DNA of 64,000 nt from a virus (Duplodnaviria > Heunggongvirae > Uroviricota > Caudoviricetes). The position numbers and the translations under genes were made by a program. Location of the stretch: IMG/VR virus record IMGVR_UViG_3300032053_000007. One strand, given 5' to 3'. The first letter of the stretch is position 1, and each line of letters starts with the position of its first letter. The notes below the pieces were generated by a model. It was given only the letters and a program-made list of their open reading frames with translations. It was not told the origin of the DNA and made no database searches. This document shows positions 1 through 64,000 of the stretch, in pieces.

Positions 1-43
1 CAAGAATAAGAACTACCTTCACTCTCCCTCTTTTTCCGCAAGA

Positions 44-51
44 TTTAAATA
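44..51 (+). promoter_or_regulatory. TATA box (promoter without GAGCATGG box)
   Basis: TTTAAATA about 37 nt before ATG 88. Confidence 0.35.
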
Positions 52-87
52 CTTCCTTTACTCTATGTTATCCCTTAGTGAGAAAAT

Positions 88-408
88 ATGCCTAACCCGA
101 AAATTCATGAAGATATTGATTGGAAAATTTTTGGAGAATCTTATCCCGAAGTTCATAAGTGGATAGATGGAACATATAATGGAACTAACGGACGTACTCA
201 TTGGATAGATACACACTATACAATTGCAATTTATGATAAATACAACCCAGAGGATTACCCAGATATAAAACAACGTGAAAGATTTATTGAAGTAGCAAAG
301 ATGCACGTTATGTTCGATTGGGCACTCTATTATAAGAGAATACTTCTACCAATTTCTCGTGACGATGTAATTAGAGAATTAAGGTCCGAGGGTATATTGA
401 TTGAGTGA
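88..408 (+). CDS. hypothetical protein
   Basis: track ORF; TATA upstream; no recognisable domain. Confidence 0.6.
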   Translation: MPNPKIHEDIDWKIFGESYPEVHKWIDGTYNGTNGRTHWIDTHYTIAIYDKYNPEDYPDIKQRERFIEVAKMHVMFDWALYYKRILLPISRDDVIRELRSEGILIE

Positions 409-802
409 ACGAAAGGTATATACAAAGCATGACCTATTAGGTTTCAAATTTACATGTGTTCATGAATGTAGTGAATGGAAACATGATATATGTAAACATT
501 GTCGTTCTCGACATTTATGCAATGACCATGTTCGCCCAGTTTATCTTTCCGAAACTGGGGTTTGTTTTGCAACAGAAACAGTAGAAATTGCTCCCAGATA
601 TTCTCAGGATTTAGGAACATATATTCATGAATTCACAGAAGTTGAGATTATCAAAATCCTAATAAAGTATCGCAAAGATTGGAATGCAGACTTTAACATT
701 AAAGGATATAGAGGAACTTTCATAGCTCACTTCATTTCTTTGTATGGAGTAAATGGCACTTGCCTAGAACCTGTAACAAAGAGAAATAGACCAAGATGGT
801 AA
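401..802 (+). CDS. hypothetical Cys/His-rich protein (paralog of 52399..52782)
   Basis: TTG start overlapping previous stop; YIHEFTEVEI resembles FVHEFNEVAI of 52399 gene. Confidence 0.55.
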   Translation: MSERKVYTKHDLLGFKFTCVHECSEWKHDICKHCRSRHLCNDHVRPVYLSETGVCFATETVEIAPRYSQDLGTYIHEFTEVEIIKILIKYRKDWNADFNIKGYRGTFIAHFISLYGVNGTCLEPVTKRNRPRW

Positions 803-803
803 T

Positions 804-962
804 ATGAGTTTCGAATATGATGGACTTTGGATTCATGCAACCGATAGATATAGTATAGAATGGAAAATGAAGGGCGAAAATCTTATTCCACCAGTTGAGG
901 GATTTCATCATCAATTTATTATTCTGAGACATCTTGGAAAAGAACAGAGACTCGAAAGTTGA
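804..962 (+). CDS. hypothetical small protein (52 aa)
   Basis: ATG 2 nt after previous stop; its TGA is the first 3 nt of the promoter cassette at 960; below track cutoff. Confidence 0.45.
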   Translation: MSFEYDGLWIHATDRYSIEWKMKGENLIPPVEGFHHQFIILRHLGKEQRLES

Positions 963-992
963 GCATGGTCTTTCTAGGGCAAGGTTTATATA
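960..992 (+). promoter_or_regulatory. GAGCATGG-box/TATA promoter cassette
   Basis: tGAGCATGGtctTTCT..TTTATATA; box-to-TATA offset 24; drives 1029 gene. Confidence 0.65.
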
Positions 993-1028
993 GGACGAAT
1001 GCGTGTATATATTCAAGGTAAGAAAAAA

Positions 1029-1298
1029 ATGATAAAACAAATCCGAAGTTGTATGCGGATTCCTTTAGAAAACATAAGCGAAGACGAGAAACGAAAAATC
1101 AAGGAAATGGATGGGCGAATCGTTGTAGTTAATGTTGAAGAACCGTGTCTTACTTGTGGACGACATAAACGTATGAAGTACACACAACATATTGACGGAA
1201 AGCTATTCGTTATTGAGGAATGTCTCTACTGCACAATCAACAACGGGAATGGCAAATTACATGGGATTCTCACATACGCCAATAGACAAACGAAGTAG
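1029..1298 (+). CDS. zinc-ribbon protein
   Basis: track ORF 999..1298 trimmed: ATG 999 lies 7 nt after the TATA box; ATG 1029 fits TSS; CLTC..CLYC. Confidence 0.55.
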   Translation: MIKQIRSCMRIPLENISEDEKRKIKEMDGRIVVVNVEEPCLTCGRHKRMKYTQHIDGKLFVIEECLYCTINNGNGKLHGILTYANRQTK

Positions 1299-1306
1299 AT
1301 GGTTTT

Positions 1307-1537
1307 ATGCCAGATTATATGTCAATGGTTTACATCGGAGAAAAAACTTATCTTGTTGACCGAGAAGCATACTATTTGCTTTGTAAGTTACAAGAGAAGA
1401 AGATGCCGAGAACCCCATATGAGACTATCTATCTAAAAGTTCTTAGCTGGCTAGTGGATAATAAAAAAGCCATTGAATTATCGCAGAAACCAATACAATT
1501 GGTAATACCGCATTTCAATCAATGGAGCGAAGAATAA
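1307..1537 (+). CDS. hypothetical protein
   Basis: track ORF. Confidence 0.55.
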   Translation: MPDYMSMVYIGEKTYLVDREAYYLLCKLQEKKMPRTPYETIYLKVLSWLVDNKKAIELSQKPIQLVIPHFNQWSEE

Positions 1538-1546
1538 AGGTGGTGA

Positions 1547-1933
1547 ATGAGTTTGAACCCTAGATGTCCAGAACCAAAATGTATTAGATTACTGCGAACC
1601 AGAAAACTCATAACTAACTTGGGATTATCCGAATGCCCTAACTGTAAAAGAAGTCAATCTAAGCCATTCATCTTGACCGAGAAAAAGAAAGGTATGCGTA
1701 AATGCTTGAAATGCCGCAAAGATTTCATGCCTAAATGCCGAGAAGGACTCACCAAATATTTCATATGCCAAGACCATCCGTGGCAGAAATTCAAAGTTGG
1801 TGCAGAAGTCATCTCATACAAGACTAAACCAAAGACGGCAGAAGAATTAGTTAGAGATGCTGGCGCAAAGAAACCATTCCAAGCGAAGAAGAAACAGAGG
1901 CAATCTAATGTCCAAATGCGACCACGAGCATAA
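1547..1933 (+). CDS. basic zinc-ribbon protein
   Basis: CPEPKC..CPNC, CLKC; K/R-rich. Confidence 0.6.
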   Translation: MSLNPRCPEPKCIRLLRTRKLITNLGLSECPNCKRSQSKPFILTEKKKGMRKCLKCRKDFMPKCREGLTKYFICQDHPWQKFKVGAEVISYKTKPKTAEELVRDAGAKKPFQAKKKQRQSNVQMRPRA

Positions 1934-2165
1934 GGTCTGCGAAAGTCGTTTGCGTACAGTCCTTAAAGGTGTAACCGCAAAGATGTTGGAAGTAGTATTT
2001 GACTTCATAGTTCTCGACCTTATCTTCCAACGTCCAGCGGAATCTTTAGGCGTAGCAATTGGGATAGAAGGACTTTGTTATGCTATTACCTATTTCAATG
2101 AACGTGGATGGAATAGAATACAATGGGGAAGAAAAATAATCAATGTTGCCACTAATAGAAATTGA
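1908..2165 (+). CDS. hypothetical protein, possibly membrane
   Basis: track ORF 1857..2165 trimmed to ATG 1908; hydrophobic stretches. Confidence 0.35.
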   Translation: MSKCDHEHKVCESRLRTVLKGVTAKMLEVVFDFIVLDLIFQRPAESLGVAIGIEGLCYAITYFNERGWNRIQWGRKIINVATNRN

Positions 2166-3078
2166 GGGCTTCAAAGTTTCTTTCACTCTTCTTTGGGTTA
2201 GAGATGATACCCCATTTTTAGGGAAAGTAGCTAAAGATGTAGTTCTTCTTGTGCCTATTTACAATACTACAAGACGTTGCTGGAAAGTTTTCGAACGAGC
2301 ACTTTATCGCTTAGACCCACAGCCTGAAAAAGTCATCTTCTGCGAAAACAATAGCGTAGATAATACTCTTGAACTGATTGAAAAGTTTCAGTTGCCACAC
2401 GAAGTTATTCGTATTTGGTTCAAAGAAGATGCCGCTAAGGGACAACCTTATGAGCCAATAGCTAATGTTCGTCAACTGCTTTTAACACGGGCAAGAACAT
2501 TTGGTGCAAACATAGCGATATTTCTCGATGATGACTGTATCCCACAGGATAAAGATTTTATTCAAAGGTTTTTGGATAATATTTATTACGACAATAATCT
2601 CGATATTTGTGGCGGGTCATATACTAGGGATTTTCCACAAGAAACTATGGTAGCAACCGTATGGTCTATTGATGCTCCTATTAAGGACATGCCGAAAGGG
2701 ACTGTTCCGATTATAAAACGAGGAATTGCAAAAGAGATAAGAAAAGCCAGACAACTTAATCTTAATGTTCTCGGCTTTAAATATCAAGATTATGACGAGG
2801 GAAAGATATACAAAGCGACTTGCACAAGTGCTGGTGCTTTGGCGTTAAGCAGAAAAATTCTTAATGATAAAAGATTGAATTTTGTTCCTATACGCCATGA
2901 TTTGGCTAAACAAGAAGAGGGGGCAAGCGAAGACTTTGGATTTTGTCTTTTAGCTGGTAGTTTGGGATATTCAGTTCATCTTGATTTCAGAATAAAGTTC
3001 GCTCATTTGGGTGCTATGTCTAATGAAACGGCAAAAAACCGTCCGTGGGCTACCTATGTGAAAGATTTCAAATATTGA
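2143..3078 (+). CDS. glycosyltransferase family 2-like
   Basis: VLLVPIYNT N-terminus, FLDDDC DxD motif; stop TGA inside cassette 3076. Confidence 0.65.
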   Translation: MLPLIEIEGFKVSFTLLWVRDDTPFLGKVAKDVVLLVPIYNTTRRCWKVFERALYRLDPQPEKVIFCENNSVDNTLELIEKFQLPHEVIRIWFKEDAAKGQPYEPIANVRQLLLTRARTFGANIAIFLDDDCIPQDKDFIQRFLDNIYYDNNLDICGGSYTRDFPQETMVATVWSIDAPIKDMPKGTVPIIKRGIAKEIRKARQLNLNVLGFKYQDYDEGKIYKATCTSAGALALSRKILNDKRLNFVPIRHDLAKQEEGASEDFGFCLLAGSLGYSVHLDFRIKFAHLGAMSNETAKNRPWATYVKDFKY

Positions 3079-3108
3079 GCATGGTGTTTTTTACGCAAGA
3101 TTTATATA
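3076..3108 (+). promoter_or_regulatory. GAGCATGG-box/TATA promoter cassette
   Basis: tGAGCATGGtgtTTTT..TTTATATA; offset 24. Confidence 0.65.
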
Positions 3109-3141
3109 GGACGACTGATATAATAGGATAGTGACCTAAAA

Positions 3142-3309
3142 ATGGGTAAAATAACTATAAGGGATTACGAGAGCTTGAGAAGATGGGCACAAAGAAAAAT
3201 AGGCGAATCCTATAATCTTTGGATAATGGAACAAGCTCTTAGGGAAATAAATGAAGCATTCAAAGCCTATATCGTTATGGGAGCCAAATCAGTAGAGGTT
3301 AATGAATAA
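3142..3309 (+). CDS. hypothetical small protein (55 aa)
   Basis: first ATG after cassette; TAATG overlap with next gene. Confidence 0.45.
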   Translation: MGKITIRDYESLRRWAQRKIGESYNLWIMEQALREINEAFKAYIVMGAKSVEVNE

Positions 3310-3698
3310 TGCCAGAAATACCGAAAGTACCAACAATCAAGCCAGTTCTTCCTATCAATCAAGAGAAATGTCCGAAGTGCGGCTCAATAGAAGTCAAACT
3401 TACATATGTTTCAGAAACTTATACAAAGATGGAATGTCGTAAATGTGGTTATCGGGTTGGTGACGATTGGAGACAACCAGCACCACTTAAGGAAGGATGG
3501 GTTTGGTTTCTTAATAGCAAAAAGGCACATTATGTCAAGGAACATCGTGCGCTTTGCGGACGTTGGCTATATCTAGGAAACACTTATGAGTTAGGAAATG
3601 ACGACAGCGTAGATAATTGTGCGGAATGCAAACGAAAATTGCTCAAAACGAATTGGAGAGAAGCAAAGAAATTAGCAAAGGAAGGATTGATACAATAA
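3309..3698 (+). CDS. zinc-ribbon protein
   Basis: CPKCGS..CRKCGY and CAEC. Confidence 0.6.
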   Translation: MPEIPKVPTIKPVLPINQEKCPKCGSIEVKLTYVSETYTKMECRKCGYRVGDDWRQPAPLKEGWVWFLNSKKAHYVKEHRALCGRWLYLGNTYELGNDDSVDNCAECKRKLLKTNWREAKKLAKEGLIQ

Positions 3699-4012
3699 TG
3701 CCAGTAACCATTCATTGTCCACATTGTAACGCAGAACTTCAACTCAAAGAAGAGAATAAAGGTCCAGAAGGTTTACTTGAATGTCCTAAATGTAAATGCA
3801 CATTCAGAGTTTGCTTGGCTACTTTTAATAGAGAATGTTTTGCTAAAATTTATCCAAAAACTGAGTGGAAAGCAGACAAAGACATTCAGATGGAAATTGG
3901 GGAAACTCTTGAGAAACGAAAGCGTGGGCGACCAAAGAAGGATAAAGTAGAATGGCAAGGTGGTCCTATGCAAGAAGTACCAAAAGAGAAGGAAGAAAAA
4001 AATGCCTCTTGA
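3698..4012 (+). CDS. zinc-ribbon protein
   Basis: track ORF 3617.. trimmed to ATG 3698 (TAATG overlap); CPHC..CPKCKC. Confidence 0.55.
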   Translation: MPVTIHCPHCNAELQLKEENKGPEGLLECPKCKCTFRVCLATFNRECFAKIYPKTEWKADKDIQMEIGETLEKRKRGRPKKDKVEWQGGPMQEVPKEKEEKNAS

Positions 4013-4358
4013 ATTGAATTTTCCTAATGCACCACAGATAAAGACAATACGAATAAAAGACAAGTATATATTCAAAGAACCTGATATAGATGAAGACCCC
4101 TATATTATCTGGGTCTGGAACAAAAGACTTCAATCTGGAAATACATTCTATGCAAAGCCTATTAACTTGGTGACGATGAATCTTTATATGGCTAAGAAGA
4201 TGCATGACTGTCCAGAGGATATGGTCGGAATAAGTCAATTCATGAGTGCTGTCTTGGTTGAGGAACTTTCTCATTGTGCAACTCGTTCAATGAAGAATCA
4301 TGAGAATTGGATTAGTTTCTTAGTCAAACTACAGGAGCAACTTCATTATGGCGTATAA
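4002..4358 (+). CDS. hypothetical protein
   Basis: track ORF 3960.. trimmed to ATG 4002. Confidence 0.5.
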   Translation: MPLELNFPNAPQIKTIRIKDKYIFKEPDIDEDPYIIWVWNKRLQSGNTFYAKPINLVTMNLYMAKKMHDCPEDMVGISQFMSAVLVEELSHCATRSMKNHENWISFLVKLQEQLHYGV

Positions 4359-4524
4359 GAGAAAAACTGTTGAAGAAATTCATATGATGATTGATTCTTT
4401 CAAGAAGTTGAGAGAAAAAGCTAAAGTTGACCACGAGTGGGCGATGTTCCATATTTTGAAAAGTTACATAGATTTGTTAGAATGGACTTTAGGAGAAAAA
4501 GAACTCAATGTGCCAAGTAAATGA
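4348..4524 (+). CDS. hypothetical small protein (58 aa)
   Basis: ATG overlapping the end of the previous gene; below cutoff. Confidence 0.4.
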   Translation: MAYKRKTVEEIHMMIDSFKKLREKAKVDHEWAMFHILKSYIDLLEWTLGEKELNVPSK

Positions 4525-4525
4525 A

Positions 4526-4786
4526 ATGAAACTTCACGTTCGGTGCAAGACTCTCGAAGACCCAGCCATTGTTTATATAACTTGGAAAAAGAAGGGTCAA
4601 ATAGGTGTATGTGCCAAATGCTGGGAGCGTATTGCAGATAAGGATTGGGAAACTGGTGATAGTCCCAAATCAACTATGGAAGAAATACTTTCCGATAAAG
4701 CTAGGTTCGGAGAAAATCCAGTAGAAACCGAATACAAACTTAGAGGTAAGAAACTTGAAGAGCAAAAAGACGAAGAAGATTTCTAA
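4526..4786 (+). CDS. hypothetical protein
   Basis: track ORF 4508.. trimmed to ATG 4526 just after previous stop; CAKCW. Confidence 0.5.
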   Translation: MKLHVRCKTLEDPAIVYITWKKKGQIGVCAKCWERIADKDWETGDSPKSTMEEILSDKARFGENPVETEYKLRGKKLEEQKDEEDF

Positions 4787-5030
4787 GTCCTATCGCACAT
4801 TTCTTTTTAAAGAACGCATGATAAACATAATTTCTATAATGCAAAGGTCTAATCCAACAATATGCTACTTTTGTGGTTTGCCTTTTGATGCATCCGATTT
4901 TCCGATTGATGGAAGGGACAAAGTTGATATTCACCATGTTTCTTATTCTCCTGAATATCTAGTATTGGCTCACACAAAATGTCACAAAAAGTTTCACGCC
5001 AAGCAGAAAAAAATCAGAACTAAAGTTTGA
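4755..5030 (+). CDS. HNH endonuclease-like protein
   Basis: CYFCG, DIHHVS, AHTKCHKKFH; start uncertain (alternative ATG 4818). Confidence 0.5.
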   Translation: MKSKKTKKISKSYRTFLFKERMINIISIMQRSNPTICYFCGLPFDASDFPIDGRDKVDIHHVSYSPEYLVLAHTKCHKKFHAKQKKIRTKV

Positions 5031-5096
5031 TAACTATATTATAAAGCATGTTGAAAGCATGGGAAAACGGCGGAGAAGGTTATCAAAACCAATATT

Positions 5097-5112
5097 TTAA
5101 TCAGTTGATTAA
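5097..5112. promoter_or_regulatory. TTAATCA-NN-TGATTAA palindrome (operator candidate)
   Basis: ttaatcagttgattaa, 22 nt upstream of box 5134. Confidence 0.55.
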
Positions 5113-5133
5113 CTGGCATCATAACCTTTAAAT

Positions 5134-5166
5134 TGAGCATGGTTATTCTAGCGTAAGGTTTATAAG
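5134..5166 (+). promoter_or_regulatory. GAGCATGG-box/TATA promoter cassette
   Basis: tGAGCATGGttaTTCT..TTTATAAG; offset 24. Confidence 0.65.
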
Positions 5167-5204
5167 GGACGGAGAGATTATAGTAGTTGGAGTATTGATG
5201 TATA

Positions 5205-5897
5205 ATGGCTCTTAATATAGATATGAGATTTTGGATTAACACGTTAATTTTCAATAATCTAGCTGAAATTTGTCCATTGCTAAGTCTTACTGGCGAAGAC
5301 CGAAAGGTTTATGAAATCTGCATTGAAGACTTTAAGAATTATACTGAATATCTTGACAGAAACCATATGAGTGTTGATAAACAAATATCTCAAGAGTTTC
5401 TACCTTCGCAACAAGTAATCATGGAAGAGATTATATCATTAATTGTAGAAAATTTTGGCGTAACCAAAAATTTGCAAGATATAAAAGACACAGAGGAATT
5501 TGTTCATTTTTGGGTTCAGTCGTGGTGGAAGAAATGGCAATATAGGACGAAAATTATTTTCAAAGACCAACCACATATGATTAATGTTAATTCACACTTT
5601 ACGGTGAATGATTTTACAGGAGAAGAACTTAACGAATTAACTCATGTCGTGACTGACAGACTTATACAATGTGGTGAGATATGCTGTGTCAACATTATGG
5701 CTGATGCCCTTATTAAGAAAGATATTCAAGCCGCTCAAAAATCAGAATGGACCGTTCAAGATAAACTTAATCTGATTCCAAGATTGCAAAGAGAAGTTAA
5801 GGAAATGAGTTATACCCACGGTCCACTCGTGTTCATTAAGGCAAACAAAAGTTACGGACTGAGGGAATGGCGGGATGGCTCAAACAAAATTATATAG
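5205..5897 (+). CDS. hypothetical protein
   Basis: track ORF, 230 aa, no recognisable domain. Confidence 0.6.
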   Translation: MALNIDMRFWINTLIFNNLAEICPLLSLTGEDRKVYEICIEDFKNYTEYLDRNHMSVDKQISQEFLPSQQVIMEEIISLIVENFGVTKNLQDIKDTEEFVHFWVQSWWKKWQYRTKIIFKDQPHMINVNSHFTVNDFTGEELNELTHVVTDRLIQCGEICCVNIMADALIKKDIQAAQKSEWTVQDKLNLIPRLQREVKEMSYTHGPLVFIKANKSYGLREWRDGSNKII

Positions 5898-6021
5898 GCA
5901 AATCCATAATCACAAATTTCGACTTGGAAATAACAAATGCAGAGCGGCTTTAGGATGGTACACTCGTTTTATTATGATGGCAATTAAATTTGTAGAAGAA
6001 GAAAAGGTTACGTTCACATGA
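5875..6021 (+). CDS. VxFT-tail mini-protein (48 aa)
   Basis: ends EEKVTFT, ovl ATGA; W-x-R..A..E motif shared with 6018 and 16732 ORFs. Confidence 0.4.
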   Translation: MAQTKLYRQIHNHKFRLGNNKCRAALGWYTRFIMMAIKFVEEEKVTFT

Positions 6022-6167
6022 AACCAAAAAATACATGGGGATGTATAATACCACCACCGACCACTCAATGTGGTAGTAATCATAGAGCATGTATGAGATG
6101 GTTTGTACGACTTGCTCACGAATATTACAACTATTTTCATAAAATAGAGAAGGTCCAATTCGATTGA
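6018..6167 (+). CDS. VxFT-tail mini-protein (49 aa)
   Basis: ends EKVQFD, ovl TTGA. Confidence 0.55.
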   Translation: MKPKNTWGCIIPPPTTQCGSNHRACMRWFVRLAHEYYNYFHKIEKVQFD

Positions 6168-6343
6168 AATGCCTTAATTGCGGTATCGAATTCGAATGTG
6201 ATGCCAAGTTTAAAGACTGTAGAACCAAAGAATGTTTCTGTAGAAAATGTTGGAAGAAAACTCGTTCGTATATTGAGAATCCCCATGCATTTGATGACTG
6301 TTATAAAGTTCGTGTAGAGTCTGAAAAGGTGAAGTTCGATTGA
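6164..6343 (+). CDS. ZR-F family zinc-ribbon mini-protein (59 aa)
   Basis: CLNCGIEFEC..CFCRKC; ends EKVKFD, ovl TTGA. Confidence 0.6.
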   Translation: MKCLNCGIEFECDAKFKDCRTKECFCRKCWKKTRSYIENPHAFDDCYKVRVESEKVKFD

Positions 6344-6519
6344 TAAAAGAACTTAGAATACGTCCTTCGATGGTTCAAAGAATTTATTGGACAGACCGAA
6401 AGCCTTACTTCTTTATCGAGTTGTTTCTATTTTTAGATATTCCAGAGTTTCCAAAATACCCAGATGACATTATGGTTCTCGTCAATGAATGGTTGACCCT
6501 CTCATTGATTAGAAGTTGA
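6340..6519 (+). CDS. hypothetical small protein (59 aa)
   Basis: TTG in junction; stop TGA opens cassette 6517. Confidence 0.5.
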   Translation: MIKELRIRPSMVQRIYWTDRKPYFFIELFLFLDIPEFPKYPDDIMVLVNEWLTLSLIRS

Positions 6520-6549
6520 GCATGGAGTTTCTGACGCAAAGTTTAAATA
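6517..6549 (+). promoter_or_regulatory. GAGCATGG-box/TATA promoter cassette
   Basis: tGAGCATGGagtTTCT..TTTAAATA; offset 24. Confidence 0.65.
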
Positions 6550-6584
6550 GGACGAGTGCGTAATACCTTTATAGTGATTGAAAT

Positions 6585-7298
6585 ATGAAACAAAAACAGA
6601 AATGTTCATCATGTGGACAAGATTATTTCGTAACAATGTTGAAGGTTTACGTCTTCAAGAAACATACTTGCCCTGACGACAAAACAGAATTGGCGAAGTC
6701 TATTGATGGGAATATTTTTGGTTGCCCTAAATGTAAGAAGGTATTTCGTAAAACTGTTCCAACCGAATGGAATAGTATGGGCACAAAAATTGAGGGTTCA
6801 ACTCGAAGTCTCGAAGAAAAAGGAAAAAGACTAATAAAGGAACCGAACACAGAGGTTGACAATGTTATGATTCCAGAGAAATCAATGTGCCAGAAATGTC
6901 GTAATTGGCAAATTAGAAGCGAACAAGCTACCAAGAATCGTGAACGAAAAATTGCAATGGGTGTGCCTGATGACATAAAGGTGGTTCCAGATTCGATAAG
7001 TAACGCTGATATTTACAAATATGAAATTTTCAGAAAAACCCAGACAGACTATCAGGAAACTAGAAAAGCGGAAGCATATGAACTACAGAAGAAAGAACGT
7101 GCCGCAATGGAAGCTGAACGCCAAGCAAAACTAGCCGAACAATTTAAGAAACCAGAAACTATGATACCCACAAAAGAAGAAATGATACCATTGATTGACC
7201 CCGAAACTGCAAAAATCATAGAAGAAGTAAAGAAGAAAGACGCTCACATAGCCGAACTGAAAAAGAAACTTGAGAAAGCACAAAAGGCTGAGAAGTAA
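6585..7298 (+). CDS. zinc-ribbon / coiled-coil protein
   Basis: CSSC, CPKC, CQKC; K/E-rich helical C-terminus; SD GTGATTGAA. Confidence 0.6.
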   Translation: MKQKQKCSSCGQDYFVTMLKVYVFKKHTCPDDKTELAKSIDGNIFGCPKCKKVFRKTVPTEWNSMGTKIEGSTRSLEEKGKRLIKEPNTEVDNVMIPEKSMCQKCRNWQIRSEQATKNRERKIAMGVPDDIKVVPDSISNADIYKYEIFRKTQTDYQETRKAEAYELQKKERAAMEAERQAKLAEQFKKPETMIPTKEEMIPLIDPETAKIIEEVKKKDAHIAELKKKLEKAQKAEK

Positions 7299-8416
7299 TG
7301 ACAGGCGCAGATAATCCAGACGAAATCTGGAAACCTTCCAAAGTATTCAAAAGGTTGGAGAAATTAGGAAAGAAGATGAGAAAACCACGAAAGATTCCAG
7401 AAGGATTCGAATGGGACCCTAAAGCTAAAGAATTGATTGATACTAGATGTAATAATGCAAAACTGAGAAAGTTGGTTAAGGAATCTGTTAAGGTTGATTT
7501 CGATAAACCAGCCATATGTATATCTCCATTCTTTACTGGAACAAAGAAACGCCAAAAAGAACTTCCGTGGGAACACTACCCTCATATTCCTATTTTGACA
7601 ACTAATGCCAGACTTAGAAGGTCATTGCTCGGACTTAGACTTCAATGGACAATAAAAGAAGATGGTGAAAATGTTACCATATGGAAGAGAAAGAAACCAC
7701 ATACGCGGAAACAGTTCGAGTTTGTCATATCAAGTCATAATCAAGAGATAGCCGCTAAGGATATTCAAGCCAGAGTAAGAAAAGATTGTGTAGAGGATTA
7801 TGAGAAAATCGTAGCACTAATCGAAGCTAATCCAACATTCAGAGTAATTGTAGAAGAATGTGCCAAAGGTGCAAGCGTCACAGGGATAAGAAGGTATGAA
7901 AAGCCTATCCTGTTCGTTGTTGACATCTACGATACCGCACTCAAGAATTTCCTTCCTTATACACAGGTATATCAATATTGTTATCACTCTAAAATTCCAG
8001 TTGTCCAGCTTTACGCATCAACAAGACACAGAACAATAAAGGATTTGATAAAGTTTTCTAATCACGTTCTGGAATACTGTAACACCGAAAAGGATTACGG
8101 CAAAGATGAAGGTATGGTACTGAAAACATTCGATAAAGAAGGAGAGTATATTCAAGCAAAAGTGAAACTAGATATTCCAAAGCCAATAGTCGAACGGATA
8201 CGAGAGGGACCGCCAAAGTTACCACAAATTCCAGAGAGCGAAATCATGGGTGCAATAAGCCATGTCGAAGCGGACTTTGGATTAGATGGTACACCAAAAC
8301 ATGATATGCCACTTATTGCTAAAGCCGTTTCAGAAGAATGCCGAAAACATCTCTACTCAAGTCGTGGAAACTTGTTCACATTCTATGAAGATTACATGGA
8401 GCGAAGAAAGAAATGA
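7298..8416 (+). CDS. ATP-dependent RNA/DNA ligase-like nucleotidyltransferase
   Basis: motif I KEDG (K120), motif IV EGMVLK, motif V AKVK. Confidence 0.6.
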   Translation: MTGADNPDEIWKPSKVFKRLEKLGKKMRKPRKIPEGFEWDPKAKELIDTRCNNAKLRKLVKESVKVDFDKPAICISPFFTGTKKRQKELPWEHYPHIPILTTNARLRRSLLGLRLQWTIKEDGENVTIWKRKKPHTRKQFEFVISSHNQEIAAKDIQARVRKDCVEDYEKIVALIEANPTFRVIVEECAKGASVTGIRRYEKPILFVVDIYDTALKNFLPYTQVYQYCYHSKIPVVQLYASTRHRTIKDLIKFSNHVLEYCNTEKDYGKDEGMVLKTFDKEGEYIQAKVKLDIPKPIVERIREGPPKLPQIPESEIMGAISHVEADFGLDGTPKHDMPLIAKAVSEECRKHLYSSRGNLFTFYEDYMERRKK

Positions 8417-8529
8417 GAAGGTATCCCGTTAACTTTAGACCGTATAATTGTTGTGCAACCTGTGGAAATGAAGAATGCACCCATAGATGGTGGGGAAGTT
8501 GCAGAGAATGGACGGAGAAGAAAAAATGA
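8413..8529 (+). CDS. Cys-rich mini-protein (38 aa)
   Basis: ATGA overlap at both ends; CCATCG..C..C. Confidence 0.45.
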   Translation: MRRYPVNFRPYNCCATCGNEECTHRWWGSCREWTEKKK

Positions 8530-8810
8530 AAGCTACATTTGAAGGAATATTAAATCTTTCTAATGAGGAATGGGAACAGAAAAAGAAAGAGATAGAATCC
8601 TTTCGAAATTGTACTATTTGTAATGCACGGCTTGTTATGAATCTTTGTCATCTTTACGAAGACAAATACTATTGTGAAGAACATTGCCCAGAACATAAAT
8701 GGCAAAGTGATTATGATTGGGTTACAGAATGTGCCAAATGTGGATTACATTACGAACATTATCTCCAAAAACTTCTCGAAGATAATAAAATTTCTTATTT
8801 AAAAAGATGA
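8526..8810 (+). CDS. Cys/His-rich protein
   Basis: track ORF 8487.. trimmed to ATG 8526 (ovl). Confidence 0.55.
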   Translation: MKATFEGILNLSNEEWEQKKKEIESFRNCTICNARLVMNLCHLYEDKYYCEEHCPEHKWQSDYDWVTECAKCGLHYEHYLQKLLEDNKISYLKR

Positions 8811-8839
8811 TGATAGTGATATATGGAGAGTAGAAAGAA

Positions 8840-8956
8840 ATGACCGATGAAGAATTACGAATAATTTCAGAAAGTCTTAAAGAATATTTGGAAGCAAGGC
8901 GAGAATATAACAGAGTCTATAGGTATCTTAAAGTTGTAAAGGTAATGAGAAAATGA
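8840..8956 (+). CDS. hypothetical mini-protein (38 aa)
   Basis: ATGA overlap with 8953 gene. Confidence 0.4.
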   Translation: MTDEELRIISESLKEYLEARREYNRVYRYLKVVKVMRK

Positions 8957-9174
8957 TATGTCCACATTGCAGAAAAGGAGAATTAGTAAATCCCAGACAT
9001 AACGTTCAACTAGATGCCGACCTTTATACTTGTAATGTTTGTCATCGTGGTTGGCATCAGGATAAAAAGAAGAGATGGCACAGTCACTTTGCGGCAGACG
9101 TTGAAGTATATAGTGAAAATGGGCATACTCTAATAGACTGTTCAACTTGGCACATAAATGAGGGAAGAAAATGA
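8953..9174 (+). CDS. zinc-ribbon protein
   Basis: CPHC..CNVC. Confidence 0.6.
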   Translation: MICPHCRKGELVNPRHNVQLDADLYTCNVCHRGWHQDKKKRWHSHFAADVEVYSENGHTLIDCSTWHINEGRK

Positions 9175-9596
9175 ACTGGCTTAAAAAAGCTAAAAAGAGT
9201 CTTAAAGAAAAATATAACCCCGATACACAGATAGATAAATGTGAATTGTGCGTATGTTGCTTCAAGAAATATAGAGAAGAATATGCCGTGGATTTTAACG
9301 ATGTATTTTTGAGGGCTTCTAATCTCGATAGTCGTATTAGTGGGGAATATTCACCTTATTACAACCTTATTAGGTTGAACAAAATGTATTTGAAACGTTT
9401 GTTCCAATTGAAAACCGTTGATGATGTAATTAGCCACGAGTTGGAACATGCATTAATTTATCGAATAATGCGGCGATTTGGTTTTTCAGAAGAAGTAAGC
9501 GATATTGGTTCTCTCTGTGTTTCCAAACCGTCACAATTTGATTTAAAAGATTTACGAGAGAAACTACATAAAAGGAAGCCAAAAAAATATGCCTGA
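9171..9596 (+). CDS. small HExxH metallopeptidase-like protein
   Basis: VISHELEHALIY. Confidence 0.55.
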   Translation: MNWLKKAKKSLKEKYNPDTQIDKCELCVCCFKKYREEYAVDFNDVFLRASNLDSRISGEYSPYYNLIRLNKMYLKRLFQLKTVDDVISHELEHALIYRIMRRFGFSEEVSDIGSLCVSKPSQFDLKDLREKLHKRKPKKYA

Positions 9597-10266
9597 TGAA
9601 GAGAAAAGAAAAGAAATAAGACACCCAAGTTTTGGTGTAATAAATATCTCTAGGGGCGTTTGCTCAGAGAAAATGAATTTGTTTGGAAGCAGTATCCAGC
9701 AGAGAACATTCATCAGAGTAGATATTAGCAAAGCTATTCTTATGAGGGACCTTTACAAAGATTGGATTATGTCGGACCACGGCGTACCGATAGTATCCGT
9801 TTATCTTTCGCCGTCACAGTTTGCAGATGCTATAACATCTTTGAATCAGGGTGAAGGAACCCCATGCACAATACGTTACATGGATGGACATGAAGTAAAA
9901 GAGGCACAATTTGAAAGTAAACGTGTGCAGTTCGATACCGAATTCGAAGATAAGATGAAGGAAGTCGCATCGACTACTAACCAATTTTACACCAAGATTG
10001 CTGGGATACTAGCGAAGCCGAGCATAGGAAAACATGATAGGGAAGAAATTCAAAAGCAACTCGACCAGTTAAAGATGCAGATAGAAAATAATGTTCCTTT
10101 TATAAAAAGACAATTCTCAGAACAGATGGATGAAACTGTAGTCGAAGCAAAGAATGAAGTTACCGCATTCATAGAAGACAAAATAAAGAAGTTGGGCTTA
10201 GAGGGATACAAAAAGGAACTACAGAAATCTTTAGAATTCAAGGAAGAAAAGAAGGAAGAACCATGA
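9589..10266 (+). CDS. hypothetical protein
   Basis: track ORF 225 aa; helical K/E-rich C-terminal half. Confidence 0.6.
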   Translation: MPDEEKRKEIRHPSFGVINISRGVCSEKMNLFGSSIQQRTFIRVDISKAILMRDLYKDWIMSDHGVPIVSVYLSPSQFADAITSLNQGEGTPCTIRYMDGHEVKEAQFESKRVQFDTEFEDKMKEVASTTNQFYTKIAGILAKPSIGKHDREEIQKQLDQLKMQIENNVPFIKRQFSEQMDETVVEAKNEVTAFIEDKIKKLGLEGYKKELQKSLEFKEEKKEEP

Positions 10267-10430
10267 ACTTTAACGAAGCCAGATGGAAAATTCAAGTGGA
10301 CATAATGTTTTTCCTAGATAGAAAAAATATTCCAATGGCTCTTGAAATTAGTCTATGGCTTACAACCCCGATAACTCTTTGGTACTGGATTATAGGAACA
10401 TTCGTCAAATTGGGGATTCTCGATTTATGA
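10263..10430 (+). CDS. small membrane protein (55 aa)
   Basis: ATGA overlap at both ends; W-rich TM segment. Confidence 0.4.
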   Translation: MNFNEARWKIQVDIMFFLDRKNIPMALEISLWLTTPITLWYWIIGTFVKLGILDL

Positions 10431-10615
10431 CCGAGGAAGTTAAACTTCTTAAATGCCCCAAATGTGGTGAATTGCTTATTCGGGTTAATGAAGAGAAGGA
10501 ACGTCAGCGTGTCGATTGCAAATGGATGTGTATTAACCAAGATTGTAGAAAAGGTTTAGAGTTTCCTGTCTATTATGGTTATACACAAAAAGATATTGAC
10601 AATCAGGTGAAATAA
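10427..10615 (+). CDS. zinc-ribbon protein
   Basis: track ORF 10355.. trimmed to ATG 10427; CPKCG..C..C. Confidence 0.5.
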   Translation: MTEEVKLLKCPKCGELLIRVNEEKERQRVDCKWMCINQDCRKGLEFPVYYGYTQKDIDNQVK

Positions 10616-10746
10616 TGGTTGCTATTAAATCTTGTGACCATTGTGGAAACGATGTTCTCGTTCAAGAAGTTCATCTTTACTGGAACGGCACTTCAATGTC
10701 ATGGATATGTGAAGTGTGTTGGAATAAATGTGGTAGTAAAAATTGA
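10615..10746 (+). CDS. zinc-ribbon mini-protein (43 aa)
   Basis: TAATG overlap; CDHCG..CEVCWNKC. Confidence 0.5.
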   Translation: MVAIKSCDHCGNDVLVQEVHLYWNGTSMSWICEVCWNKCGSKN

Positions 10747-10754
10747 ATGAAACA

Positions 10755-10922
10755 ATGAAACAATGGGTTAAGTCGTCTGGTAAAAAATGTAAAAGTTGTA
10801 AAAGAGAATTAACAGAAATCGAAGCGGCATATTGTGAGAATTTGCATACCTGTGCATACTATTGTATTAACTGTCTTTCAAAGAAGTATTATCTAATGCC
10901 AAAATTGCATGAGGACGATTGA
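10755..10922 (+). CDS. Cys-rich mini-protein (55 aa)
   Basis: CKSC..C..C..CINC. Confidence 0.45.
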   Translation: MKQWVKSSGKKCKSCKRELTEIEAAYCENLHTCAYYCINCLSKKYYLMPKLHEDD

Positions 10923-10936
10923 TATGTTCGAAATTT

Positions 10937-10969
10937 TGAGCATGGGCGTTCTACCACAAAGTTTATAAG
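10937..10969 (+). promoter_or_regulatory. GAGCATGG-box/TATA promoter cassette
   Basis: tGAGCATGGgcgTTCT..TTTATAAG; offset 24. Confidence 0.65.
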
Positions 10970-11008
10970 GAATGAATGCGTATTAGTGTGTAGATAGGTG
11001 AAACAGTA

Positions 11009-11404
11009 ATGTTTGAAATCTGGAAAGACCATTTGGCAACTTGTAACATCTTAGAATCTATGACTCCCGAAGGATGGATAATCGTAGATGTTAGAGATAT
11101 AAAGGATGGAACTGGCAACGATATTGAAGCTATAAAAACCAAAATACAAATCATAGCTAACCTTCTTTCTGTCGGGCAAAAAGTTGTAGTTAGATGTTGC
11201 GGCGGAATATCTCGGTCAAATACTATCGCATGTGCCGTAATGGTATTTATGCTTAATATTGACGGCAGAGATTTCGCTTATCATTGGGCAAAAGTTCGAA
11301 AAGCATGTCCACGGGCACTTATAAATATGGGATTCTTTGATGAAGTAAAGAAAGCCTTAGAAGAATTAGGCGTTGAAGAGAAACGGTTATTCTATGATAC
11401 CTAA
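11009..11404 (+). CDS. Cys-based (dual-specificity-type) protein phosphatase
   Basis: C-X5-R signature VVVRCCGGISRSNT. Confidence 0.7.
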   Translation: MFEIWKDHLATCNILESMTPEGWIIVDVRDIKDGTGNDIEAIKTKIQIIANLLSVGQKVVVRCCGGISRSNTIACAVMVFMLNIDGRDFAYHWAKVRKACPRALINMGFFDEVKKALEELGVEEKRLFYDT

Positions 11405-11651
11405 AAAGAAAGTATGGTTAGTCTGGGAATTTCAAATAGTAACTATAGAAACTGCTAAAGTTCAGTTACAGAGTCTTAGAGTTATCGCTGATACGGAAGA
11501 GAAAGGCGTTATCTATAAAGCCATATTTGAAAGAGAGAAACAATGGAAGTTTACTAAAGATGAATTATGGTTTGAACTTGAGGAAAGAGAGGTTAATCAT
11601 ATGTTCGGAATAGAAGACTTGAACAGATATGTGAGTAGAAATAGAATATGA
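11394..11651 (+). CDS. hypothetical protein
   Basis: track ORF 11373.. trimmed to ATG 11394. Confidence 0.5.
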   Translation: MIPKKKVWLVWEFQIVTIETAKVQLQSLRVIADTEEKGVIYKAIFEREKQWKFTKDELWFELEEREVNHMFGIEDLNRYVSRNRI

Positions 11652-12304
11652 ACAAACTTATTTGCTTAATGCCAGTTTACAACTCGGCTGATGTAGTTCT
11701 AGAAGCCTTAAAATCTATAGACGGCAAAGTTGATGAGATATTTTGTCTTGACGGGCGATGGATTGGTACGAGTGGTTTAGACCATTCAACTGATGAAACA
11801 CAGGAAATAATTTTGAATTTTTCTGAACATTCAAAATCTCGTGTTTGTTACACAAGATTACGACCTATGCATCAATGGGAAGCTAGGACAGAATCATTAA
11901 AATTTTGTGGTGATGGAGATTGGGCAATTTTTCTCGACTCAGATGAGATAATAATCATGTGGGGCGATAATGTTCGTAAAACGCTTGAAATATCAAATGA
12001 GAAAGTATATCGTATTTATTGGAAATTTTATAAACCTCATACGGCACTTCTAAGATATGGACTTGTTAAAAAGACAGAAACAATACATTGGTCAACAGAC
12101 CATAGGAGAATATTTGATAAAGATGGTGAATTAGATATAGTACATGCTCCAATAATCAATATTGTATTTGACCATCAAAAAATAGCCGACATAAAGAAGA
12201 TGCGTAAACGAGAGGAAGAATACAAACATTGGCTTCACGAATATGAAACTACACATTGGAATTTAGAAGATGGTCCAGACCCCAATCAAATTGATTTGGG
12301 ATAA
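11648..12304 (+). CDS. glycosyltransferase family 2-like
   Basis: LMPVYNSADVV N-terminus; FLDSDE DxD motif. Confidence 0.6.
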   Translation: MNKLICLMPVYNSADVVLEALKSIDGKVDEIFCLDGRWIGTSGLDHSTDETQEIILNFSEHSKSRVCYTRLRPMHQWEARTESLKFCGDGDWAIFLDSDEIIIMWGDNVRKTLEISNEKVYRIYWKFYKPHTALLRYGLVKKTETIHWSTDHRRIFDKDGELDIVHAPIINIVFDHQKIADIKKMRKREEEYKHWLHEYETTHWNLEDGPDPNQIDLG

Positions 12305-12555
12305 TCAAGATAGGAATTAGGTGGGTAATAAATTTTCCCATCAAAACATGGTATTTCTTTATAGTTCAATTCTTTACAACAAAAGTACCGATGATGACCA
12401 TTCAGAATTATGGCTTTTCCATCTTCACGAAACATTACTCGCAAAGGCTCTTTTAATCCATTAACTCGAATATCTTCAAGTAATACCTTCTCAACTTTGG
12501 GATTTCCTCTTGGAATTATTTTGTCTATGGGAACCATAATTATAGGGATTTTCAA
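12286..12555 (-). CDS. ParB/sulfiredoxin-like N-terminal domain protein (nuclease-type)
   Basis: PLRV..ILNGHHRYFCC..IPC; TTG start in junction. Confidence 0.65.
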   Translation of the reverse strand: MKIPIIMVPIDKIIPRGNPKVEKVLLEDIRVNGLKEPLRVMFREDGKAIILNGHHRYFCCKELNYKEIPCFDGKIYYPPNSYLDYPKSI

Positions 12556-12671
12556 GTGAACTGCACCTTAGTTTTTTCTTTTATATGTTTACAATTCTCA
12601 CAGAGCCATCGTGTCGTCTTTGGCTTCTTGTATAATACTTGAACATCTTTGCCACACCCATCGCAAATCAA
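12552..12671 (-). CDS. zinc-ribbon VxFT-tail mini-protein (39 aa)
   Basis: CDGCGK..CENC; ends TKVQFT; ovl at both ends. Confidence 0.55.
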   Translation of the reverse strand: MICDGCGKDVQVLYKKPKTTRWLCENCKHIKEKTKVQFT

Positions 12672-12850
12672 GTGAACTCGACCTTCTCTCCAAGTTCTCT
12701 ATAACCACATTCTTTAATTTGACCTTTACTTTTACAAGTGCATTTTTTACAAAGACAAACAGAAAGTCCTTTTGACACACTTTCCTCACACACTATATCA
12801 CCTTTACAGAAAAATTCTTTTCCACAATCAACACATTTCATTTTTATCAA
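12668..12850 (-). CDS. ZR-F family zinc-ribbon mini-protein
   Basis: CVDCGKEFFCKGDIVC..CLCKKC; ends EKVEFT. Confidence 0.65.
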   Translation of the reverse strand: MIKMKCVDCGKEFFCKGDIVCEESVSKGLSVCLCKKCTCKSKGQIKECGYRELGEKVEFT

Positions 12851-12960
12851 TCGAACTGCACCTTTACCCTCTCATCTTCTTTTTTCGGAAATTTAGGTTT
12901 CATTTTGTCGGCTGGAAGTAGAACAATGTTGTAATAGTCATCCCAACGATAGTTGCACAT
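12847..12960 (-). CDS. VxFT-tail mini-protein (37 aa)
   Basis: track ORF ..13089 trimmed to ATG 12960, 30 nt from TATA; ends VKVQFD. Confidence 0.45.
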   Translation of the reverse strand: MCNYRWDDYYNIVLLPADKMKPKFPKKEDERVKVQFD

Positions 12961-12985
12961 GGTAATCAATAGAACAATAACCATA

Positions 12986-13016
12986 AGACTTATATATACC
13001 TTTCTCCTTCTATATA
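12986..13016. promoter_or_regulatory. divergent promoter region (TATA boxes for minus operon and 13037 gene)
   Basis: cttatatatac plus ctatatac between divergent starts 12960(-) and 13037(+). Confidence 0.45.
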
Positions 13017-13036
13017 CAGATTGTGTAGTGATAAGC

Positions 13037-13201
13037 ATGGCAAAGCCATTTATTCCTTTGACAAAAGAGGAACAACAGGCTAGAGCCACTAGGATAGCAC
13101 AACGGGTTTGTACTTCATGCCGTTACGACTACGAAACTGGATGCAAAAAATGTATCTGGTATTTCATAATGAATGGAATGATAGGAGAGGAAGAATTTTG
13201 A
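13037..13201 (+). CDS. Cys-rich small protein
   Basis: track ORF 12953.. trimmed to ATG 13037 after SD GTGATAAGC; CTSC..CKKC. Confidence 0.5.
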   Translation: MAKPFIPLTKEEQQARATRIAQRVCTSCRYDYETGCKKCIWYFIMNGMIGEEEF

Positions 13202-13274
13202 GCGAGGAAGAATTAGAAGACGGTTCATTATTCTGGCAAGCATATCTTACTGACAATTGGGTGTTTAATCCTTC

Positions 13275-13481
13275 ATGAATCCCCTCAAGAAACTCTGGAA
13301 TCTTTTCATTACTCTACAGCTTTCTCTAATGTGGTGGCTTCTAACGGCTGTGATTCTTTTCAATTACTTTGGGTTTCTGGGATTGGTATGGGCGTTTTTT
13401 ATCATGTATTATGCCCGATACGCTAAACGAGAAGACCTCAAAAAGATGAGAGAAACCGCAAGGTTTATTAGTGACCGATAG
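13275..13481 (+). CDS. small membrane protein (2 TM)
   Basis: two hydrophobic helices. Confidence 0.55.
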   Translation: MNPLKKLWNLFITLQLSLMWWLLTAVILFNYFGFLGLVWAFFIMYYARYAKREDLKKMRETARFISDR

Positions 13482-13494
13482 ATACATTCTATAG

Positions 13495-14250
13495 ATGACT
13501 AATATGGCAAAATATATGATATGTATTTGCGGTTGGGTAAGTGAAGAATATCCAGATAATTGGATGCCTATAGGTTTAGGCGGAGTATTGGACTGTCCAA
13601 TATGTCATGCTCAACAACGAAATGCTACACTTGAAATGTGTTACGGTCACGTTTCTGTAGTTACCTTAAAGGAACTCAAAATGATTAGAGAATTTGAAGC
13701 AAGAGATATTCCGTGGGAAAAAGCAATATCGTTGTATCATGAAATAAAAATATGGGAAGGAGCTAGTGTGGAAAACTTGGCTAAAACTTATGAAAAACTT
13801 GAAACCAAATCTATTCATTGTCATCTTGCGTGGTTTGGTAGCGAGTTGGTTTGCAAAGAATGTAACCCAGTTTGCTATAAGAATCACCAGATGGGCAACC
13901 CAAATCATCTCAAATGGTGTGGCGAAGAGAAGTGTCCGATAAATCCCGAAAGATTCAAGAAACCAACATTTCCAGTAACATATAACCAAGAATTAGCTGA
14001 CTATCTAAGTTCTCCGCGAGAAGGTGTTTCTCCTAGAGAAAAAAAGGAAATAAAAAAGGGATTAGACGCATTAAAGACAGAAGAGGCTAAACCATTTGTT
14101 CCTGTAATACGTTCTCGAAGTGATGAATGCTGGGAAGAAGAGGAAGAACTGGAAGCAAAAGAGGATGCTATTCGAATGTCAAAGCGCAAGTCAATTCGCA
14201 AGGGTGGAAAATATAAAGAGCGAGGCAAGGAAAAACGGCGTGAACCATGA
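13495..14250 (+). CDS. Cys-rich protein with K/E-rich tail
   Basis: track ORF; several CxxC/CxxH pairs. Confidence 0.6.
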   Translation: MTNMAKYMICICGWVSEEYPDNWMPIGLGGVLDCPICHAQQRNATLEMCYGHVSVVTLKELKMIREFEARDIPWEKAISLYHEIKIWEGASVENLAKTYEKLETKSIHCHLAWFGSELVCKECNPVCYKNHQMGNPNHLKWCGEEKCPINPERFKKPTFPVTYNQELADYLSSPREGVSPREKKEIKKGLDALKTEEAKPFVPVIRSRSDECWEEEEELEAKEDAIRMSKRKSIRKGGKYKERGKEKRREP

Positions 14251-14411
14251 GTGATTGTAATAGATGTCCATATTGTGGTTCTGTTCCTATTCATGACCCA
14301 ATAATGTGTATAAATAAGTGCCCCCATTGTGGACGAATATGGTCTGATATTTACGCTGAGAATTATCTTTCAGATTTTTGGAACCGACCAGTAAAGGTAC
14401 AATTCGACTAA
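14247..14411 (+). CDS. zinc-ribbon VxFT-tail mini-protein (54 aa)
   Basis: CNRCPYCG..CPHCG; ends VKVQFD; stop TAA. Confidence 0.55.
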   Translation: MSDCNRCPYCGSVPIHDPIMCINKCPHCGRIWSDIYAENYLSDFWNRPVKVQFD

Positions 14412-14449
14412 CCGTAAAGTTTATATACTTCTTTTAATACAGTATCTCT

Positions 14450-14735
14450 TAGACACGGGTAATTGTTCACAACTTACATAGATGGACATGCCCCATGTTA
14501 GGACCTTTCGGGTACACGATTGGCGACAACATGATTGGTCGGACAACGAACAAGACCTATAGGAGTTGGGTGAACCCGCCAGCAATGCATTGGGGGTGGC
14601 GAAACCCTGACAAAACCGTGTCATGACCGAAGACCCACGGTGGGAGCGAAACGTACACTATGATATACGGATTGGCAGAACGGCTCGCCGTGATAGCTAT
14701 GGGGTCGGGTGTACTTTACCCGTCCCCACATTCTA
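14450..14735 (+). ncRNA. candidate structured ncRNA, class unknown
   Basis: own TATA (14420-14427); GC-richer than flanks; no + ORF; ends pair (acgggtaa 14455 / ttacccgt 14718); internal hairpins and GATTGG..ACAAC repeats. Confidence 0.45.
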
Positions 14736-14785
14736 TTTCCATAACCTTTAAATACCCGTTTTTCTTCTCATTCTAATGGATAGCA

Positions 14786-15229
14786 ATGGCTAGAATAAAG
14801 AAAAACATCAAAGGTATTCCGTTATTTTTATACGACTTTTTACAAATTTCCTTGTCAGCCTTCAAAGATTATTATCTAAAATTGAAGGTTTCTATAACAG
14901 GAGAAAATTATATTGGTCGTTATGTGGGAATCATTAGTTCATCTGAAAGACGACTTAGTTTTGAGAAATGCATAGCTGGTGGCTATACGGGGTATGTTCA
15001 GATAAAACTTTTCTCAAATCCAGATTGTGATGATTATGAAGAATGTGCAGAAGAAATTCTCAATCATGAAATACTTCATCAAGTGCTTGACAAAGTTGTG
15101 GGGCATGAAGCCAAAATGGGATTAGATAATATTCACAAGTCTTTCTATGTTCTCGATTGCAATGATAATAAGTGGCGGTTTGTGATAAAATTCATTAGCA
15201 AGAAAAAAGGGAATGTAGCCATTATCTGA
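14786..15229 (+). CDS. small HExxH metallopeptidase-like protein
   Basis: ILNHEILHQV; TATA TTTAAATA at 14747. Confidence 0.55.
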   Translation: MARIKKNIKGIPLFLYDFLQISLSAFKDYYLKLKVSITGENYIGRYVGIISSSERRLSFEKCIAGGYTGYVQIKLFSNPDCDDYEECAEEILNHEILHQVLDKVVGHEAKMGLDNIHKSFYVLDCNDNKWRFVIKFISKKKGNVAII

Positions 15230-15301
15230 GGTAAACAAAAACCTATAAGATGAACCGAAAGATTTATATATTAGTTAGAAGTATATAAGTTTGTGATTTC
15301 A

Positions 15302-15679
15302 ATGTCATTAAAAGATAGAAAACAAAAAAGACAATATATGAAAGATTATTGGATAACTCATCCAGAGAAATATGCGGACCAAAAGAAATCCATGACAAAA
15401 TTTCATAGAAAACAAAGACAATCGTTGAGAGTTGAGATTATTCAACTGCTCGGTAGCAAGTGTTCTAATACAGATTGTCCTATTCCACCTGAAAAGATGG
15501 ATATTAGATGTTTGCAAATAGACCATATAAATGGAAACGGAAATAAAGAACGAAGTCAATTTAGCAATTATAACCAATGGTTGAAATTTATCTTACCAAA
15601 AATACAAGTTGGTTCTAAAGATTATCAACTTCTTTGTGCATATTGTAATTGGATAAAACGTTATACTGAAAAATCCTAG
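15302..15679 (+). CDS. HNH endonuclease
   Basis: CLQIDHINGNGN..LLCAYCNWIK; trimmed to ATG 15302; TATA 15263. Confidence 0.65.
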   Translation: MSLKDRKQKRQYMKDYWITHPEKYADQKKSMTKFHRKQRQSLRVEIIQLLGSKCSNTDCPIPPEKMDIRCLQIDHINGNGNKERSQFSNYNQWLKFILPKIQVGSKDYQLLCAYCNWIKRYTEKS

Positions 15680-15727
15680 TATAAAAACCTATCGCAAGAT
15701 GTAAATAGGCGTTATACGTGAATTCTT

Positions 15728-15743
15728 TTAATCATATGATTAA
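15728..15743. promoter_or_regulatory. TTAATCA-NN-TGATTAA palindrome
   Basis: ttaatcatatgattaa. Confidence 0.5.
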
Positions 15744-15845
15744 ACTTTCAAAATGTGCGATTGGGCAAAAAGCGATTTCAAATCTTAACACCGTGGCTCT
15801 GCTCCGCACCATATGTTCAAACCGACTTATAAATGTTGCGGAAAT

Positions 15846-15878
15846 TGAGTATGGAGTTTCTAGCGCAAGGTTTATAAG
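15846..15878 (+). promoter_or_regulatory. GAGCATGG-box/TATA promoter cassette
   Basis: tGAGTATGGagtTTCT..TTTATAAG; offset 24; heads array 1. Confidence 0.65.
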
Positions 15879-15910
15879 GGACGAAAGACATTATTATTCC
15901 CAGATGGAAA

Positions 15911-16153
15911 ATGAGCGACAATCGTAAAACCCCATTCGGAAAACTCAACAGACGAGCAGAGCAAATTGCTGGTGATATTGATACAAAGAAGTTGGAAGAC
16001 GAGATTGGTGAGGCATTAGCAGATGCATGGCAAGCTGGCTATGACGAAGGATGCGGTACAGCACATGATGAGGGTTATCAGGAAGGAAAGGCAGAGGGCA
16101 TAAGGGAAGCCGAAGAGAAGTTTAAAGCCAAAGAGAAAGTGACGTTCACATGA
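15911..16153 (+). CDS. acidic VxFT-tail mini-protein
   Basis: ends EKVTFT, ovl ATGA. Confidence 0.6.
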   Translation: MSDNRKTPFGKLNRRAEQIAGDIDTKKLEDEIGEALADAWQAGYDEGCGTAHDEGYQEGKAEGIREAEEKFKAKEKVTFT

Positions 16154-16287
16154 TGAAGCCACCGAAAGAATGTTTTGTTTGTAGAGGAATTGGTTACGTG
16201 ATAGAAAGAAATCCAGACCCAAAAGGAGATAGATGGATTAGAGTTATGTGTAGAAGATGTAAAGGAGCGGGGTTTCTGAGAGAATGA
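16150..16287 (+). CDS. DnaJ-type CxxCxGxG zinc-finger mini-protein (45 aa)
   Basis: CFVCRGIG and CRRCKGAG; ATGA overlap at both ends. Confidence 0.55.
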   Translation: MMKPPKECFVCRGIGYVIERNPDPKGDRWIRVMCRRCKGAGFLRE

Positions 16288-16502
16288 TTCATTGTGAATG
16301 GAGAGGGTGTTCTAAGAAATCGGAATATGTTATCAATTGGAAAAACGAGCCTAGACCAATAATCATTGAACCTTTTGCGGACCATAACTTTCTTTGTGGA
16401 ACACACTTCAAAAAATTACAGCATGATTTTCCTGAGACAAAACAGAAACCTATAGAAATCTATGAACTTACAGACCCAGTTATAAAGGTGACATTTACTT
16501 GA
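16284..16502 (+). CDS. VxFT-tail mini-protein
   Basis: ends IKVTFT, ovl TTGA. Confidence 0.6.
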   Translation: MIHCEWRGCSKKSEYVINWKNEPRPIIIEPFADHNFLCGTHFKKLQHDFPETKQKPIEIYELTDPVIKVTFT

Positions 16503-16735
16503 ACTTTGACAAAATAAGGGCTGGCGACATTGTAATGTTCGAGCGAGAAGGAAAAATGCTTCATGGCAGAGTGTCAGCTAAAGGTTATCGTTATGTTGTT
16601 AGACCATTTGTGAATACTGATGAGCCAATTCTTTTCATTAGAGTGATTGAACATCCAGAATGGAAGGAAATAACTTTGTCTAGTAAAGAAGTAAAAAATA
16701 TTATCACAATAGGAGAAGTAGTGCATTTCACATGA
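16499..16735 (+). CDS. VxFT-tail mini-protein
   Basis: TTG start; ends EVVHFT. Confidence 0.6.
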   Translation: MNFDKIRAGDIVMFEREGKMLHGRVSAKGYRYVVRPFVNTDEPILFIRVIEHPEWKEITLSSKEVKNIITIGEVVHFT

Positions 16736-16833
16736 ACAGAAAAGATATAGACTATCCTCTCATCTTTAGACGACTTCGCTGGTTTAAACGACTTGCTAAA
16801 GAATATCAGAAAGAAAAGGTGCAGTTCACATGA
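16732..16833 (+). CDS. VxFT-tail mini-protein (33 aa)
   Basis: ends EKVQFT; ovl at both ends. Confidence 0.5.
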   Translation: MNRKDIDYPLIFRRLRWFKRLAKEYQKEKVQFT

Positions 16834-17102
16834 CAATCATACTTAAAAAGAACTTCAAGAAATGTCCTATGTGCGGCTCACGAAATTTAGCCCCTCATCT
16901 TCATAGCCAACATACTGAAAAGGAAGTACCGTGGGTTCGTTGCGAAGATTGTACGGCAATGTTTGTTAGAAGTTGTTCAAGTAATTCCCCAACAGAATCT
17001 ATTGTTATTTGGAATCGTAGAGGAAATGGCACTAAAATTGAGCCTGAAAGCACTAGCGTCTTTGTAACGCCAGAAGACCCAGAGGTTGTGCATTTTACAT
17101 GA
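16830..17102 (+). CDS. Lar-like (restriction-alleviation family) zinc-ribbon protein
   Basis: KCPMCGS..VRCEDC..IVIWNRR pattern; ends EVVHFT. Confidence 0.5.
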   Translation: MTIILKKNFKKCPMCGSRNLAPHLHSQHTEKEVPWVRCEDCTAMFVRSCSSNSPTESIVIWNRRGNGTKIEPESTSVFVTPEDPEVVHFT

Positions 17103-17347
17103 TTGGGTCAACTATTGCTAATATAAGAAAAGACGGACACACTAGATGTGTAGCAATGCATGGTCGGAGTGACCAATGCCCAAAAGAGGCAGAATTCTTA
17201 CTTTACTATAAAATACAAGGAAGAGTTAATGTTGAACCGTTTTGCGAAGATGACGCATATGAATTCTCAATGTATTTCTCGAATTATCTAGGGCTAAAAG
17301 TAATAATCGAAGAGATGAGACTTAAAGAGAGGGTACAATTTACATGA
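17099..17347 (+). CDS. Cys-rich VxFT-tail protein (paralog of 18682)
   Basis: AYEFSMYFSNYLGLKV shared; ends ERVQFT. Confidence 0.6.
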   Translation: MIGSTIANIRKDGHTRCVAMHGRSDQCPKEAEFLLYYKIQGRVNVEPFCEDDAYEFSMYFSNYLGLKVIIEEMRLKERVQFT

Positions 17348-17595
17348 TGAAGAGACCATGTGACAAGTGCAATAATATGTCTGATGCGTTAGTAAGAGTA
17401 CATCCAATTGATAAAAATGGACAAAATTTGGAAACTGTTTATCTTTGCCCAAATTGTCGTGCGGCGTGGGGAAAAGTTTATGATAAGGAAGTAAAGAATG
17501 TTGATTCTATTAAATTCCAAAGTGCGTGGACTAATTCTTGGGAAAACTTTATGAGTGGGAAATATGAAGAACGAGAAGTGGTGCAGTTTACATGA
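17344..17595 (+). CDS. ZR-W family zinc-ribbon mini-protein
   Basis: CDKC..CPNCRAAW; ends EVVQFT. Confidence 0.65.
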   Translation: MMKRPCDKCNNMSDALVRVHPIDKNGQNLETVYLCPNCRAAWGKVYDKEVKNVDSIKFQSAWTNSWENFMSGKYEEREVVQFT

Positions 17596-17774
17596 GTGCT
17601 GAACCAGTTCTTTTAACGCATCCTTCTAAACTGAACGTTAAATGGAGTATTTCGGGATGCACAGTACATAATTCGCTTAACAAAGAATATTGCATAAAAT
17701 CTTGCAGAATAAGAGAACATTGTACGGTTTATGTGTCAATTATGAATGAACGGGAGAAGGTTCAATTCACATGA
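17592..17774 (+). CDS. VxFT-tail mini-protein
   Basis: ends EKVQFT. Confidence 0.55.
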   Translation: MSAEPVLLTHPSKLNVKWSISGCTVHNSLNKEYCIKSCRIREHCTVYVSIMNEREKVQFT

Positions 17775-17998
17775 AACAACTCAAAGTTTTGCATTATGAT
17801 AAAGATTGTGGTTTGGTTCGTTTGACTACGCGAGAACATAGGTCTATACATTCTAATATTTGTTTCGGTTGTGGATATAATGGAGCAATAAAATGGAATT
17901 CTTATAACAAAGTTGTTCAATGTCACAATTGCGGACAGATAATAGCTAAACCAGAAAGTCATCCAGAATTAGAACGAGAGGTAGTGCAATTTACATGA
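17771..17998 (+). CDS. zinc-ribbon VxFT-tail mini-protein
   Basis: CFGCG..CHNCG; ends EVVQFT. Confidence 0.6.
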   Translation: MKQLKVLHYDKDCGLVRLTTREHRSIHSNICFGCGYNGAIKWNSYNKVVQCHNCGQIIAKPESHPELEREVVQFT

Positions 17999-18210
17999 CT
18001 GAACTACTAATTATTGGAATGATAAGTACAATTTGTGGTCTAATTATTGCAATGGTATTAGAGGCAAAAAGACAAAAACGCAAAATGATAAAAAGAGTAA
18101 GAATATATATCAAAGACCGTAATAAAACTTTACGTCTTTCAAAATGGAAAAGAATTGCTACTGAATGGAGAGAAGAATTAAAGAGACCTGTAAAGGTGAA
18201 GTTTACATGA
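17995..18210 (+). CDS. N-terminal-TM VxFT-tail mini-protein
   Basis: hydrophobic N-terminus; ends VKVKFT. Confidence 0.6.
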   Translation: MTELLIIGMISTICGLIIAMVLEAKRQKRKMIKRVRIYIKDRNKTLRLSKWKRIATEWREELKRPVKVKFT

Positions 18211-18560
18211 GCAAATTTTTACGGGCATATCTAGTTCAGGGTAACAAGAAATATGAGGGGATTTCATCAGTCGATATGACAGTAAAAGTGAATGGTGGCG
18301 ACATTTGGGAAATCGAACTTAAAATAGATAACGCACAGAAATTATGTAAAGATTGTGATAATAACAAAATGTTCAGGCTTCATATAGAAAGTACATCAAT
18401 GAAGGATTCAAAACCAATGATTGAAACTACTACAGGGGAAATACTAATAACTGAGATTGAATTTTTATCACAAACTCAATGTCGTGTAAATGGAATCGCA
18501 TCTAATATACGTTGGGCTTCCAGAGAAGGAATCACTAGAGAAAAGGTGCAATTTACGTGA
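18207..18560 (+). CDS. VxFT-tail protein
   Basis: track ORF 18165.. trimmed to junction ATG 18207; ends EKVQFT. Confidence 0.55.
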   Translation: MSKFLRAYLVQGNKKYEGISSVDMTVKVNGGDIWEIELKIDNAQKLCKDCDNNKMFRLHIESTSMKDSKPMIETTTGEILITEIEFLSQTQCRVNGIASNIRWASREGITREKVQFT

Positions 18561-18685
18561 AGTCAAAGTTATTTGATAATTGGGATACAGAAATTCAATA
18601 CAAAGCTAGAGTAATAGATTGGATGCTTGTTGTTGCAATTTGGAGACAGAACAAACACAGAAGGGAAAAGGTGCAGTTTACTTGA
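18557..18685 (+). CDS. VxFT-tail mini-protein (42 aa)
   Basis: GTG in junction ACGTGA; ends EKVQFT. Confidence 0.45.
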   Translation: MKSKLFDNWDTEIQYKARVIDWMLVVAIWRQNKHRREKVQFT

Positions 18686-18930
18686 ATGGTCGTGTTTTAA
18701 CCTGTTGTCTCGCGGTTGATTGTAGAAAAGAATCAGAGATTATTTTGTCATACAAAATGGTGCGAAGCGAAGGGAGCACTCGTGAATTTGCTACAAAAAT
18801 AACACATATATGCCACGATGAATTTTGTGAAGAACATGCTTATGAGTTCGGTATGTATTTTTCAAATTACTTAGGACTAAAAGTAAGAACAAAGAGAATA
18901 AATAGACCAGTAAAGGTGCAGTTTACATGA
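18682..18930 (+). CDS. Cys-rich VxFT-tail protein (paralog of 17099)
   Basis: track ORF 18619.. trimmed to junction TTG; ends VKVQFT. Confidence 0.6.
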   Translation: MNGRVLTCCLAVDCRKESEIILSYKMVRSEGSTREFATKITHICHDEFCEEHAYEFGMYFSNYLGLKVRTKRINRPVKVQFT

Positions 18931-19157
18931 AACGATGGTATCATAAAAAGTGTTGTTATTGCCATTGCAGTTTTATGTGTCACGGAGAATGTGGAATAGA
19001 ACTTAAAGCTAAACAAGAAACTGCTTGCTATTGTGGGGCTTGCATTCAAGAATTTGAGAGAGAGAAGGGTGGCAGAGAAATTGTCTCTGGAAAAGAGCGT
19101 TGTAGAAGTAGAATGGATTTTGGAATTGATGCAAAGGAGAAGGTGGAATTCACATAG
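18927..19157 (+). CDS. Cys-rich VxFT-tail mini-protein
   Basis: ends EKVEFT but stop is TAG (ACATAG), junction start lost. Confidence 0.6.
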   Translation: MKRWYHKKCCYCHCSFMCHGECGIELKAKQETACYCGACIQEFEREKGGREIVSGKERCRSRMDFGIDAKEKVEFT

Positions 19158-19201
19158 CTCTCAATACTTTTGGTTTAAAATTCAACTTCACTAAATGCCC
19201 T

Positions 19202-19405
19202 ATGTGCCATTCACGAAATATAGAAAAGAAAGAAGTATGTATGGAATGTAAAGATTGTCATGCTCAGTTTGTTCGAAGAGTACATCTTTTCGACAAAGAA
19301 TCATTGACGTGTATTTGGAATAGAAAAACAGATGGGACATATTTTGAGCATAGCAACAAAGTTTTTATAGTACCAGAGGACCCAGAGGTAGTGCAGTTCA
19401 CATGA
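19202..19405 (+). CDS. Lar-like zinc-ribbon protein, N-terminally compromised paralog of 16830
   Basis: homology continues upstream (FNFTKCPMC) to ATA 19154; first ATG removes first Cys; ends EVVQFT. Confidence 0.45.
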   Translation: MCHSRNIEKKEVCMECKDCHAQFVRRVHLFDKESLTCIWNRKTDGTYFEHSNKVFIVPEDPEVVQFT

Positions 19406-19692
19406 CTGTTTGGATTTGTCCGTTCTGTAAAAGTGAACTGATATTTACTGGAAAACGAAATGGCATAGGTTGGTTTGGAGATTTAGGCGCGAGTTTCTAT
19501 GCTTGTGAGTGCGGGCACAATATTATTAGCGAGGCATTCAAAAATGAAGATGGGACTCCAAAGATTTTCTATGATAATAAATGGGAACATCTTCTTAATG
19601 ACAAATGGAGATTTTATGATGAAAGGGATATGTGGGGAACGCCTAAAGATGTGCCGAAAGAATTAAAGAGAATAAAGGTGCAGTTTACTTGA
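19402..19692 (+). CDS. zinc-ribbon VxFT-tail protein
   Basis: CPFC..CECG; ends IKVQFT. Confidence 0.6.
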   Translation: MTVWICPFCKSELIFTGKRNGIGWFGDLGASFYACECGHNIISEAFKNEDGTPKIFYDNKWEHLLNDKWRFYDERDMWGTPKDVPKELKRIKVQFT

Positions 19693-19868
19693 CTGAATAT
19701 AAATGTACTTGTTGCACACTTACCAAAGGATGCATATTACGGACTAACAAACATGGAGAAATTTTTTGCACTCATGGTGGTAAAAGTATCAAAATTCCAA
19801 TTGAAAGGGAAATAAAACGTGGGGATTTAAAAGTGATAATACCGAGAGAGGTAGTGCAATTCACATGA
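19689..19868 (+). CDS. Cys-rich VxFT-tail mini-protein (59 aa)
   Basis: TTG junction start; ends EVVQFT. Confidence 0.5.
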   Translation: MTEYKCTCCTLTKGCILRTNKHGEIFCTHGGKSIKIPIEREIKRGDLKVIIPREVVQFT

Positions 19869-20104
19869 GAGCTAATTGGCTTAAAGGTAGAAAATGTGAC
19901 CGTTGTGGAAAAGAATCTGAATTGGTTTTAGGCAAATTTGAACATTTTCTTTGCAGAGAATGTAGTACAGAATGGGGTAATTTTATACAACCATTTCTTT
20001 CCAAACTTCATGATGTAGCGAGAACTCCTAAATGGTCTGAATTATGGGAAAAAATTTACGCCAAGTTTTTGGCTGAATGGATAGAGAAGGTACAATTCAC
20101 TTGA
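19865..20104 (+). CDS. ZR-W family zinc-ribbon mini-protein
   Basis: CDRCGK..CRECSTEW; ends EKVQFT. Confidence 0.65.
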   Translation: MRANWLKGRKCDRCGKESELVLGKFEHFLCRECSTEWGNFIQPFLSKLHDVARTPKWSELWEKIYAKFLAEWIEKVQFT

Positions 20105-20385
20105 CCGAAGAAATAAATCTTGAAAACCTCATTATTAAGGTGCGAAAAAGTACGCCTAAAAATCATAGACGAGCAAAAATTTGGGTTAAAAAAGGTTCGG
20201 CTAAAGTGGAGATTACTGACCAAGAAAAGTGGCTTAATGTAGAAGATATGTGTTGCGTTCTTAATCACGAGTTTCTTCATTGGATAATTACAAATATGAC
20301 AAAAACAAGACCTAAACAATATGACAAATACTTAGAGAGTCTTGGATTGTACTACCACGAAATATTAAGGGAAATATGGCAATAA
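20101..20385 (+). CDS. small HExxH metallopeptidase-like protein
   Basis: track ORF 20077.. trimmed to junction TTG; VLNHEFLHWI. Confidence 0.55.
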   Translation: MTEEINLENLIIKVRKSTPKNHRRAKIWVKKGSAKVEITDQEKWLNVEDMCCVLNHEFLHWIITNMTKTRPKQYDKYLESLGLYYHEILREIWQ

Positions 20386-20564
20386 GGGTAGTGAATAAGA
20401 TACCATTTGAAGAGATAAAGGAACGTGCAAAATGTAAGGAATGTTTAAGGGAAGAATACTGCAAGCGTATTCCAGTAAACGACCTTATCGTTCAGGCAAT
20501 AAAGGAGAATGGCAAGTGCCCAGACTTTATTACAACAGCTTCCCCGCCACCCGCTTCCTTCTGA
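20376..20564 (+). CDS. Cys-rich small protein
   Basis: CKEC..C..C; last gene of array 1. Confidence 0.5.
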   Translation: MAIRVVNKIPFEEIKERAKCKECLREEYCKRIPVNDLIVQAIKENGKCPDFITTASPPPASF

Positions 20565-20978
20565 GCATATACCAACTTTCTCTGGGATAGTCCCCTACCC
20601 CTAGCTCCCCTAGACGTTCAAAACTCCCTGAAAAAAAGACGTTTTCAGTTATTTTCTTTTCTCGAATCCTTAGTAAATCTAAATCGAAATGCTCAGGAAA
20701 TAGGAAATAAAAATAATACCAAAATAACAATCATAACAGAAATCACAAAGTTCGCCGACCAAAATCAAATTTTCGCCTGCGCGCCGCCTATGTGTGGGTA
20801 TGTGGTTTCAAAAAGTGTGACCGATGGTTTTTTCCTAAAGGTTTTTCTGCGTTACCCTTTTCCGTGTTTCCGTCTGGGTCACTTTCGAGGTTACGGTTAG
20901 TGTAACTTTCTGTGTCATTGAAAGTTCAACTCTTCCTTATATAATACGAGTTGCACCATATAAACCTTTCGGTAGTTA

Positions 20979-20994
20979 TTAATCAACTGATTAA
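20979..20994. promoter_or_regulatory. TTAATCA-NN-TGATTAA palindrome
   Basis: ttaatcaactgattaa. Confidence 0.55.
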
Positions 20995-21042
20995 AAGTTT
21001 GGGGCATGGAGCCGAGGGGGTGGAAAAAAGCCATCTGACCCC

Positions 21043-21174
21043 CGAACTGAATCGAACTCGGCAATACGAGCAAATTTCGGGGCGATTTGGCTCCCGCCCT
21101 TTCCCACCGAGAAAATTTCCCATAGGGTGAGTTTCGAACTGAGTCGAATTTCCGAAAACGAGCAAATTTCGAGG
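21043..21174 (+). repeat. two 40-nt imperfect direct repeats (period 92)
   Basis: cgaactgaRtcgaa..acgagcaaatttcgRgg at 21043-21082 and 21135-21174. Confidence 0.6.
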
Positions 21175-21311
21175 CAGATAATTTTTACAGGTCTCGCAAA
21201 TGACCATCACTTTTTTGCTGGTTGGGGATGTTTGTATGGAGAGAATGGCTTTCGAAATTTTTCGAAGTGCCAAAAAAGCTCCCAACCCTGCTGGTCATGG
21301 AAACCGAATGT

Positions 21312-21327
21312 TTAATCAACTGATTAA
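21312..21327. promoter_or_regulatory. TTAATCA-NN-TGATTAA palindrome
   Basis: ttaatcaactgattaa. Confidence 0.55.
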
Positions 21328-21392
21328 AATAGTTCCTTTTATGACCTTCGGCATGGAGAAGTCCATGCAAACCAGCGATACTCATAGGGTTT

Positions 21393-21425
21393 TGAGCATG
21401 GGAGTTCTTACTAAACCTTTATATA
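21393..21425 (+). promoter_or_regulatory. GAGCATGG-box/TATA promoter cassette
   Basis: tGAGCATGGgagTTCT..TTTATATA; offset 24. Confidence 0.65.
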
Positions 21426-21459
21426 GGGGAAAGCTATATCTCTAGGTAGTGACCGATTA

Positions 21460-21681
21460 ATGGGAAAAGTTAGAGATACAATGAAGCAGATAGGAATCAG
21501 GAACAGACCGAAAACCAATCTCGATAATGCTCAATGTCTCATTCAATGGGTTGCAAAGAAACACCCAAAAGTCTTAACTGAATATCTTGACTCCGAATTT
21601 TTCAAGATTCTAACGAGAACAAACCAATACGTTAGCGTCATGGAAGCAATGCACTTTCTTGATACAGGGAAGGATGAATAA
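21460..21681 (+). CDS. hypothetical protein
   Basis: track ORF. Confidence 0.55.
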   Translation: MGKVRDTMKQIGIRNRPKTNLDNAQCLIQWVAKKHPKVLTEYLDSEFFKILTRTNQYVSVMEAMHFLDTGKDE

Positions 21682-22337
21682 TGATTGAGGAAAAGAGAAA
21701 GAAAATTATAGTTACAATGGAACGGTTGCAAGACCTTCACCATTTAGCTATTCGACACCCGTTTCGTGTGAGTAGAAAAGGTACAACAGATGAATATTAT
21801 GACGTTCTTGATGAACTCGGTGAAGTTTTTCTAGCGTTAGTAAAGAAGTCTTTCGAGAACTCGGACATACCTTATCCGTGGTATCCGACAGGTAGATGGA
21901 TTTGGTCACACCAATATTGGTCATGCCTTCTTTCTCTCAGAGGGGAGATTGACGCTCAAACACCCGAATACATGGAAACTGTCGAACATTACCTAAATAC
22001 AATTCATCAATTCATGGAAAGAGAAAAACTCGAATCTTTCTATATGCACTCTGGTTATTCAACTTATGACAAGAAACAGCATGAAGAAAATCCCATGCGA
22101 AGTATGTTGTATGTCTATTATCCGAAAAGTAAAAGATGGGATTTGACAAAGTTCTGGGCTGAACGGGAATTGGAATATTGGAAGAAAGAACTAGCCGATG
22201 ATTTGGAACAAGTCAGGAAAGCAAAAAAAGATAAGGGACAATTCGTAAAAGTAAACGTCAACTATTATGAACGAAACACATATTACGATAGAAGAAGAAT
22301 AAAGGAATTGAAGGAGATAATAAATGGTGAAGCATAG
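21681..22337 (+). CDS. hypothetical protein
   Basis: track ORF 218 aa; TAATG overlap with previous. Confidence 0.6.
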   Translation: MIEEKRKKIIVTMERLQDLHHLAIRHPFRVSRKGTTDEYYDVLDELGEVFLALVKKSFENSDIPYPWYPTGRWIWSHQYWSCLLSLRGEIDAQTPEYMETVEHYLNTIHQFMEREKLESFYMHSGYSTYDKKQHEENPMRSMLYVYYPKSKRWDLTKFWAERELEYWKKELADDLEQVRKAKKDKGQFVKVNVNYYERNTYYDRRRIKELKEIINGEA

Positions 22338-22428
22338 ATTCATTCCGCGTCCTTTCATTGAGGACGATGAACGCCCGACTAGACCGATGCCTCACGGGAA
22401 TCCATTCGACTTAGGAGAACTTGATTAA
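22324..22428 (+). CDS. hypothetical mini-protein (34 aa)
   Basis: TAATG overlap with 22428 gene. Confidence 0.35.
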   Translation: MVKHRFIPRPFIEDDERPTRPMPHGNPFDLGELD

Positions 22429-22661
22429 TGCCTAAGAAATTCTACGCGCGTTGTGGTTTGTGCAAGAAAAACTTTGCAACAAAGAGAGGCGTTGATACTC
22501 ATTTTAAAAGTGAAGAACATCTCAGACGACTTGCAAGATGGTATGAACTTTGTACGGAAGGTAAAGAAAAAGGATTCACTTATATTTTAGGAAACATGGA
22601 AGGAAGTGCAAAGGAAGTTCTTGCAGAAGAGGAACGTCCAGAAGTTGTTAGCTTTGACTAA
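22428..22661 (+). CDS. C2H2 zinc-finger protein with VxFD tail
   Basis: C-x2-C-x12-H-x5-H (CGLCKKNF..HFKSEEH); ends EVVSFD. Confidence 0.55.
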   Translation: MPKKFYARCGLCKKNFATKRGVDTHFKSEEHLRRLARWYELCTEGKEKGFTYILGNMEGSAKEVLAEEERPEVVSFD

Positions 22662-22893
22662 AAGAAACTGTGAGAAATGTGGACGAGTTTTCACGGTGAC
22701 AGAAGATAAACTAAAATATCCTCATTCTATAGACGCTATTCTTTGTGGTTCTTGTCTAAGAAAATGGCTAGAGTTTTTTGCTGACCATAATACATTTTTT
22801 GTTGCTAAATATCCTAAGAAAATAAACCCAACTTGGGAAGTATTTAAGGGGAAAATTGCAGACTATACTAGAGAGAAGGTTGTGTTCACTTGA
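22654..22893 (+). CDS. ZR-W family zinc-ribbon mini-protein
   Basis: track ORF 22606.. trimmed to TTG 22654; CEKCG..CGSCLRKW; ends EKVVFT. Confidence 0.6.
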   Translation: MTKRNCEKCGRVFTVTEDKLKYPHSIDAILCGSCLRKWLEFFADHNTFFVAKYPKKINPTWEVFKGKIADYTREKVVFT

Positions 22894-23078
22894 CGACTTG
22901 GCAAATTGTTAAGTGTGACGTTTGCGGACGGTCTTATGAACAATACGGGGACGCTCACGATATTGGTGAACAAAACTTCTGCTGTGAACATTGCCTCTGG
23001 ACAGCAGTTAGTAATAGTGGAGAACCACAACCTAGACATACTTGCATAGAGGTAAAGGAAAAGGTGAACTTTACTTGA
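22890..23078 (+). CDS. zinc-ribbon VxFT-tail mini-protein
   Basis: CDVCG..CCEHC; ends EKVNFT. Confidence 0.6.
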   Translation: MTTWQIVKCDVCGRSYEQYGDAHDIGEQNFCCEHCLWTAVSNSGEPQPRHTCIEVKEKVNFT

Positions 23079-23263
23079 GTGGTTTATCAATTAATCGTGG
23101 TTGCTTCAACTGTAAGAAATACAAAAATTGTCGTGGTTCCATAGATAGTGAAAAAGGAATAGACCCAAAAGAAATTCAGAAAGGTAGAAATAATATACCT
23201 TATCGTGCTGGCTGTTGTTGCCAAAATTACGAGTTTGTCAAAGAAAAGGTGCTGTTCACATGA
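23075..23263 (+). CDS. GCFNC family mini-protein
   Basis: trimmed to junction TTG; RGCFNCKKYKNC..YRAGCCC; ends EKVLFT. Confidence 0.6.
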   Translation: MSGLSINRGCFNCKKYKNCRGSIDSEKGIDPKEIQKGRNNIPYRAGCCCQNYEFVKEKVLFT

Positions 23264-23535
23264 TTTGTGCTAAATGCGGAAAGGAAAACGGAAAAGCCAC
23301 GATGTTTAGGGAAACGGGGACAACCAACATTCTTAAACTAAATCCTGTATTTTATATTGGTGCTGATTGTGGTTGTTTTTGGAAGTGGTTGAAATTTCTT
23401 AAAGAGAAAGACCCAAATATCAAAATTGAAAAGAAAAGATGGGGCGCGTCTATAATATTTTCAAAGGGAATAGGTGAAGCAAACGAATTAGCCAAAGAGT
23501 TCGCGGACGATTTTGTGAAGGTGCAATTCACTTGA
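23260..23535 (+). CDS. zinc-ribbon VxFT-tail protein
   Basis: trimmed to junction ATG; ICAKCGK..CGCFWKW; ends VKVQFT. Confidence 0.6.
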   Translation: MICAKCGKENGKATMFRETGTTNILKLNPVFYIGADCGCFWKWLKFLKEKDPNIKIEKKRWGASIIFSKGIGEANELAKEFADDFVKVQFT

Positions 23536-23735
23536 AATGCCAAATTCCGATGTGCAATAAAGAAGCTGTAAAAGAAGTTCACGTTTACAAAAAGGTGAAC
23601 AGAGTAGAAATAATTTTTCTTTGTGAAGAACATTTTAAACAAGAAAATAAATGGCTCAGATATAAGAATATACAGCGAGAGATTTTCGACTTGAAACCTA
23701 AAGTGGATGATAGAATAAGGGTGCAATTTACTTGA
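23532..23735 (+). CDS. VxFT-tail mini-protein
   Basis: CQIPMC..CEEH; ends IRVQFT. Confidence 0.6.
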   Translation: MKCQIPMCNKEAVKEVHVYKKVNRVEIIFLCEEHFKQENKWLRYKNIQREIFDLKPKVDDRIRVQFT

Positions 23736-23968
23736 AACCGAAAAATAGACAAAACGTAAAATGTCCTAAATGTGGAAACGGATGGAATGAATGGGGATTT
23801 GCTTTTGAGCAAAAAGACATAAAATGGGTTCCGAACGGACATAAATTCTTAATGGGATATAAAGTTGTTGAAGGACACGACCCTTATCCTCTTAAAGTAA
23901 CTTGCAAGAAATGTGGTAAAGTTTTCAGAATAGAGTATGTTGATAAGGAAAAGGTCGAGTTCACTTGA
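23732..23968 (+). CDS. zinc-ribbon VxFT-tail mini-protein
   Basis: CPKCG..CKKCG; ends EKVEFT. Confidence 0.6.
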   Translation: MKPKNRQNVKCPKCGNGWNEWGFAFEQKDIKWVPNGHKFLMGYKVVEGHDPYPLKVTCKKCGKVFRIEYVDKEKVEFT

Positions 23969-24288
23969 CTTACTATTGTCCCTTCTGCAAACAAAAAATG
24001 TTTCATCAACCGAACAACCAAAGCGTAACTCAAGACGAAAAACTGAAAGCCAAAGTTGGAGACACTTTCAAATGTAGTTGCAGTATTTTTCAAGAAGATT
24101 CAGACGGGCAAGTTTACCAACTAAATTCGTGGAAACTTGAAAATGATGGATGGTATCATTTCGGCTCAACAAACGGCAAACCAATTAGAGAACATTTTCA
24201 CATGCACAACGAAAATGAGTGGGTAAAAATTTGTGGCAGAACTAGCGAACCATTTGATACACTTCCAGAGGTTGTGAGTTTTACTTGA
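23965..24288 (+). CDS. zinc-ribbon VxFT-tail protein
   Basis: CPFC..CSC; ends EVVSFT. Confidence 0.6.
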   Translation: MTYYCPFCKQKMFHQPNNQSVTQDEKLKAKVGDTFKCSCSIFQEDSDGQVYQLNSWKLENDGWYHFGSTNGKPIREHFHMHNENEWVKICGRTSEPFDTLPEVVSFT

Positions 24289-24443
24289 GCAAAAGAATCA
24301 CTATGAGTATAGACTACGCTGACATTCAGAAAGCCATAGAAATAATGGAGAAAGACGGGTTCTTGGTTGCTATTAGAGGAGATAAAATGATTGTCATGGG
24401 AAAACCAATAAAGGATACAAAGGAGAAGGTACAGTTTACATGA
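24285..24443 (+). CDS. VxFT-tail mini-protein (52 aa)
   Basis: junction TTG; ends EKVQFT. Confidence 0.5.
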   Translation: MSKRITMSIDYADIQKAIEIMEKDGFLVAIRGDKMIVMGKPIKDTKEKVQFT

Positions 24444-24580
24444 CCGAACTTCCAGAACATAAGTGCAAAGGTTGTCAAATGGATTGTTGGGGCAAAGAAT
24501 GGGACGATGAGAAGAAACAATATTTCTGTATAGCTGACGGATTTTATATTCAACAGAAAGAAAGAGTTGAGTTTACTTGA
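24440..24580 (+). CDS. Cys-rich VxFT-tail mini-protein (46 aa)
   Basis: CKGCQMDC; ends ERVEFT. Confidence 0.5.
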   Translation: MTELPEHKCKGCQMDCWGKEWDDEKKQYFCIADGFYIQQKERVEFT

Positions 24581-24870
24581 CAGACCTGAAAATTTGTTCT
24601 GTTTGTAATGAGGAAAAGACATGCCATTCTATTGCCCCATATACTATATGTAAAGATTGTTTTTCAAAATGGACACACTTTCTTGACAAAGGAAGTAGAA
24701 TACAAAGATTAAATGATGCTCGTAAAAATTATAACAATAGTGCAAAATTTGGAAATGATAACGATGAGGGTGAAAAAGCGTGGAAAGAATTCAGCGAAAT
24801 TTGGAACAAATATTTTGAAGAGTTTTTGAAAAACATAGAAACCAGAAAAGAGAAGGTTGCATTTACATGA
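24577..24870 (+). CDS. ZR-W family zinc-ribbon mini-protein
   Basis: CSVC..CKDCFSKW; ends EKVAFT. Confidence 0.65.
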   Translation: MTDLKICSVCNEEKTCHSIAPYTICKDCFSKWTHFLDKGSRIQRLNDARKNYNNSAKFGNDNDEGEKAWKEFSEIWNKYFEEFLKNIETRKEKVAFT

Positions 24871-25013
24871 ATGCCAAAATCACTATGGCTTATACAGGAT
24901 TAACGTGTGACGGATGCGGAAGAAAACAGATTGTGGTAGTTCTTAAAGGAAGAAAGTGGCTTTGTTATGACTGTATGCACAAAATGGACGTGGAGAAAGT
25001 AACCTTTACTTGA
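24867..25013 (+). CDS. zinc-ribbon VxFT-tail mini-protein (48 aa)
   Basis: CDGCG..CYDC; ends EKVTFT; TGA opens cassette 25011. Confidence 0.55.
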   Translation: MNAKITMAYTGLTCDGCGRKQIVVVLKGRKWLCYDCMHKMDVEKVTFT

Positions 25014-25043
25014 GCATGGTTCTTCTACCACAACCTTTATATA
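25011..25043 (+). promoter_or_regulatory. GAGCATGG-box/TATA promoter cassette
   Basis: offset 24; downstream only a 31-aa ORF (25071..25166) or noncoding RNA. Confidence 0.55.
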
Positions 25044-25369
25044 GTAGTTTGCACATACTACTTCTCAGCTATGGGTGATAGCATGGAAAACTACACCACA
25101 ACGAATCGTCTGAATGCTAGAATAGGACTTGAAACAACGATTACTGTTTCCATTATATATATTTAATGAATTGGTATATAGAATTAAAATGCGTGTAGAA
25201 AGAAACACGTACTTCTAGCCTAATCGTGCCCGTCCCGTTCAAGTGGACGAAGCGAAACCCCCTAACGGCTGTTCCGTTTTGGATGTTTCATTTTCAATTT
25301 TTCTACGTTAGTTTTTTTTCGAATGCTCAAAATTTTGCGCGAGCGCGACTCACCCGATTTTTCGAATTT

Positions 25370-25385
25370 TTAATCAGTTGATTAA
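25370..25385. promoter_or_regulatory. TTAATCA-NN-TGATTAA palindrome
   Basis: ttaatcagttgattaa. Confidence 0.55.
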
Positions 25386-25420
25386 TTATCCTATATTGTC
25401 CATGCAATATACGACCACGG

Positions 25421-25436
25421 TTAATCACCTGATTAA
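25421..25436. promoter_or_regulatory. TTAATCA-NN-TGATTAA palindrome
   Basis: ttaatcacctgattaa. Confidence 0.55.
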
Positions 25437-25439
25437 AAT

Positions 25440-25762
25440 TCTAAAATATAATTTTAATATTTTTTATATCTATGTCCTTTTGTCAAACGGGGCATTCTTA
25501 TGGCTTCTCTGGGCAATCGGATAGTTATTTTAATCCATAAAATCCTAAATAATTATATTTTCTTTTCGAAAATTGTTCGAATAGTCTATGGTAAAAGTAT
25601 GGACTTTTTGATGTTTCGAACTAACTCCGAAATCTATCAAGGATTATATTTAGGATTTATGGAATAGTTTATAACCTATGGGAAAAGACCATGAAAAATT
25701 ATATAACAGTCCCATTAAATCTTAAATTTAATTCATATACTTTTTCGAACTAACTTCGAAAC
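25440..25762. other. AT-rich noncoding block with inverted and direct repeats (origin-like)
   Basis: IR arms 25534-25558 / 25643-25663; tttcgaactaacYYcgaaa at 25614 and 25743. Confidence 0.35.
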
Positions 25763-25795
25763 TGAGCATGGCAATTCTTAGGGAAAGTTTATAAG
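25763..25795 (+). promoter_or_regulatory. GAGCATGG-box/TATA promoter cassette
   Basis: tGAGCATGGcaaTTCT..TTTATAAG; offset 24. Confidence 0.65.
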
Positions 25796-25827
25796 GGACA
25801 TTGCTATCTTAGTGTGTAGTGATTGAA

Positions 25828-26235
25828 ATGAACGACAAGAAATCAACTCAAGTCGTAGTAAAAACCTATGGAACTTCGTGGATAACTTCGCTGATTATCG
25901 CACTCATAGTCGGTGCTGTCGGCTTTCTAATTACGTCAAGCATACAAGGATTCATAGTCGGCTTCGTTATGGTTTTCCTGACTGAACTCATAATGCTGGC
26001 TTCGCTTATTCCCTACGTTGGCATATATCTCTATTGGGTCTGGGCGATACAACTAAATCAATTACTGATTAGTCTGGGAAACTTTACAACTGCACAAACA
26101 GCAACCTTCACAAACTTGCTAATCTATGCCCCATTGATTTACTGCCTGATTATCGGAATAATTCTTTTTGCCGTTTCAACACTCGTAGTCACGGTGTTCA
26201 TAGGAGCTTTGATAGGAGCATTGCTATCTCGATGA
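25828..26235 (+). CDS. polytopic membrane protein
   Basis: ATG after SD GTGATTGAA; about 4 TM helices. Confidence 0.6.
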   Translation: MNDKKSTQVVVKTYGTSWITSLIIALIVGAVGFLITSSIQGFIVGFVMVFLTELIMLASLIPYVGIYLYWVWAIQLNQLLISLGNFTTAQTATFTNLLIYAPLIYCLIIGIILFAVSTLVVTVFIGALIGALLSR

Positions 26236-26429
26236 ACACGATAAAAACCAAAAAACTTCACCTTTTTTTAGAAGGAAAGAAAATAAAACAAACGTCCGAA
26301 GAAAAAGAATGGGAAGCACATGAAGCTGGATTTTCAGAGGGTTATGACGCTGGCGCGGACGATTTTGAAGAGGTTGCAAGACGTAAAGCAAAACTTAGAG
26401 CAAAAGGAATCCCCGTGATGCACGATTAA
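26232..26429 (+). CDS. hypothetical acidic small protein
   Basis: track ORF; ATGA overlap. Confidence 0.5.
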   Translation: MNTIKTKKLHLFLEGKKIKQTSEEKEWEAHEAGFSEGYDAGADDFEEVARRKAKLRAKGIPVMHD

Positions 26430-26430
26430 T

Positions 26431-26463
26431 CGAGCATGGACGTTCTAACGCAAAGTTTATAAG
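26431..26463 (+). promoter_or_regulatory. GAGCATGG-box/TATA promoter cassette
   Basis: cGAGCATGGacgTTCT..TTTATAAG; offset 24. Confidence 0.65.
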
Positions 26464-26498
26464 TCACATTGAGATAGTATAGAAGTAAAGTGATTGAA

Positions 26499-26657
26499 AT
26501 GGTTGACAGAGATACGAAAAAGATAGATACCAAGTCCGAGAAGATTTGGATAACACAAATTCAACAAAGACATGGCTACGATACGTTAGTCACGATGCTT
26601 GTTCCAAACCCGAATTTGGGTGGAAAAAAGAACAAACGAAAACGTAGAGAAGATTAG
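26499..26657 (+). CDS. hypothetical small protein (52 aa), basic C-terminus
   Basis: ATG after SD GTGATTGAA. Confidence 0.45.
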   Translation: MVDRDTKKIDTKSEKIWITQIQQRHGYDTLVTMLVPNPNLGGKKNKRKRRED

Positions 26658-26658
26658 A

Positions 26659-26928
26659 ATGCAAGTAGAAAAACACGACAAATGGAATGCAAAAATAGGT
26701 TTCATAGTTCCAGAAGAGAAGCAACGGGGAGCAGAGTATCATTATACTGCTTATGCAGAAGGGAAAACTCCTAAAGAGTTGCGAAAAGCGATACGCGAGA
26801 AGATAAAATATCTTGAAAACAACGGAAGAGTAGTGAAAACGATTGAATTAGTTCACGATGTTAGTTTGGCTCTTATTTTTTCAAAAGAAGAATATCTAAG
26901 CGGAAAGGCAAAGGGGAAAAGAGAATGA
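26659..26928 (+). CDS. hypothetical protein
   Basis: track ORF 26599.. trimmed to ATG 26659. Confidence 0.5.
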   Translation: MQVEKHDKWNAKIGFIVPEEKQRGAEYHYTAYAEGKTPKELRKAIREKIKYLENNGRVVKTIELVHDVSLALIFSKEEYLSGKAKGKRE

Positions 26929-27242
26929 TAGACCCCTCAATGCTTTTCAACATTTCTAACATTCTCTTTCTGCTTGGCACATCTGCGCTGATTAGGGCAG
27001 TATTGAAGAACCGAAACATCTTGAAAGGCTACGATTGGCTAGGGGCATTGCTAACTTTGTCGGCGATGGCTTGCGTTCAGGGAGCGTATATTGTCTTTAT
27101 CGGACAGGGTTTGGGAAATTATTGGGTTTCATTTTTCTTCGCTCTTCCAACAGTTGCATATTGGGTTCTAGTCACAGTTTACTCGGTAAAGAACAAAATA
27201 CAAAAAGGCAAAATCGAAATCAAAGAAATAGAGGACGATTGA
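26925..27242 (+). CDS. small 3-TM membrane protein
   Basis: three hydrophobic helices; ATGA overlap. Confidence 0.55.
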   Translation: MIDPSMLFNISNILFLLGTSALIRAVLKNRNILKGYDWLGALLTLSAMACVQGAYIVFIGQGLGNYWVSFFFALPTVAYWVLVTVYSVKNKIQKGKIEIKEIEDD

Positions 27243-27243
27243 A

Positions 27244-27477
27244 ATGTTCGGATGGGGAAAGAAAGATAAATGCGATAGTTGTCCAACAGCGAAAATTTTA
27301 GAGGACGCAATGAGATTAGAGAGCGAAACGATTCGTACTTACCGCGACAGAATGGAAACACTTACGAATTATCTTCACCATTTCGAATTACGATACTTAG
27401 ACTTGAAAGAGGAAAACGAAGGTTTAAGAAAAGAGTTAAAGAAGTTGACGGGAAAAGAAAAGGTTCAATTCACTTGA
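27244..27477 (+). CDS. coiled-coil VxFT-tail protein
   Basis: heptad-like LKEENEGLRKELKKL; ends EKVQFT. Confidence 0.6.
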   Translation: MFGWGKKDKCDSCPTAKILEDAMRLESETIRTYRDRMETLTNYLHHFELRYLDLKEENEGLRKELKKLTGKEKVQFT

Positions 27478-27487
27478 GTTGATTGAA

Positions 27488-27679
27488 ATGTCCGAAATAA
27501 AATTCGTAGGTACTTTCCATTTAGGCGAAAGATTCTACGCGATGCTTTCTAATCTAGCTTTCTATTTCCAGATAGGCATAGTTCCAAACCCAAAGATAGA
27601 ACATTTTATCTATTTGCAGATAGACTTTGAGGACAAGAAGATTCATTGGAGATTCTTTAAATTCACTAATTTAAGGTGA
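27488..27679 (+). CDS. hypothetical protein
   Basis: ATG after GTTGATTGAA. Confidence 0.5.
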   Translation: MSEIKFVGTFHLGERFYAMLSNLAFYFQIGIVPNPKIEHFIYLQIDFEDKKIHWRFFKFTNLR

Positions 27680-27684
27680 TTGAA

Positions 27685-27894
27685 ATGTCTGAAAAACAAA
27701 AAGCACAAGCACAGGGAATACTAGACGCGCTGAAAGAATTAGGTTACTTGTCGATTGAATATGATTGTGGACATAGAGTAACCGTTTCTATAAGTGCTGG
27801 CGATGCACAGCGTTCAAGACCGAAAGCAACTGCGCTGGCTGTTGTAAAACTTCGAGAAATTATCCTTCAAGCGATAGTAAAGACAGAGGAATAA
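27685..27894 (+). CDS. hypothetical protein
   Basis: ATG after GGTGATTGAA. Confidence 0.5.
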   Translation: MSEKQKAQAQGILDALKELGYLSIEYDCGHRVTVSISAGDAQRSRPKATALAVVKLREIILQAIVKTEE

Positions 27895-27896
27895 AA

Positions 27897-28841
27897 ATGA
27901 GCGAAGAACAAAGTAAAAAAGAACTAGAGGAAAGAGCTAAATCTGTAATGGAGAGAATGGAAGAGATAATCGCTAAGGCTCAGAATGATGGAACGCTAGA
28001 GAGTTTTAACAAACCAATTCAACTTACTAAAGACTTTCTGACCACTAGACCGAACGATGCAAAGATAAAGACACAAATAGCATTATTCAAAAGCAGAACC
28101 TTCCTAGACAATTTCTTCTTAGACAAAGACGATAAACCTATGGGGGGCATTCCGAAAGTTGCACAGATAGGTGTGGTCGGAAACCCAGATGTCGGCAAGT
28201 CTTTAATCGCTCAGGAAGTTGCGCTCAGATTAGCTAGTGACGGAAACAAAGTTATTTTCACAACTAGCGAAGATATTTTCCAAGCTGACAACGACAGATT
28301 TGATTTGCAGAGTCGAATGAAACAGATGGCAACTTTTCTGGGACTGAGTTGGGAAAACATAAAGCAGAATCTTTTTGTGCTGGACGTTATTGCACACGGC
28401 GAACTTAGAGAATGGAATACACTTGTTTCAACTTATCGCGTACTCGTAGAACAGGAAAAGGCTGAGTTTCTAATTGTCGATTCGTTAACTCTCCTAGATG
28501 ATTATCGTGCTGGACTGAAATTCCACTTAGGCGAATTTGTCCGCTATAATCAGAAGAAAGGCGTGACAGGAATCTTTATCTCACAGAAAGCAAATGAGGA
28601 ATCAGTTGACCAACACGGACTTGCAGGGGGCATTGCATTAAGCCATTTGCTAGACGTGGAGTTTGAAATCAACTTTAAGAAACTCTCAAGTTGGGACGCT
28701 CAAATGAAAATCGACACCGAAGCAAAACAAGGCGAACTTCTACACTTCATACGGGTTCTCAAGTGTCGGCTAGGCAAGGCTGATATGCGATACCACAAAC
28801 TCCAAATAAGTAAAGATGGGATACTTCAATTAATCAAGTGA
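27897..28841 (+). CDS. KaiC/RadA-like RecA-superfamily ATPase
   Basis: Walker A GNPDVGKS, Walker B FLIVDSLT. Confidence 0.7.
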   Translation: MSEEQSKKELEERAKSVMERMEEIIAKAQNDGTLESFNKPIQLTKDFLTTRPNDAKIKTQIALFKSRTFLDNFFLDKDDKPMGGIPKVAQIGVVGNPDVGKSLIAQEVALRLASDGNKVIFTTSEDIFQADNDRFDLQSRMKQMATFLGLSWENIKQNLFVLDVIAHGELREWNTLVSTYRVLVEQEKAEFLIVDSLTLLDDYRAGLKFHLGEFVRYNQKKGVTGIFISQKANEESVDQHGLAGGIALSHLLDVEFEINFKKLSSWDAQMKIDTEAKQGELLHFIRVLKCRLGKADMRYHKLQISKDGILQLIK

Positions 28842-28846
28842 TTAAT

Positions 28847-28963
28847 ATGTTGACCGAACTTCAATTCTACGGCTTGATGGCTCTCTACTTTCTCGGTGTG
28901 GTTATATTCGCTCACTTGAAGTATGAGAAGCACAAACCCCCAGAACCGTTCAAACGTGATTGA
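28847..28963 (+). CDS. small TM protein (38 aa)
   Basis: hydrophobic core; TGA opens cassette 28961. Confidence 0.45.
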   Translation: MLTELQFYGLMALYFLGVVIFAHLKYEKHKPPEPFKRD

Positions 28964-28993
28964 GTATGGTCTTTCTAGGGAAACCTTTATTAG
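28961..28993 (+). promoter_or_regulatory. GAGCATGG-box/TATA promoter cassette
   Basis: tGAGTATGGtctTTCT..TTTATTAG; offset 24. Confidence 0.6.
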
Positions 28994-29028
28994 TTACGCT
29001 GTTATAACATAAGTATAAAGTGGTTGAA

Positions 29029-29136
29029 ATGACAAAGAAGATATTGGGCTACACAACTCAATTCGGAAAAGTTTGCGAAATCGTTGAGAAGGATAAAGAA
29101 ATAGTTGTCGAAGAAACAAACATAGATAGTGACTGA
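29029..29136 (+). CDS. hypothetical mini-protein (35 aa)
   Basis: ATG after GTGGTTGAA. Confidence 0.4.
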   Translation: MTKKILGYTTQFGKVCEIVEKDKEIVVEETNIDSD

Positions 29137-29138
29137 AG

Positions 29139-29408
29139 ATGGAAACAAGAAAACGAAAACTCGAAAGCGAATTGACGAAGATTGCAGAGATGGAAAAAGA
29201 ATCAAAACAACTCAGAACTTTTGAATCTTTTACAGACAAAGAAAAGATAGAATATTTCCGTAAAGTTTACGCATTCGCCAAAAAAATCATGGACGAAAAA
29301 CTCGGCGAAGATTGGTGTGAAGATAACGATAATGACCACTATGCTTTCGAGTTAGTTATGGAAATCTTCGGCAAAGACATTTGGAAACTCTACAATGGAA
29401 GCGATTAA
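29139..29408 (+). CDS. hypothetical protein
   Basis: track ORF. Confidence 0.55.
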   Translation: METRKRKLESELTKIAEMEKESKQLRTFESFTDKEKIEYFRKVYAFAKKIMDEKLGEDWCEDNDNDHYAFELVMEIFGKDIWKLYNGSD

Positions 29409-29409
29409 A

Positions 29410-29586
29410 ATGAAGTGTCCTAATTGCGGAAGTTCAAAAATCGCATACGATGTGAATCGTTCAAAGTTATCGAAGAAAGCAAAGGCAGAAGCGTACAGGC
29501 ATATTGAGGGAATAGTAAAGTCAGAGGGTCGGACAGATTTTCACGCAACATGTAAAAAGTGTGGCTATAAAGGAGAAATAAGATAA
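29410..29586 (+). CDS. zinc-ribbon protein
   Basis: CPNCGS..CKKCGY; alternative start 29395. Confidence 0.55.
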   Translation: MKCPNCGSSKIAYDVNRSKLSKKAKAEAYRHIEGIVKSEGRTDFHATCKKCGYKGEIR

Positions 29587-29843
29587 TGGCACACGTTAGA
29601 CTTAGAAATCGGGAAACTCCAAAGAGTGAAATAGAATGTCAAATAGGGGAAACGGTTAACCCAAAAAAGGTTTGTCCGAAATGTGCTTATGCAACGGGAT
29701 GCTCTGATTATGAGAATTATCTAAGCGAAAGGCATAGACGACATCAGGTATTAACAAAAATCAAACTAGAATTACAATATCGGTATTGGCAACTTAGAGT
29801 TTGGCTTGACAACTACAAACTGAGGTATTGGAACTATGAATAG
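29586..29843 (+). CDS. hypothetical protein
   Basis: track ORF; CPKC. Confidence 0.5.
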   Translation: MAHVRLRNRETPKSEIECQIGETVNPKKVCPKCAYATGCSDYENYLSERHRRHQVLTKIKLELQYRYWQLRVWLDNYKLRYWNYE

Positions 29844-30057
29844 CGGTTGTAACTGTCACGAGTGCAACGGTTGTCGTGAAGTTCCCCGTAAAATGCTCAA
29901 AGAAAGACTGAAAATAATTCGAACACAAGATAAACGAATCGAAAGGGATTTAGAAAAAATGATTGCTCAAGAAACCATTCGAATACTGATAATGAATATA
30001 GGTGAACTAATAGAATATTCAGACCTATACCTAGAAAGCAAAGGTGTTTTCAGATGA
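29836..30057 (+). CDS. hypothetical protein
   Basis: track ORF. Confidence 0.5.
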   Translation: MNSGCNCHECNGCREVPRKMLKERLKIIRTQDKRIERDLEKMIAQETIRILIMNIGELIEYSDLYLESKGVFR

Positions 30058-30317
30058 GCGAATGTCGAGAACATCATTGGGGTTCTAACGGGCGATGCTC
30101 AGTTTGCAGTATGCAAGCTAGATATTACGGTGAAGGTATGGGAAATTTGAGGGCTTGGTCGAAAAGAGAAATTGTTGGCGATAAGGCTCATTATGAAAGT
30201 TGTCTTGAATCTATGAAGTGTCATCCTCACGTTCATTGGTTACACACATCTCACATAATGTTGCCAACTGAGAAATCTCCACTAGCACAACTTTACAATA
30301 TGGAAGGGAACCAATAA
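30054..30317 (+). CDS. hypothetical Cys/His-rich protein
   Basis: track ORF; ATGA overlap. Confidence 0.5.
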   Translation: MSECREHHWGSNGRCSVCSMQARYYGEGMGNLRAWSKREIVGDKAHYESCLESMKCHPHVHWLHTSHIMLPTEKSPLAQLYNMEGNQ

Positions 30318-30469
30318 TGAACAAAATAAATTGGAAGAAAGAAATCCGAGATTGGCGAAATTGGGTGTGGATTGGTATGTCTAGCTTTGGAACTTGGATA
30401 TGGTTTCTTAGTTGGGTTACTTCACCACAGGGACAGCAATTCATTCAACATCTGGGGCGTTTAGCATGA
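30317..30469 (+). CDS. Trp-rich small membrane protein (50 aa)
   Basis: TAATG and ATGA overlaps. Confidence 0.4.
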   Translation: MNKINWKKEIRDWRNWVWIGMSSFGTWIWFLSWVTSPQGQQFIQHLGRLA

Positions 30470-30678
30470 ACGTAAGATGTATGAATAGGGGACAATTACG
30501 AAAACATCTTGCCATTTGGGATTATCTGGGAATATCCGAAGAGGAATTTCGAAAACGTGCGCTATATGGGTCGTGTGTCAAATGCGGTCAAACAGCAAGA
30601 GTACCAGATTCTTGTTTGTGTTTAGCGCACACGAGAGGATACCACAAATGGAGAAACACTAGAGAGCGAAAACTATGA
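30466..30678 (+). CDS. hypothetical protein
   Basis: track ORF 30412.. trimmed to ATG 30466; CVKCG. Confidence 0.5.
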   Translation: MNVRCMNRGQLRKHLAIWDYLGISEEEFRKRALYGSCVKCGQTARVPDSCLCLAHTRGYHKWRNTRERKL

Positions 30679-30839
30679 ATCAAGACGAACGCCGAGCATT
30701 GAAACTTCTTCGTGAACGATGCTTCTTAGTTGACGAAATGGAATTTAGAAAGTGGTGCGATAGCAGAGTAAAAGGCGAACGTGAAGGGCAATTACAAATA
30801 TCAGAACTTTGGTTAGCAAGGAATAGGTTGAATCAATGA
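30675..30839 (+). CDS. hypothetical small protein (54 aa)
   Basis: ATGA overlap at both ends. Confidence 0.45.
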   Translation: MNQDERRALKLLRERCFLVDEMEFRKWCDSRVKGEREGQLQISELWLARNRLNQ

Positions 30840-31060
30840 CTAAAGAAAGACATTGTATTCGATGCGGACGGAGAATCTTTAATCCTTCGGACACTTGTTT
30901 TGAATGCAATAAAGAATGGCAGACGTATATGAAAACTCATCCTTTGAAAACTAACATAGATTATTCCAGAGATAACGTAGAACAAAAACTTAGAGAAATG
31001 AGAGAGGAATCAAACAAACGCTGGAAAGGCTTTATTAGCGAAAAGGTGATGTTCACTTGA
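30836..31060 (+). CDS. ZR-W family zinc-ribbon mini-protein
   Basis: CIRCG..CFECNKEW; ends EKVMFT. Confidence 0.6.
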   Translation: MTKERHCIRCGRRIFNPSDTCFECNKEWQTYMKTHPLKTNIDYSRDNVEQKLREMREESNKRWKGFISEKVMFT

Positions 31061-31197
31061 AGTGGACAGTTGTAACTAGCAAACGTAAATTTGAAGTTAA
31101 GGCTAAAAGAAAAGCAGACGCGGAGCGAGAGGCGTGGAAACTAGCCGAGAAAGGCGAAGAAATTCTTTTTGTCGTTCCTAAATTTCCCTCTGACTAA
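31057..31197 (+). CDS. hypothetical mini-protein (46 aa), paralog of 37318
   Basis: VTSKR..EILF shared with 37318..37482. Confidence 0.45.
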   Translation: MKWTVVTSKRKFEVKAKRKADAEREAWKLAEKGEEILFVVPKFPSD

Positions 31198-31213
31198 TTA
31201 ATCAGGTGTTTAA
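31198..31213. promoter_or_regulatory. degenerate TTAATCA-NN-TGATTAA palindrome
   Basis: ttaatcaggtgtttaa. Confidence 0.4.
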
Positions 31214-31215
31214 CC

Positions 31216-31485
31216 GTGAGTGAAAAAGTAAAACAATATCTGCAATGTGGATGCAAAACAAAATTTATTCTTCTTGCTAGAGAGGAACACGAGAAACTTC
31301 ACAGAGATGCGTTTATACATTCTCTTGCACTATATAATGGTGCGATTGTTCACAACAACGTGGCACTACTTCATAGCGGAGAATCTTATTATCCTTCTAT
31401 TTCACTTAATTTAGGGGTTCGCCGTTTAGCTTGGCAAAGACGAGTTGAAATCTGGAACGAACCCGAACGTGTTCAATTTACTTGA
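31216..31485 (+). CDS. VxFT-tail protein
   Basis: GTG start; ends ERVQFT; TGA opens cassette 31483. Confidence 0.55.
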   Translation: MSEKVKQYLQCGCKTKFILLAREEHEKLHRDAFIHSLALYNGAIVHNNVALLHSGESYYPSISLNLGVRRLAWQRRVEIWNEPERVQFT

Positions 31486-31515
31486 ACATGGACTTTCTTA
31501 GCGAAGGTTTATAAG
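31483..31515 (+). promoter_or_regulatory. GAGCATGG-box/TATA promoter cassette
   Basis: tGAACATGGactTTCT..TTTATAAG; offset 24. Confidence 0.6.
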
Positions 31516-31553
31516 TGACGCTGATAACTTACTTTCAGTAAGGTCGAGAATAA

Positions 31554-32450
31554 ATGAGAAATATACTAAAGAATAAAAACGGCGAATGGAGCATTATTCG
31601 AATTGCTATTGTTGTCATCATTTCCGCATTTCTAGTGTTGACAGGCGTTCTAGGAATCAGGACTGTTCCAAGCGGTTACATAGGCGTTTCTACTCAATTC
31701 GGGCAAATTACAGGCACAACGGGTGAAGGCATTCATTGGGTCAACATTTGGTTTGGACAAGACATAGTGAACATTGACTTGCAGATTCATAAAGCAGAAC
31801 TAGCAAACATGTCTTGTGGAACTAACGACATGCAAGAAGTCACAACCACAGTTGCAATAAACTATCGAATTGAGTCTGGATTTGCAGAGGATATTTACAG
31901 AACACTCCGCACAGATTGGGAATCACGGGTTATAATCAACAACATGCAAGAAAGTCTAAAAGGTTCAATCTCTACTTTCAAAGCAGAAGAACTTCTCCAA
32001 AAACGAGATGCAGTAAAAGTTCTCTTTTTAGACACACTTCGCTCACGAATAAAGGATTATCACATAACAGTCGTTGACGTTCAGCTAGAGAACTTCGCAT
32101 TCTCAACAAAGTTCAACGAAGCCATTGAGAACAAAGTAACAGCCGAACAGCAAGCAATCACAGAAAAGAACAACTTAGAAATAGTTCGCTATCAACAGGA
32201 ACAGGAAATTCTCAAGCAACAAGCACAAGCAAACATGACAAGAATTGAAGCAGACGCATACGCATACGCAACTTTGGCAAAAGCCAATGCAGACGCGGAA
32301 GCATTGCAATTAATCGCACAGAAACTAAATGTTAGCCCAGAATATCTTCAATATCTCTATCTGCAACAATGGGACGGCAAACTGCCGACCTATTACGGAA
32401 GCGGTATAATTCCGTTCTTCCAACTGCCAACCAATTCGACAACTCCATAA
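31554..32450 (+). CDS. SPFH/band-7 (prohibitin-like) membrane protein
   Basis: N-terminal TM, RTVPSGYIGVSTQFGQ SPFH core, A/Q/E-rich coiled C-terminus. Confidence 0.75.
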   Translation: MRNILKNKNGEWSIIRIAIVVIISAFLVLTGVLGIRTVPSGYIGVSTQFGQITGTTGEGIHWVNIWFGQDIVNIDLQIHKAELANMSCGTNDMQEVTTTVAINYRIESGFAEDIYRTLRTDWESRVIINNMQESLKGSISTFKAEELLQKRDAVKVLFLDTLRSRIKDYHITVVDVQLENFAFSTKFNEAIENKVTAEQQAITEKNNLEIVRYQQEQEILKQQAQANMTRIEADAYAYATLAKANADAEALQLIAQKLNVSPEYLQYLYLQQWDGKLPTYYGSGIIPFFQLPTNSTTP

Positions 32451-32451
32451 A

Positions 32452-32470
32452 ATCTTCCTTTCTTTTTTTG
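32452..32470 (+). terminator. oligo-T terminator
   Basis: cttcctttctttttttg directly after stop. Confidence 0.5.
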
Positions 32471-32501
32471 TATATGGGTTTTCTTAGTAAACATTTATAT
32501 A
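32470..32501 (+). promoter_or_regulatory. degenerate box/TATA promoter cassette
   Basis: gtatATGGgttTTCT..TTTATATA; offset 24. Confidence 0.5.
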
Positions 32502-32537
32502 GAGGATTGTTATAGTATTCTAGTAAGGTCGAGAAAA

Positions 32538-33218
32538 ATGAAAAAAAGAAATTTGATAATAATCGCGCTTTTGATTGCGTTAGTGATACCAATAGTGATA
32601 GTTCCAGCATTTGCTTCTGACGACAATGATAAGCCAAATTGCAATGACGGTGACGATGGCAACTCTTGTAACAACAAGACCAAAATAATCTACGTGGACA
32701 GAATTGTTTACGTCAACCAAACGGTTGAAGTTCCTGTTTACGTGGACAGAATAGTGTACGTTGACAGAGTTGTTGAGAAAATCGTTTACAAAGACAGAAT
32801 AGTGGAAAAGACTGTTTACATTGACAGAATAGTTGAAAAGATTGTCTATGTTGACAAAGTTGTTGAAACAGTCGTTTACGTTGAAGTGCCAATAGAGGTC
32901 ATCAAAGAAGTCATTAAGGAAGTGCCTGTCGAAGTCATCAAGGAAGTCGAAATAATCAAATACTGCAACAACACGGTCTATATCGAAGTGCCAAAAGAAG
33001 TCATCAAGTACATCGAGAAAGTCCTTTACGTGAACAGAGTTGTTTACGTTGACAAGCCATTCTACGTCTATATCACCGACAACAAGAAAGACTGTAACCC
33101 ATGTTGGCTCTTGATAATCATACTGACTTTCATACTAGGACTGATAATTGGGGCATTGCTCAACAATCGAAAGTGTGTTTGCGTCAAAGAAACCAAAAAC
33201 AAAAATACCAAACAATAG
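32538..33218 (+). CDS. secreted/anchored repeat protein (x-V-Y-x-D-R-I-V-E-K decapeptide repeats)
   Basis: N-terminal signal/TM, Cys/Asp/Asn-rich stretch, about 10 repeats, then (E)VIKEV repeats, C-terminal TM. Confidence 0.65.
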   Translation: MKKRNLIIIALLIALVIPIVIVPAFASDDNDKPNCNDGDDGNSCNNKTKIIYVDRIVYVNQTVEVPVYVDRIVYVDRVVEKIVYKDRIVEKTVYIDRIVEKIVYVDKVVETVVYVEVPIEVIKEVIKEVPVEVIKEVEIIKYCNNTVYIEVPKEVIKYIEKVLYVNRVVYVDKPFYVYITDNKKDCNPCWLLIIILTFILGLIIGALLNNRKCVCVKETKNKNTKQ

Positions 33219-33256
33219 AGCATTTTTTTAATTGCTCTCTATATTTCTCTTTTTTA
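33217..33256 (+). terminator. hairpin plus T-run terminator
   Basis: agagca-tttttttaat-tgctct then tttctctttttt. Confidence 0.55.
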
Positions 33257-33388
33257 ATCTAGTTATCCATTTTAGGGCATACTGCTTTAATTTTCTGTAA
33301 CTTTAAAACATAACAAACTCTTCTGGTTTTATATATGAACCCTTCTTAAACACTACTACTGTGGGCGGAACGGCAAATTTGAGAAATT

Positions 33389-33404
33389 TTAATCAGTTGA
33401 TTAA
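33389..33404. promoter_or_regulatory. TTAATCA-NN-TGATTAA palindrome
   Basis: ttaatcagttgattaa. Confidence 0.55.
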
Positions 33405-33446
33405 TTAATTTATTGGAAAGACCGTGGAATTTTTTCCAAAGTCGAG

Positions 33447-33462
33447 TTAATCAACTGTTTAA
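33447..33462. promoter_or_regulatory. degenerate palindrome
   Basis: ttaatcaactgtttaa. Confidence 0.45.
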
Positions 33463-33506
33463 AAAAGTGGCTTTTGATGGCACAAGGGCTTGGACAGACG
33501 GTTATA

Positions 33507-33539
33507 TTGGCATGGATGTTCTAGGCAAAAGTTTATAAG
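33507..33539 (+). promoter_or_regulatory. GAGCATGG-box/TATA promoter cassette
   Basis: ttGGCATGGatgTTCT..TTTATAAG; offset 24; leaderless ATG 33563. Confidence 0.6.
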
Positions 33540-33562
33540 GGACGCTGATAATATATCCTAAT

Positions 33563-33853
33563 ATGACAACAAGAGAAGATGCAATAAAGCACATTCAGAA
33601 TTATAACAAGCCAAACGAACATATCTGTCTAATAATTTGGAATGTTGAGGACGTTCTGGGACGGGCAAAAGACAGGGGTATGAAAATTACCAAAAATGAA
33701 GCAGAGGAAATTATTGACATAATGGAACATAGACATGACGCAACAATAGGTGTAACTTGGGATACTATTGACTGTTATCTAGGAGATTTAGATGACAAAC
33801 GCCAAGAAGAGGAAAAGGCAAAGAATGGGGCAGAAAAGGTGTCCTTCACTTGA
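33563..33853 (+). CDS. VxFT-tail protein
   Basis: ends EKVSFT; TGA opens cassette 33851. Confidence 0.6.
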   Translation: MTTREDAIKHIQNYNKPNEHICLIIWNVEDVLGRAKDRGMKITKNEAEEIIDIMEHRHDATIGVTWDTIDCYLGDLDDKRQEEEKAKNGAEKVSFT

Positions 33854-33883
33854 GTATGGGGTTTTAGGGCAAAGGTTTATAAG
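33851..33883 (+). promoter_or_regulatory. GAGCATGG-box/TATA promoter cassette
   Basis: tGAGTATGGggtTTTA..TTTATAAG; offset 24. Confidence 0.6.
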
Positions 33884-33916
33884 GGTCGATGCTATTAATA
33901 ATTCAGGGTAGATTAG

Positions 33917-34174
33917 ATGACAAAGAAAAAAGAAACATTAATGCGTGATTTGAGTGTTAATCCAGAAAACGAAATGGATATTGAAACGGCAGTTCAAAAG
34001 CTAAAAGAAAGACAACGTAGAGCAATGCTTGTTCGAGATAAACGTATGGAAGAGTTTTCAATGTTCCGTTCGAAGAAACTTGCGTGTTTTTGGATTTTCG
34101 GGGGTTTGTTGTTAGCTTTGGCATTCATAGAGTTTATGAATGTACTATTAAGCAGTATGGCAACACCACTTTAG
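33917..34174 (+). CDS. C-terminal-TM small protein
   Basis: track ORF; hydrophobic C-terminus. Confidence 0.55.
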   Translation: MTKKKETLMRDLSVNPENEMDIETAVQKLKERQRRAMLVRDKRMEEFSMFRSKKLACFWIFGGLLLALAFIEFMNVLLSSMATPL

Positions 34175-34183
34175 GTGAATGGA

Positions 34184-35041
34184 ATGACCGAAACAGAAAA
34201 TAAAATCGCGGTTGAAATATCTGAACCCGATAAGGTTCAAGAAATGAGCGATGCAATACTTGAAATGATAGTGAAGAACCTAGTCGATAACGGAAGATTG
34301 CTTGTTATTGGGCTAGGGGGAACGGGCAAGACAAACGCCGTGAAGCACATAGTAAGATACATTCGAAACTCACAAAGATATAAAGAGGGAAAAATAGTAA
34401 TTCGAATAGGCGATAGTGCTAATACATGGAAACTCACATTTGATGAAATACCCTACGTTGACATAACAAAGAAACCGAGCATTCCAGAGGACGAGAAAAC
34501 AGTTTTGCTTGATTTGGGATTCTTATCAACTGCAAAAAATGTTAGCCTAGTCGAAAACTTAGTCGGACAAGACTATTACATTCAGAGAGAATCAATGAAC
34601 AAGAACAACGGGACGGCAGAAATCCAGAGAATCTACGTTCTGGAAGAGATTCAGAACTTGTTTGGTTCTTACAAGAAATCTGACTTCTGGTTGAAGATTT
34701 GGAGCGAATCAAGAAATTATAGTCAATTCTTCATAGGAATAGGTCAACGTCTGAGTGACATTTCTACTCAGATAGTTGAGCGCACAAAATATCTACTGAT
34801 AGGTTCTCTCGCTGGCGATAACGACATCTCGAAATTGAAAAGGGCATTTGGTTCAGAGAAGGGACAGAGAATAGCAAATGTAGTTATGAGTTTGCGAAAA
34901 GGCGAATTTCTCTGGGTTGACAGAGAGGGCGAAAACTCTATGAAAATTTCGTTTCCAAAGTTCGAACAGAACGGTAAACCTTATGAATTTAACGACAAAA
35001 CCATTAACACAAGGATTCATGCCGAGAGAGTTTTCCTATGA
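34184..35041 (+). CDS. P-loop NTPase (FtsK/HerA/A32-type candidate)
   Basis: Walker A GLGGTGKT, Walker B-like RIYVLEE; ATG 34184 after SD AGGTGA (track used GTG 34175). Confidence 0.6.
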   Translation: MTETENKIAVEISEPDKVQEMSDAILEMIVKNLVDNGRLLVIGLGGTGKTNAVKHIVRYIRNSQRYKEGKIVIRIGDSANTWKLTFDEIPYVDITKKPSIPEDEKTVLLDLGFLSTAKNVSLVENLVGQDYYIQRESMNKNNGTAEIQRIYVLEEIQNLFGSYKKSDFWLKIWSESRNYSQFFIGIGQRLSDISTQIVERTKYLLIGSLAGDNDISKLKRAFGSEKGQRIANVVMSLRKGEFLWVDREGENSMKISFPKFEQNGKPYEFNDKTINTRIHAERVFL

Positions 35042-35187
35042 ATTTCTGGAAAGTTTATCAGAAATGGGTTTTGGTTACGGGCAATATTATTGCCTATTAC
35101 ACCCATTCTGAATTTCTTCTTTTCCTTTTTTTCCTTCTCAATGACCCATTAATAGTTTTAGCATTGAAAGGGAGAACAACAGAATGA
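35038..35187 (+). CDS. small hydrophobic protein (49 aa)
   Basis: ATGA overlap at both ends. Confidence 0.4.
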   Translation: MNFWKVYQKWVLVTGNIIAYYTHSEFLLFLFFLLNDPLIVLALKGRTTE

Positions 35188-35405
35188 TTAAGGTCAGATG
35201 TGCGAATTGCAAAAAAGAATTTTACTGTAATGGTAATGATATGTGTTCTGTCGGCATTCGAGTTTCACAATTTCACAAAAAGATACATGAATGTTATTGT
35301 GAAGAATGTACGAGAAAACAACGCTTAGATACCGCGAAAGGAATTAAAAAATGCGGTTACAGAAAAGTTGAGGACGTAGAACCAGAAATGGTGAAATTCA
35401 CATGA
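35184..35405 (+). CDS. ZR-F family zinc-ribbon mini-protein
   Basis: CANCKKEFYCNGNDMC..CYCEEC; ends EMVKFT. Confidence 0.65.
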   Translation: MIKVRCANCKKEFYCNGNDMCSVGIRVSQFHKKIHECYCEECTRKQRLDTAKGIKKCGYRKVEDVEPEMVKFT

Positions 35406-35725
35406 TTGTCGGATTAAAAATCTTAGATGATTTTCAAGTTGGGGACGCGGAAGAGTTAGTCGAACAACTGAGAAAACGCGGTTTGCTAGATTTGACTCTT
35501 GAACAAGTGAAAGAGAAAGTTAAGAAAGAATATAATGGCACAGATTTTGAGGACGTAGTTTGTAACGATGATTGTATAGACTATATTCTCAAAGATTTAG
35601 CTGACGGTTGTTTTTATTGGGAATACCACAATAGTTCAGAACAATTTACGATAAACATAATTGACCCTAATAAACCATTCACTAAAGACGGTAAAGAACC
35701 AAAGGTTAAGGTGCAATTCAGTTGA
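35402..35725 (+). CDS. acidic VxFS-tail protein
   Basis: ends VKVQFS (AGTTGA junction). Confidence 0.6.
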   Translation: MIVGLKILDDFQVGDAEELVEQLRKRGLLDLTLEQVKEKVKKEYNGTDFEDVVCNDDCIDYILKDLADGCFYWEYHNSSEQFTINIIDPNKPFTKDGKEPKVKVQFS

Positions 35726-35949
35726 GTTTACCAACACAGGGCTGTTTCAACTGTTTGTTTAACAACCGAAAAAAAGGATATTGTGATACGAAAGGAGAAC
35801 AATATGGAACGAGATATGAGAATATAGGAAAACACAGCGAAAAATCCATTAAGACGACAGGAAGCAGTTGTATAACTTGGAAACAAGGAATAGACCTTTT
35901 CGCAAAATGGGATAAAGAGAAAGTAAAGGAAAGGGTGAAGTTTACTTGA
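35722..35949 (+). CDS. GCFNC family mini-protein
   Basis: QGCFNC..GSSC; ends ERVKFT. Confidence 0.6.
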   Translation: MSLPTQGCFNCLFNNRKKGYCDTKGEQYGTRYENIGKHSEKSIKTTGSSCITWKQGIDLFAKWDKEKVKERVKFT

Positions 35950-36119
35950 AGTGTAAAAATTGTAAAAAAGAGTTTAATTGCAAGCAATCATGTGATGCGA
36001 AAAATAGAAAGATGAACCAATGTTTATGTCCTGATTGTTGGGTGAAAAAGAAAGAAAGACTTGTAGAATGTCTTAAAGTCAAGCAACCAAATGAAAGGGA
36101 AATAGTGATGTTCACTTGA
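35946..36119 (+). CDS. ZR-F family zinc-ribbon mini-protein (57 aa)
   Basis: CKNCKKEFNCKQSC..CLCPDC; ends EIVMFT. Confidence 0.6.
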   Translation: MKCKNCKKEFNCKQSCDAKNRKMNQCLCPDCWVKKKERLVECLKVKQPNEREIVMFT

Positions 36120-36265
36120 ACAAAATAATACCCAGAGGACAAGCCAACAGAGAAGAGTTGAAAGTTGGAGATGTCTTTCACAAAAACGGTTATCGTTATC
36201 TGGTTCAAAAAATAGTTCATGGGATTCCATATTTAGAAGAACAAGAGGAAGTGCAATTCACTTGA
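36116..36265 (+). CDS. VxFT-tail mini-protein (49 aa)
   Basis: ends EEVQFT. Confidence 0.5.
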   Translation: MNKIIPRGQANREELKVGDVFHKNGYRYLVQKIVHGIPYLEEQEEVQFT

Positions 36266-36390
36266 ATCGAGAACAGATAATCAAAAATCTAAAATCTGTT
36301 CCAACAGGAAATGTCCAACAGAATCAGCAAATAATTGCTCAGGCATTAATTTACATCTTGGAGAATAAAGAAAAGGTGTCCTTCACTTGA
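36262..36390 (+). CDS. VxFT-tail mini-protein (42 aa)
   Basis: ends EKVSFT. Confidence 0.5.
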   Translation: MNREQIIKNLKSVPTGNVQQNQQIIAQALIYILENKEKVSFT

Positions 36391-36551
36391 GAAGAATGCA
36401 ACTGCAAGCTAACATAAAAACGGGCGTAACTACTCTGAAAGTTTTGATATGCACAAACTATTTACAAGACAGATGCCAAAAGTGTGACATGTATTCTGTG
36501 TGCGATGTTAGTGGCAAAAAGCCTAAAAAGGAAGTTGTGTGTTTCACTTGA
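36387..36551 (+). CDS. Cys-rich VxFT-tail mini-protein (54 aa)
   Basis: CQKCDMYSVC; ends EVVCFT. Confidence 0.5.
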   Translation: MRRMQLQANIKTGVTTLKVLICTNYLQDRCQKCDMYSVCDVSGKKPKKEVVCFT

Positions 36552-36763
36552 CCGAAAAAATTCCGCTAGAAGAAGATTATGACCCCCCAGATTATAGAGA
36601 GAAACTTACTTGTTATAATTGTGAGAAGTTCGCAAGTAGTATTAGAGAAATAGGCAATGGGGGAAGAGTAAAATTTGCTCACAAGTTTTGGTGGCTTTGT
36701 CCCGAATGTTTCAAAAAGCTAATTTTGAAAGAAAAAAGAAAAGAGAGGGTTGAGTTCACATGA
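36548..36763 (+). CDS. zinc-ribbon VxFT-tail mini-protein
   Basis: trimmed to junction TTG; CYNC..CPEC; ends ERVEFT. Confidence 0.6.
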   Translation: MTEKIPLEEDYDPPDYREKLTCYNCEKFASSIREIGNGGRVKFAHKFWWLCPECFKKLILKEKRKERVEFT

Positions 36764-37047
36764 CACGTAAAGTTAGTTTAAGATGGCTTGCGTATTCTAA
36801 TGACCCTCTTGCAGTAAAATTTAGAGGGGGTATAAGTGGGGGTTCAGAGGAATGTGCTCTTTGCTCTATGTTTTTTGAAGATGACTACGATGACGGAGAA
36901 CATATATCTAAATGTTCATTTGAAGAGATACACGAAAGCGAGATAGAACACTTTCAACAGATGGCAGATGAGATGATTTTGGATATTAAAATTACTTCAC
37001 TAGGCGATATAAGGAACGCTATAAAAGAAGTAGTTCAGTTCACTTGA
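36760..37047 (+). CDS. VxFT-tail protein
   Basis: ends EVVQFT; TGA opens cassette 37045. Confidence 0.6.
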   Translation: MTRKVSLRWLAYSNDPLAVKFRGGISGGSEECALCSMFFEDDYDDGEHISKCSFEEIHESEIEHFQQMADEMILDIKITSLGDIRNAIKEVVQFT

Positions 37048-37077
37048 GTATGGTAGTTCTGGGCTAAGGTTTATATA
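37045..37077 (+). promoter_or_regulatory. GAGCATGG-box/TATA promoter cassette
   Basis: tGAGTATGGtagTTCT..TTTATATA; offset 24. Confidence 0.6.
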
Positions 37078-37108
37078 GGACGATGCTAATATACTCTTGT
37101 TGATAAAA

Positions 37109-37318
37109 ATGGACTCCGAAGTTGATTTGATTATCGCCTACGAATCAGGCGAACTAGACGAACAGAAAACTCTGGAACTTTTCTCGATGCTAGTGAAAAA
37201 CGGACACGCTTGGAGTTTACAGGGAACCTACGGACGCATGGCTCACCAATTAATCGAAGCTGGCTACCTAGATAAACAGGGAAATATAACTCGAACATTC
37301 GAAGAGGACGAAGGTTAA
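37109..37318 (+). CDS. hypothetical protein
   Basis: trimmed to ATG 37109. Confidence 0.5.
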   Translation: MDSEVDLIIAYESGELDEQKTLELFSMLVKNGHAWSLQGTYGRMAHQLIEAGYLDKQGNITRTFEEDEG

Positions 37319-37482
37319 TGCCTGAACCGAAATTCAAAATAGTTACGAGTAAACGCAATTGGGTTGAGAAAGCGAAGGACAAGCAAACAGCCTACATACA
37401 GGCAGAGAAAAAGTTGGACAGGGACGAAAAGATTCTCTTCAACTTAGCATGGAATCAGGAAGCAAAACTTAGCGGTGAATGA
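37318..37482 (+). CDS. hypothetical small protein (54 aa), paralog of 31057
   Basis: TAATG overlap. Confidence 0.45.
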   Translation: MPEPKFKIVTSKRNWVEKAKDKQTAYIQAEKKLDRDEKILFNLAWNQEAKLSGE

Positions 37483-37483
37483 A

Positions 37484-37618
37484 ATGCCAAAAACCCTTTA
37501 TGATGTTGTCTTAAAGGAATTGGACAAACAATTGAAATACTACGGAGAAGATGTCGATTCAGAAATAGTTGCTTCGGAGATTGTAAAAAAAGTTGAGAAG
37601 TTTCTAGGAGAAAAGTAA
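37484..37618 (+). CDS. hypothetical mini-protein (44 aa)
   Basis: ATG 1 nt after previous stop. Confidence 0.4.
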   Translation: MPKTLYDVVLKELDKQLKYYGEDVDSEIVASEIVKKVEKFLGEK

Positions 37619-37619
37619 A

Positions 37620-37790
37620 ATGCCAAAACAAGCAACAGATGAACAAGTAAAAGACCTAGTTCGAAAGATAGACTTTCGGTCAAGAGTTTACGAAAGACTC
37701 AGAGTTCTAGGCTATTCAAAAGAAGATGCAACAGAAATAGTTATCGAATTAAGAAAAGCAATGGAGAAAATAGACGATGCCAACGCTTGA
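37620..37790 (+). CDS. hypothetical small helical protein (56 aa)
   Basis: ATG 1 nt after previous stop. Confidence 0.4.
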   Translation: MPKQATDEQVKDLVRKIDFRSRVYERLRVLGYSKEDATEIVIELRKAMEKIDDANA

Positions 37791-38013
37791 ATCTTCGATT
37801 TACATTGAAGCCCAAAAGAAAAAGAAAGACCCGAATGCAGAACTTAGACGAATGAAGGGAACGGCGATTCTTTTCATCTGCGATAATCCGACCCCGATAT
37901 TCACACGACAATTTAATGCGGAGAAACAAGCCGTTTCCGAGTTGGCGTTTTCGGAAGAAATGGTTGAGAACCCCGAAAAAAGGAAGGAAAGACTTAGAGG
38001 TTACGTTTGCTGA
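37777..38013 (+). CDS. hypothetical protein
   Basis: track ORF; TGA opens cassette 38011. Confidence 0.5.
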   Translation: MPTLESSIYIEAQKKKKDPNAELRRMKGTAILFICDNPTPIFTRQFNAEKQAVSELAFSEEMVENPEKRKERLRGYVC

Positions 38014-38043
38014 GTACGTTCGTTCTAGGCATACATTTATATA
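38011..38043 (+). promoter_or_regulatory. GAGCATGG-box/TATA promoter cassette (variant box)
   Basis: tGAGTACGTtcgTTCT..TTTATATA; offset 24; heads 17-gene array. Confidence 0.6.
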
Positions 38044-38076
38044 GGACGAACACATAGACATAACTGAGTGTCTGCA

Positions 38077-38343
38077 ATGGAAGGAAGTAAAGCGTTTCGC
38101 GCTCAGATAGACAAACTTGTTAAGCAACGAACAAAACTTAAACTAGACGATGACGTAAAAATATTGAGGGGGGAAAACAAAGGCAAGATAGGGTTCATTG
38201 ACAAAATAGGCTCTATAACAGACATTAAAGACGTAAATTCTACACACGTTCAATATCTTGTTCGTGTTGGCAAAGACCTTCTTGCATACGATGATTTTGA
38301 ATTACAGGTAACAATGAAACCTGAGAAAGTGGACTTCACATGA
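38077..38343 (+). CDS. VxFT-tail protein
   Basis: trimmed to ATG 38077; ends EKVDFT. Confidence 0.6.
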   Translation: MEGSKAFRAQIDKLVKQRTKLKLDDDVKILRGENKGKIGFIDKIGSITDIKDVNSTHVQYLVRVGKDLLAYDDFELQVTMKPEKVDFT

Positions 38344-38606
38344 TGTTGAAAACGGATTGTCTAAAATGTGGTGCATGGGTTCCTGAATATAATCGGGACG
38401 ATGATATGATAGACGTTTCTTTGTGCAAAGATTGTCTTGCGATGTGGCACAAATTTCATCACAAATATGGAAGGGATATTGAAAGAAAATATACTCAGGG
38501 CATAAATGGACATCACGCAAGTTGGGCTGTTTTTCTAGGCGAACTTCCTAACTTCTGGGATAAGAGTATAGACAAACCTAAAAAAGAACGAGTGCAATTT
38601 ACATGA
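38340..38606 (+). CDS. ZR-W family zinc-ribbon mini-protein
   Basis: CLKCG..CKDCLAMW; ends ERVQFT. Confidence 0.65.
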   Translation: MMLKTDCLKCGAWVPEYNRDDDMIDVSLCKDCLAMWHKFHHKYGRDIERKYTQGINGHHASWAVFLGELPNFWDKSIDKPKKERVQFT

Positions 38607-38761
38607 ATAACCCCGATTGTGAAAAGTGTCATTGCAACGGTTGTGCTAACTTCTGCTATAAAACTTGTAAAAGTCATTCATGTGGTGCTGACAGAGAAAA
38701 TTATCCTTACAAAATTTTGTGCAGAGAAATCAAAATCAGAGAGAAGGTATTGTTCACTTGA
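38603..38761 (+). CDS. Cys-rich VxFT-tail mini-protein (52 aa)
   Basis: 9 Cys; ends EKVLFT. Confidence 0.5.
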   Translation: MNNPDCEKCHCNGCANFCYKTCKSHSCGADRENYPYKILCREIKIREKVLFT

Positions 38762-38985
38762 AGTGCGCTAAATGTCACAAAGAAATTCAGGGACGAGAAG
38801 TTAAGATAGGAGAATCTAAAGAAACTATGAGAATTATTTGTATGGGGTGCAGAACAGTTTGGATAAAAATTTATGAGAAAAAGATTCAGATATTAGAAGG
38901 TTTCCAACTTCAAAATAAAGTTTGGAAAGAAGAGTATCACAAGTTCATAGGAATTATAGACAAAGAACAGGTAGAATTTACATGA
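38758..38985 (+). CDS. ZR-W family zinc-ribbon mini-protein
   Basis: trimmed to junction TTG; CAKC..CMGCRTVW; ends EQVEFT. Confidence 0.6.
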   Translation: MKCAKCHKEIQGREVKIGESKETMRIICMGCRTVWIKIYEKKIQILEGFQLQNKVWKEEYHKFIGIIDKEQVEFT

Positions 38986-39128
38986 ATCGAAACGAACAAC
39001 CTGATTATTGCAAAAAGTGTGAGTTGGATTGTGAGGGAAGAGTATGGGATTCAAAAAGAGGATTGTGGTATTGCACAAGTTGGACTTGCTTTATTCCAGA
39101 TAACAGAGAGCGAGTTGAGTTTACTTGA
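38982..39128 (+). CDS. Cys-rich VxFT-tail mini-protein (48 aa)
   Basis: trimmed to junction ATG; CKKCELDC; ends ERVEFT. Confidence 0.55.
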   Translation: MNRNEQPDYCKKCELDCEGRVWDSKRGLWYCTSWTCFIPDNRERVEFT

Positions 39129-39505
39129 GTGGCACTTTTTCGAATTGGACTTTACGCAAAGAACCTGAGTTTGAAACCGAACTAACAGATATTATGGAAG
39201 AATATTCAGATGACACGATAGAGAAAAATATCCTTATCATTTTGAAACGGGAGAAATTATGGGATAAGGGGTTTGAACTGATTTTTCCTATTGGAGCTTT
39301 CAAAGAGATAGATAAAGAAAATGATAGCTACCAATTTGACTATGAGATTTGGAAGGGCGATAAGGTAATTGCTAGTGGAACTTGTTACGGGACTGTCACA
39401 ACCGACTTGGCATATTCAGAAATTTTAGATATGACACTAGAAATAAATGAGGGATATAGCGAACTTGTACGTTTACATTCAAAAGAAAAGGTTGAGTTTA
39501 CATGA
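39125..39505 (+). CDS. acidic VxFT-tail protein
   Basis: ends EKVEFT. Confidence 0.6.
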   Translation: MSGTFSNWTLRKEPEFETELTDIMEEYSDDTIEKNILIILKREKLWDKGFELIFPIGAFKEIDKENDSYQFDYEIWKGDKVIASGTCYGTVTTDLAYSEILDMTLEINEGYSELVRLHSKEKVEFT

Positions 39506-39717
39506 TAGTCCCCGAACTTTTCAAAAGAACTTGTAGAACGTGTGGACGAATTTTTTACTGTGATAATGATTGTGGAAAACTTGAAAAGAGCAAACATAGT
39601 AATGGTTGTGAATGTGGATTATGCCACGCAAAAACAGTAAGGGAAAATGGTCGTTCTTGCGAAGAACGAATGGAGCGAAACAAATATCGTTATCAAGAGG
39701 TTGTACAATTTACATGA
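39502..39717 (+). CDS. ZR-F family zinc-ribbon mini-protein
   Basis: CRTCGRIFYCDNDC..CECGLC; ends EVVQFT. Confidence 0.65.
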   Translation: MIVPELFKRTCRTCGRIFYCDNDCGKLEKSKHSNGCECGLCHAKTVRENGRSCEERMERNKYRYQEVVQFT

Positions 39718-39815
39718 ACCATCTACAACATATTTTTACAAAATATAGAAGTCTCAAAAAATGGTATGACCGTTTTGAAATTGAGAAAGAACCCGTGAGA
39801 GTGCAATTCACATGA
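39714..39815 (+). CDS. VxFT-tail mini-protein (33 aa)
   Basis: trimmed to junction ATG; ends VRVQFT. Confidence 0.5.
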   Translation: MNHLQHIFTKYRSLKKWYDRFEIEKEPVRVQFT

Positions 39816-40027
39816 CACAAAAATCCTATAATCGTATTTGTGAAAAATGCGGTGAATCTTTTCAAACGAATAACGATATTCTTTGTCAAAAATGCAGAGA
39901 AAAATGGTATAATTTTTACGAACTTCACAAAAACGATGCCGACATTCCAGAATCCGAAGCAAAAGCAACCTTTCTCTGGGACAAGTTTATTAAAAGGGTA
40001 GATAAAGAGGTAGTGCAATTTACATGA
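39812..40027 (+). CDS. ZR-W family zinc-ribbon mini-protein
   Basis: CEKCG..CQKCREKW; ends EVVQFT. Confidence 0.65.
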   Translation: MTQKSYNRICEKCGESFQTNNDILCQKCREKWYNFYELHKNDADIPESEAKATFLWDKFIKRVDKEVVQFT

Positions 40028-40233
40028 AGAAATATCCATTAGCTCTAACAAAGAAGTGCGGTAATTGTGGTAGAACTTTCACTTGTAAAGGGAGAGGATG
40101 GACTAAATCTTCAATAACGGGAAAATGTCCTCACGAATATAGCGTTTGTTGGTGTGAAAAATGCAATCATGGGTCGGGTCGTCCAGAAGGTTGCGAAGAG
40201 GTTGACTTAAAAGAAGTGGTGCAATTCACATGA
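40024..40233 (+). CDS. ZR-F family zinc-ribbon mini-protein
   Basis: CGNCGRTFTCKG..CWCEKC; ends EVVQFT. Confidence 0.65.
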   Translation: MKKYPLALTKKCGNCGRTFTCKGRGWTKSSITGKCPHEYSVCWCEKCNHGSGRPEGCEEVDLKEVVQFT

Positions 40234-40373
40234 CGGAAATATACTGCGCTGGAAAAATAATTTACTGCGATGTCGGGGAGATAAATCATTATGACGATTT
40301 TTGTCAAAAGAGTTGCAGACAACGTTCGATTTGTGAAGTGAGAAAACAAAAAGAAGAGGTTCAATTCACTTGA
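40230..40373 (+). CDS. Cys-rich VxFT-tail mini-protein (47 aa)
   Basis: ends EEVQFT. Confidence 0.5.
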   Translation: MTEIYCAGKIIYCDVGEINHYDDFCQKSCRQRSICEVRKQKEEVQFT

Positions 40374-40567
40374 AAGAAATGACGTGCCAAGTTTGCGGAA
40401 AAAAGTTCTTCTGTAATTGTGACGAAGAATGTTCCCCAGACGCTACATTATGCTATTGTAAAGAATGTTCAATCAAAAAATGGGGAACAAAATTTACTGA
40501 AGATATAGGGTCACTTGAATTGTGCTATGGGGGAATACCCGAAAAAGAGAAGGTGTTATTCACTTGA
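40370..40567 (+). CDS. ZR-F family zinc-ribbon mini-protein
   Basis: CQVCGKKFFCNC..CYCKEC; ends EKVLFT. Confidence 0.65.
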   Translation: MKEMTCQVCGKKFFCNCDEECSPDATLCYCKECSIKKWGTKFTEDIGSLELCYGGIPEKEKVLFT

Positions 40568-40773
40568 CAAACAAACTCGTTGATAAAGAAGAACTTCCAG
40601 ATTTTTGTCCCGTGTGCGGAGAAAAGAATAACGGAAAATGGGCGTTTCTTTGTATAAAATGTTGGATGGTTTTTGTCAAGTGGAGTCATGAAAAATATCC
40701 GAATGACATAATAATTTCAGACCATATTCCAGAATATTTAGCCAAACTCAAAGAGAAGGTAGAGTTCACTTGA
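40564..40773 (+). CDS. ZR-W family zinc-ribbon mini-protein
   Basis: trimmed to junction TTG; CPVCG..CIKCWMVF; ends EKVEFT. Confidence 0.6.
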   Translation: MTNKLVDKEELPDFCPVCGEKNNGKWAFLCIKCWMVFVKWSHEKYPNDIIISDHIPEYLAKLKEKVEFT

Positions 40774-41048
40774 AATGTTCGAAATGTGGAAAACCAATAA
40801 CTGTAACTCTTCCAAAAAAGAAATGGTTCCACGTAAGCAATTCTAATAATTTTGAACATAAAGACGAAGATACCAAAACGATAGATGCGGTTTTAATCTT
40901 TTTAGTAAATAGCGGATTTAAACATAACATCTGGATTTGTAGAGGATGTTATGACGAATGGGGCATCTTTCATGGGAAACATTTTGGAAGATGGGAATAT
41001 TGCTGGAATCTCTGGTTTAATATGAGAGAGGTTGTTCGATTCACATGA
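40770..41048 (+). CDS. ZR-W family zinc-ribbon mini-protein
   Basis: CSKCGK..CRGCYDEW; ends EVVRFT. Confidence 0.65.
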   Translation: MKCSKCGKPITVTLPKKKWFHVSNSNNFEHKDEDTKTIDAVLIFLVNSGFKHNIWICRGCYDEWGIFHGKHFGRWEYCWNLWFNMREVVRFT

Positions 41049-41260
41049 ACAAAATTTGTGGAAAATGCGGAAAACATTTCGTGTGCAATAATGGGTGCGC
41101 TAGATTAGGTCTTAGTCATGGCAAAGTGCAATACGGGGGTTGTTATTGCTCCGATTGTGCGCGAAAGTTTGAGAAATCCGAAGTTGGGGAATACCCAAAA
41201 GATTTGAAAGAAGTTTGTTCACGATTCTGTAAAGCTAAAGAAACGGTGTCATTCACATGA
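41045..41260 (+). CDS. ZR-F family zinc-ribbon mini-protein
   Basis: CGKCGKHFVCNNGC..CYCSDC; ends ETVSFT. Confidence 0.65.
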   Translation: MNKICGKCGKHFVCNNGCARLGLSHGKVQYGGCYCSDCARKFEKSEVGEYPKDLKEVCSRFCKAKETVSFT

Positions 41261-41487
41261 CCCATAAATCTCCGCTTGCACAATGGAAAAAGAAACCACT
41301 TGTCGAATTGAAAAGTGAAATTCATACTTTACAAGCATTGAGCAACCGATTAACTAGGTCTGCGGAACTACATAAAAAAGAGAGAAATTTTCCAATGCAA
41401 ATGGTTTGTCTGATAAAGAAGAGAAAAGTCGATATTAGAATTTCTGAACTTATGTTTCGGATTCCAGAAAAGGTGAGTTTCGATTGA
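41257..41487 (+). CDS. VxFD-tail protein
   Basis: ends EKVSFD. Confidence 0.6.
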   Translation: MTHKSPLAQWKKKPLVELKSEIHTLQALSNRLTRSAELHKKERNFPMQMVCLIKKRKVDIRISELMFRIPEKVSFD

Positions 41488-41624
41488 CAGAAGAGAAAAT
41501 GATAGAATGTTTTAGATGTGGAAAACTTTGGTTCTGCAAACCCTTCGCTGGAAGTCGTGCACTTTTTTGTCCCGAATGTCTAAAACTATTGTATAAACAA
41601 AAAGAGAAAGTTCGGTTCGATTAG
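41484..41624 (+). CDS. zinc-ribbon VxFD-tail mini-protein (46 aa)
   Basis: CFRCGKLWFC..CPEC; ends EKVRFD; stop TAG, last gene of array. Confidence 0.55.
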   Translation: MTEEKMIECFRCGKLWFCKPFAGSRALFCPECLKLLYKQKEKVRFD

Positions 41625-41729
41625 TCCCCTACCCCTAGCTACATTTGACAGGTAAATAGACTAGGGAAAAAGACGTTCTGGATGCTAGGGCGAAGCCAAT
41701 GGGAACTGAAGCCTGAAGTCGGTGCTTTT

Positions 41730-41745
41730 TTAATCAGTTGATTAA
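41730..41745. promoter_or_regulatory. TTAATCA-NN-TGATTAA palindrome
   Basis: ttaatcagttgattaa. Confidence 0.55.
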
Positions 41746-41899
41746 AAGTCTGGGGAATACGTTGGGGGCTGGCAGAGGGCTTCACCATAAACCGAAATCT
41801 AATTGGGAAGAAAAAACGCCTATGTGCGTTATGTGACACTCAGGATTCTACTAAAAATTTAATTTTCGAGGGGACGGAAAGTTACACCGAAAGTGTGAC

Positions 41900-42031
41900 C
41901 TAGCCTTCGTCCTCTAGTGCTTCCTCAAGTTCTGACGGGTCGGGACAACCAACGGGTCGCCTGAAAGTTTTAACTACTTTTGCAAGAACAATTAAACCTA
42001 TTATGAAACCCAGAGTATCAAACGGAAACAT
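41900..42031 (-). CDS. small membrane protein (43 aa)
   Basis: MFPFDTLGFIIGLIVLAKVV..; ATG about 12 nt after TSS predicted from minus-strand cassette 42067-42099. Confidence 0.4.
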   Translation of the reverse strand: MFPFDTLGFIIGLIVLAKVVKTFRRPVGCPDPSELEEALEDEG

Positions 42032-42066
42032 ATTTGTGCCTCTTTGTGAATACTACAACACGGTAG

Positions 42067-42099
42067 CTTATAAATCTTTCCCTAAAAACGCCATGCTCA
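42067..42099 (-). promoter_or_regulatory. GAGCATGG-box/TATA promoter cassette (minus strand)
   Basis: reverse complement reads tGAGCATGGcgtTTTT..TTTATAAG; offset 24. Confidence 0.55.
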
Positions 42100-42164
42100 A
42101 TTTCCAGCACAGCTTTCACAATGGTCGCTTTTGCCAAACGGGACGCGGTGCGAGGCGCATTTAA

Positions 42165-42180
42165 TTAATCAGGTGATTAA
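42165..42180. promoter_or_regulatory. TTAATCA-NN-TGATTAA palindrome
   Basis: ttaatcaggtgattaa. Confidence 0.55.
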
Positions 42181-42230
42181 CTGCTTCACGCCCCTTCACG
42201 CCGAGGCACGATGCGAACTGTTGAGCTTAT

Positions 42231-42246
42231 TTAATCAAATGATTAA
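42231..42246. promoter_or_regulatory. TTAATCA-NN-TGATTAA palindrome
   Basis: ttaatcaaatgattaa. Confidence 0.5.
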
Positions 42247-42340
42247 TTTCAAAACTCGAAGCCTTTACATTCGAAGTCTGCGCGTTGCCGTTTTCCAAGA
42301 CTGATTTTCCAAAACGAACCCGAACGAAACCCAGATTCCA

Positions 42341-42520
42341 TAGGACTGATGGTCTTTTTAACATCGTTTCCATTGGTCGAAAAGCATTATTTGAGCCTCT
42401 TCGAACAAAAGAAGGACACTCGTTCAATATCGTTTATATATGTTCGAAATTATTGAACGATTTGCCCCGAAGAGAACGCTCAGGGGATGAAATTGAGAGT
42501 CGGGCATTATCCACAGTCCT
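42341..42520 (+). repeat. conserved 180-nt noncoding element, copy 1 (candidate structured RNA)
   Basis: collinear with 56347-56526: taggactgatg .. hairpin cgttcaat/attgaacg .. cgggcattatccacagtcct. Confidence 0.5.
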
Positions 42521-42629
42521 TTGGGGGACACTACTTCGGGGCACAGTTAAACTCTAGGTGTAATAAAAGTTTCGACCATGCCTTTGACCATCAACATTTA
42601 AGTCACTCAGAGTGCAACCTTTCACTTTT

Positions 42630-42645
42630 TTAAACAGTTGATTAA
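42630..42645. promoter_or_regulatory. palindrome (one mismatch)
   Basis: ttaaacagttgattaa, 7 nt upstream of box. Confidence 0.5.
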
Positions 42646-42651
42646 CTAAAA

Positions 42652-42684
42652 CGAGCATGGTCGTTCTGGGGAAACCTTTATAAG
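42652..42684 (+). promoter_or_regulatory. GAGCATGG-box/TATA promoter cassette
   Basis: cGAGCATGGtcgTTCT..TTTATAAG; offset 24; leader cgctggcatctata shared with 44919 cassette. Confidence 0.65.
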
Positions 42685-42714
42685 CTACGCTGGCATCTAT
42701 AAAGGTGTGGAAAA

Positions 42715-44442
42715 ATGACAAAGCAGAAACAAGCAAAGACGAACAACTTCTCTAAGATACTTGACGAGATGAGGAATCTTGCCATAGCAATTACGAAGGA
42801 CAAACGGATTCGTATCAAGTATATTCCAGAACAACCAACTTCTGCTTTCAATATGGAAAACTTTGAGATTTCTTTGAGTTTACAGAGTTATCCCGATTTC
42901 GTGAAAACATCGCCCCGTCTATTCCGAAAAATCCTAGACGGTGACATGGTTCACGAGTGCGGTCATCTGATTCTAACAAAACCGAATTGGGAATTTTTCA
43001 ACAATTGGACAACAAAAATCAAACGACAGAGAGGATTTTACAAGCTGGCTCACGAAGTTTGCAACATAGTTGAAGATAAGCGCGTGAATCATTTCATAAT
43101 TCTCAGATACAGGTTTGATGTCGGCAAGAGGCTACTTTTGGCGAATTTGATACTAAAAGACATGATAGACAACACAATTGAAAAGCCACAAATAGCCATG
43201 TCAACCATCTTACCGAAGGGCGAAAACTTAGGCGAAAACGAAATTCCAAACATGACAATTCAAGCTGGACAACAAGACGGGGTTTACATGGTTGCAATTT
43301 TGTGCAATGAAGGTCTATATGAGGCTAAATGCACAGAGTTATGGAACAAACTAAGCCCAGATGCTAGAAAGGACTGTGAAACAGCCCTTAAAGTGCTAGA
43401 GGGGACGAAATATCAACGTGTCAAACTCGACATAATAAGGTCTTGCCAAACGATTTATGAATTGGTAGCTAAACACTTGAACGCTGACTATACGACAAAG
43501 GAATATGTCGTTTCTAGAAGAGGGGGCAACGTAAAGGGCAAAATATCGGACAGACTTAGGCAATTACTAGAAAAAGAGGAAGAGCAAGAAAAGGCAGAAG
43601 AGGACAAGAAGAAACACCTAGAAGATTTGCAGAAAGGTTCGGGTGCTGGCGAAGGCACAGGCGAAGAGATTCCAGCCCCAGACCCAGATTTTGAGGCGTA
43701 TTCGAAACTTCTGGACGAATGCAAGCCTGAAATTTCCGAGCTATTGAATCAACTAAAGAAGAAAATGAAACCGAGAGTTCAACGGGACATTTTCCAGAAA
43801 CGCGGAAAAATGATGAGTCCAATTGTTCCACGCATCTACACAAACAGCTTTAGGGGAACCGTTCGCAATGTGTATCTGCGTACAACAACAAAATTTGAGA
43901 AGGAACAAGTCGCAATTCAATTTTGGTTCGATTTCTCAGGGTCAGTTAGTCGAATAGAGGCTGAAAAGATAACCACTATACTGAATGAGGTCTTTGGACA
44001 TTACGTTGACGATTACGGGTTCAGTATTGGGTGCTTTGGGGCAGATACCCAGAAAGTAAAGACTTTCTTTGAAACCTTCGAAAACACACGGGCAAGAATT
44101 GGAGCTATTTCGGTGAATGCTGGCGGTACTGAGGTTTCCGTTGGATTAGAGGCAAGCCTGAGAATGTTCAATACGATTAAAGGCGAACGCCGAAAGATTC
44201 TGGTCATTGCGTCCGATTTCTGCTTCTGTGGTGATGAAGAAACGAAAGCAGAGGAATTAATCGACCAATATGCGAAAGCTGGAATTGAATGTATCTTCAT
44301 AGGTTTCTGTGACTGTGAGAATGTAGAAACCTTCGCAAGCAAAGTGAAAAACTTGAAGTGCTCACGAACACGGATAAACCAAATATCCGAATTACCTCAG
44401 AGATTCCTAAACGTGTATCTAAACGTAGAAACCCAGAAGTGA
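42715..44442 (+). CDS. vWA-domain protein with N-terminal HExxH putative metallopeptidase domain
   Basis: MVHECGHLI; MIDAS-like FDFSGSVS; E/K-rich linker; architecture as in metallopeptidase-plus-VWA proteins partnered with MoxR ATPases. Confidence 0.65.
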   Translation: MTKQKQAKTNNFSKILDEMRNLAIAITKDKRIRIKYIPEQPTSAFNMENFEISLSLQSYPDFVKTSPRLFRKILDGDMVHECGHLILTKPNWEFFNNWTTKIKRQRGFYKLAHEVCNIVEDKRVNHFIILRYRFDVGKRLLLANLILKDMIDNTIEKPQIAMSTILPKGENLGENEIPNMTIQAGQQDGVYMVAILCNEGLYEAKCTELWNKLSPDARKDCETALKVLEGTKYQRVKLDIIRSCQTIYELVAKHLNADYTTKEYVVSRRGGNVKGKISDRLRQLLEKEEEQEKAEEDKKKHLEDLQKGSGAGEGTGEEIPAPDPDFEAYSKLLDECKPEISELLNQLKKKMKPRVQRDIFQKRGKMMSPIVPRIYTNSFRGTVRNVYLRTTTKFEKEQVAIQFWFDFSGSVSRIEAEKITTILNEVFGHYVDDYGFSIGCFGADTQKVKTFFETFENTRARIGAISVNAGGTEVSVGLEASLRMFNTIKGERRKILVIASDFCFCGDEETKAEELIDQYAKAGIECIFIGFCDCENVETFASKVKNLKCSRTRINQISELPQRFLNVYLNVETQK

Positions 44443-44448
44443 GTAAAA

Positions 44449-44613
44449 ATGGTTTGCATAATTGACGATAAAGAATGTAGAAAATTGGCAGACGAAATTT
44501 CTAAAGACCTCTTCGAATACAATAAACACAAGATAAAGCTAACCAAAAAATTCTTGTGGACTATGCTTTATTGCGAATTGAAACGAAGTAAACTTAACAA
44601 AACTCGAATGTGA
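44449..44613 (+). CDS. hypothetical small protein (54 aa)
   Basis: ATG 6 nt after vWA stop. Confidence 0.4.
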   Translation: MVCIIDDKECRKLADEISKDLFEYNKHKIKLTKKFLWTMLYCELKRSKLNKTRM

Positions 44614-44619
44614 TAACTT

Positions 44620-44847
44620 GTGAAATATAAAAGACATTGCACACATTGTAAGAACAATTTTTTCTGCAACGGAAAATGCAAAAGTGATAGACTTAAAAAT
44701 CCGAATGACTGTTATTGTCTTGAGTGTGTAAAAAAAGTTTCGGAAGAGTTTTCAAAGTTGTCTGGGGCAGACTCTACTTATGAATCTTTTAACGTTGTTC
44801 AATTTCATTGCCAAGAATCGGGCAGAGAAGAAGTGCAATTTACTTAA
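44620..44847 (+). CDS. ZR-F family zinc-ribbon mini-protein
   Basis: CTHCKNNFFCNGKC..CYCLEC; ends EEVQFT with TAA and no downstream gene. Confidence 0.65.
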   Translation: MKYKRHCTHCKNNFFCNGKCKSDRLKNPNDCYCLECVKKVSEEFSKLSGADSTYESFNVVQFHCQESGREEVQFT

Positions 44848-44896
44848 ACTTTTGGTGCAACCTTTGGTTCGGGCGGGAGAGGGGTTTTGAGAAATT

Positions 44897-44912
44897 TTAA
44901 TCAGTTGATTAA
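44897..44912. promoter_or_regulatory. TTAATCA-NN-TGATTAA palindrome
   Basis: ttaatcagttgattaa, 7 nt upstream of box. Confidence 0.55.
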
Positions 44913-44918
44913 CTAAAA

Positions 44919-44951
44919 TGAACATGGTCTTTCTAAGCAAACATTTAAATA
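44919..44951 (+). promoter_or_regulatory. GAGCATGG-box/TATA promoter cassette
   Basis: tGAACATGGtctTTCT..TTTAAATA; offset 24. Confidence 0.65.
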
Positions 44952-44985
44952 GGACGCTGGCATCTATACTCGTAAGGTAATAAAG

Positions 44986-45873
44986 ATGAACTCAGAATTT
45001 GAAAAGATTCATGCAAAGGTCGAATCAGCACTTGAAGGTGCTGGCATCTACGTCAAAGGCATCGAGTTCGTGGACGAACATGGCTACATTGAAAAGTCAA
45101 GAGCGATTCTTGAAATTGTCGGCAACCTTAGATTAGTCGGCGAAACGGGGACGGGCAAAACAACTCTTGTTCACAAGTTGGCTGAATTGTTAGAGGTTCC
45201 GCTTTTTGAAATTGTCTTAACACGGGACGTGACAAAGTGGGATTTGCTGGCATGTGATACTCTGAAAGCTGGAAGCACAGAAACAAGAGATGGAATCATA
45301 ATTCAATGGTTGAACAGCGAGAAAGGTCTGCTTTACATAGACGGGTTCAACTATGCAGAACCATCGATAATTTCACTTCTGGAATCATTGGCAGACTTTA
45401 GGGGAAACGTGTATATTCCAGAATACAAGAAGCAATTCACACGGACAGCACAGCACTATCTCGTTATCAGCTATAACCCCTCAGAAAAATCGGGTTACTC
45501 TGGGACATTCATCGAGAACATTGCAACCATTAGACGATTTGAAGGTCTGATAATCGAATACCTTAGCCCCCAGAAAGAACGCGAATTGGTAAAGAAGTTC
45601 TCTGGAAACTATGACTTTTCTGCGAAGTTCGTAGAAATTGCCAAAAAGACGCGAACCGAATACGAGAACGGAAAACTTAGAACGCCCCTCACGACAGGCA
45701 ACCTAATAAACTACGGCAAACTCTACAAAGCGAAGATGTCCGAAGAGGACATAATCGATATAGCAAGTTCGCTTTACACCGCAAGAGAAGAGCGCAATTT
45801 ATTTAGGTCGTTCTTCGAAGATAGCTCTGAGATAGACGTAGAAAAGTTGAAAAAGAAAGAAGAGGATACCTAA
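44986..45873 (+). CDS. AAA+ ATPase, MoxR/CbbQ/CobS-like (AAA_5 type)
   Basis: Walker A GETGTGKTT; LLYIDGFNYA Walker B region (Gly where Glu is expected); IRRFEG like the MoxR DRF motif. Confidence 0.7.
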   Translation: MNSEFEKIHAKVESALEGAGIYVKGIEFVDEHGYIEKSRAILEIVGNLRLVGETGTGKTTLVHKLAELLEVPLFEIVLTRDVTKWDLLACDTLKAGSTETRDGIIIQWLNSEKGLLYIDGFNYAEPSIISLLESLADFRGNVYIPEYKKQFTRTAQHYLVISYNPSEKSGYSGTFIENIATIRRFEGLIIEYLSPQKERELVKKFSGNYDFSAKFVEIAKKTRTEYENGKLRTPLTTGNLINYGKLYKAKMSEEDIIDIASSLYTAREERNLFRSFFEDSSEIDVEKLKKKEEDT

Positions 45874-46200
45874 ATGAATAGATTCTTTTGCAATAGAAAA
45901 ATTATAGTAGCGAACCCTGCTGGCGAAGAACCCCCAACACCACAACCGACACGAAAAACTTTGCAGAAACCGTTTGACCCCAAAAACCCCCCGAAAGGTA
46001 TCTGTGAAATTTGCCTAGACCCGAAACACAAAACTGCACATTGCGAAGCACACGGACGGATTCACTATATTCACAAAAAATGCCACAAAATTGCAGATGG
46101 AAAACTTCTCGAATTCATACGTCATTTCTACTGTAAAGAATTCGAAGAGTTACCAATTGAACAACGTGCAATTTGGCTATGGCTACACGATAAATGGTAA
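45874..46200 (+). CDS. Cys/His-rich (zinc-binding?) protein
   Basis: CEIC..HC..H..C..H; starts right after AAA+ stop. Confidence 0.5.
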   Translation: MNRFFCNRKIIVANPAGEEPPTPQPTRKTLQKPFDPKNPPKGICEICLDPKHKTAHCEAHGRIHYIHKKCHKIADGKLLEFIRHFYCKEFEELPIEQRAIWLWLHDKW

Positions 46201-46233
46201 ACCCAAAATTCCACTTTTTTGAGGAAAACCAAA

Positions 46234-46386
46234 ATGACTGATTATATTGAAGAGGCGTTAGCGCGAAGAGAAATGCAAGAATTTCTAATCGAGAGAAGAA
46301 AAGACTATCAGAAAAAATACGCTCAAACTCACAAACGAAAATCGAAACCGAAAAAGAAAGTTGAACGGGAAATTTTCCATTGGTGA
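46234..46386 (+). CDS. basic small protein (50 aa)
   Basis: below cutoff; K/R-rich. Confidence 0.4.
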   Translation: MTDYIEEALARREMQEFLIERRKDYQKKYAQTHKRKSKPKKKVEREIFHW

Positions 46387-46390
46387 AAAA

Positions 46391-46606
46391 ATGACATATA
46401 TCGGGCAAGACGAAGAATTAACGATAGAGCGTGGTTGTTTTAATTGCGCTCGATTCAAAAAATGTCATCTTATTGAGGGACAAAGAAGAAATGGAATTAA
46501 TTTTATGGAGATTTTGAAGGACGGTGCGGAAGATTATCGTTATGGTTGTTGTTGCACAACTTATCTAGCAGAATCCGAAGCTAGAGAACAGGTGCAATTT
46601 ACTTGA
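46391..46606 (+). CDS. GCFNC family mini-protein
   Basis: trimmed to ATG 46391; RGCFNCARFKKC..YRYGCCC; ends EQVQFT. Confidence 0.6.
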   Translation: MTYIGQDEELTIERGCFNCARFKKCHLIEGQRRNGINFMEILKDGAEDYRYGCCCTTYLAESEAREQVQFT

Positions 46607-46890
46607 TTCAAAATTGTCCGTCTTGCGGTTCAATTCGCTTGACTCGAAAATGTCCGTCTTGTGGTTCTATTCTGGAAGAACAAAGTGGAACACTTTTTTT
46701 CACAGATAGTTTTTCACAACACGATAGACAAAAAATAAGGGAAACTCACTTTTTGCATTATTTTTGCGAAGTTTGTCGTAAAAATGATTTGCCTTTTGAC
46801 TTTTTATTTTTCAAAGGAAAACAATTCATTTATGATAAGGGCAGATGGAACCTCTTAGCTCCTGAGAGAGAATGTGTTCAATTCACCTAA
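46603..46890 (+). CDS. zinc-ribbon VxFT-tail protein
   Basis: CPSCGS..CPSCGS; ends ECVQFT encoded GAATGTGTTCAATTCACCTAA (no SD, TAA stop). Confidence 0.6.
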   Translation: MIQNCPSCGSIRLTRKCPSCGSILEEQSGTLFFTDSFSQHDRQKIRETHFLHYFCEVCRKNDLPFDFLFFKGKQFIYDKGRWNLLAPERECVQFT

Positions 46891-46946
46891 TTAATCAACC
46901 ATAAGACTTAAATACTTAATTAACCATCTATTAATTAGTGTTTCAA

Positions 46947-47300
46947 ATGAAATGTCAAGACTGTGAAAAAGAAACAAATACAAAATCTCAAAGATGTCCT
47001 GAATGCCAAAAGATATATCACCAAAAATGGCTAGAAGAATTAAAACTCTGGGCGATTCAAAAGTTAGGCGATAAGTGTTTTCATTGCGATAAACATTTTG
47101 ATTCTTGTGTTTATGATTTTCACCATGAAGGAAACGATACATGGCTTCGTTGCAATGAACAACAAAAAAATGCGAATCGAAGAGTAAAAGAATTGGTTCG
47201 TTGGAGAAGGGCAGAGAAAATTCCAGAGGACGTTCGATTAGTCTGCGCGAATTGTCACAGAATTATTAGTCATAAATCGTTTAATCACCTGATTAAGTAA
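46947..47300 (+). CDS. HNH endonuclease
   Basis: CFHCDK..DFHHEGN..LVCANCHRIISH; 3-prime end encodes palindrome 47281 (FNHLIK). Confidence 0.65.
   Translation: MKCQDCEKETNTKSQRCPECQKIYHQKWLEELKLWAIQKLGDKCFHCDKHFDSCVYDFHHEGNDTWLRCNEQQKNANRRVKELVRWRRAEKIPEDVRLVCANCHRIISHKSFNHLIK
47281..47296. promoter_or_regulatory. TTAATCA-NN-TGATTAA palindrome
   Basis: ttaatcacctgattaa inside end of HNH CDS, 7 nt upstream of box. Confidence 0.55.
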
Positions 47301-47302
47301 AA

Positions 47303-47335
47303 TGAGAATGGAGATTCCTAGCAAACGTTTATATA
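47303..47335 (+). promoter_or_regulatory. GAGCATGG-box/TATA promoter cassette
   Basis: tGAGAATGGagaTTCC..TTTATATA; offset 24. Confidence 0.6.
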
Positions 47336-47352
47336 GGACGCTGTATTTATAG

Positions 47353-47368
47353 TTAATCAAGTGATTAA
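47353..47368. promoter_or_regulatory. TTAATCA-NN-TGATTAA palindrome on predicted TSS
   Basis: ttaatcaagtgattaa centred about 27 nt after TATA centre. Confidence 0.55.
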
Positions 47369-47369
47369 A

Positions 47370-48059
47370 ATGGCTGACCAAAAAACGACAAACAAACTCA
47401 TCATAGACGAAAAGGCTCTTGAATCGTTAGGACTACACGGCGAAACGATTTATACAATAGAGTATGACCTTTACAGCGAGAAATATCTGACGGACGCGGA
47501 AAAGAAAAAGTTGACAAAAGAACAACGGGACGCAAACACGCGATTCAACAAACTTGCGCGAATTTTCAGAAACGCAATTGTGTTCGCTCTGAAATTCAAG
47601 CTGGACGCTGTGAAACATCTCGAAAGCAGTTGGCTTCTGGACGGCGATAAGCTGGACTTAGCTGTTGCAGAAATTGAAGAGATAAAGGCAAAGGCAAAGA
47701 GCAAAGGATTTGAGGACATCGACAGACGCATAAAAATCATTCCGATTTTCACGACCCCAGAAGGATTCGAAAACTACAAAGACAAGAAAGCAGAGTTCAT
47801 TCTTAACTTCATAATGGAACACGTCAAGATGGCAGAGGACGGGTTAAAAGACAAACGCATGGCTCAGAGCACACTTTGGAGATGTCGAAAAGCAGTTGAG
47901 ATTTGCAATTCACACATCGAAAGCATGAAGGGACACGAGCGATATAACGAAATGTTAGACACCGTGAATATGCTGGACGAATTGAACGGGCAATGCGAAA
48001 GTTTTCTCTGTGACCAAAAGGCAGAAAAGGCAAAGAAGAACAAGAAAGAAGAGGACTGA
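47370..48059 (+). CDS. hypothetical helical protein
   Basis: trimmed to ATG 47370; K/E-rich. Confidence 0.55.
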   Translation: MADQKTTNKLIIDEKALESLGLHGETIYTIEYDLYSEKYLTDAEKKKLTKEQRDANTRFNKLARIFRNAIVFALKFKLDAVKHLESSWLLDGDKLDLAVAEIEEIKAKAKSKGFEDIDRRIKIIPIFTTPEGFENYKDKKAEFILNFIMEHVKMAEDGLKDKRMAQSTLWRCRKAVEICNSHIESMKGHERYNEMLDTVNMLDELNGQCESFLCDQKAEKAKKNKKEED

Positions 48060-48091
48060 AAACTTAGACAAAAATTCGAGCGTGAAAGAAA

Positions 48092-48370
48092 ATGTTTCAA
48101 TTCAATATAATTTCAACCAAAGAAATAGAAGAGGACGCTAAACTGTTCTCAAACCTTAAAGTACCATGTTCTCTGTTGCTCATTAGAAAAGACGGTTTCG
48201 ACATAGAAGAACAGGAAGATATTGACCTTATATGCAACCTTCTTTCTCAATTTGAATATGAGGTTAGTACCGAGTCCACTTTTTATGTTTCGACAAAAGA
48301 CATAGGCAAAATTAAAGAAGTCTTAGTTGCCTACGGAATTGCATTAAATCCACACATTAAGGAAGATTAA
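48092..48370 (+). CDS. hypothetical acidic protein
   Basis: track ORF. Confidence 0.5.
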   Translation: MFQFNIISTKEIEEDAKLFSNLKVPCSLLLIRKDGFDIEEQEDIDLICNLLSQFEYEVSTESTFYVSTKDIGKIKEVLVAYGIALNPHIKED

Positions 48371-48373
48371 AAA

Positions 48374-48490
48374 ATGAGTAAAGAACTAACGGGCTACGAA
48401 ATATTTCGTAAAATCTTTAGTGAAACTGAGGGTGGCAAAAAGTTTTCAGAACACCCGTTAGCGAAAAAAATCTTTAAGGAACGGACGTGA
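48374..48490 (+). CDS. hypothetical mini-protein (38 aa)
   Basis: GTGA overlap with next. Confidence 0.35.
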   Translation: MSKELTGYEIFRKIFSETEGGKKFSEHPLAKKIFKERT

Positions 48491-48648
48491 AAACTTTGAC
48501 AAAACAACCTTCGTGGACGGATAACCGAATTTTGACACGCAACGAAGTTAGACGGGGATTAGTAGAAAATTGGCTGAACGGTTGTGAATTTTCCGAAGCG
48601 TTTCTTAATTCAGACCTTTACAAACTAGAGAACAAGAGCGTGAAATAA
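48487..48648 (+). CDS. hypothetical small protein (53 aa)
   Basis: GTG start; TAATG overlap with next. Confidence 0.4.
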   Translation: MKTLTKQPSWTDNRILTRNEVRRGLVENWLNGCEFSEAFLNSDLYKLENKSVK

Positions 48649-48803
48649 TGTCTAAAAAGAAATTCTTAGTTACATACGAAGGGGACGACCCCCCGACATT
48701 GCTCGACATGAAAGACTGTCTGTTATCAAACGGAATGGACGAAGGGGGCATTCTCACAGTCGTAGAGGTCAAACGGACGAAGGAAAAGGTTGCATTTACA
48801 TGA
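48648..48803 (+). CDS. VxFT-tail mini-protein (51 aa)
   Basis: ends EKVAFT. Confidence 0.5.
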   Translation: MSKKKFLVTYEGDDPPTLLDMKDCLLSNGMDEGGILTVVEVKRTKEKVAFT

Positions 48804-49021
48804 ATCAAATAATAAAAGCTGGCGATTTTGTACGGTTGCTTAAATCAAATAATCCTTACGTTCCCGTAGGCACGATACTAGAAGTTGAATCAATTACAAA
48901 AAAAACCCCACTTGTTTTTACCGTGTGTGTGGTAAAACGAAAATGGTCAAAGTATTTCGTTCACGGTGACATAATTCGAAAGGTGAAATTCATGGTTCCT
49001 GAGAGGGTTGAATTTACATGA
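48800..49021 (+). CDS. VxFT-tail mini-protein
   Basis: ends ERVEFT. Confidence 0.6.
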   Translation: MNQIIKAGDFVRLLKSNNPYVPVGTILEVESITKKTPLVFTVCVVKRKWSKYFVHGDIIRKVKFMVPERVEFT

Positions 49022-49266
49022 CTGATTTGAAGAACGTAGCTCGAAAACTTGGGCATATTGGATTTGGAGTTCGAATTGAGGGGGACAAACTAATCGTTTA
49101 TGAGGGATGGATGAAAGATTGTCTGCTCATTCTGGGCGTTAAATCCTATAAGGACGGGCTGGCGAAGAGGGCGAAGCAATTAGAGGCTGAATATGGGCTT
49201 AAACTCGAAAGTTGTAAGATACGGAACAGTATTTCGAGAATGGTCTTTCTGGAACAACCTTTATAA
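49018..49266 (+). CDS. hypothetical protein
   Basis: track ORF; reads through cassette 49235 and stops in its TATA (tttaTAAg). Confidence 0.5.
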   Translation: MTDLKNVARKLGHIGFGVRIEGDKLIVYEGWMKDCLLILGVKSYKDGLAKRAKQLEAEYGLKLESCKIRNSISRMVFLEQPL

Positions 49267-49267
49267 G
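49235..49267 (+). promoter_or_regulatory. GAGCATGG-box/TATA promoter cassette
   Basis: cGAGAATGGtctTTCT..TTTATAAG; offset 24. Confidence 0.6.
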
Positions 49268-49284
49268 TCACGGTGTTGTTCTAG

Positions 49285-49300
49285 TTAATCAGGTGATTAA
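49285..49300. promoter_or_regulatory. TTAATCA-NN-TGATTAA palindrome on predicted TSS
   Basis: ttaatcaggtgattaa. Confidence 0.55.
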
Positions 49301-49464
49301 TACGGGAAAACTTCATAGGATAAAGCGCAAACTCGCAAAACGCAAAGTCACGGGGGTCTGCCGTTGAACGTCCGAAAACTTAGACGTTTCTATTCAAGTC
49401 TGCCGACAGGCTCACATCACGGTCAACCGTTCGCACATGGCAAGTTTAGAGAGGGGTTGAAAGC

Positions 49465-49662
49465 GTGACGGATTTAAACTTAAAGGCTCTTCTGAAAAAT
49501 CACGATGTCCCTATTTGCATTGATGAGGCAGAATGTCCTCATAAGGTTCACAGAAAGAACCCCTATAAACCTCTATGCTTATTGCCTTTTCTTAACTATA
49601 AACATAAAGAATGCAAAGCGCAAAGATACCCAGACGCAAAGGAAAAGGTGAACTTTACATGA
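49465..49662 (+). CDS. VxFT-tail mini-protein
   Basis: GTG start; ends EKVNFT. Confidence 0.55.
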   Translation: MTDLNLKALLKNHDVPICIDEAECPHKVHRKNPYKPLCLLPFLNYKHKECKAQRYPDAKEKVNFT

Positions 49663-49952
49663 CGGGTAAATGGGTCTGGGATGGAACTAATTCGTGGAGA
49701 ATAGGAACCGAATTTCTTAGTTTAGACGTTTATGAAGATTGTGAAACTCATACTCCCAATGAATGTGAGTGCACAGAGATTTGGCTCAGAGATGATAAAA
49801 CAGGAAAATACGATACTGAGGGAATCTTTAACACTTATGAAGAGGCAAAAAGTCATGCTGAACAATTTATGAGAGAAAATCCGAATGGATGGCTTTTAAA
49901 GGACAGTTTAAAAACAGAATACGACAAAAGGGAAAAGGTGACGTTTACATGA
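49659..49952 (+). CDS. VxFT-tail protein
   Basis: trimmed to junction ATG; ends EKVTFT. Confidence 0.6.
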   Translation: MTGKWVWDGTNSWRIGTEFLSLDVYEDCETHTPNECECTEIWLRDDKTGKYDTEGIFNTYEEAKSHAEQFMRENPNGWLLKDSLKTEYDKREKVTFT

Positions 49953-50068
49953 CTGACTGTGCTATAATAGTGTTCGACAAAGATACAGGAAAACTTAGAT
50001 GTTTCATTCATACGGCAGAGTTTAATCGCTGGCTAGACAGAAGAAAAGAACGGGTGATTTTCTCGTGA
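49949..50068 (+). CDS. VxFS-tail mini-protein (39 aa)
   Basis: ends ERVIFS, GTGA junction. Confidence 0.45.
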   Translation: MTDCAIIVFDKDTGKLRCFIHTAEFNRWLDRRKERVIFS

Positions 50069-50259
50069 CGTTTCAAGTTGGCGATAAGGCAAAGCTAAAA
50101 TACGCTGGCTTTAGGCATTGCCCCAAAGGTTCATTTGTTAAAATTACAAGAATTATGTCAAACAGAACCATTGATATAAGATATAAAACCGAAAGGTATG
50201 TTGTATCTGATACAGATTTAATCGAATTACAACAAAAGGAGAAGGTATGTTTCACATGA
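50065..50259 (+). CDS. VxFT-tail mini-protein
   Basis: ends EKVCFT. Confidence 0.6.
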   Translation: MTFQVGDKAKLKYAGFRHCPKGSFVKITRIMSNRTIDIRYKTERYVVSDTDLIELQQKEKVCFT

Positions 50260-50462
50260 CAACAATAGACGATAACGGTTATATCGAGTACGATTATGAG
50301 GATTTGTGTACGGAATGCAAGATGCACGATAAATGTCACGAAAACAGTATTGATTATGATGAAATTGATAAATGTTGTCAAGAACTTAATTCTCAAATGA
50401 AAGCGCGAGGAACCAAACTATATAAAACCCCAGAGCCAAAAGAGAAGGTGTTATTCACATGA
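50256..50462 (+). CDS. acidic Cys-rich VxFT-tail mini-protein
   Basis: trimmed to junction ATG; CTECKMHDKC; ends EKVLFT. Confidence 0.6.
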   Translation: MTTIDDNGYIEYDYEDLCTECKMHDKCHENSIDYDEIDKCCQELNSQMKARGTKLYKTPEPKEKVLFT

Positions 50463-50605
50463 CGGGCGTTCTCGTTATACCGTGTTCAAAATGTGGCAGA
50501 CCTCTCAATATTCCCGTTAAAAACTATGCGGATGCAAAGAAGATAGGTTCAAGAATGTGTAAGCAATGCAACAACAAAGGAAGAGAAAAGGTCTGTTTCA
50601 CATGA
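50459..50605 (+). CDS. zinc-ribbon VxFT-tail mini-protein (48 aa)
   Basis: CSKCG..CKQC; ends EKVCFT. Confidence 0.55.
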   Translation: MTGVLVIPCSKCGRPLNIPVKNYADAKKIGSRMCKQCNNKGREKVCFT

Positions 50606-50820
50606 TTTGTTCTAAATGTGGAAACGAGTTCAAACAACGAATTAACGAGAAATTATGCTTTAATTGTATGATGTACGAGCTAGACAGGCTCAGAGAGCAA
50701 GGCGAACGCATAGACAAGTTACTTTCCGATAACCCAGAGATAATGGAACTCTTAGACAAAATGAAGGCGCGAGAGATTATTAACCGTCTAAAGGGACGGG
50801 AAACGGTGACGTTCACATGA
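50602..50820 (+). CDS. zinc-ribbon VxFT-tail mini-protein
   Basis: trimmed to junction ATG; CSKCG..CFNC; ends ETVTFT. Confidence 0.6.
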   Translation: MICSKCGNEFKQRINEKLCFNCMMYELDRLREQGERIDKLLSDNPEIMELLDKMKAREIINRLKGRETVTFT

Positions 50821-50996
50821 TTTGTAAAGTTTGTGGAAAGAGATTCACTTGCAATAATATATGTGATAGTTTGCATAAATTGAGCGCGAACGTGTGTTAT
50901 TGCAAACCATGTTCAATAGAAAGAGGATTCAAAGGCAATACCCTAAATGTTTGTTATAAAAAGGCTAACGAAAAAGAACAGGTCGAGTTCACATGA
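50817..50996 (+). CDS. ZR-F family zinc-ribbon mini-protein (59 aa)
   Basis: CKVCGKRFTCNNIC..CYCKPC; ends EQVEFT. Confidence 0.6.
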   Translation: MICKVCGKRFTCNNICDSLHKLSANVCYCKPCSIERGFKGNTLNVCYKKANEKEQVEFT

Positions 50997-51232
50997 TAAA
51001 TTCAAACCGTAAAAAGTGTTGTATTTGCGGTAAAAAAGGTTATGCAAATTATCACGATATACAGACTGAGGAAAAACTTTATCTTTGCGACTCACATGGT
51101 ATTTTGTGGGAAAAATCACAAGAACGACATGACTTCTTTCACGATAGAAGAGATAATACTTGGGAGTCTTTTTTCAAAAAGTGGCTATTAAAACGCAAAG
51201 TAACAACAAAAGAGAAGGTCAATTTCACTTGA
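50993..51232 (+). CDS. zinc-ribbon VxFT-tail mini-protein (ZR-W-like)
   Basis: CCICGK..CDSHGILW; ends EKVNFT. Confidence 0.6.
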   Translation: MINSNRKKCCICGKKGYANYHDIQTEEKLYLCDSHGILWEKSQERHDFFHDRRDNTWESFFKKWLLKRKVTTKEKVNFT

Positions 51233-51456
51233 AAGAGAAAGGTTGCTTTAACTGTTCGAACAAGAGGAATCTCGACAAGATTTATTATAAATGCACAGAG
51301 ATGCGCTCACAACCTAACTTAACTGAACCGAACGGGAAAGCTACAGGATTTTTAAGGGACGTGAAAACTCCGTTAGGTAGTCCTAGACATTCTTATCGTT
51401 TAGGTTGTTCATGTGAGTATTGGAAGAGTGAACGGGAAACGGTTGAATTTACATGA
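51229..51456 (+). CDS. GCFNC family mini-protein
   Basis: trimmed to junction TTG; KGCFNC..YRLGCSC; ends ETVEFT. Confidence 0.6.
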   Translation: MKEKGCFNCSNKRNLDKIYYKCTEMRSQPNLTEPNGKATGFLRDVKTPLGSPRHSYRLGCSCEYWKSERETVEFT

Positions 51457-51695
51457 CAAAATTTAAAGGACGTTGTAGAAAATGCAAAAGAATAGTTAGC
51501 GGTCAATTTCCAATTAAACTATTATTGGCTGTTCTCTGCGAAAGTTGTAACGAAGAATGGAAGAGATATTTTTCAAAAAGGTTTGACAAAGAACATGGGA
51601 CGCTTTTAGGTTTTCATACGCCCATTGAAGAATGGGAAAAGGAAAAGTGGTTTAAGGATTTTCTCAACAGCAAAGAGAAGGTAGAGTTTACATGA
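51453..51695 (+). CDS. ZR-W family zinc-ribbon mini-protein
   Basis: CRKCK..CESCNEEW; ends EKVEFT. Confidence 0.65.
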   Translation: MTKFKGRCRKCKRIVSGQFPIKLLLAVLCESCNEEWKRYFSKRFDKEHGTLLGFHTPIEEWEKEKWFKDFLNSKEKVEFT

Positions 51696-51907
51696 TTCAA
51701 CTAACAAAAACCGATTATAATATTTGTATTTCATCAATAAGCTATTATAGTTGCACTAATTGTTGGAAAAACAGCCTAAAAGTTTATCGTTTGAAAGGAA
51801 AAGTACAAGAAAGAGGAAAAATTGGCATAACTTTAACGTGGCTCTGCCCTGACTGTTTCGAAAAAATCATCAAAAAGAAAGACATAGAACAGGTTCAATT
51901 TACATAA
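51692..51907 (+). CDS. zinc-ribbon VxFT-tail mini-protein
   Basis: CTNC..CPDC; ends EQVQFT with ACATAA (no start formed). Confidence 0.6.
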   Translation: MIQLTKTDYNICISSISYYSCTNCWKNSLKVYRLKGKVQERGKIGITLTWLCPDCFEKIIKKKDIEQVQFT

Positions 51908-51948
51908 ACCATAACCTTTATAAGCAACTTCTACTATTTTATCTTTAG

Positions 51949-52275
51949 ATGATTCAGATGCGATTAAAGTCTATTGGAAATTTTGACGTTGAAATAAAAG
52001 AGAAAACTGAATCACAAAAAAAGAGACAACGAGAACAAATAAAAATGTGGGGAAAAAAACACCCAGAGCGAACTAAAATGAAGAATGCAAAACGGCGAGA
52101 ATTAGGGTTTGACCCTTTTAATGGGAGATTTATTGGCTCTGTTGCTCATCATATAGATTTTGAATGTGTTATCTATATTCCCAGAGAACTTCATATTTCT
52201 ATTCATCATTGCGTTTGGACAGGTCAGGGTATGGCAGAAATAAATGATAAAGTTTTCGAATGGCTTACCACATAA
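51949..52275 (+). CDS. HNH-like protein (weak)
   Basis: VAHHIDFE..LHISIHH; TATA 51917; alternative ATG 51958. Confidence 0.4.
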   Translation: MIQMRLKSIGNFDVEIKEKTESQKKRQREQIKMWGKKHPERTKMKNAKRRELGFDPFNGRFIGSVAHHIDFECVIYIPRELHISIHHCVWTGQGMAEINDKVFEWLTT

Positions 52276-52305
52276 ACGTGGCGACAAGTGGTTTTTAGCG
52301 AATTT

Positions 52306-52321
52306 TTAATCAGTTGATTAA
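52306..52321. promoter_or_regulatory. TTAATCA-NN-TGATTAA palindrome
   Basis: ttaatcagttgattaa, 3 nt upstream of box. Confidence 0.55.
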
Positions 52322-52323
52322 CT

Positions 52324-52356
52324 CGAACATGGACGTTCTAGGCGAAACTTTATATA
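52324..52356 (+). promoter_or_regulatory. GAGCATGG-box/TATA promoter cassette
   Basis: cGAACATGGacgTTCT..TTTATATA; offset 24. Confidence 0.6.
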
Positions 52357-52370
52357 GCGCGCTGTACTGA

Positions 52371-52386
52371 TTAATCAGTTGATTAA
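52371..52386. promoter_or_regulatory. TTAATCA-NN-TGATTAA palindrome on predicted TSS
   Basis: ttaatcagttgattaa. Confidence 0.55.
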
Positions 52387-52398
52387 TTGGTGAACGCG

Positions 52399-52782
52399 AT
52401 GAACACGGAGAAAATTTACTTCGATAACGCTGAACTCGATGGAACAGCTTTGGCTTCTGGGACTATTTCAAGATATGATACTAAAATTACCAAAGTTATC
52501 TATTCCATTGACGGTATAATCGCTGATGATATTGGTGCTGAGTTGTTCGTTCACGAATTCAATGAAGTTGCAATTTATGAAGTATTGAATCGAATTCTTC
52601 CATACGAAAGTTTATCAGCTATTTCTCACAACTTGAACGCTGAAAGCGATAACGAGTATGTAGAAGAGAGAAACCTTTTACATGGTTATGTAAAGAGCGA
52701 TAGACTTCCAGCTATTGACAAAGTTTTCACACAACAAGAAACAGACGAGTTTAGGGCAAGAGCAAACAAACCTAGACGATAA
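52399..52782 (+). CDS. hypothetical protein (paralog of 401..802)
   Basis: trimmed to ATG 52399 after SD TGGTGA; FVHEFNEVAIYEVL. Confidence 0.55.
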   Translation: MNTEKIYFDNAELDGTALASGTISRYDTKITKVIYSIDGIIADDIGAELFVHEFNEVAIYEVLNRILPYESLSAISHNLNAESDNEYVEERNLLHGYVKSDRLPAIDKVFTQQETDEFRARANKPRR

Positions 52783-52783
52783 A

Positions 52784-52816
52784 CGAGCATGGACTTTTTC
52801 CCGAAACATTTATATA
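52784..52816 (+). promoter_or_regulatory. GAGCATGG-box/TATA promoter cassette
   Basis: cGAGCATGGactTTTT..TTTATATA; offset 24. Confidence 0.6.
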
Positions 52817-52837
52817 CTTGATTGACATCTGTAATAA

Positions 52838-53090
52838 CATGACGCACTCGCGTCTAACTAAAGGGCGCGTAAGACCGAAGGACGCACAACGTCCAAAAAC
52901 TTACCGACCCTTCAAAGTCGCTAGGGTTACGTTCGAAATAAGCGACAAGAACGGAACCGCACAAGACCGAAGGTTTGTCTCGCGGTAAAACGGGGCATTC
53001 CACCAACTTGTGCTTCAACTGACAAAAAAACCACAAACCACGTCCGAAAACGGGGCATGGCACACTCTCCATGCCCCCTCTCTCCTTTTT
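52838..53090 (+). other. promoter-to-terminator unit: GC-rich RNA or leaderless 49-aa basic ORF (52838..52987)
   Basis: ATG at predicted TSS; atypically GC-rich; repeats aagaccgaagg x2 and aaacggggcat x2; ends in hairpin plus T5. Confidence 0.35.
53052..53090 (+). terminator. hairpin plus T-run terminator
   Basis: ggggcatgg-cacactct-ccatgcccc ..ccttttt. Confidence 0.55.
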
Positions 53091-53122
53091 AAGTATGGTC
53101 TTTCTATGACAAGGTTTATATA
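53091..53122 (+). promoter_or_regulatory. GAGCATGG-box/TATA promoter cassette (variant box)
   Basis: aAGTATGGtctTTCT..TTTATATA; offset 24. Confidence 0.55.
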
Positions 53123-53144
53123 GGACGCAGACATATTACTTTTG

Positions 53145-53262
53145 GGTTCGTGCGGAACACTCTCAGATAGTCGGCGAGTTAATGAGCCATGAAAAACCGC
53201 TAGGGTATGGGAGTTAGGCGTGGGTAATGGCACTCACGGTGTATCAGCCACACGAACTCACT
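53145..53262 (+). ncRNA. candidate small RNA (about 120 nt)
   Basis: cassette-driven; no ORF over 11 aa; terminal 10-bp stem gttcgtgcgg / ccacacgaac. Confidence 0.4.
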
Positions 53263-53265
53263 AAT

Positions 53266-53298
53266 TGAATATGGTCTTTCTTAGCGAAAGTTTATATA
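53266..53298 (+). promoter_or_regulatory. GAGCATGG-box/TATA promoter cassette (variant box)
   Basis: tGAATATGGtctTTCT..TTTATATA; offset 24. Confidence 0.55.
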
Positions 53299-53319
53299 GT
53301 TGGGTGTGTATTATACTCT

Positions 53320-53436
53320 TCCGCACGTTGAAAAATCCTTATGCGGTGCGATACGACATAGGGCAAATTTCAACCTCTACATTAAATAAAACTAGGGTCA
53401 CGGCGAAACGCACTAGCCAAGACCCCCCTAAAATTT
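53320..53436 (+). ncRNA. candidate small RNA (about 115 nt)
   Basis: cassette-driven; no ORF over 6 aa before next cassette. Confidence 0.4.
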
Positions 53437-53469
53437 TGAGCACGTTCTTTCTTAGCAAACCTTTATATA
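53437..53469 (+). promoter_or_regulatory. GAGCATGG-box/TATA promoter cassette (variant box)
   Basis: tGAGCACGTtctTTCT..TTTATATA; offset 24. Confidence 0.6.
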
Positions 53470-53503
53470 GGACGGCGAACACTACATCTCAAAGGTTGAA
53501 ACT

Positions 53504-53893
53504 ATGAAATTGCAAGAACTTAGGGAAAAGTTGACATCGAAGGACGTTAAACCCTCAGAGTCATGGCTAGAAAATCAATATCCAGCACAACCATCTGAAC
53601 GATACTCTAAGCTAACATATTTGAACCTAGCGAACATTGAGGACAATTTCGGCAAAGAGGCAAAAGAACAACTAGAAAAATATCTTCTAAAGAACCCAGA
53701 AAAACGTGTCGTTGTTCTCGCGGAACTCACAGAGAAGGGCAATGTCAAAAAGCGACCCAGAATCTTCGTAGATTCAGGTGTTGGTTATGACAACTTTGCG
53801 TCATACTACGGAATCTATGAGCTATTCGCGTGTTCCGTTCACATGCACGGATTCATTGAAGTTTTCCAGAATATCAAAGACGGACAACAATAG
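53504..53893 (+). CDS. hypothetical protein
   Basis: track ORF. Confidence 0.6.
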   Translation: MKLQELREKLTSKDVKPSESWLENQYPAQPSERYSKLTYLNLANIEDNFGKEAKEQLEKYLLKNPEKRVVVLAELTEKGNVKKRPRIFVDSGVGYDNFASYYGIYELFACSVHMHGFIEVFQNIKDGQQ

Positions 53894-53904
53894 GTGACTG
53901 AGCA

Positions 53905-54252
53905 ATGAAGAACTTCCTAACATCAAAAGACAAATTCCCACCCGTCCATTGCAATGTTTTCCAAGACTATGACAGATTAGACGCGCTGGCAAAGAAACGG
54001 GGCTACCACGCTATTGAACTAGGAAATGACGACAAAATTACGACCCGTTCAGGCACAGGGCTTCAAAATGAACACCTTCATTCTGGATGGATAACAACTA
54101 TGGGTGAATCTGGAACAGACCCGAAAGCAATGACCGAATTGCTGAAAGACAAGATAAAAGAGTGCGAAACGCGCGGAGAAACCGTTATTATTGGCTTCTG
54201 CCAAACGGGATGGTTCTCAGTCGGATATACGCTTTACTTGAAGGACGCTTAA
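53905..54252 (+). CDS. hypothetical protein
   Basis: track ORF. Confidence 0.6.
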   Translation: MKNFLTSKDKFPPVHCNVFQDYDRLDALAKKRGYHAIELGNDDKITTRSGTGLQNEHLHSGWITTMGESGTDPKAMTELLKDKIKECETRGETVIIGFCQTGWFSVGYTLYLKDA

Positions 54253-54255
54253 GCC

Positions 54256-54435
54256 ATGATGGACAAAGAGTTTAAGGTCAAAATAACCCCTAAACAAGCT
54301 CGATACGTCATAAAGCTCTTGAAAGATGCCGTAAAGACGAAAAGACGCAAAAAACAGCAAAACATCGACAGCATTGAAATACTCGTCACGGACATCGACA
54401 TTCAGGTATCAACCGAGAACACACGATTTCTCTAA
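54256..54435 (+). CDS. small basic protein (59 aa), possible DNA binder
   Basis: below cutoff; KVKITPKQARYVIKLLKD strand-helix pattern (weak). Confidence 0.4.
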   Translation: MMDKEFKVKITPKQARYVIKLLKDAVKTKRRKKQQNIDSIEILVTDIDIQVSTENTRFL

Positions 54436-54450
54436 CCTTCTCTTTTTTTG
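54436..54450 (+). terminator. oligo-T terminator
   Basis: ccttctctttttttg. Confidence 0.5.
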
Positions 54451-54481
54451 TGCATGGACGTTCTACCACAATCTTTATATA
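54449..54481 (+). promoter_or_regulatory. GAGCATGG-box/TATA promoter cassette (variant box)
   Basis: tGTGCATGGacgTTCT..TTTATATA; offset 24; about 105-nt leader. Confidence 0.55.
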
Positions 54482-54608
54482 GCTGTTTGATTATTGTATT
54501 ACTCGTATGAGCACGGGAACAAGGTTTCCAAACTACGTCCTTAGCTGACGAGTGATGGACGCTTATTGGAGAATCGTCCGTGTTCCGCGCTAATCTAAGT
54601 GGTCTAAA

Positions 54609-54746
54609 ATGATAACACTAAAAACCGTGATTAAGAAAGTAAAAGAGAACGCTGGCATAATCATGGCATTTGCCCCGATAGCCTTTTTCGTAGTTGTAAT
54701 AGCTCTAATACTTTCTGGAATACTCAAAGTTCACATTGAATTTTGA
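54609..54746 (+). CDS. small TM protein (45 aa)
   Basis: hydrophobic core; TGA opens cassette 54744. Confidence 0.45.
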   Translation: MITLKTVIKKVKENAGIIMAFAPIAFFVVVIALILSGILKVHIEF

Positions 54747-54776
54747 GCATGGACGTTCTTAGGAAACCTTTATATA
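54744..54776 (+). promoter_or_regulatory. GAGCATGG-box/TATA promoter cassette
   Basis: tGAGCATGGacgTTCT..TTTATATA; offset 24. Confidence 0.65.
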
Positions 54777-54809
54777 GCTCGGTGTTGTTGTTATTATCAA
54801 GTGAACAAG

Positions 54810-55028
54810 ATGGTCAAGCAAAAAATAGGATTCTTTAAGTGGCTCTACACAAGAACCATCGAAGTCATACGTGACCCTCTAACCCAAAGTATAGGGGCAA
54901 TTCTGGGTGGAATTTTCATTTTCGCTTTTTCTGCTACTTTTGGTGCGCTATTCTCGCCTCTTCTATTTTTGGGTGTCCCTGTTGGAATATTGGTACTACT
55001 CTACGGAGTCTATAAAGTCGAACACTAG
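54810..55028 (+). CDS. small 2-TM membrane protein
   Basis: trimmed to ATG 54810. Confidence 0.55.
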   Translation: MVKQKIGFFKWLYTRTIEVIRDPLTQSIGAILGGIFIFAFSATFGALFSPLLFLGVPVGILVLLYGVYKVEH

Positions 55029-55031
55029 ATT

Positions 55032-55064
55032 CGAGCATGGTCTTTCTACCACAACCTTTATATA
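55032..55064 (+). promoter_or_regulatory. GAGCATGG-box/TATA promoter cassette
   Basis: cGAGCATGGtctTTCT..TTTATATA; offset 24; no CDS downstream. Confidence 0.6.
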
Positions 55065-55089
55065 CCCGTTTGACATACTACTCTATCAA

Positions 55090-55147
55090 GGGCGAAGGGA
55101 TATTGTTCCATTTTTTCACCGTCCTTTCTCGCGCTTTCCCTTCGCCC
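55090..55147 (+). other. 11-bp perfect hairpin at 5-prime end of a noncoding transcript
   Basis: gggcgaaggga (55090) / tcccttcgccc (55137), followed by C/T-rich tract to about 55330. Confidence 0.4.
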
Positions 55148-55335
55148 GTTCTACTCATTCCTTCTAACCTCTCTAACCCTCTACAAACTTAGACGATTTC
55201 ACTAACACTTTTTGTTAAAGACCTCAGAACCCCCGACCCAGAGAGCCTTTACACTTTTTGATTTCACCACGTCAACCGAAACTGACCCAAGTTCTGCCCA
55301 AGCCGTCTTGAGCCTCTCTCACGAAACCCAGATTT

Positions 55336-55351
55336 TTAATCAACTGATTAA
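55336..55351. promoter_or_regulatory. TTAATCA-NN-TGATTAA palindrome
   Basis: ttaatcaactgattaa. Confidence 0.55.
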
Positions 55352-55672
55352 CGAATCGTAGCTCGTAACGAGGCTGTGCACCCTTTACCCCGACCTCTAA
55401 CCATATAACACAAATTGTTAAGCAAATTCCCGAACCCCAGAGAACCCACGTCCGACCCCTAACCCAGACCCTCTAACGACCTCTAATCACTAACCCCCCC
55501 AAGAGAGCCATATACCCCCAAAAGTGGAGTCCATGCTTAAAAGAAATGCTCGATAAAAGATACTGATGACCTTTACATACGTAAAGGAAAGGGTTGTCAT
55601 ACGTAAAGGGTCTATGGAGTGGAATGTTGGCATACGACAACGGCGTGATTGACATAGTGCTGTAGCTCTATT

Positions 55673-55688
55673 TTAAACAGGTGATTAA
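55673..55688. promoter_or_regulatory. palindrome (one mismatch)
   Basis: ttaaacaggtgattaa. Confidence 0.5.
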
Positions 55689-55813
55689 CGACCCCATTAT
55701 AAAGAAGTCCCCCCCCTCTAGCTCCCCTGAATGCCAAAACAAGCCTAGAAAAAAGACGTTTTGGCAAACGGTGACTTTATTATCCGAAAGGCTCGCGGAA
55801 CTGTGGAGAATTT

Positions 55814-55829
55814 TTAATCAGGTGATTAA
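55814..55829. promoter_or_regulatory. TTAATCA-NN-TGATTAA palindrome
   Basis: ttaatcaggtgattaa. Confidence 0.55.
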
Positions 55830-56192
55830 GCAGGGCGAACCGACAGGTAGAAGGGACGGCGTGAACTCTCTGACCAGAAAATAATTGGAACCAAAAAAAC
55901 GCCTATGTGCGCTTATGTGATATTCTCAGTTGCATTCTATGGACAATTTCCTGTTAACCGAGGCGTTACCCCAAAAGTTGCACTTTTTGTTACACTAGAA
56001 GTTGTGCTAGACCAAAACGTTTATATACCCCCTATTTAAGCGTATCGCCGATAGCCTTATATAGTAGCTATTTAAACCTATCGGTTGCTTATATATGTGC
56101 AAACTTAGCAAAATTCGAACCATAAAGTACAACTCTCTATTATCACGTCCTTCGAACCATATACCGCAACTCTTATATAGATGCCATACTTA

Positions 56193-56225
56193 CTTATAAA
56201 CGTTTGCCCAGAACGACCATGCTCG
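56193..56225 (-). promoter_or_regulatory. GAGCATGG-box/TATA promoter cassette (minus strand)
   Basis: reverse complement reads cGAGCATGGtcgTTCT..TTTATAAG; offset 24; no convincing CDS downstream. Confidence 0.5.
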
Positions 56226-56346
56226 ATTTAGAGGCTGATTCAGGGCGGAAACAACTAACGGAGCACACTTACAGATTCGAACTCGCGCCGATGACTAGCT
56301 CTGAGACTGATTAACTAAAACGAACGTCATCGAACGGTGAATTCAT

Positions 56347-56526
56347 TAGGACTGATGACAATTTTGACGTTCTAACATTACCCCGAACTCCACGATTTAG
56401 CCTTATTCGACTAAACGGGGCGTACTCGCTCAATATCGTTGAGCAAATATAAAGGGAATTGAGCGTATTGCTCCGAACGACCCGCTCACAGGTTGATTTT
56501 AGAAAACGGGCATTATCCACAGTCCT
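56347..56526 (+). repeat. conserved 180-nt noncoding element, copy 2
   Basis: same landmarks and spacing as 42341-42520; hairpin cgctcaat/attgagcg shows a compensatory T-A to C-G change. Confidence 0.5.
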
Positions 56527-56792
56527 ACCCGCCATTGCTGGCGCGAACGGGCTTCGAACTTGGTTGTACTTTGAGTTACATTGAATATACATCATGCGTT
56601 ACTATGTAATATACGCTTAACGCGAACAACTCCAACTCTCTCAAACATACGTTCTCAGCGCACTATATATACGTTTGCTTTTTCCTGTACGACACATCTA
56701 CAAGTCAATGGTCGAACTGTTGGTTTAAGCTACACTTTAATGGAAACGTTTATAAGAGAGGGTGCGAACGTTATTCTAAGGACGTGAAACAC

Positions 56793-57287
56793 TTGAACGA
56801 TAAGGACGAATTGACACGACTTGAAAACTTAGCGCAAAAACTAGGTTTTACCGTGATATATAATTTAACCCTTAGCTGGAATCATTCGAAGGTTTCCTTT
56901 TATCCATGTCGAAGAATCCTTATCGGAACTAAGAACTATTCACCAAATTCAAATATCGGTTATGGAACCATACCTGATAAGGTTAAAGCGTTAATTCTGA
57001 ATCACGAGCTAGGGCATATTGTCGTATATGAAACGCTTTACCCTAACATGGATTTAGCTGATTTTTGTCTCTCAAATGATTCAAAATTCTTGGTACAACA
57101 AGAGATGTACGCATGGAAAACCGCAATAAATGAATCGCTCGATGATAATTCTGACCCTCTAGTGTTGGAATTGATACAAGAATCGATAAACCAATACATT
57201 TATTGTGAGTATATCGGAACATGCACAATAGAATCTCAGCAAGAACTACAGCAAAAAATAATTACTAAGTTTACACGTACAAAATAG
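56793..57287 (+). CDS. small HExxH metallopeptidase-like protein
   Basis: LNHELGHIVVYE; TTG 56793 six nt after AAGGACGTG (track used GTG 56784). Confidence 0.55.
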   Translation: MNDKDELTRLENLAQKLGFTVIYNLTLSWNHSKVSFYPCRRILIGTKNYSPNSNIGYGTIPDKVKALILNHELGHIVVYETLYPNMDLADFCLSNDSKFLVQQEMYAWKTAINESLDDNSDPLVLELIQESINQYIYCEYIGTCTIESQQELQQKIITKFTRTK

Positions 57288-57340
57288 TACACAAAGGTTT
57301 ATTAAGGACGGTGCTATTATACTCTTAAGGACGTGGAAAG

Positions 57341-57634
57341 ATGGTCGAAATAAAAATCTATGTCGTAACAACGGAAAACCCAGATAAGACAAAACTAGAT
57401 TCTGTGAAAGTTCAACTATGCGGTGCATTCGGCGGTTTAACCGTCATTAATAACTGTGAGGGTCTATGGCTAGATAACGGAAAATTATACGCGGACAACG
57501 TACAGATTTGGCTCATAGAAAGTTCAACTGTGGTTTCTCCTGAACAAATAATGAAATATGGTGAAGACTTAAAGGCAATATGCAAACAAAAATCTCAAAT
57601 GATAAGCATAAACGGACACCCATATTTTGTTTGA
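57341..57634 (+). CDS. hypothetical protein
   Basis: own TATA, tatact initiator region, AAGGACGTG SD. Confidence 0.6.
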   Translation: MVEIKIYVVTTENPDKTKLDSVKVQLCGAFGGLTVINNCEGLWLDNGKLYADNVQIWLIESSTVVSPEQIMKYGEDLKAICKQKSQMISINGHPYFV

Positions 57635-57645
57635 AACAATTTCCC

Positions 57646-57655
57646 TCTTTTTTTG
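57646..57655 (+). terminator. oligo-T terminator
   Basis: ctctttttttg after stop 57634. Confidence 0.45.
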
Positions 57656-57708
57656 ATATAAACCTTTATATAGAACGCTGACATTATACTATTGAAGGAC
57701 GTGTGAAC

Positions 57709-58302
57709 GTGGAACACTTACAACTTAGCGCAATATGCGAACACTTAACACAACTAGAGGACACGGACGCGGAAGGACTCTTCGATTTAAGCCTAGAATC
57801 ACAAGTGCAGTTCTTAGAATTCTTTAAACACTATAAGGACTGTGAAAAAGGCAAGGCTAAAGGAAAGGGCTTTGGAAATTGCTGGAAATTGAATTCTAAG
57901 CGTAATCCTAACGTATTTACCCATTTAGAGGCACAATTTAAGAGATTAGTGGACGACTTTAACCTAGAGTTGAACCATGAGGTACGCATAAAAGTTAAGG
58001 ATAGGTGCAACCGCTGGCACATTTTCAAATTAGACTTCTTTGACCCTAAGACCCAAATTGACATAGAAATAAGCCCAAATTGGCACAAGAATTACCTTTT
58101 AGTCGTAAGACGTGACGCATTGCGTAGAAGGCTCTTAAAACGGGTCGGGATTCGAAGTCTAACGGTTCCTGTAGTATATAAGGGCAAACACGGACACATA
58201 GATTATATAAGAGCGAAACGAATAATAAAGATAATCAAAAGTGCAACCGTCAGCCCTAACTCACTAGACTACTATACAACTAATAAAGAGGTGAATGAAT
58301 AA
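57709..58302 (+). CDS. endonuclease-fold protein (DUF559/Vsr-like, weak)
   Basis: KLDFFDPKTQIDIEISPNWH resembles DF..(h)IE.DG..H core; GTG 57709 after AAGGACGTG. Confidence 0.4.
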   Translation: MEHLQLSAICEHLTQLEDTDAEGLFDLSLESQVQFLEFFKHYKDCEKGKAKGKGFGNCWKLNSKRNPNVFTHLEAQFKRLVDDFNLELNHEVRIKVKDRCNRWHIFKLDFFDPKTQIDIEISPNWHKNYLLVVRRDALRRRLLKRVGIRSLTVPVVYKGKHGHIDYIRAKRIIKIIKSATVSPNSLDYYTTNKEVNE

Positions 58303-58535
58303 TGGAATATTTCGGAAATTGTCCCAAATGCAGACACCACACGATAGTTAAATCCGTGAAGGCTATAAAAAGTGCAACTGCGAGACTACCACAGCGTACA
58401 AGCGAATGTATCAACTGCGGAACAACTGCAAGAATAACCATAATCGGCGAAATAGTTAAACTTGCAGGGATAACTAACGTGGTCAACCCAGAGTTTGCAA
58501 CGGTAAACAGACTTGTGGTGCGCCTGTGGAGTTAA
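58302..58535 (+). CDS. zinc-ribbon protein
   Basis: CPKCRHH..CINCGT; TAATG overlap. Confidence 0.55.
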   Translation: MEYFGNCPKCRHHTIVKSVKAIKSATARLPQRTSECINCGTTARITIIGEIVKLAGITNVVNPEFATVNRLVVRLWS

Positions 58536-58537
58536 AC

Positions 58538-58577
58538 CACCGTGACATGCACGGTGCAACTTTCCCTTCTTTTTTTA
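58538..58577 (+). terminator. hairpin plus T-run terminator
   Basis: caccgtg-acatg-cacggtg ..cttcttttttt. Confidence 0.55.
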
Positions 58578-58642
58578 GTACAACTTTCTATTAACTGAAA
58601 ACTTAGCGAATTTTTAATTTTCTTCCCTGTTCGAATATTGTC

Positions 58643-58762
58643 TTCGATTCACCACAATGACGTGCTATTGAACCATACTCTCCATTGTGATGAATTTGTG
58701 TCCCACTTCGAGGTATGGTCTTTTCCCATGCTTTTCTTCGAATGTTGACTTCGATTCATCAC
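58643..58762. repeat. TTCGATTCAYCAC iteron-like repeats with hairpin
   Basis: ttcgattcaccac 58643, gtgatgaat 58687 (inverted), ttcgattcatcac 58750; related set at 59592-59780. Confidence 0.5.
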
Positions 58763-58830
58763 GAATTTTGGAAACATTGTTGGCATGGATGGAACGGTAC
58801 GGCGGAGCCGTGCGGCGAACTTAGCATTTT

Positions 58831-58846
58831 TTAATCAACTGATTAA
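58831..58846. promoter_or_regulatory. TTAATCA-NN-TGATTAA palindrome
   Basis: ttaatcaactgattaa, 20 nt upstream of TATA 58867. Confidence 0.55.
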
Positions 58847-58909
58847 CTCAGGACTGAGTAGGAATGTTTATAAGACTCGATGCTATTATACTCTTAAGGA
58901 CGTGGAATA

Positions 58910-59170
58910 ATGGCAAGAATCTTTAAAGTGAATGAAACCACAGAAATACTCTGTGAATTTGTGAGCACAAGAAGCGGTTTTAGACATGATGCAAGGCTGT
59001 TCAAAAATGGCAATGAATACGAAAAGGCTAAAGTATGCTACGTAAACAGAACATGGGAGAAATTTGACTTCGAAACCGTCATACATAAACTGCTAGAAAA
59101 GACGGACGCTTTGACCGAAACAGAAAAAGAGCAATTCAGAACCGAATTAAACAACAAATACGGCTATTAA
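58910..59170 (+). CDS. hypothetical protein
   Basis: TATA 58867, AAGGACGTG SD. Confidence 0.6.
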   Translation: MARIFKVNETTEILCEFVSTRSGFRHDARLFKNGNEYEKAKVCYVNRTWEKFDFETVIHKLLEKTDALTETEKEQFRTELNNKYGY

Positions 59171-59206
59171 CCCCCCTACCCCCTTTTTGTTTTTTTGGTG
59201 ATAATC

Positions 59207-59308
59207 ATGGAACAAAAAAGACGAATTCGGACACAACCGAAATTAAAAGGAAATCTCGGCAAACTGTTTAATAAGCGATTTTTTGAACTGCTCGAACAGA
59301 ACCGATAA
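59207..59308 (+). CDS. basic mini-protein (33 aa)
   Basis: SD TGGTGATAATC-ATG; flanked by T-run terminators. Confidence 0.4.
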   Translation: MEQKRRIRTQPKLKGNLGKLFNKRFFELLEQNR

Positions 59309-59445
59309 AACTCCCTCTTTTTTTGACTTGCAAACTTAGCGGAAAAACAAATTTTAACTTAATATATACCTATGTGCGTTACACCCCAGACAGTTACCCC
59401 CAGAAGTTCAACTTTCGGTTGACCACAACCTTTATATAGGTCGCC

Positions 59446-59497
59446 ATACCGAAACGTTTATATACTACCCTATACCGAAACCCTTATATACTACCTA
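59446..59497 (+). repeat. two 26-bp tandem repeats each carrying a TATA box
   Basis: ataccgaaacSYttatatactaccYt x2. Confidence 0.55.
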
Positions 59498-59591
59498 TTT
59501 GACTTCATAGTTCCTGTTCTAACCATACAACACCGTCACTTATAAACCTTCCTATTTAACTGTTCAACAATAATACAGTTAGTACATTGTG

Positions 59592-59780
59592 TTCGATTCA
59601 TCACAACGATGAGAGCGAAAATTTCGTTCGAGAAAATATACATGAAAACACCATAGTACGAGTAACCACTTCGAAAACACACATATGGGGCAATAAAAAG
59701 ACCATTGTGGTGAATCGTAGCCAATTTCGAAGCATGGGAAAAGCATGGTAAATTCTCGAATCGTGACTTCGATTCACCAC
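59592..59780. repeat. TTCGATTCAYCAC iteron-like repeats (second set)
   Basis: 59592 (+), 59707 (inverted), 59768 (+); central ttcgaagcatgggaaaagcatgg resembles reverse complement of 58716-58752. Confidence 0.5.
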
Positions 59781-60024
59781 GCATAGGAACAAAAGTTCAC
59801 CGTGAGTTCAACTGTGGGTGACATTCAATTCAAGTGATGCGTGTCCATGTAATATACGCTTAACGCGAGGCTCTGGTTATGAACGTGGGCACGGGACTAT
59901 TTAAACGTTTGCTTTTAACTGTTTAACGTGACTACACATGACCATATAAACTGTATATTTGACCTACACTTTAAAGCCAACCTTTAAATACTACGTTCGA
60001 CACGTTACCTAATGGTGAACAAGG

Positions 60025-60498
60025 ATGCCAATAAAAACCGTGGAATTTGTCTTATATCTCTCGGACGTTGTAAACTTAGGCTTTTCAGAATTGACGATTC
60101 AAAAAATTAAGCAGAGATTGATAGACCACTTTTCATTTGGTACGAATTTACCAGAGAATTACGTTGTAATTTATCCTCATATTGTAGCGTTTGAGATGCA
60201 CAACGAGGATAAAATTGTTCGCAAATTTAACTATACAGTTCTGCATGAATTGATACACGGATTACTTGAAGAGAGTGAACTTAATACAGAAGAGATGTGC
60301 CACGCTTGGAGTATGATACTAACCGATGACCGTGAATCAAATGTAAGCGGTCAAGGACACCACTATTATCAAATGTTAAAAGGACGAACAGAAATCGTTG
60401 TAAACGAAGAACCCAAATTCGAGGCGGAAAAGCTAAACGCGGCGCGGAATTTGTCCAGAATGCGATTAGTGAAACACCATGAGCTAACAGGACTTTAA
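60025..60498 (+). CDS. small HExxH metallopeptidase-like protein
   Basis: VLHELIHGLLEE. Confidence 0.55.
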   Translation: MPIKTVEFVLYLSDVVNLGFSELTIQKIKQRLIDHFSFGTNLPENYVVIYPHIVAFEMHNEDKIVRKFNYTVLHELIHGLLEESELNTEEMCHAWSMILTDDRESNVSGQGHHYYQMLKGRTEIVVNEEPKFEAEKLNAARNLSRMRLVKHHELTGL

Positions 60499-60581
60499 AC
60501 CGCGAAGTATATAAACCTTCTGGTTTTACCCAAACCTTTATTAATGACCGTGCTATATTATATCTCAAGGATGTTGAAAAA

Positions 60582-60884
60582 ATGGCAAACGTATTTAGTG
60601 TTAAACACTACGTAAAAATTGCCGAGCTAATAGGCAAGGCAAAAGACTTAGACGAATTTTACAGATTTTTCGTAAAGTTCGCACAAGCCGAAAACCCAAA
60701 ATTCTCTATTGAGAAGTTCTATAAAGCGGTTCAGAAAAGCCACCAATTCGGCGGAATCGGGTGCGGTGCGCCCGAATTAGCCGAGAAACCCCAAAAAGAG
60801 TGGGAATTTCCTCAAGAGGCTATAGAATCGGACGGTCAACCTGACGAAGCCCAAGAATGGCACGATTTCGACCCTGACGCTTAA
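60582..60884 (+). CDS. hypothetical protein
   Basis: own TATA (tttattaa); track ORF. Confidence 0.6.
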   Translation: MANVFSVKHYVKIAELIGKAKDLDEFYRFFVKFAQAENPKFSIEKFYKAVQKSHQFGGIGCGAPELAEKPQKEWEFPQEAIESDGQPDEAQEWHDFDPDA

Positions 60885-60901
60885 AGCGTCCCTCTTTTTT
60901 T
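60876..60901 (+). terminator. hairpin plus T-run terminator
   Basis: gacgc-ttaaa-gcgtc cctcttttttt (overlaps stop). Confidence 0.55.
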
Positions 60902-60992
60902 ATCCATAACATGTAACATAACATGTTTTCCATGCTTTGACCATGCCTGACATGACATAAAGGTTTATATAAGTCGGTTGATATAGTAGTAC

Positions 60993-61166
60993 ATGGCGAG
61001 AAAAATGAACACACACAACAACACACAAGTAAAAACTCATGTCGGGACTTTTCAAGTGAAATACCACCGTGACGGCGGAAAAGTCGGCAGTACGAGCGTG
61101 ATTATCCGAAAGAAGCTCGTTTATGAACCCTATGACATTTTAGCCTATAAATTCGGAGCAAAATAA
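60993..61166 (+). CDS. hypothetical small protein (57 aa), leaderless
   Basis: ATG 22 nt after TATA 60964-60971. Confidence 0.45.
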   Translation: MARKMNTHNNTQVKTHVGTFQVKYHRDGGKVGSTSVIIRKKLVYEPYDILAYKFGAK

Positions 61167-61168
61167 AA

Positions 61169-61291
61169 ATGCCAAAAACTTGTTTAGGAAATTTGACTCG
61201 TGACTGTTCTGGGACATGTCCAGATTATCAGGAATGCCTTAAAAAATACATGGACATGGAAATAAGAACGTCAGAACATAACAGAGATTAA
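61169..61291 (+). CDS. Cys-rich mini-protein (40 aa)
   Basis: C..C..C..C; ATG 2 nt after previous stop. Confidence 0.4.
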   Translation: MPKTCLGNLTRDCSGTCPDYQECLKKYMDMEIRTSEHNRD

Positions 61292-61522
61292 TGCAACCGA
61301 GGCGGTTCACGGGAAGTTTAACTTTAAGTTGGTTTCTAATCATGGTATCCGTGTCCATGTAATATCCCGTTTTTTCTCGCGCTGAGGTTGTCGCCCTCAA
61401 TAGTAACGTGTGCATCGAGGTATATAAACGTTTGCTTTCAAGTGTAGAACAGGACTACAGTTTAGCTACACAACAACGTTTATAAGTCACGGTGATATAA
61501 TATAGTTAAGGACGTGTGTGAC

Positions 61523-62035
61523 ATGGACGCATTAAAAAAAGCTCTTGCGGTTAAGCGTAAAATGATTCACCCAGAACGACAAAATTTTTGTCTAAACAAA
61601 CTTAGTGAATTCTCGAAACGCTTAATATTAGGAATTCAAGACACACCTTATATTTTGCTTCCTGACCAAAAACAAACCTATTCTATCGATTTGAACCTTA
61701 AGCAATGCCGAAAAGCTAAACGGGACGGTTTACAGAACGTAATTCGTGCATCATGGTCAAATCTGCCTTTTAGAAATAAAAGCGAATTTGATATTATTTA
61801 TGCTGATAATTTCGGCGATAGAAAAGACATTAACGAAATAGCGCACGAAGTAAATCGACTGAAAACCAAAAAGCTCATCGTTTTAGGTGCGGCTAGAGCA
61901 TTCAGGAAGCCAGCGAAGCGTAAATGGAAATATCTGCTCAAAACGAGGTTCCCTAAGCTAAAGCTCCAAGAATTACGGAAGGACGGCGGTTATTGTTCCA
62001 CGGTGCAATGGACAGCAATACTGTATAAGCGTTGA
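61523..62035 (+). CDS. hypothetical protein
   Basis: trimmed to ATG 61523 after AAGGACGTG; NLPFRNKSEFDIIYAD only weakly methyltransferase-like. Confidence 0.55.
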   Translation: MDALKKALAVKRKMIHPERQNFCLNKLSEFSKRLILGIQDTPYILLPDQKQTYSIDLNLKQCRKAKRDGLQNVIRASWSNLPFRNKSEFDIIYADNFGDRKDINEIAHEVNRLKTKKLIVLGAARAFRKPAKRKWKYLLKTRFPKLKLQELRKDGGYCSTVQWTAILYKR

Positions 62036-62091
62036 ACACTTAAATAGGAACGTTTATATAGCTCGCCGCATACGTTACTATTGGTGAAAAA

Positions 62092-62223
62092 ATGACCAAC
62101 AACAAAAAGCCCAAAAAGTTGAGCACGGAAGACTTTAACGCGATATTTGACGCGATAAGGAACACGGAAAAACACCCAAAAATAAAATTCTCATGTCGAA
62201 CGTTCAGAGGAGTCAGGGACTAA
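62092..62223 (+). CDS. hypothetical mini-protein (43 aa)
   Basis: TATA 62053, SD TGGTGA, T-run after stop. Confidence 0.45.
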   Translation: MTNNKKPKKLSTEDFNAIFDAIRNTEKHPKIKFSCRTFRGVRD

Positions 62224-62310
62224 AACCCTTTTTCTTTTGTAGTTCTGTTGTACACTTGAATCGAAAGGTATATAAGGAACGGTGTACACATACTATTGAG
62301 GGAAAAACTC

Positions 62311-62538
62311 ATGGCAAGGACAATAAGGGTTAACGTGGTTGTGTGCTACAGAAATAGGCTTACAAGAATGTTTAAAAACGTTGAACTTGACATAACACAC
62401 ATAAACGAACTTAATAACCGTAACATGTCAAGAGCGTTCGAAGAACAATACCCTAAACTCGTGGCAAAAATCCCAACGTGGACGGACAACCGAGGGTTTA
62501 CTTTTAGGGCTAACTTCGAATGTGAACCGCTCTACTAA
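62311..62538 (+). CDS. hypothetical protein
   Basis: trimmed to ATG 62311; TATA 62266; T-run after stop. Confidence 0.55.
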   Translation: MARTIRVNVVVCYRNRLTRMFKNVELDITHINELNNRNMSRAFEEQYPKLVAKIPTWTDNRGFTFRANFECEPLY

Positions 62539-62758
62539 AACCCCAATTTTTTGTGTATTTCTGTTCTACAGTTAAAAGCGAAGGTTTAAATAGGTCGGCG
62601 ATATACTATATTTGTCGAGCGCGGGACTCGGCGGCGCGAGCTATCGGATATTACATGGGCACGGACGGCAAGAATCCACCGAAACGTTTATAAGCAACCG
62701 CCTCACCAGAACCTTTATAAGTCTCTGTGCTATACTATTCTATAAGGACTGTGAAAAC

Positions 62759-63052
62759 ATGATAGACATGAATAAGGTCAGTATGGCGTTAACTCTAACA
62801 AACGCGAAGTTAAACGCTCTCTCAACAGAAAAATACAACACACTAAAAGCCTCTGTTGACGTACCACTTGAACCGCTGGAAATAGTGAAATATCAGAATC
62901 TAAAAGCTATCGCCCAAATAGAACAGAAAATTTCACTCGAAGTTGCACTCTGGATATACACGGCAATTGAGCATTGGGCAAAAACGACACTAGGAGAAAA
63001 AATTCTGATAACTCAAATGATAGCTGGCTGGGCTGGGATTCTTCGCAAATAA
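62759..63052 (+). CDS. hypothetical protein
   Basis: track ORF 62612.. trimmed: its 5-prime part covers two TATA boxes and a GC-rich hairpin. Confidence 0.55.
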   Translation: MIDMNKVSMALTLTNAKLNALSTEKYNTLKASVDVPLEPLEIVKYQNLKAIAQIEQKISLEVALWIYTAIEHWAKTTLGEKILITQMIAGWAGILRK

Positions 63053-63141
63053 ACCCTTTCTTTTCTGTATTATTGTTCTACAGTCAAAAGCAAACGTTTA
63101 AATACCTCTCTGAACATATACTATTATTGGTGAAAAGCGCA

Positions 63142-63288
63142 ATGAGAAACCGAAAAAGAGAATTTAGTTATGAAGAGCAACCTAGACAAATAGCTCTAGC
63201 ATTTGAACGTGAGCTATTGATAATCTGCGCTCAAGTAGAACAAGCCGAAAAAATCGAAGCACAAAAAAGACGAGGTTATCAAGTATGA
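63142..63288 (+). CDS. hypothetical mini-protein (48 aa)
   Basis: track ORF 62974.. trimmed to ATG 63142 after TATA 63097 and SD TGGTGA. Confidence 0.45.
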   Translation: MRNRKREFSYEEQPRQIALAFERELLIICAQVEQAEKIEAQKRRGYQV

Positions 63289-63377
63289 GCGAATTACTAA
63301 TAGCTCTCTTAGGCATCTTTTCAGCGTGGTTTATCTCTGACCAACTGATACAGAACGTAGGCAAAAAGAAAAAGTAA
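63285..63377 (+). CDS. TM mini-protein (30 aa)
   Basis: ATGA overlap; LLIALLGIFSAWFI. Confidence 0.4.
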   Translation: MSELLIALLGIFSAWFISDQLIQNVGKKKK

Positions 63378-63393
63378 GAGGGCTTCAATACAG

Positions 63394-63412
63394 CACGGGC
63401 TAATTGCCCGTG
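63394..63412 (+). terminator. terminator-like hairpin
   Basis: cacgggc-taatt-gcccgtg. Confidence 0.4.
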
Positions 63413-63573
63413 TTCCTAGTGATTAGCCTCTAGGTAGAATATAGCTAACTGATGAACCTTATAGGCTATGGTTTATAGGGTCAAGGTTGTTGCACTACAC
63501 TTGCAAGCTAGAGGCTATCACACAATAATACTTTTAGTACAACTAATTAGTTACACTTTTAGTTATACCAAAT

Positions 63574-63751
63574 CCTTATATACTAGCCTGTTTCACTTGT
63601 GCACAACACTACTATATAAACCTTTCACAACCCTTATATACTAGAGCCTCACTCACGAGCACAGCACTACTATATAAGGCTTACGCAACCCTTATATACT
63701 ACACCCTACCCCCTACCCCTATTTAAACTTATCGCAACGCTTATATACTAG
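63574..63751. repeat. 58-bp tandem repeats carrying inverted pairs of TATA boxes
   Basis: ccttatatactag at 63574, 63632, 63690 (and 63739); ctactatataa at 63610, 63668. Confidence 0.6.
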
Positions 63752-64000
63752 ACCCGCCCCTCTACCCCCTTATAAAGCTATCGGACAATTCTCAGTTGCA
63801 CTTTCGGTTGCACCCACAAGAGCACTAACAATTATCACAAAAAGTACAACTTTCAGTTACATCAACAAGTCCCCCGCCAGTTCCACCCACAGGCGAATCA
63901 GAGGTAATATAGTCCCCCCCTAAACACAGGAATTCGATTTTGGTGGATGGGACTAAGCTGGGTAAATTGCCCTATGTTTCAACTGGGTCATGATGTTTCA

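What the first reader, a model, noticed from the sequence alone, without database searches (positions are those of the whole stretch)
38077..41624. Arrays of butt-joined mini-genes share a conserved ~20-nt junction encoding a V-x-F-T tail, an SD and an overlapping stop/start
Seventeen consecutive ORFs of 33-126 aa lie between 38077 and 41624 with no spacers.

At every joint the DNA reads roughly (G/A)A(G/A)A(A/G)GTN-NNN-TT(C/T)-(ACA|ACT|ACG|GAT|AGT)-TGA. This has three consequences:
- The upstream protein ends ..E/R-K/E/V-V-x-F-T (or F-D, F-S).
- A GGTG-type Shine-Dalgarno sits about 8 nt before the next start.
- The next start (ATG, TTG or GTG) is built from the last base of the T/D/S codon plus the TG of the TGA stop.

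The same joint is used in arrays at 5875-6519, 12960-12286 (minus strand), 15911-20104, 22428-25013, 35184-37047, 46391-46890 and 48648-51907. By my count about 84 ORFs in this 64 kb carry it.

The codon at position -3 is free (Q, E, K, T, N, S, H, L, M, A, C, R, D, V, I). V (all four GTN codons), F and the last codon are fixed.

I do not recognise this as any described architecture. It is not a CRISPR array, an integron or a polyprotein.
Basis: seen in the sequence. Interest (0 to 1): 0.93.

Follow-up and report, generated by a model that had tools for sequence, protein, structure and literature searches.

The report
Shared C-terminal tag on viral mini-proteins
In this uncultivated, probably archaeal virus about 40% of the genes encode small, mostly zinc-binding proteins that all end in the same six amino acids (E-K-V-x-F-T), and related viruses carry a different shared ending on the equivalent proteins, which points to a virus-wide protein address tag of a kind I could not find described.

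Summary
84 ORFs of 33-126 aa in the window end V-x-F-[T/D/S], where shuffled sequence gives about 0.06. 77 of them overlap the next start as ATGA, TTGA or GTGA. The 17-gene array at 38068-41624 is exact.

The interpretation needs a shift. The conserved 21 nt are conserved mainly because they encode a peptide.
- Relatives found through a linked core gene each have their own tail: E-K-V-x-F-T, E-K-V-L-L-T, K-V-K-V-x-L-I, E-T-F-V-L-S, x-F-V-F-R and L-E-K-V-C.
- These tails use all six Leu codons, both Ser families and both Arg families. Many are followed by TAA or TAG with no overlapping start.
- Orthologous proteins carry the tail of their own lineage.
- The tail sits after a disordered linker, on at least 58 unrelated protein families that are under purifying selection.
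- In this lineage the E-K-V codons are additionally biased (AAG, GTG) so that they form the Shine-Dalgarno site of the next gene. The sequence is therefore dual-coded.

Best reading: a C-terminal docking or sorting tag read by one co-evolving partner. The partner and the fate of the tagged proteins (packaging, turnover or hub docking) are unknown. The element is probably a head-tailed archaeal virus of at least 152 kb. I found no description of this in the literature.

The parts
38068..41624 (+). Array of 17 butt-joined mini-genes (33-126 aa). Each ends [KRP]-E-[KVR]-V-x-F-[T/D]. Sixteen internal joints are ATGA or TTGA overlaps. The last gene ends with TAG.
38323..38343 (+). Example junction GAG AAA GTG GAC TTC ACA TGA. 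It encodes E-K-V-D-F-T plus the stop, and the next start ATG is formed by A+TG at 38340.
   Evidence: Information content is confined to these 21 nt and has a 3-nt period.
37049..37078 (+). Archaeal-type BRE/TATA promoter-like motif (TATGGTAGTTCTGGGCTAAGGTTTATATAG). It heads the operon that runs into the 17-gene array.
   Evidence: There are 27 such sites in the window against 0 expected.
5875..6343 (+). Three tail genes (..EKVTFT, ..EKVQFD, ..EKVKFD).
12552..13089 (-). Three tail genes on the minus strand (..VKVQFD, ..EKVEFT, ..TKVQFT).
14247..14411 (+). Isolated tail gene ending VKVQFD-TAA. It is followed by a promoter and a non-coding stretch, with no coupled gene.
15911..20104 (+). Array with 18 tail genes and one interspersed non-tail gene (16150-16287).
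22428..25013 (+). Array of 12 tail genes.
27244..27477 (+). Isolated tail gene (77 aa, ..EKVQFT) among core genes.
30836..31485 (+). Two tail genes (30836-31060 and 31216-31485) flanking a non-tail gene.
33563..33853 (+). Isolated tail gene (96 aa, ..AEKVSFT). Its ortholog in L007 keeps the tail.
34175..35041 (+). Conserved 288-aa P-loop protein. It lies immediately upstream of a tail array in every lineage sampled. Included as context; its role is unknown.
35184..37047 (+). Array of 9 tail genes. It includes 36760-37047, whose family was modelled and traced across lineages.
44620..44847 (+). Isolated tail gene ending EEVQFT-TAA. An intergenic promoter follows.
46361..46890 (+). Two tail genes. 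The second ends ECVQFT (ACC) TAA.
48648..51907 (+). Fourteen tail genes: 48648-49021 holds 2 and 49465-51907 holds 12. The last ends EQVQFT-TAA.
42715..45873 (+). Core module used to find relatives: a CobT-like protein (helical N-terminal domain with invariant HExxH, plus a VWA/MIDAS domain; 42715-44442) and a MoxR/CobS-like AAA_5 ATPase (44986-45873).

Best explanation
**What the element is.** The window is part of the genome, at least 152 kb long, of an uncultivated virus. It is probably a head-tailed virus of archaea.

**What the tail is.** About 84 of its roughly 200 genes in this window encode small, soluble proteins, mostly of the zinc-ribbon type. They belong to many unrelated families. 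Each carries a flexible linker followed by the hexapeptide E-K-V-x-F-T at its extreme C-terminus. That hexapeptide is a short linear motif selected at the protein level. It has hydrophobic residues at -4 and -2, a small residue and a free carboxylate at -1, and so looks like an exposed beta-strand.

**How it most likely works.** I infer that it acts as a common docking or sorting tag read by one partner protein, viral or host. The partner gives this large set of accessory proteins a common fate. Tag and partner co-evolve, which would explain why whole viral lineages have switched all their tails together.

**The second coding layer.** The genes are packed into long operons, and the DNA encoding the tag does a second job. 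In this lineage GAG-AAG-GTG forms the Shine-Dalgarno site of the next cistron 8-9 nt upstream. The final codon ACA or ACT plus TGA creates the overlapping ATG or TTG start. This produces the butt-joined arrays.

**Shown.**
- The tag is real.
- It is conserved as a peptide.
- It is lineage-specific and carried by orthologs.
- It lies outside the folded domain (one family modelled).
- A translation-coupling signal is superimposed on it.

**Inferred.**
- A single receptor exists.
- What happens to tagged proteins. My rough ranking is loading into the virion as ejected cargo, timed turnover, or recruitment to a host hub, none above about 25%.
For: **1. The selection acts on the peptide, not on a DNA site.**
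- Per-lineage tails are enriched 12-30 per 20 kb, against 0-0.5 in shuffles.
- They are written with full synonymous codon sets. In L011 (E-T-F-V-L-S), Leu uses CTG, CTC, CTT, TTA and TTG, and Ser uses AGT, AGC, TCT, TCG and TCC. In L012 and L017 (F-V-F-R), Arg uses AGG, AGA, CGA and CGT, and the same peptide is kept at 41% and 31% GC.

**2. The tail is independent of the stop/start overlap.**
- Terminal tails in the window and half of the tails in L003, L010, L011 and L013 end in TAA or TAG.
- 19 non-tail genes are NTGA-coupled with unrelated C-termini.

**3. Orthologs wear the tail of their lineage.**
- W_36760 ..KEVVQFT against L011 ..EETFILS (57% identical).
- W_49659 ..REKVTFT against L011 ..KETFILS.
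- W_19402 ..RIKVQFT against L009 ..EVKVLLT.
- The W_36760 family also shows ..KIKVELI and ..ETFVVS, as well as tail-less members that stop right after the last domain strand.

**4. The tail sits on unrelated proteins.** With the tail removed, the 84 proteins fall into 58 BLAST clusters, 52 of them singletons. Pfam finds assorted zinc ribbons, a Lar-like protein, KOW and archaeal small-protein DUFs.

**5. The tail lies outside the fold.** In the AF2 model, residues 1-80 are confident, and residues 85-94 (the linker and most of the tail; the protein is 95 aa) have pLDDT below 50.

**6. The genes are real.** dN/dS is 0.11-0.55 for 10 mini-genes.

**7. Tags switched in concert.** On a core-gene tree, V-x-F-T occurs in two subclades, with K-V-K-V-x-L-I and V-L-L-T nested inside them. 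F-V-F-R has E-T-F-V-L-S nested inside it.

**8. The sequence is dual-coded.** At the tail, K is AAG in 42 of 46 (background 22%), V is GTG in 56% (background 12%), and the last codon is restricted to ACA or ACT at coupled joints. These biases relax at uncoupled ends.

**9. The tag is widespread.** 24 further JGI contigs carry 3-25 V-x-F-T tails each.
Against: - No receptor has been identified, and nothing shows binding, localisation or turnover.
- There is no expression or proteomic evidence that the tails are made and retained.
- Each tail class contains an SD-like element (AAGGTG, or AGG+TGA). An initiation-signal contribution to part of the motif (E-K-V) is therefore real, and it could account for more of the conservation than I allow.
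- The archaeal, tailed-virus assignment rests on indirect evidence: promoter-like motifs, inteins, archaeal Pfam DUFs, a weak tail-protein hit and fold similarity. No capsid, portal or terminase gene and no host link were obtained.
- Only one tail protein family was modelled.
- The literature check was limited to open-access full text.
Confidence: 0.6

Rival explanations
1. The junction is purely a translational-coupling element. The conserved bases are there to give the next cistron an SD, a fixed spacer and an overlapping start (termination-reinitiation). The shared peptide is a passive by-product.
For: - 77 of 84 tails overlap the next start.
- 63 of 74 have an SD-like core at the right distance.
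- There is strong bias to AAG and GTG, which is not explained by the peptide.
- Most tail classes contain AAGGTG or AGG+TGA.
Against: - F, L, T, S, R and C are conserved through full synonymous sets, including six-fold Leu, Ser and Arg.
- L011 tails carry no SD-like sequence.
- Tails persist at operon ends and before TAA or TAG with distant starts.
- 19 coupled joints in the same genome do without the tail.
- Conservation has a 3-nt period with free wobble positions.
Confidence: 0.1
2. The junction is a recombination or cassette boundary. A shared stretch of about 20 nt lets gene cassettes be inserted, deleted and shuffled in frame, in the manner of integron attC sites, T4 PeSL elements or lambdoid boundary sequences. 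The peptide is tolerated baggage.
For: - Arrays are only partly syntenic. Cassette order differs between the window (A-B-C-D-E-F..) and L007 (A-x-y-F-C-B-z-F..), with many cassettes replaced.
- Any junction-to-junction crossover would stay in frame.
Against: - In-register exact identity between junction pairs has a median of 6 nt and a 90th percentile of 10 nt, which is microhomology at best.
- Conservation is at the codon level, with free third positions.
- Other lineages conserve the peptide with highly divergent DNA.
- No integrase or recombinase family was detected among the window's ORFs.
- No inverted-repeat site is evident in the 21 conserved nt.
- The two near-identical strains show no cassette indels.
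Confidence: 0.08
3. The tails bind each other. An exposed hydrophobic beta-strand makes the mini-proteins co-assemble (strand zipper or cross-beta) into one body or condensate. All tails must then match, and they evolve in concert without a separate receptor.
For: - All classes show the alternating hydrophobic pattern at -4 and -2 (K-V-K-V-I-L-I, F-V-F-R, V-x-F-T).
- Switching is concerted.
- The tail lies on a flexible linker.
Against: - There is no direct evidence.
- The V-x-F-T tail is short and half polar (Q, E, T), which makes it a weak self-association motif.
- A strictly terminal position with a conserved last residue suggests recognition of the free carboxylate by a pocket.
Confidence: 0.1
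4. The tail acts while still in the ribosome. The last residues of the nascent chain tune termination at the stop codon, and so tune reinitiation on the next gene.
For: - The tail is always the last six residues before the stop, mostly before UGA-A.
- C-terminal residues are known to influence termination efficiency in bacteria. This is established knowledge and was not tested here.
Against: - Six very different tail chemistries end in T, S, R, C and I/V.
- All three stop codons are used.
- The tail is present where nothing is coupled downstream.
- The peptidyl-transferase centre and the release factor are too conserved to explain lineage-specific switches.
Confidence: 0.04

Closest known systems
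Translationally coupled operons with ATGA/TTGA stop-start overlaps (common in phages and archaeal operons)
   Same: The genes are butt-joined. The SD of each gene lies inside the 3' end of the previous one. Starts overlap stops by 4 nt. The operons are long and run from one promoter.
   Different: Ordinary coupled genes have unrelated C-termini; 19 such joints in this same window do. Here 84 upstream genes end in one hexapeptide, and the hexapeptide persists where there is no coupling.
C-terminal sorting, docking and degradation tags (peroxisomal PTS1 -SKL, ER KDEL/HDEL, ssrA-type C-terminal degrons)
   Same: These are very short motifs at the extreme C-terminus. They are appended to many unrelated proteins and read by one receptor. 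Lineage-specific variants exist (KDEL versus HDEL).
   Different: Those belong to cells, not viruses. The sequences are unrelated. No receptor or compartment is known here. The fraction of the proteome tagged (about 40% of the genes in the window) is far higher.
Capsid-targeting and cargo-loading peptides (T4 internal-protein CTS, encapsulin cargo-loading peptides)
   Same: A short terminal peptide addresses small proteins to the inside of an HK97-type shell. T4 internal proteins are small anti-defence proteins ejected with the DNA. One tail protein here is Lar-like (restriction alleviation).
   Different: The T4 CTS is N-terminal and is cleaved off. Encapsulin peptides serve one to a few cargos and have a different consensus. 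No capsid gene, protease site or virion proteome is available here. The comparison is an analogy and has not been tested.
Viral adaptor families with a variable binding module and a constant C-terminal hub-recruiting motif (poxvirus ankyrin/PRANC F-box-like proteins); docking motifs such as PP1 RVxF; proteasome HbYX tails
   Same: Many different binding modules share one short C-terminal or docking motif that plugs into a single cellular hub. [KR]-V-x-F in 57 of 84 tails fits the RVxF pattern. V-F-R-COOH in the F-V-F-R class resembles the HbYX motif (hydrophobic-Tyr-X).
   Different: The resemblance is from memory only. No PPP phosphatase was found in the window. Position -3 is not hydrophobic in the window's class, and the penultimate residue is F or L, not Y. 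Other classes break the RVxF pattern.
Integron cassette arrays and T4 PeSL-flanked mobile ORFs
   Same: Arrays of small, rapidly exchanged accessory genes are delimited by a recurring boundary sequence. Their order is reshuffled between relatives.
   Different: The boundary here is 21 nt of coding sequence with free wobble positions. There is no attC-type inverted repeat or stem-loop. There is no integrase. The repeat is conserved as peptide across lineages.
Combinatorial small cysteine-rich proteins in hypervariable regions of Asgard 'Opia' viruses (bioRxiv 10.1101/2024.03.22.586370)
   Same: These are archaeal viruses from wetland soil with runs of small Zn-binding proteins that occur in different combinations between genotypes.
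   Different: There are up to six proteins per 40-kb genome. They are interpreted as HNH or PacI-like nucleases. No shared C-terminal motif and no butt-joined junction is reported.

Membership tests
Translationally coupled (overlapping stop/start) operon | The stop of gene n overlaps the start of gene n+1, and an SD lies within gene n at about 5-10 nt. | tested here: met
   77 of 84 joints are NTGA. 63 of 74 have an SD-like core, and GGT ends 9 nt before the start in 53.
C-terminal short-linear-motif tag | The motif is fixed at the extreme C-terminus of proteins with unrelated folds. | tested here: met
   84 proteins fall into 58 clusters once the tail is removed. V at -4 and F at -2 are invariant.
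C-terminal short-linear-motif tag | Conservation is at the peptide level, with synonymous sites free. | tested here: met
   Codon tables for nine loci. The same F-V-F-R tail occurs at 31% and 41% GC.
C-terminal short-linear-motif tag | The motif lies in a flexible region outside the folded domain. | tested here: met
   In the AF2 model of the W_36760 family, the domain 1-80 is confident and residues 85-94 have pLDDT below 50. Linker length varies, and tail-less homologs end right after the domain. Only one family was modelled.
C-terminal short-linear-motif tag | A cognate receptor binds the motif. | not testable with these tools
   No complex prediction or binding data could be obtained. Concerted lineage-specific switching is indirect support only.
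Integron gene-cassette array | attC recombination sites (imperfect inverted repeats) between cassettes, plus an IntI integrase and attI. | tested here: not met
   The junction signal is 21 nt, lies in frame and has a 3-nt period. No integrase family was found among the window's ORFs.
CRISPR array | Identical direct repeats of 24-48 nt alternate with non-coding spacers of similar size. | tested here: not met
   The units are 100-380-nt ORFs under purifying selection. The 'repeat' is about 66% identical and degenerate at the codon level.
Polyprotein or recoding (read-through, frameshift) array | One continuous frame, or a slippery site joining frames. | tested here: not met
   Every unit ends in a stop, and the next unit is in another frame. 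TTY-ACW-TGA is not a slippery heptamer. Relatives use TAA with separated starts.
RiPP precursor family with a shared leader or follower peptide | Short precursor peptides, a recognition sequence of about 10-30 aa, and adjacent modifying enzymes. | tested here: not met
   The proteins are folded 33-126-aa domains. The shared part is 6 aa. No RiPP enzyme family was found in the window.
Encapsulin or T4-type capsid cargo targeting | The targeting peptide binds the shell or scaffold interior, and the cargo is found in particles. | not testable with these tools
   No capsid, scaffold or protease gene was recovered in the window or the flanks. There is no virion proteome.
Proteasome HbYX tail | Hydrophobic-Tyr-X at the extreme C-terminus. 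| tested here: inconclusive
   In the window's class, -3 is mostly Q or E and -2 is F. Other classes are V-F-R, V-L-S, L-L-T and x-L-I. None has Tyr.
PP1-docking RVxF motif | [RK]-x(0,1)-[VI]-{P}-[FW], together with a PPP phosphatase partner. | tested here: inconclusive
   57 of 84 tails read [KR]-V-x-F. Other lineages deviate. Only a DSP-type phosphatase domain was seen in the window.
Head-tailed (Caudoviricetes) archaeal virus | An HK97 capsid, portal, terminase and tail genes, and an archaeal host. | tested here: inconclusive
   **For:**
- 27 BRE/TATA-like promoters.
- Inteins and LAGLIDADG domains.
- Archaeal small-protein Pfam families.
- The CobT-like protein matches tailed viruses, including haloarchaeal ones.
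- PolB in L012.
- A weak minor-tail-protein hit in L014.
- Three relatives in IMG/VR.

**Missing:** any capsid, portal or terminase hit, and any host link. No GTDB genome carries a relative.

The most novel reading that the evidence does not exclude
These viruses use a proteome-wide C-terminal address code. A six-residue tag, rewritten in concert whenever its reader changes, routes up to a hundred or more different small zinc-ribbon effector proteins per genome to a single destination. One candidate destination is the capsid interior, with the proteins loaded as ejected anti-defence cargo; that would be an encapsulin-like cargo system at unprecedented scale. The other is a host hub such as the proteasome, with each mini-protein acting as an adaptor for a different host target. 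The same codons double as the ribosome-binding site and start of the next gene.
Probability: 0.3. Interest if true: 0.93.

Novelty: categorically new. Interest (0 to 1): 0.86.

Why it matters
**If the tag is an address label.**
- It would reveal a simple, portable targeting code in archaeal viruses.
- It would give a handle on roughly 40% of an otherwise unannotatable viral proteome. One pull-down with a hexapeptide could identify the machine that all these proteins serve.
- The repeated lineage-wide switches offer a natural experiment in how a signal and its reader co-evolve across about 100 genes at once.

**Dual coding.** The arrays are also a clear natural case of it. A peptide motif, a Shine-Dalgarno site and a start codon are written into the same 21 nt. 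The two layers can be separated by comparing coupled ends with uncoupled ends.

**Practical use.** The tails are a cheap diagnostic for recognising this virus group, and for calling its tiny genes, in sediment and peat metagenomes. Gene callers currently miss many of these genes.

Tried and rejected
**Searches that found nothing.**
- DNA similarity to deposited phages: none.
- tblastn of the MoxR ATPase against phages: only bacterial phage hits at about 25% identity.
- tRNA scan: none.
- Rfam scan of the window: none.
- GTDB genome scans with the core protein and with its profile: no relative, so there is no host clue.
- IMG/VR scan for the exact junction: none. The profile search did later find three relatives.
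- Seven full-text literature searches and two papers checked: no description of a shared C-terminal motif on viral mini-proteins.

**Receptor leads.**
- I considered the conserved MoxR plus CobT-like VWA module as the tag reader. The CobT-like protein has an invariant HExxH and a MIDAS motif. The module is the widespread phage CobS/CobT-like pair, and two tail classes lack the Glu that a MIDAS site might bind. It stays a speculation.
- Pfam gives nothing for its N-terminal domain or for the conserved protein of about 220 aa.

**Other negative results.**
- Two near-identical strains differ only at 52.5-53.3 kb, not in the arrays. No recent cassette turnover could be read from them.
- Tail proteins do not differ from other small proteins in pI or hydrophobicity. 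They differ only in cysteine content.
- GC-rich non-coding stretches at 14450-14760 and 49300-49465 do not fold better than shuffles.
- The AFDB fold library was unavailable.

Full report
**1.

Listing ORFs across 37800-41900 shows 17 consecutive plus-strand genes of 33-126 aa from 38068 (first ATG 38077) to 41624. Each ends ..V-x-F-T or ..V-x-F-D, and each overlaps the next by ATGA or TTGA.

Over the whole window, 81 plus-strand ORFs of at least 30 aa and 3 genuine minus-strand ORFs (12552-13089) end V-x-F-[TDS]. Shuffled sequence gives 0.06.

Tail composition:

| Position | Residues |
|---|---|
| -7 | K, R or P |
| -6 | E in 73 of 84 |
| -5 | K 46, V 14, R 11 |
| -4 | V in 84 of 84, all four codons |
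| -3 | free, Q in 40% |
| -2 | F in 84 of 84 |
| -1 | T 75, D 7, S 2 |

- Stops are TGA 77, TAA 5, TAG 2.
- Overlapping starts are ATG 39, TTG 36, GTG 2.
- Information content is confined to 21 nt, has a 3-nt period, and vanishes after the stop.

**2. What the tail-bearing genes are**

- They are small (median 72 aa), soluble and cysteine-rich: 6.0% Cys against 2.6% in other small ORFs. 54 of 84 have at least one CxxC.
- With the last eight residues removed they fall into 58 BLAST clusters, 52 of them singletons. The largest cluster is a 22-member zinc-ribbon group.
- Pfam finds only assorted zinc-ribbon models, a Lar-type restriction-alleviation domain, a TFIIB-type ribbon, KOW, and archaeal small-protein families such as HVO_2753-like and DUF75xx.
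- No ORF longer than about 130 aa in the window has the tail.
- They are real genes. Ten orthologous pairs between the window and a relative whose core gene is 85% identical give dN/dS of 0.11-0.55.

**3. Context**

- The window is identical to part of a 151.7-kb ENA metagenome contig. It is 99.7% identical to an 86-kb contig from a second sample.
- It is densely packed with about 200 short genes, nearly all on one strand.
- Few genes are recognisable: two GT2 glycosyltransferases, an RNA ligase, a KaiC/RadA-like ATPase, an SPFH protein, a MoxR-type AAA_5 ATPase and a 575-aa VWA protein.
- Intergenic regions carry a strongly conserved promoter-like element, CATGGnnnTTCTnnnnRAAnnTTTATATAG. This is a purine-rich BRE followed by a TATA box, the archaeal promoter type. 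It occurs 27 times against 0 expected. It is often preceded by the palindrome TTAATCAGTTGATTAA, with 44 strand-matches at about 26 sites against 0.2 expected.
- Homologs of the VWA protein sometimes contain inteins.
- Its predicted fold matches the CobT-like VWA proteins of tailed viruses, including haloarchaeal ones. The VWA domain is closest to NorD and Rea1 MIDAS domains.
- Relatives carry a family-B DNA polymerase, large genes with a weak minor-tail-protein hit, and LAGLIDADG endonucleases.
- Three relatives are in IMG/VR. None is in any GTDB species-representative genome.

I conclude, with moderate confidence, that this is a large head-tailed virus of an uncultivated archaeon from peat or sediment. 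No capsid, portal or terminase gene and no host link were obtained.

**4. The decisive comparison**

I used the VWA protein as a handle (77 homologs) and fetched about 20 kb around homologs at decreasing identity. I then asked, without presupposing a motif, which C-terminal dipeptides are over-represented. Every locus has its own dominant tail.

| Locus | Core-gene identity | Tail | ORFs with tail |
|---|---|---|---|
| L007 | 85% | E-K-V-x-F-T | 30 |
| L003 | 68% | E-[KIV]-V-x-F-[T/D/S/N] | 13 |
| L010 | 52% | E-K-V-x-F-T | 7 |
| L016 | 51% | ..F-T | 4 |
| L009 | 59% | E-K-V-[LMI]-L-T | 17 |
| L014 | 52% | K-[VI]-K-V-x-L-[IV] | 16 |
| L015 | 50% | K-[VI]-[KR]-V-x-L-I | at least 7 |
| L011 | 42% | E-[TI]-F-[VI]-L-S | 13 |
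| L012 | 45% | x-F-[VI]-F-R | 14 |
| L017 | 42% | x-F-[VI]-F-R | 13 |
| L013 | 33% | [LFM]-[ED]-[KR]-[VM]-C | 12 |

Shuffles give 0-0.5 per locus.

These tails are written with full synonymous sets:
- Leu uses TTA, TTG, CTC, CTT, CTA and CTG.
- Ser uses AGT, AGC, TCT, TCG and TCC.
- Arg uses AGG, AGA, CGA and CGT.
- F-V-F-R is kept in genomes of 41% and 31% GC.

About half of the tails in L003, L010, L011 and L013 are followed by TAA or TAG with no overlapping start.

A DNA site could not show these properties. The selection is on the peptide.

**5. Orthologs change tails with their lineage**

- W_36760 (..KEVVQFT) is 57% identical to L011_4503 (..EETFILS).
- W_49659 (..REKVTFT) matches L011_14061 (..KETFILS).
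- W_19402 (..RIKVQFT) matches L009_6930 (..EVKVLLT).

A profile search of 1.84 billion proteins with the W_36760 family found members ending EKVEFT, EIVKFD, EIVSFT, ETFVVS and KIKVELI. It also found three members that stop directly after the last strand of the domain.

The tail therefore follows a linker of variable length. In the AF2 model (pLDDT 82) residues 1-80 are folded, and residues 85-94 have pLDDT below 50.

On a neighbour-joining tree of the core protein, V-x-F-T occupies two subclades, with K-V-K-V-x-L-I and V-L-L-T nested among them. F-V-F-R has E-T-F-V-L-S nested inside it, and E-K-V-C is the outgroup.

Whole sets of dozens of genes have therefore switched tag several times. Each positional change is a single-nucleotide step: F to L, T to I, E to V.

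**6. The second layer: translation**

Within the window's tails, codon choice is not neutral:
- K is AAG in 42 of 46, against a background of 22%.
- V is GTG in 56%, against 12%.
- E is GAG in 44%, against 27%.
- The last codon is ACA or ACT.

The result is GAG-AAG-GTG-nnn-TTY-ACW-TGA. That gives an AAGGTG Shine-Dalgarno sequence 8-9 nt before an ATG or TTG made from the last base of Thr plus TG of the stop.

At the seven tails that end an operon, the peptide V-x-F-[T/D] is kept but the bias disappears. GTG is used in 2 of 7, and the last codons include GAC twice and ACC, which cannot form a start.

Conversely, 19 non-tail genes in the window are NTGA-coupled with unrelated C-termini and weak SDs.

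The joint is therefore dual-coded. It is a peptide tag whose synonymous freedom has been used to build the initiation region of the next cistron.

**7. How it most likely works**

The properties are:
- a strictly terminal motif of about six residues;
- placed on a flexible linker;
- hydrophobic side chains at -4 and -2, and a conserved last residue;
- attached to dozens of unrelated small proteins;
- rewritten in concert in different lineages.

These are the properties of a short linear docking or sorting signal that is read, free carboxylate included, by a single co-evolving partner. I commit to that reading at about 0.6.

What the partner does is inferred only. My candidates, in rough order:
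1. Loading into the particle as ejected cargo. The proteins are small, one is Lar-like, and the analogy is with T4 internal proteins and encapsulin cargo peptides.
2. Timed turnover of accessory proteins through a C-terminal degron.
3. Recruitment of many different binding modules to one host hub, in the manner of poxvirus PRANC proteins. V-F-R-COOH and x-F-T-COOH faintly recall proteasome HbYX tails, and [KR]-V-x-F recalls the PP1 RVxF motif. These are resemblances from memory and were not tested.

I examined the conserved MoxR and CobT-like module as a possible reader. The CobT-like protein has an invariant HExxH and a DxSxS MIDAS motif. The module is common in phages that lack any such tags, so it stays a speculation.

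**8. Rivals**

- **A pure coupling element.** Contradicted by sections 4 to 6.
- **A recombination boundary.** Arrays are indeed reshuffled between the window and L007, and any junction-to-junction crossover would be in frame. However, pairwise exact identity between junctions has a median of 6 nt, conservation is at the codon level, no recombinase was found, and the two near-identical strains show no cassette changes. Microhomology-assisted shuffling may be a useful side effect. It is not the reason for conservation.
- **Tail-to-tail self-association and nascent-chain effects on termination.** These are not excluded but have little support.
- **An assembly artefact.** Excluded, because the same sequence occurs in independent samples and 24 further JGI contigs carry 3-25 V-x-F-T tails each (223 tails in 185 kb).

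**9. Novelty**

Coupled overlapping genes, C-terminal tags, and arrays of small cysteine-rich proteins in archaeal viruses are each known. I found no description of the following combination:
- a virus group in which about 40% of the genes in a 64-kb stretch share one C-terminal hexapeptide;
- different lineages carrying different hexapeptides on orthologous proteins;
- the tag doubling as the ribosome-binding site and start of the next gene.

The literature check is limited to open-access full text. The function is unproven.

Noticed in passing
window, 27 sites, e.g. 6521-6550, 21397-21426, 37049-37078, 44923-44952, 52328-52357: A highly conserved 30-nt promoter-like element, CATGGnnnTTCTnnnnRAAnnTTTATATAG (BRE plus TATA box, the archaeal type). 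It lies 25-45 nt upstream of the first gene of each operon. There are 27 matches against 0 expected. The conserved CATGG..TTCT part upstream of the BRE is unexplained.
   Followed up: partly
window, about 26 sites, e.g. 5097-5112, 25370-25385, 33389-33404, 41730-41745, 44897-44912, 52306-52321, 52371-52386: The palindrome TTAATCAGTTGATTAA (TTAATCA-NN-TGATTAA) recurs 44 times counting both strands, against 0.2 expected. It usually sits just upstream of the promoter element and sometimes occurs in pairs. It is probably the operator of a dimeric regulator, or a terminator-associated site.
   Followed up: partly
window 52513-53265: All differences between the window and the near-identical contig from a second sample (L001) are concentrated here: 35 SNPs and 15 indels, followed by a non-alignable gap of about 200-440 bp. 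The other 20 kb compared are identical. This is a local hypervariable spot.
   Followed up: no
window 14412-14785, 41625-42000, 49267-49465: GC-rich stretches of 200-380 nt without convincing ORFs, each close to a promoter or palindrome. There is no Rfam match, and the two that were folded are no more stable than shuffles. Their function is unknown.
   Followed up: partly
window 42715-44442 (and homologs P0001-P0077): The 'VWA' protein has a helical N-terminal domain with an invariant H80-E81-x-x-H84 plus E120-D121 across 27 homologs of 30-85% identity, which may be a zincin metallopeptidase. The C-terminal half is a MIDAS VWA domain. Several homologs are interrupted by inteins with LAGLIDADG domains.
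   Followed up: partly
window 47361-48059: A 232-aa protein with no Pfam or PHROG match is conserved (44-85% identity) in every lineage. It always sits next to the MoxR ATPase and the CobT-like protein, giving a three-gene module of unknown function.
   Followed up: no
window 34175-35041: A 288-aa P-loop protein, with weak hits to nSTAND/AAA_19 and to a terminase-large-subunit PHROG, lies directly upstream of a tail array in five lineages. Its own C-terminus, ..AERVFL, is conserved (RVERIFL, ARRVFL in relatives).
   Followed up: no
window 51949-52275; L003 and L007, several copies: A 108-aa protein family is present in multiple copies per genome in relatives (five hits in L003, two in L007), sometimes as part of longer ORFs. 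It is a second expanded family and has no tail.
   Followed up: no
window 52000-64000: The strand-composition skew that marks the plus-strand gene arrays flattens or reverses here, GC rises to 0.39-0.43, no tail genes occur, and ORF calls become ambiguous. This appears to be a different genome module.
   Followed up: no
window 31554-33218: An SPFH/Band-7 protein (E = 2e-29) is followed by a 226-aa protein with no meaningful family match, inside a viral genome. Its role is unknown.
   Followed up: no
L001/L002 gene tables compared with the ORF lists: The public gene calls for these contigs miss many of the mini-genes. For example, in the 17-gene array 40230-40373, 40370-40567, 40770-41048 and 41045-41260 have no called gene in either L001 or L002, and 39714-39815 is called only in L002. 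Protein databases therefore under-represent this family.
   Followed up: no

What the first reader, a model, noticed from the sequence alone, without database searches (positions are those of the whole stretch)
42341..42520. A 180-nt noncoding element is present twice (42341-42520 and 56347-56526) with a compensatory base-pair change in a conserved hairpin
Both copies share the same landmarks at identical offsets:
- taggactgatg at offset 0;
- an 8-bp hairpin at offsets 80 and 111;
- the identical 20-mer cgggcattatccacagtcct at offset 160.

The hairpin reads cgTtcaat/attgAacg in copy 1 and cgCtcaat/attgaGcg in copy 2. A T-A pair is replaced by C-G, which preserves the pairing. A TATA-like sequence sits in the hairpin loop in both copies.

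The track ORFs over the two copies lie on opposite strands (42285..42557 plus, 56311..56595 minus). The conservation therefore cannot be due to protein coding. Both copies lie downstream of a minus-strand promoter cassette within paralogous hubs.
Basis: seen in the sequence. Interest (0 to 1): 0.7.

Follow-up and report, generated by a model that had tools for sequence, protein, structure and literature searches.

The report
Conserved noncoding module upstream of viral genes
The two 180-base copies are real and belong to a small family of strictly length-conserved noncoding modules upstream of protease-like genes in an uncultivated, probably archaeal, virus, but the "conserved hairpin" is not kept across the family, so a protein-binding DNA control region is more likely than a folded RNA.

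Summary
Copies at 42341-42520 and 56347-56526 share 113/180 bases without gaps (z=11), all named landmarks and the T-A to C-G swap. No frame is open in both.

The conserved unit is about 280 nt, running about 90 nt further left. I found 12 distinct members in related metagenomic contigs, in three slots. Each lies upstream of a gene with an HExxH motif. All are 180-181 nt, with one indel column in 280.

There is no match in Rfam, IMG/VR or GTDB genomes.

Its compensatory change is one event. Watson-Crick covariation is no higher than under fake pairing rules. Three members fold no better than shuffled sequence, and G·U signals conflict between strands. No member has a promoter by this genome's own stereotyped standard.

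The module lies between promoters that fire away from it. It contains operator-like pieces and can be replaced in the same slot by a repeat-built module or by a gene.

Best reading: a cis-acting, protein-binding DNA control module (confidence 0.4). An RNA role is not excluded (about 0.3). It is undescribed, but of a familiar kind.

The parts
42251..42529 (+). Module A, copy 1 (c1): the full conserved unit of about 280 nt.
   Evidence: Alignment A7 columns 11-290. nhmmer with the 12-sequence profile hits 42251-42552, E=1.9e-76.
56257..56535 (+). Module A, copy 2 (c2): the full conserved unit. The core is 56347-56526.
   Evidence: A7. nhmmer hits 56257-56559, E=3.6e-89. The same sequence is found in 5 contigs.
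42341..42351 (+). Left boundary box TAGGACTGATG. AGGACTG is the inverted partner of CAGTCCT at 42514-42520. The same box lies at 56347-56357 in copy 2.
   Evidence: Nearly invariant in 12/12 members. The 7-bp pairing never covaries.
42501..42520 (+). Right boundary block CGGGCATTATCCACAGTCCT. The same block lies at 56507-56526 in copy 2. Only ACAGTCCT is family-wide.
42420..42460 (.). (T)ATTGAACGA, with an AT-rich 21-nt spacer. In copy 2 it lies at 56426-56466.
   Evidence: Intact in 7/12 members and broken in 5/12. There is one compensatory event.
42301..42319 (+). Half-palindrome plus linker, CTGATTTTCCAAAACGAAC. In copy 2 (56307-56325) CTGATTAACTAAAACGAAC contains a 16-nt stretch, TGATTAACTAAAACGA, identical to the junction between the palindrome (PAL) and the promoter at 42639. 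A weaker second copy lies near the right end (A7 columns 247-264).
42270..42275 (.). First of six conserved same-strand YCGAA(C) sites inside the module (A7 columns 32, 75, 85, 139, 163, 229). A seventh lies just outside at column 310 and is absent from the c1 copies.
42069..42098 (-). Minus-strand type-1 promoter cassette to the left of copy 1. It fires leftward into a called 43-aa gene at about 41900-42031. The counterpart for copy 2 is 56195-56224.
   Evidence: (I1, I11).
42630..42682 (+). PAL plus type-1 promoter cassette of the downstream vWA gene.
42715..44442 (+). Downstream gene of copy 1: a 575-aa protein with an N-terminal HExxH region and a vWA domain. It is followed by a MoxR-type AAA_5 ATPase (44986-45873).
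56784..57287 (+). Downstream gene of copy 2: a 167-aa protein with HExxH and a zincin-like predicted fold.
58620..58790 (+). Cassette B: a different noncoding module built from TTCGATTCAYCAC repeats. It replaces module A upstream of the vWA gene in L003 and L004. An inverted copy lies at 59690-59800, upstream of the 157-aa HExxH gene (60025-60498). That slot holds module A (type c3) in L076 and L079.

Best explanation
Module A is a cis-acting DNA control region, not a folded RNA. It is about 280 bp long and sits in the gap between two promoters that fire away from it.

It presents a fixed-register set of short recognition sequences:
- two inward-facing AGGACTG boxes about 170 bp apart;
- one well-conserved copy, plus a weaker second copy, of an operator half-site plus linker (CTGATT-N5-AAACG);
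- six same-strand YCGAAC sites.

DNA-binding proteins of the virus or host would assemble on these sites. The complex would set the activity of the flanking promoters, above all that of the downstream zincin-like (HExxH) gene.

Shown here: the family, its strict length, its block conservation, its position between outward-firing promoters, its lack of a promoter of its own, and its replacement by other cassettes in the same slot.

Inferred: protein binding, any looping between the inverted boxes, and the regulatory outcome.
For: 1. There are twelve members in three paralogous slots. They have only one indel column in 280 aligned columns, against 41 gap columns in the next 87. Variable stretches keep their exact length. 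That fits helical-register constraints better than RNA loops.
2. The conserved parts are short invariant sequence blocks that do not covary.
3. A stable fold is not a family trait. z is -2 to -4.7 in the 'alpha' variants, but +0.4 and +0.7 (plus strand) and -0.5 and -0.6 (minus strand) in c3_L079 and c3_L076, and -0.9 and -1.0 in c2_L077.
4. No promoter is found within or beside the module on either strand by a matrix trained on this genome's own promoters. The best module score is below 8 bits. Real promoters have a median of 15-19 bits, and the downstream gene promoters score 15-17.
5. A minus-strand BRE/TATA box lies 140-286 nt to the left and points away in 11 of 12 members. A plus-strand one was found 218-397 nt from the core start, pointing away, in 9 of 12.
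6. The blocks reuse the genome's operator grammar. TGATTAACTAAAACGA is identical to the palindrome-promoter junction, and TAGGAC also follows the TATA box in the promoters.
7. In L003 and L004 the same slot holds cassette B, an array of direct and inverted 13-mers.
8. The 167-aa downstream protein has a predicted zincin fold. It is closest to ArdC, CapP, PrpR and IrrE, whose systems include regulatory proteases controlled from intergenic operators.
Against: - No binding protein is identified and nothing was measured.
- The distance from the module to both flanking promoters varies: 38 to more than 200 nt on the right and about 50-190 nt on the left. A classical upstream activating site would not behave so.
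- The invariant 7-bp terminal inverted repeat would close an RNA exactly at the core boundaries. Seven members have a good central hairpin.
- A small hairpin (A7 columns 151-155/166-170) shows 2-3 compensatory changes.
- In L013 the same slot holds a protein gene with its own promoter. So slots can hold independent genes, and an RNA gene remains possible.
- Strong plus-strand TATA boxes 250-340 nt upstream in 7/12 members could read through the module.
Confidence: 0.4

Rival explanations
1. Module A encodes, or is part of, a functional RNA on the plus strand. It could be a small RNA of about 180-230 nt closed by the AGGACUG/CAGUCCU helix. Or it could be a long leader made by read-through from upstream TATA arrays. 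Its conserved single-stranded blocks (YCGAAC and others) would bind a protein or another RNA, perhaps together with the downstream zincin-like protein.
For: - The terminal 7-10 bp helix sits exactly at the core ends in 12/12 members. Its extension pair 111-273 reads G-C, G-U or A-U in all 12 on the plus strand.
- Seven members have z-scores of -2 to -4.7.
- Compensatory changes occur in the central hairpin (1 event) and in the hairpin at columns 151-155/166-170 (TTAG/CTAA, TTGG/CCAA, TTGA/TCAA).
- U-rich sequence follows CAGUCCU in about 8/12 members.
- The module is a unit whose distance to its neighbours varies. It shares its slot with a real gene cassette in L013, whose TATA box aligns with the module's TATA-like TTTACATT.
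- Plus-strand TATA boxes lie 250-340 nt upstream in 7/12 members.
Against: - There is no excess covariation: 29 Watson-Crick pairs against 22-30 under fake rules, and 79% against 77.5% paired.
- The central hairpin is lost in 5/12 members while the sequence blocks stay conserved.
- Three members fold no better than shuffles.
- G·U evidence points to opposite strands in different helices.
- There is no promoter of this genome's stereotyped type and no consistent T-run terminator.
- The absence of indels even in the supposed loops is unusual for RNA.
- No Rfam match.
Confidence: 0.3
2. The module is another kind of DNA site: a replication origin with iteron-like repeats, a partition or packaging site, or a site-specific recombination site that mediates the cassette exchange seen in these hubs.
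For: - Inverted boundary boxes, repeated same-strand short motifs and fixed length.
- It lies in an intergenic gap between outward-facing promoters.
- The slots show cassette replacement (A, B or a gene) between otherwise collinear genomes.
- Cumulative GC skew flattens near 53-54 kb, close to copy 2.
Against: - There are up to three diverged copies per genome, and close relatives lack any copy.
- There is no AT-rich unwinding region: the core is 39-47% GC against about 37% for the genome.
- No initiator, ParA/ParB, terminase or recombinase gene was recognised nearby. Pfam scans of larger ORFs found none, though many small ORFs were not scanned.
- No target-site duplications, and all copies are syntenic rather than dispersed.
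- The skew change coincides with the drop in coding density.
Confidence: 0.12
3. The module is a decaying relic of duplicated promoter or operator DNA with no function of its own. Similarity would be maintained by recent duplication or gene conversion.
For: - Parts resemble promoter-cassette pieces.
- Phylogenies of element and neighbouring gene disagree. c2_win's gene is closest to L076 (91% nt) but its core is closest to L078 and L079 (83%). That shows recombination between copies.
- Some close relatives do without it.
Against: - Copies that are only 56-66% identical keep the same invariant blocks at the same offsets without indels, in three slots and several genomes.
- The flanks lose alignability within about 10-30 nt.
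- Nucleotide conservation is about that of the adjacent coding genes.
Confidence: 0.05

Closest known systems
Intergenic operator or immunity regions next to ImmA/IrrE/CapP-type zincin protease genes (phage and ICE immunity modules, CapH-CapP, DdrO-IrrE)
   Different: No HTH repressor gene was recognised beside it, though the small neighbouring ORFs were not scanned. At 280 bp it is far longer than known operators. Its distance to the promoters varies. Protease activity and any repressor are unproven. The fold model is only moderately confident (pLDDT 70).
Plasmid and phage repeat-built DNA sites (iteron origins, parC-type centromeres)
   Same: Several same-strand copies of a short motif, plus inverted boundary repeats, in a fixed-length intergenic unit.
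   Different: The repeated motif is only 5-6 bp, not 11-22 bp. It is not regularly spaced (43, 10, 53, 24, 66 nt within the module). No cognate Rep or Par genes were recognised. There are several diverged copies per genome.
Y RNA / Ro60 (TROVE-vWA) modules and other small RNAs closed by a terminal stem
   Same: Copy 1 lies next to a vWA-domain protein with a MoxR partner. A terminal stem is formed by the two ends of a unit of about 180 nt.
   Different: The vWA protein has no TROVE domain (no Pfam hit). There is no Rfam Y-RNA hit. Copies 2 and 3 adjoin proteins without vWA. The internal structure is not conserved.
Box C/D small RNAs and hammerhead ribozymes (because of CUGAUGA at the 5' end)
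   Same: Copy 2 begins AGGACUGAUGA, which contains both UGAUGA and CUGANGA.
   Different: The last A is not conserved: G, A or U across members. There is no CUGA D box before the 3' stem strand and no GA for a kink-turn. There is no GAAA/UH core. At 180 nt it is too long for C/D. No Rfam hit.

Membership tests
Any Rfam 15 family | Covariance-model score at or near the gathering threshold | tested here: not met
   There are 0 hits at gathering thresholds over the window. Permissive scans of both copies gave only chance-level hits, with E of 1 or more and bit scores less than half the gathering score.
Structured noncoding RNA (generic) | A secondary structure shared by the family and supported by compensatory changes above background | tested here: not met
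   Pairing is 79% against 77.5% in shuffles. The central helix is 68% paired and broken in 5/12 members. Covarying Watson-Crick pairs number 29, against 22-30 under fake rules. With only 12 sequences the power is limited.
Structured noncoding RNA (generic) | Folding energy better than shuffled sequence in all members | tested here: not met
   z is -2 to -4.7 in 7 members, but +0.4 and +0.7 (plus strand) and about -0.5 (minus strand) in c3_L079 and c3_L076, and about -0.9 in c2_L077.
Independent archaeal transcription unit | A BRE/TATA promoter about 25 nt upstream of the unit, and an oligo-T terminator after it | tested here: not met
   The best module score is below 8 bits, against a median of 15-19 for the genome's promoters. 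T-runs after CAGTCCT are 0-4 nt long and inconsistent. Non-canonical promoters cannot be excluded.
Box C/D sRNA | C box RUGAUGA near the 5' end and D box CUGA near the 3' end, next to a terminal stem, 50-70 nt overall | tested here: not met
   UGAUGA is present only in c2_win. No CUGA lies before the 3' stem strand. Length is 180 nt.
Hammerhead ribozyme | Conserved CUGANGA, GAAA and a UH cleavage site around three helices | tested here: not met
   Position A9 varies (G, A or U). No Rfam hit.
MITE / nonautonomous transposon | Terminal inverted repeats with target-site duplications, and dispersed near-identical copies | tested here: not met
   A 7-bp terminal inverted repeat is present, but there are no duplications at the flanks. 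Copies are 56-66% identical and always in the same three syntenic slots.
Integron attC site | Imperfect palindrome of 57-141 nt with R''/R' cores (RYYYAAC / GTTRRRY), downstream of promoterless cassettes, with an integron integrase | tested here: not met
   At 180 nt only the outer 7-10 bp are self-complementary. The core sequences are absent. It lies upstream of genes that have their own promoters. No integrase was recognised, though not all small ORFs were scanned.
Archaeal or viral replication origin | AT-rich unwinding element flanked by initiator-binding repeats, next to an initiator gene | tested here: inconclusive
   Inverted boundary boxes exist. But the core is more GC-rich than the genome (39-47% against about 37%), and the neighbours are vWA/MoxR and small zincin-like genes. 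No replication data.
Y RNA with Ro60 | TROVE-domain protein next to an RNA with a conserved Ro-binding stem | tested here: not met
   The vWA protein gave no Pfam hit. Precomputed Pfam hits of its homologs include VWA but never TROVE. No Y RNA hit in Rfam.
Cis-regulatory protein-binding DNA module | Sequence-specific protein binding, and an effect on neighbouring promoters | not testable with these tools
   The support is only indirect: fixed register, invariant blocks, operator-like pieces, position between outward-firing promoters, and replacement by the repeat-built cassette B.

The most novel reading that the evidence does not exclude
Module A is a new virus-encoded RNA family of about 180-230 nt, closed by the AGGACUG/CAGUCCU helix. 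It would work together with the adjacent ImmA/IrrE/CapP-like zincin proteins, for example as an RNA that gates or targets the protease. It would have co-duplicated with these genes three times while the proteins diverged almost beyond recognition.
Probability: 0.2. Interest if true: 0.65.

Novelty: new member of a known kind. Interest (0 to 1): 0.4.

Why it matters
Regulatory DNA and noncoding RNAs of uncultivated archaeal viruses are almost unknown. This genome has an unusually legible regulatory grammar: stereotyped promoters, a 16-bp operator palindrome, and interchangeable noncoding cassettes.

Module A is its most strongly constrained noncoding piece. It keeps its exact length and sequence blocks while the adjacent genes diverge to the limit of detection.

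If it is a protein-binding platform, it gives a handle on how such viruses wire switch-like genes. If it is an RNA, it would be a new family linked to zincin-type proteases. Either way, the finding as first framed, a covarying hairpin, should not be cited as evidence for RNA structure.

Tried and rejected
- **Protein coding.** All six frames have stops in several members. There is no 3-base periodicity, and a 1-nt indel occurs.
- **tRNA or tmRNA.** None found. The TTCGAAT/TTCGAAC motifs have no flanking T-stems.
- **Known RNA families.** Rfam negative.
- **Close DNA or protein matches in annotated phage records.** None.
- **Pattern scans of IMG/VR.** Searches found nothing. One search gave only chance hits.
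- **Pattern scan of GTDB genomes.** One chance hit in a 63% GC bacterial contig.
- **Antisense or guide idea.** No complementary matches of 12 nt or more between the variable parts and the rest of the window, beyond chance-level 12-13-mers.
- **Minus-strand promoter guessed by eye at 42555-42580.** It is not conserved in L017, and promoter scores in the right flanks are weak.
- **Internal promoter in the AT-rich loop.** About 8 bits in copy 1 only.
- **Helical phasing of YCGAAC sites.** Only the first four are in phase (own arithmetic).
- **Upstream helix at columns 43-49/80-86 (CGAUGAC/GUCAUCG).** Good in c2, partial in c1 and c3.
- **CM and profile searches in more distant relatives.** Only a partial sub-motif was found, CGTAWTGCYCCGAACGAC...TGATTT..AAAC, in L009, L022, L069 and L084.
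- **Literature search for a described element.** Nothing relevant.

Full report
**Observation**

Both copies are as described.
- They share TAGGACTGATG at offset 0, the arms CGTTCAAT/ATTGAACG and CGCTCAAT/ATTGAGCG at offsets 80 and 111, and the 20-mer CGGGCATTATCCACAGTCCT at offset 160.
- They align without a gap at 113/180 identities. Random window pairs give 47 ± 6, so z=11.2.
- No reading frame is open in both, and mismatches are spread evenly over codon positions.
- The similarity begins about 90 nt left of the stated start and ends about 10 nt after CAGTCCT.

**The genome**

The window comes from ENA metagenome contigs of 86 and 152 kb.
- Nearly all genes are on the plus strand.
- Promoters are stereotyped BRE/TATA cassettes (GAGCATGG-N20-AAnnTTTATATAGGACG). 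I take these as archaeal-type; that is an inference.
- A 16-bp palindrome, TTAATCAnnTGATTAA (PAL), occurs 24 times next to promoters.
- Distant relatives of the neighbouring vWA gene lie on IMG/VR viral contigs.
- There are no tRNAs and no Rfam hits.

**The family**

I fetched loci around homologs of the two downstream genes. I searched them with a profile and a covariance model. This gave 12 distinct members, all on the gene strand and all 180-181 nt long. They fall into three slots.

| Type | Slot | Members |
|---|---|---|
| c1 | upstream of the 575-aa vWA gene | window, L066, L017 |
| c2 | upstream of the 167-aa gene | window, L076, L077, L078, L079, L083 |
| c3 | upstream of orthologs of the window's 157-aa gene (in L083, an unrelated 148-aa gene) | L076, L079, L083 |

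- The MAFFT alignment (A7) shows a conserved unit of about 280 nt. It has a single indel column, while the next 87 columns hold 41 gap columns.
- Copies of different types are 56-66% identical. Within c2, the module's nucleotide identity tracks that of the adjacent gene.
- Across the 12 members no frame is consistently open, and there is no 3-base periodicity.
- Scans of IMG/VR and GTDB genomes found no further members.
- A shorter sub-motif, CGTAWTGCYCCGAACGAC...TGATTT..AAAC, recurs in more distant relatives.

**Is it a structured RNA?**

With twelve, only the invariant terminal helix AGGACUG/CAGUCCU survived.
- Counting a composite structure gave 79% paired cells against 77.5% in shuffles.
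It is intact in seven members and disrupted in c2_L076, c2_L077 and all three c3 members.
- Its U-A to C-G change is shared by three close relatives, so it is one event.
- A structure-blind count found 29 Watson-Crick-consistent covarying column pairs. Three deliberately wrong pairing rules gave 22, 22 and 30. So there is no excess over phylogenetic background.
- Folding z-scores are -2 to -4.7 for the seven hairpin-bearing members. They are about 0 for c3_L079 and c3_L076 and about -0.9 for c2_L077.
- G·U evidence is contradictory. The pairs 111-273 and 227-265 favour the plus strand. The small hairpin 151-155/166-170, which does show 2-3 compensatory changes, favours the minus strand.

So a family-wide fold is not supported. 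Twelve sequences give limited power.

**Is it transcribed on its own?**

I trained a matrix on the genome's own 35 promoters.
- It scores real promoters at a median of 15-19 bits and the downstream gene promoters at 15-17 bits.
- Nothing within the module or its flanks exceeds about 8 bits on either strand.
- T-runs after the unit are short and inconsistent.
- A minus-strand TATA box lies 140-286 nt to the left and points away in 11 of 12 members. A plus-strand one was found 218-397 nt from the core start, pointing away, in 9 of 12.
- In 7/12 members strong plus-strand TATA boxes 250-340 nt upstream could read through the module. RNA is therefore not excluded.

**What the conserved blocks are**

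Invariant or nearly invariant features:
- the inward-facing AGGACTG and CAGTCCT boxes;
- six same-strand YCGAA(C) sites, with a seventh just outside the module in c2 and c3;
- TATCGT;
- CGTATTGCYCCGAACGA;
- CTGATT-N5-AAACGAAC. In copy 2 this is identical over 16 nt to the junction between PAL and the promoter box. It recurs in weaker form near the right end.

TAGGAC is also the sequence that follows the TATA box in the standard promoters. The module is thus built from pieces of the genome's protein-recognition vocabulary, held in a fixed register.

**Slot polymorphism**

The vWA gene of L003 is 88% identical to the window's, and that of L004 is 83% identical. In both, the stretch between the same flanks holds cassette B instead of module A.
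- Cassette B is 85% identical over 136 nt to window 58635-58768. It is made of direct and inverted TTCGATTCAYCAC repeats.
- In L013 the slot holds what reads as a small zinc-ribbon gene with its own TATA box.
- In the window, the c3 slot upstream of the 157-aa gene holds an inverted cassette B.
- L067-L070, L080-L082 and L087 lack module A.

**Downstream genes**

The genes downstream of c1, c2 and (in L076 and L079) c3 all carry HExxH at residues 74-84.
- The 167-aa family aligns with the N-terminus of the vWA family: hhalign E=1.2e-4 over 83 columns. The 157-aa family aligns only weakly.
- Pfam gives only faint zincin hints.
- These are leads, not memberships.

**Verdict**

The element is real, strongly constrained and undescribed. 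The feature that drew attention, a covarying hairpin, does not generalise.

| Reading | Confidence |
|---|---|
| Cis-acting, protein-binding DNA control module between outward-firing promoters | 0.4 |
| RNA role | about 0.3 |
| Origin, partition, packaging or recombination site | about 0.12 |
| Relic | about 0.05 |

Strand-specific transcript data and a much larger alignment would decide between them.

Noticed in passing
window, genome-wide (e.g. 960-1025, 42649-42702, 44916-44969): About 35 highly stereotyped promoter cassettes, GAGCATGG-N~20-AAnnTTTATA(T/A)AGGACG, almost all on the plus strand. A conserved box about 45 nt upstream of the TATA box is unusual for archaeal-type promoters. It suggests a virus-specific transcription factor.
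   Followed up: partly
window, 24 sites (e.g. 41730-41745, 42165-42180, 44897-44912, 47353-47368, 52371-52386): A 16-bp palindrome, TTAATCAnnTGATTAA. It lies either about 7 nt upstream of the GAGCATGG box or about 20 nt downstream of the TATA box. It is probably the operator of a dimeric regulator.
   Followed up: partly
window, more than 32 sites (e.g. 16809-16835, 27453-27479, 40349-40375): A gene-junction motif, GAAAAGGTGCAATTCAC(A/T)TGA. It combines a Shine-Dalgarno-like GGTG with a start codon that overlaps the upstream stop. Many upstream ORFs therefore end in a similar ...EKVxFT peptide.
   Followed up: no
window 59430-59500 and 56012-56100; L076 and L077 at -343, -317 and -293 from the element: Tandem arrays of 3-6 TATA-box units with a period of about 26 nt, on the plus strand. 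They face a minus-strand promoter, so convergent or overlapping transcription is possible upstream of the noncoding modules.
   Followed up: partly
window 58620-58790 (+) and 59690-59800 (-); L003:3703-3910; L004:1523-1714; also L078, L079, L080-82, L087: Cassette B, a second conserved noncoding module built from TTCGATTCAYCAC repeats. It has interleaved inverted repeats (GTTCGAATA..TATTGAAC and GATTCACCACAATG..CATTGTGATGAAT). It occurs in both orientations and swaps with module A.
   Followed up: partly
window 20980-21330: A further noncoding hub between two palindromes, with a direct repeat ACGAGCAAATTTCG(G/A)GGC and a high density of CGAA/TTCG.
   Followed up: no
window 56655-56694, 59541-59579, 59897-59938, 61409-61460, 62020-62058, 62552-62593, 63065-63116: A second promoter-cassette type, TGTTCTACAGTnAAAAGCAAACGTTTAAATA, present in both orientations across the 56-64 kb gene-poor region.
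   Followed up: no
window 41811-41845 and 55894-55930: A shared motif, AAAAAACGCCTATGTGCG(C)TTATGTGA. On the minus strand it reads as a short hairpin followed by a T-run. It ends the small minus-strand units that start at the promoters to the left of each module. One unit holds a called 43-aa gene; the other has no convincing ORF.
   Followed up: no
proteins P0005, P0020 and P0059 (homologs of window 42715-44442): These vWA homologs, about 890-900 aa long, carry intein-type Pfam hits (PF14528, PF14890). P0011, P0018 and P0019 are also about 920 aa but have no intein hit on record.
   Followed up: no
window 42715-44442, 56784-57287, 60025-60498: Three otherwise dissimilar proteins share an HExxH motif at residues 74-84. 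Two of them may share a homologous N-terminal zincin-like domain of about 90 aa (hhalign E=1.2e-4).
   Followed up: partly
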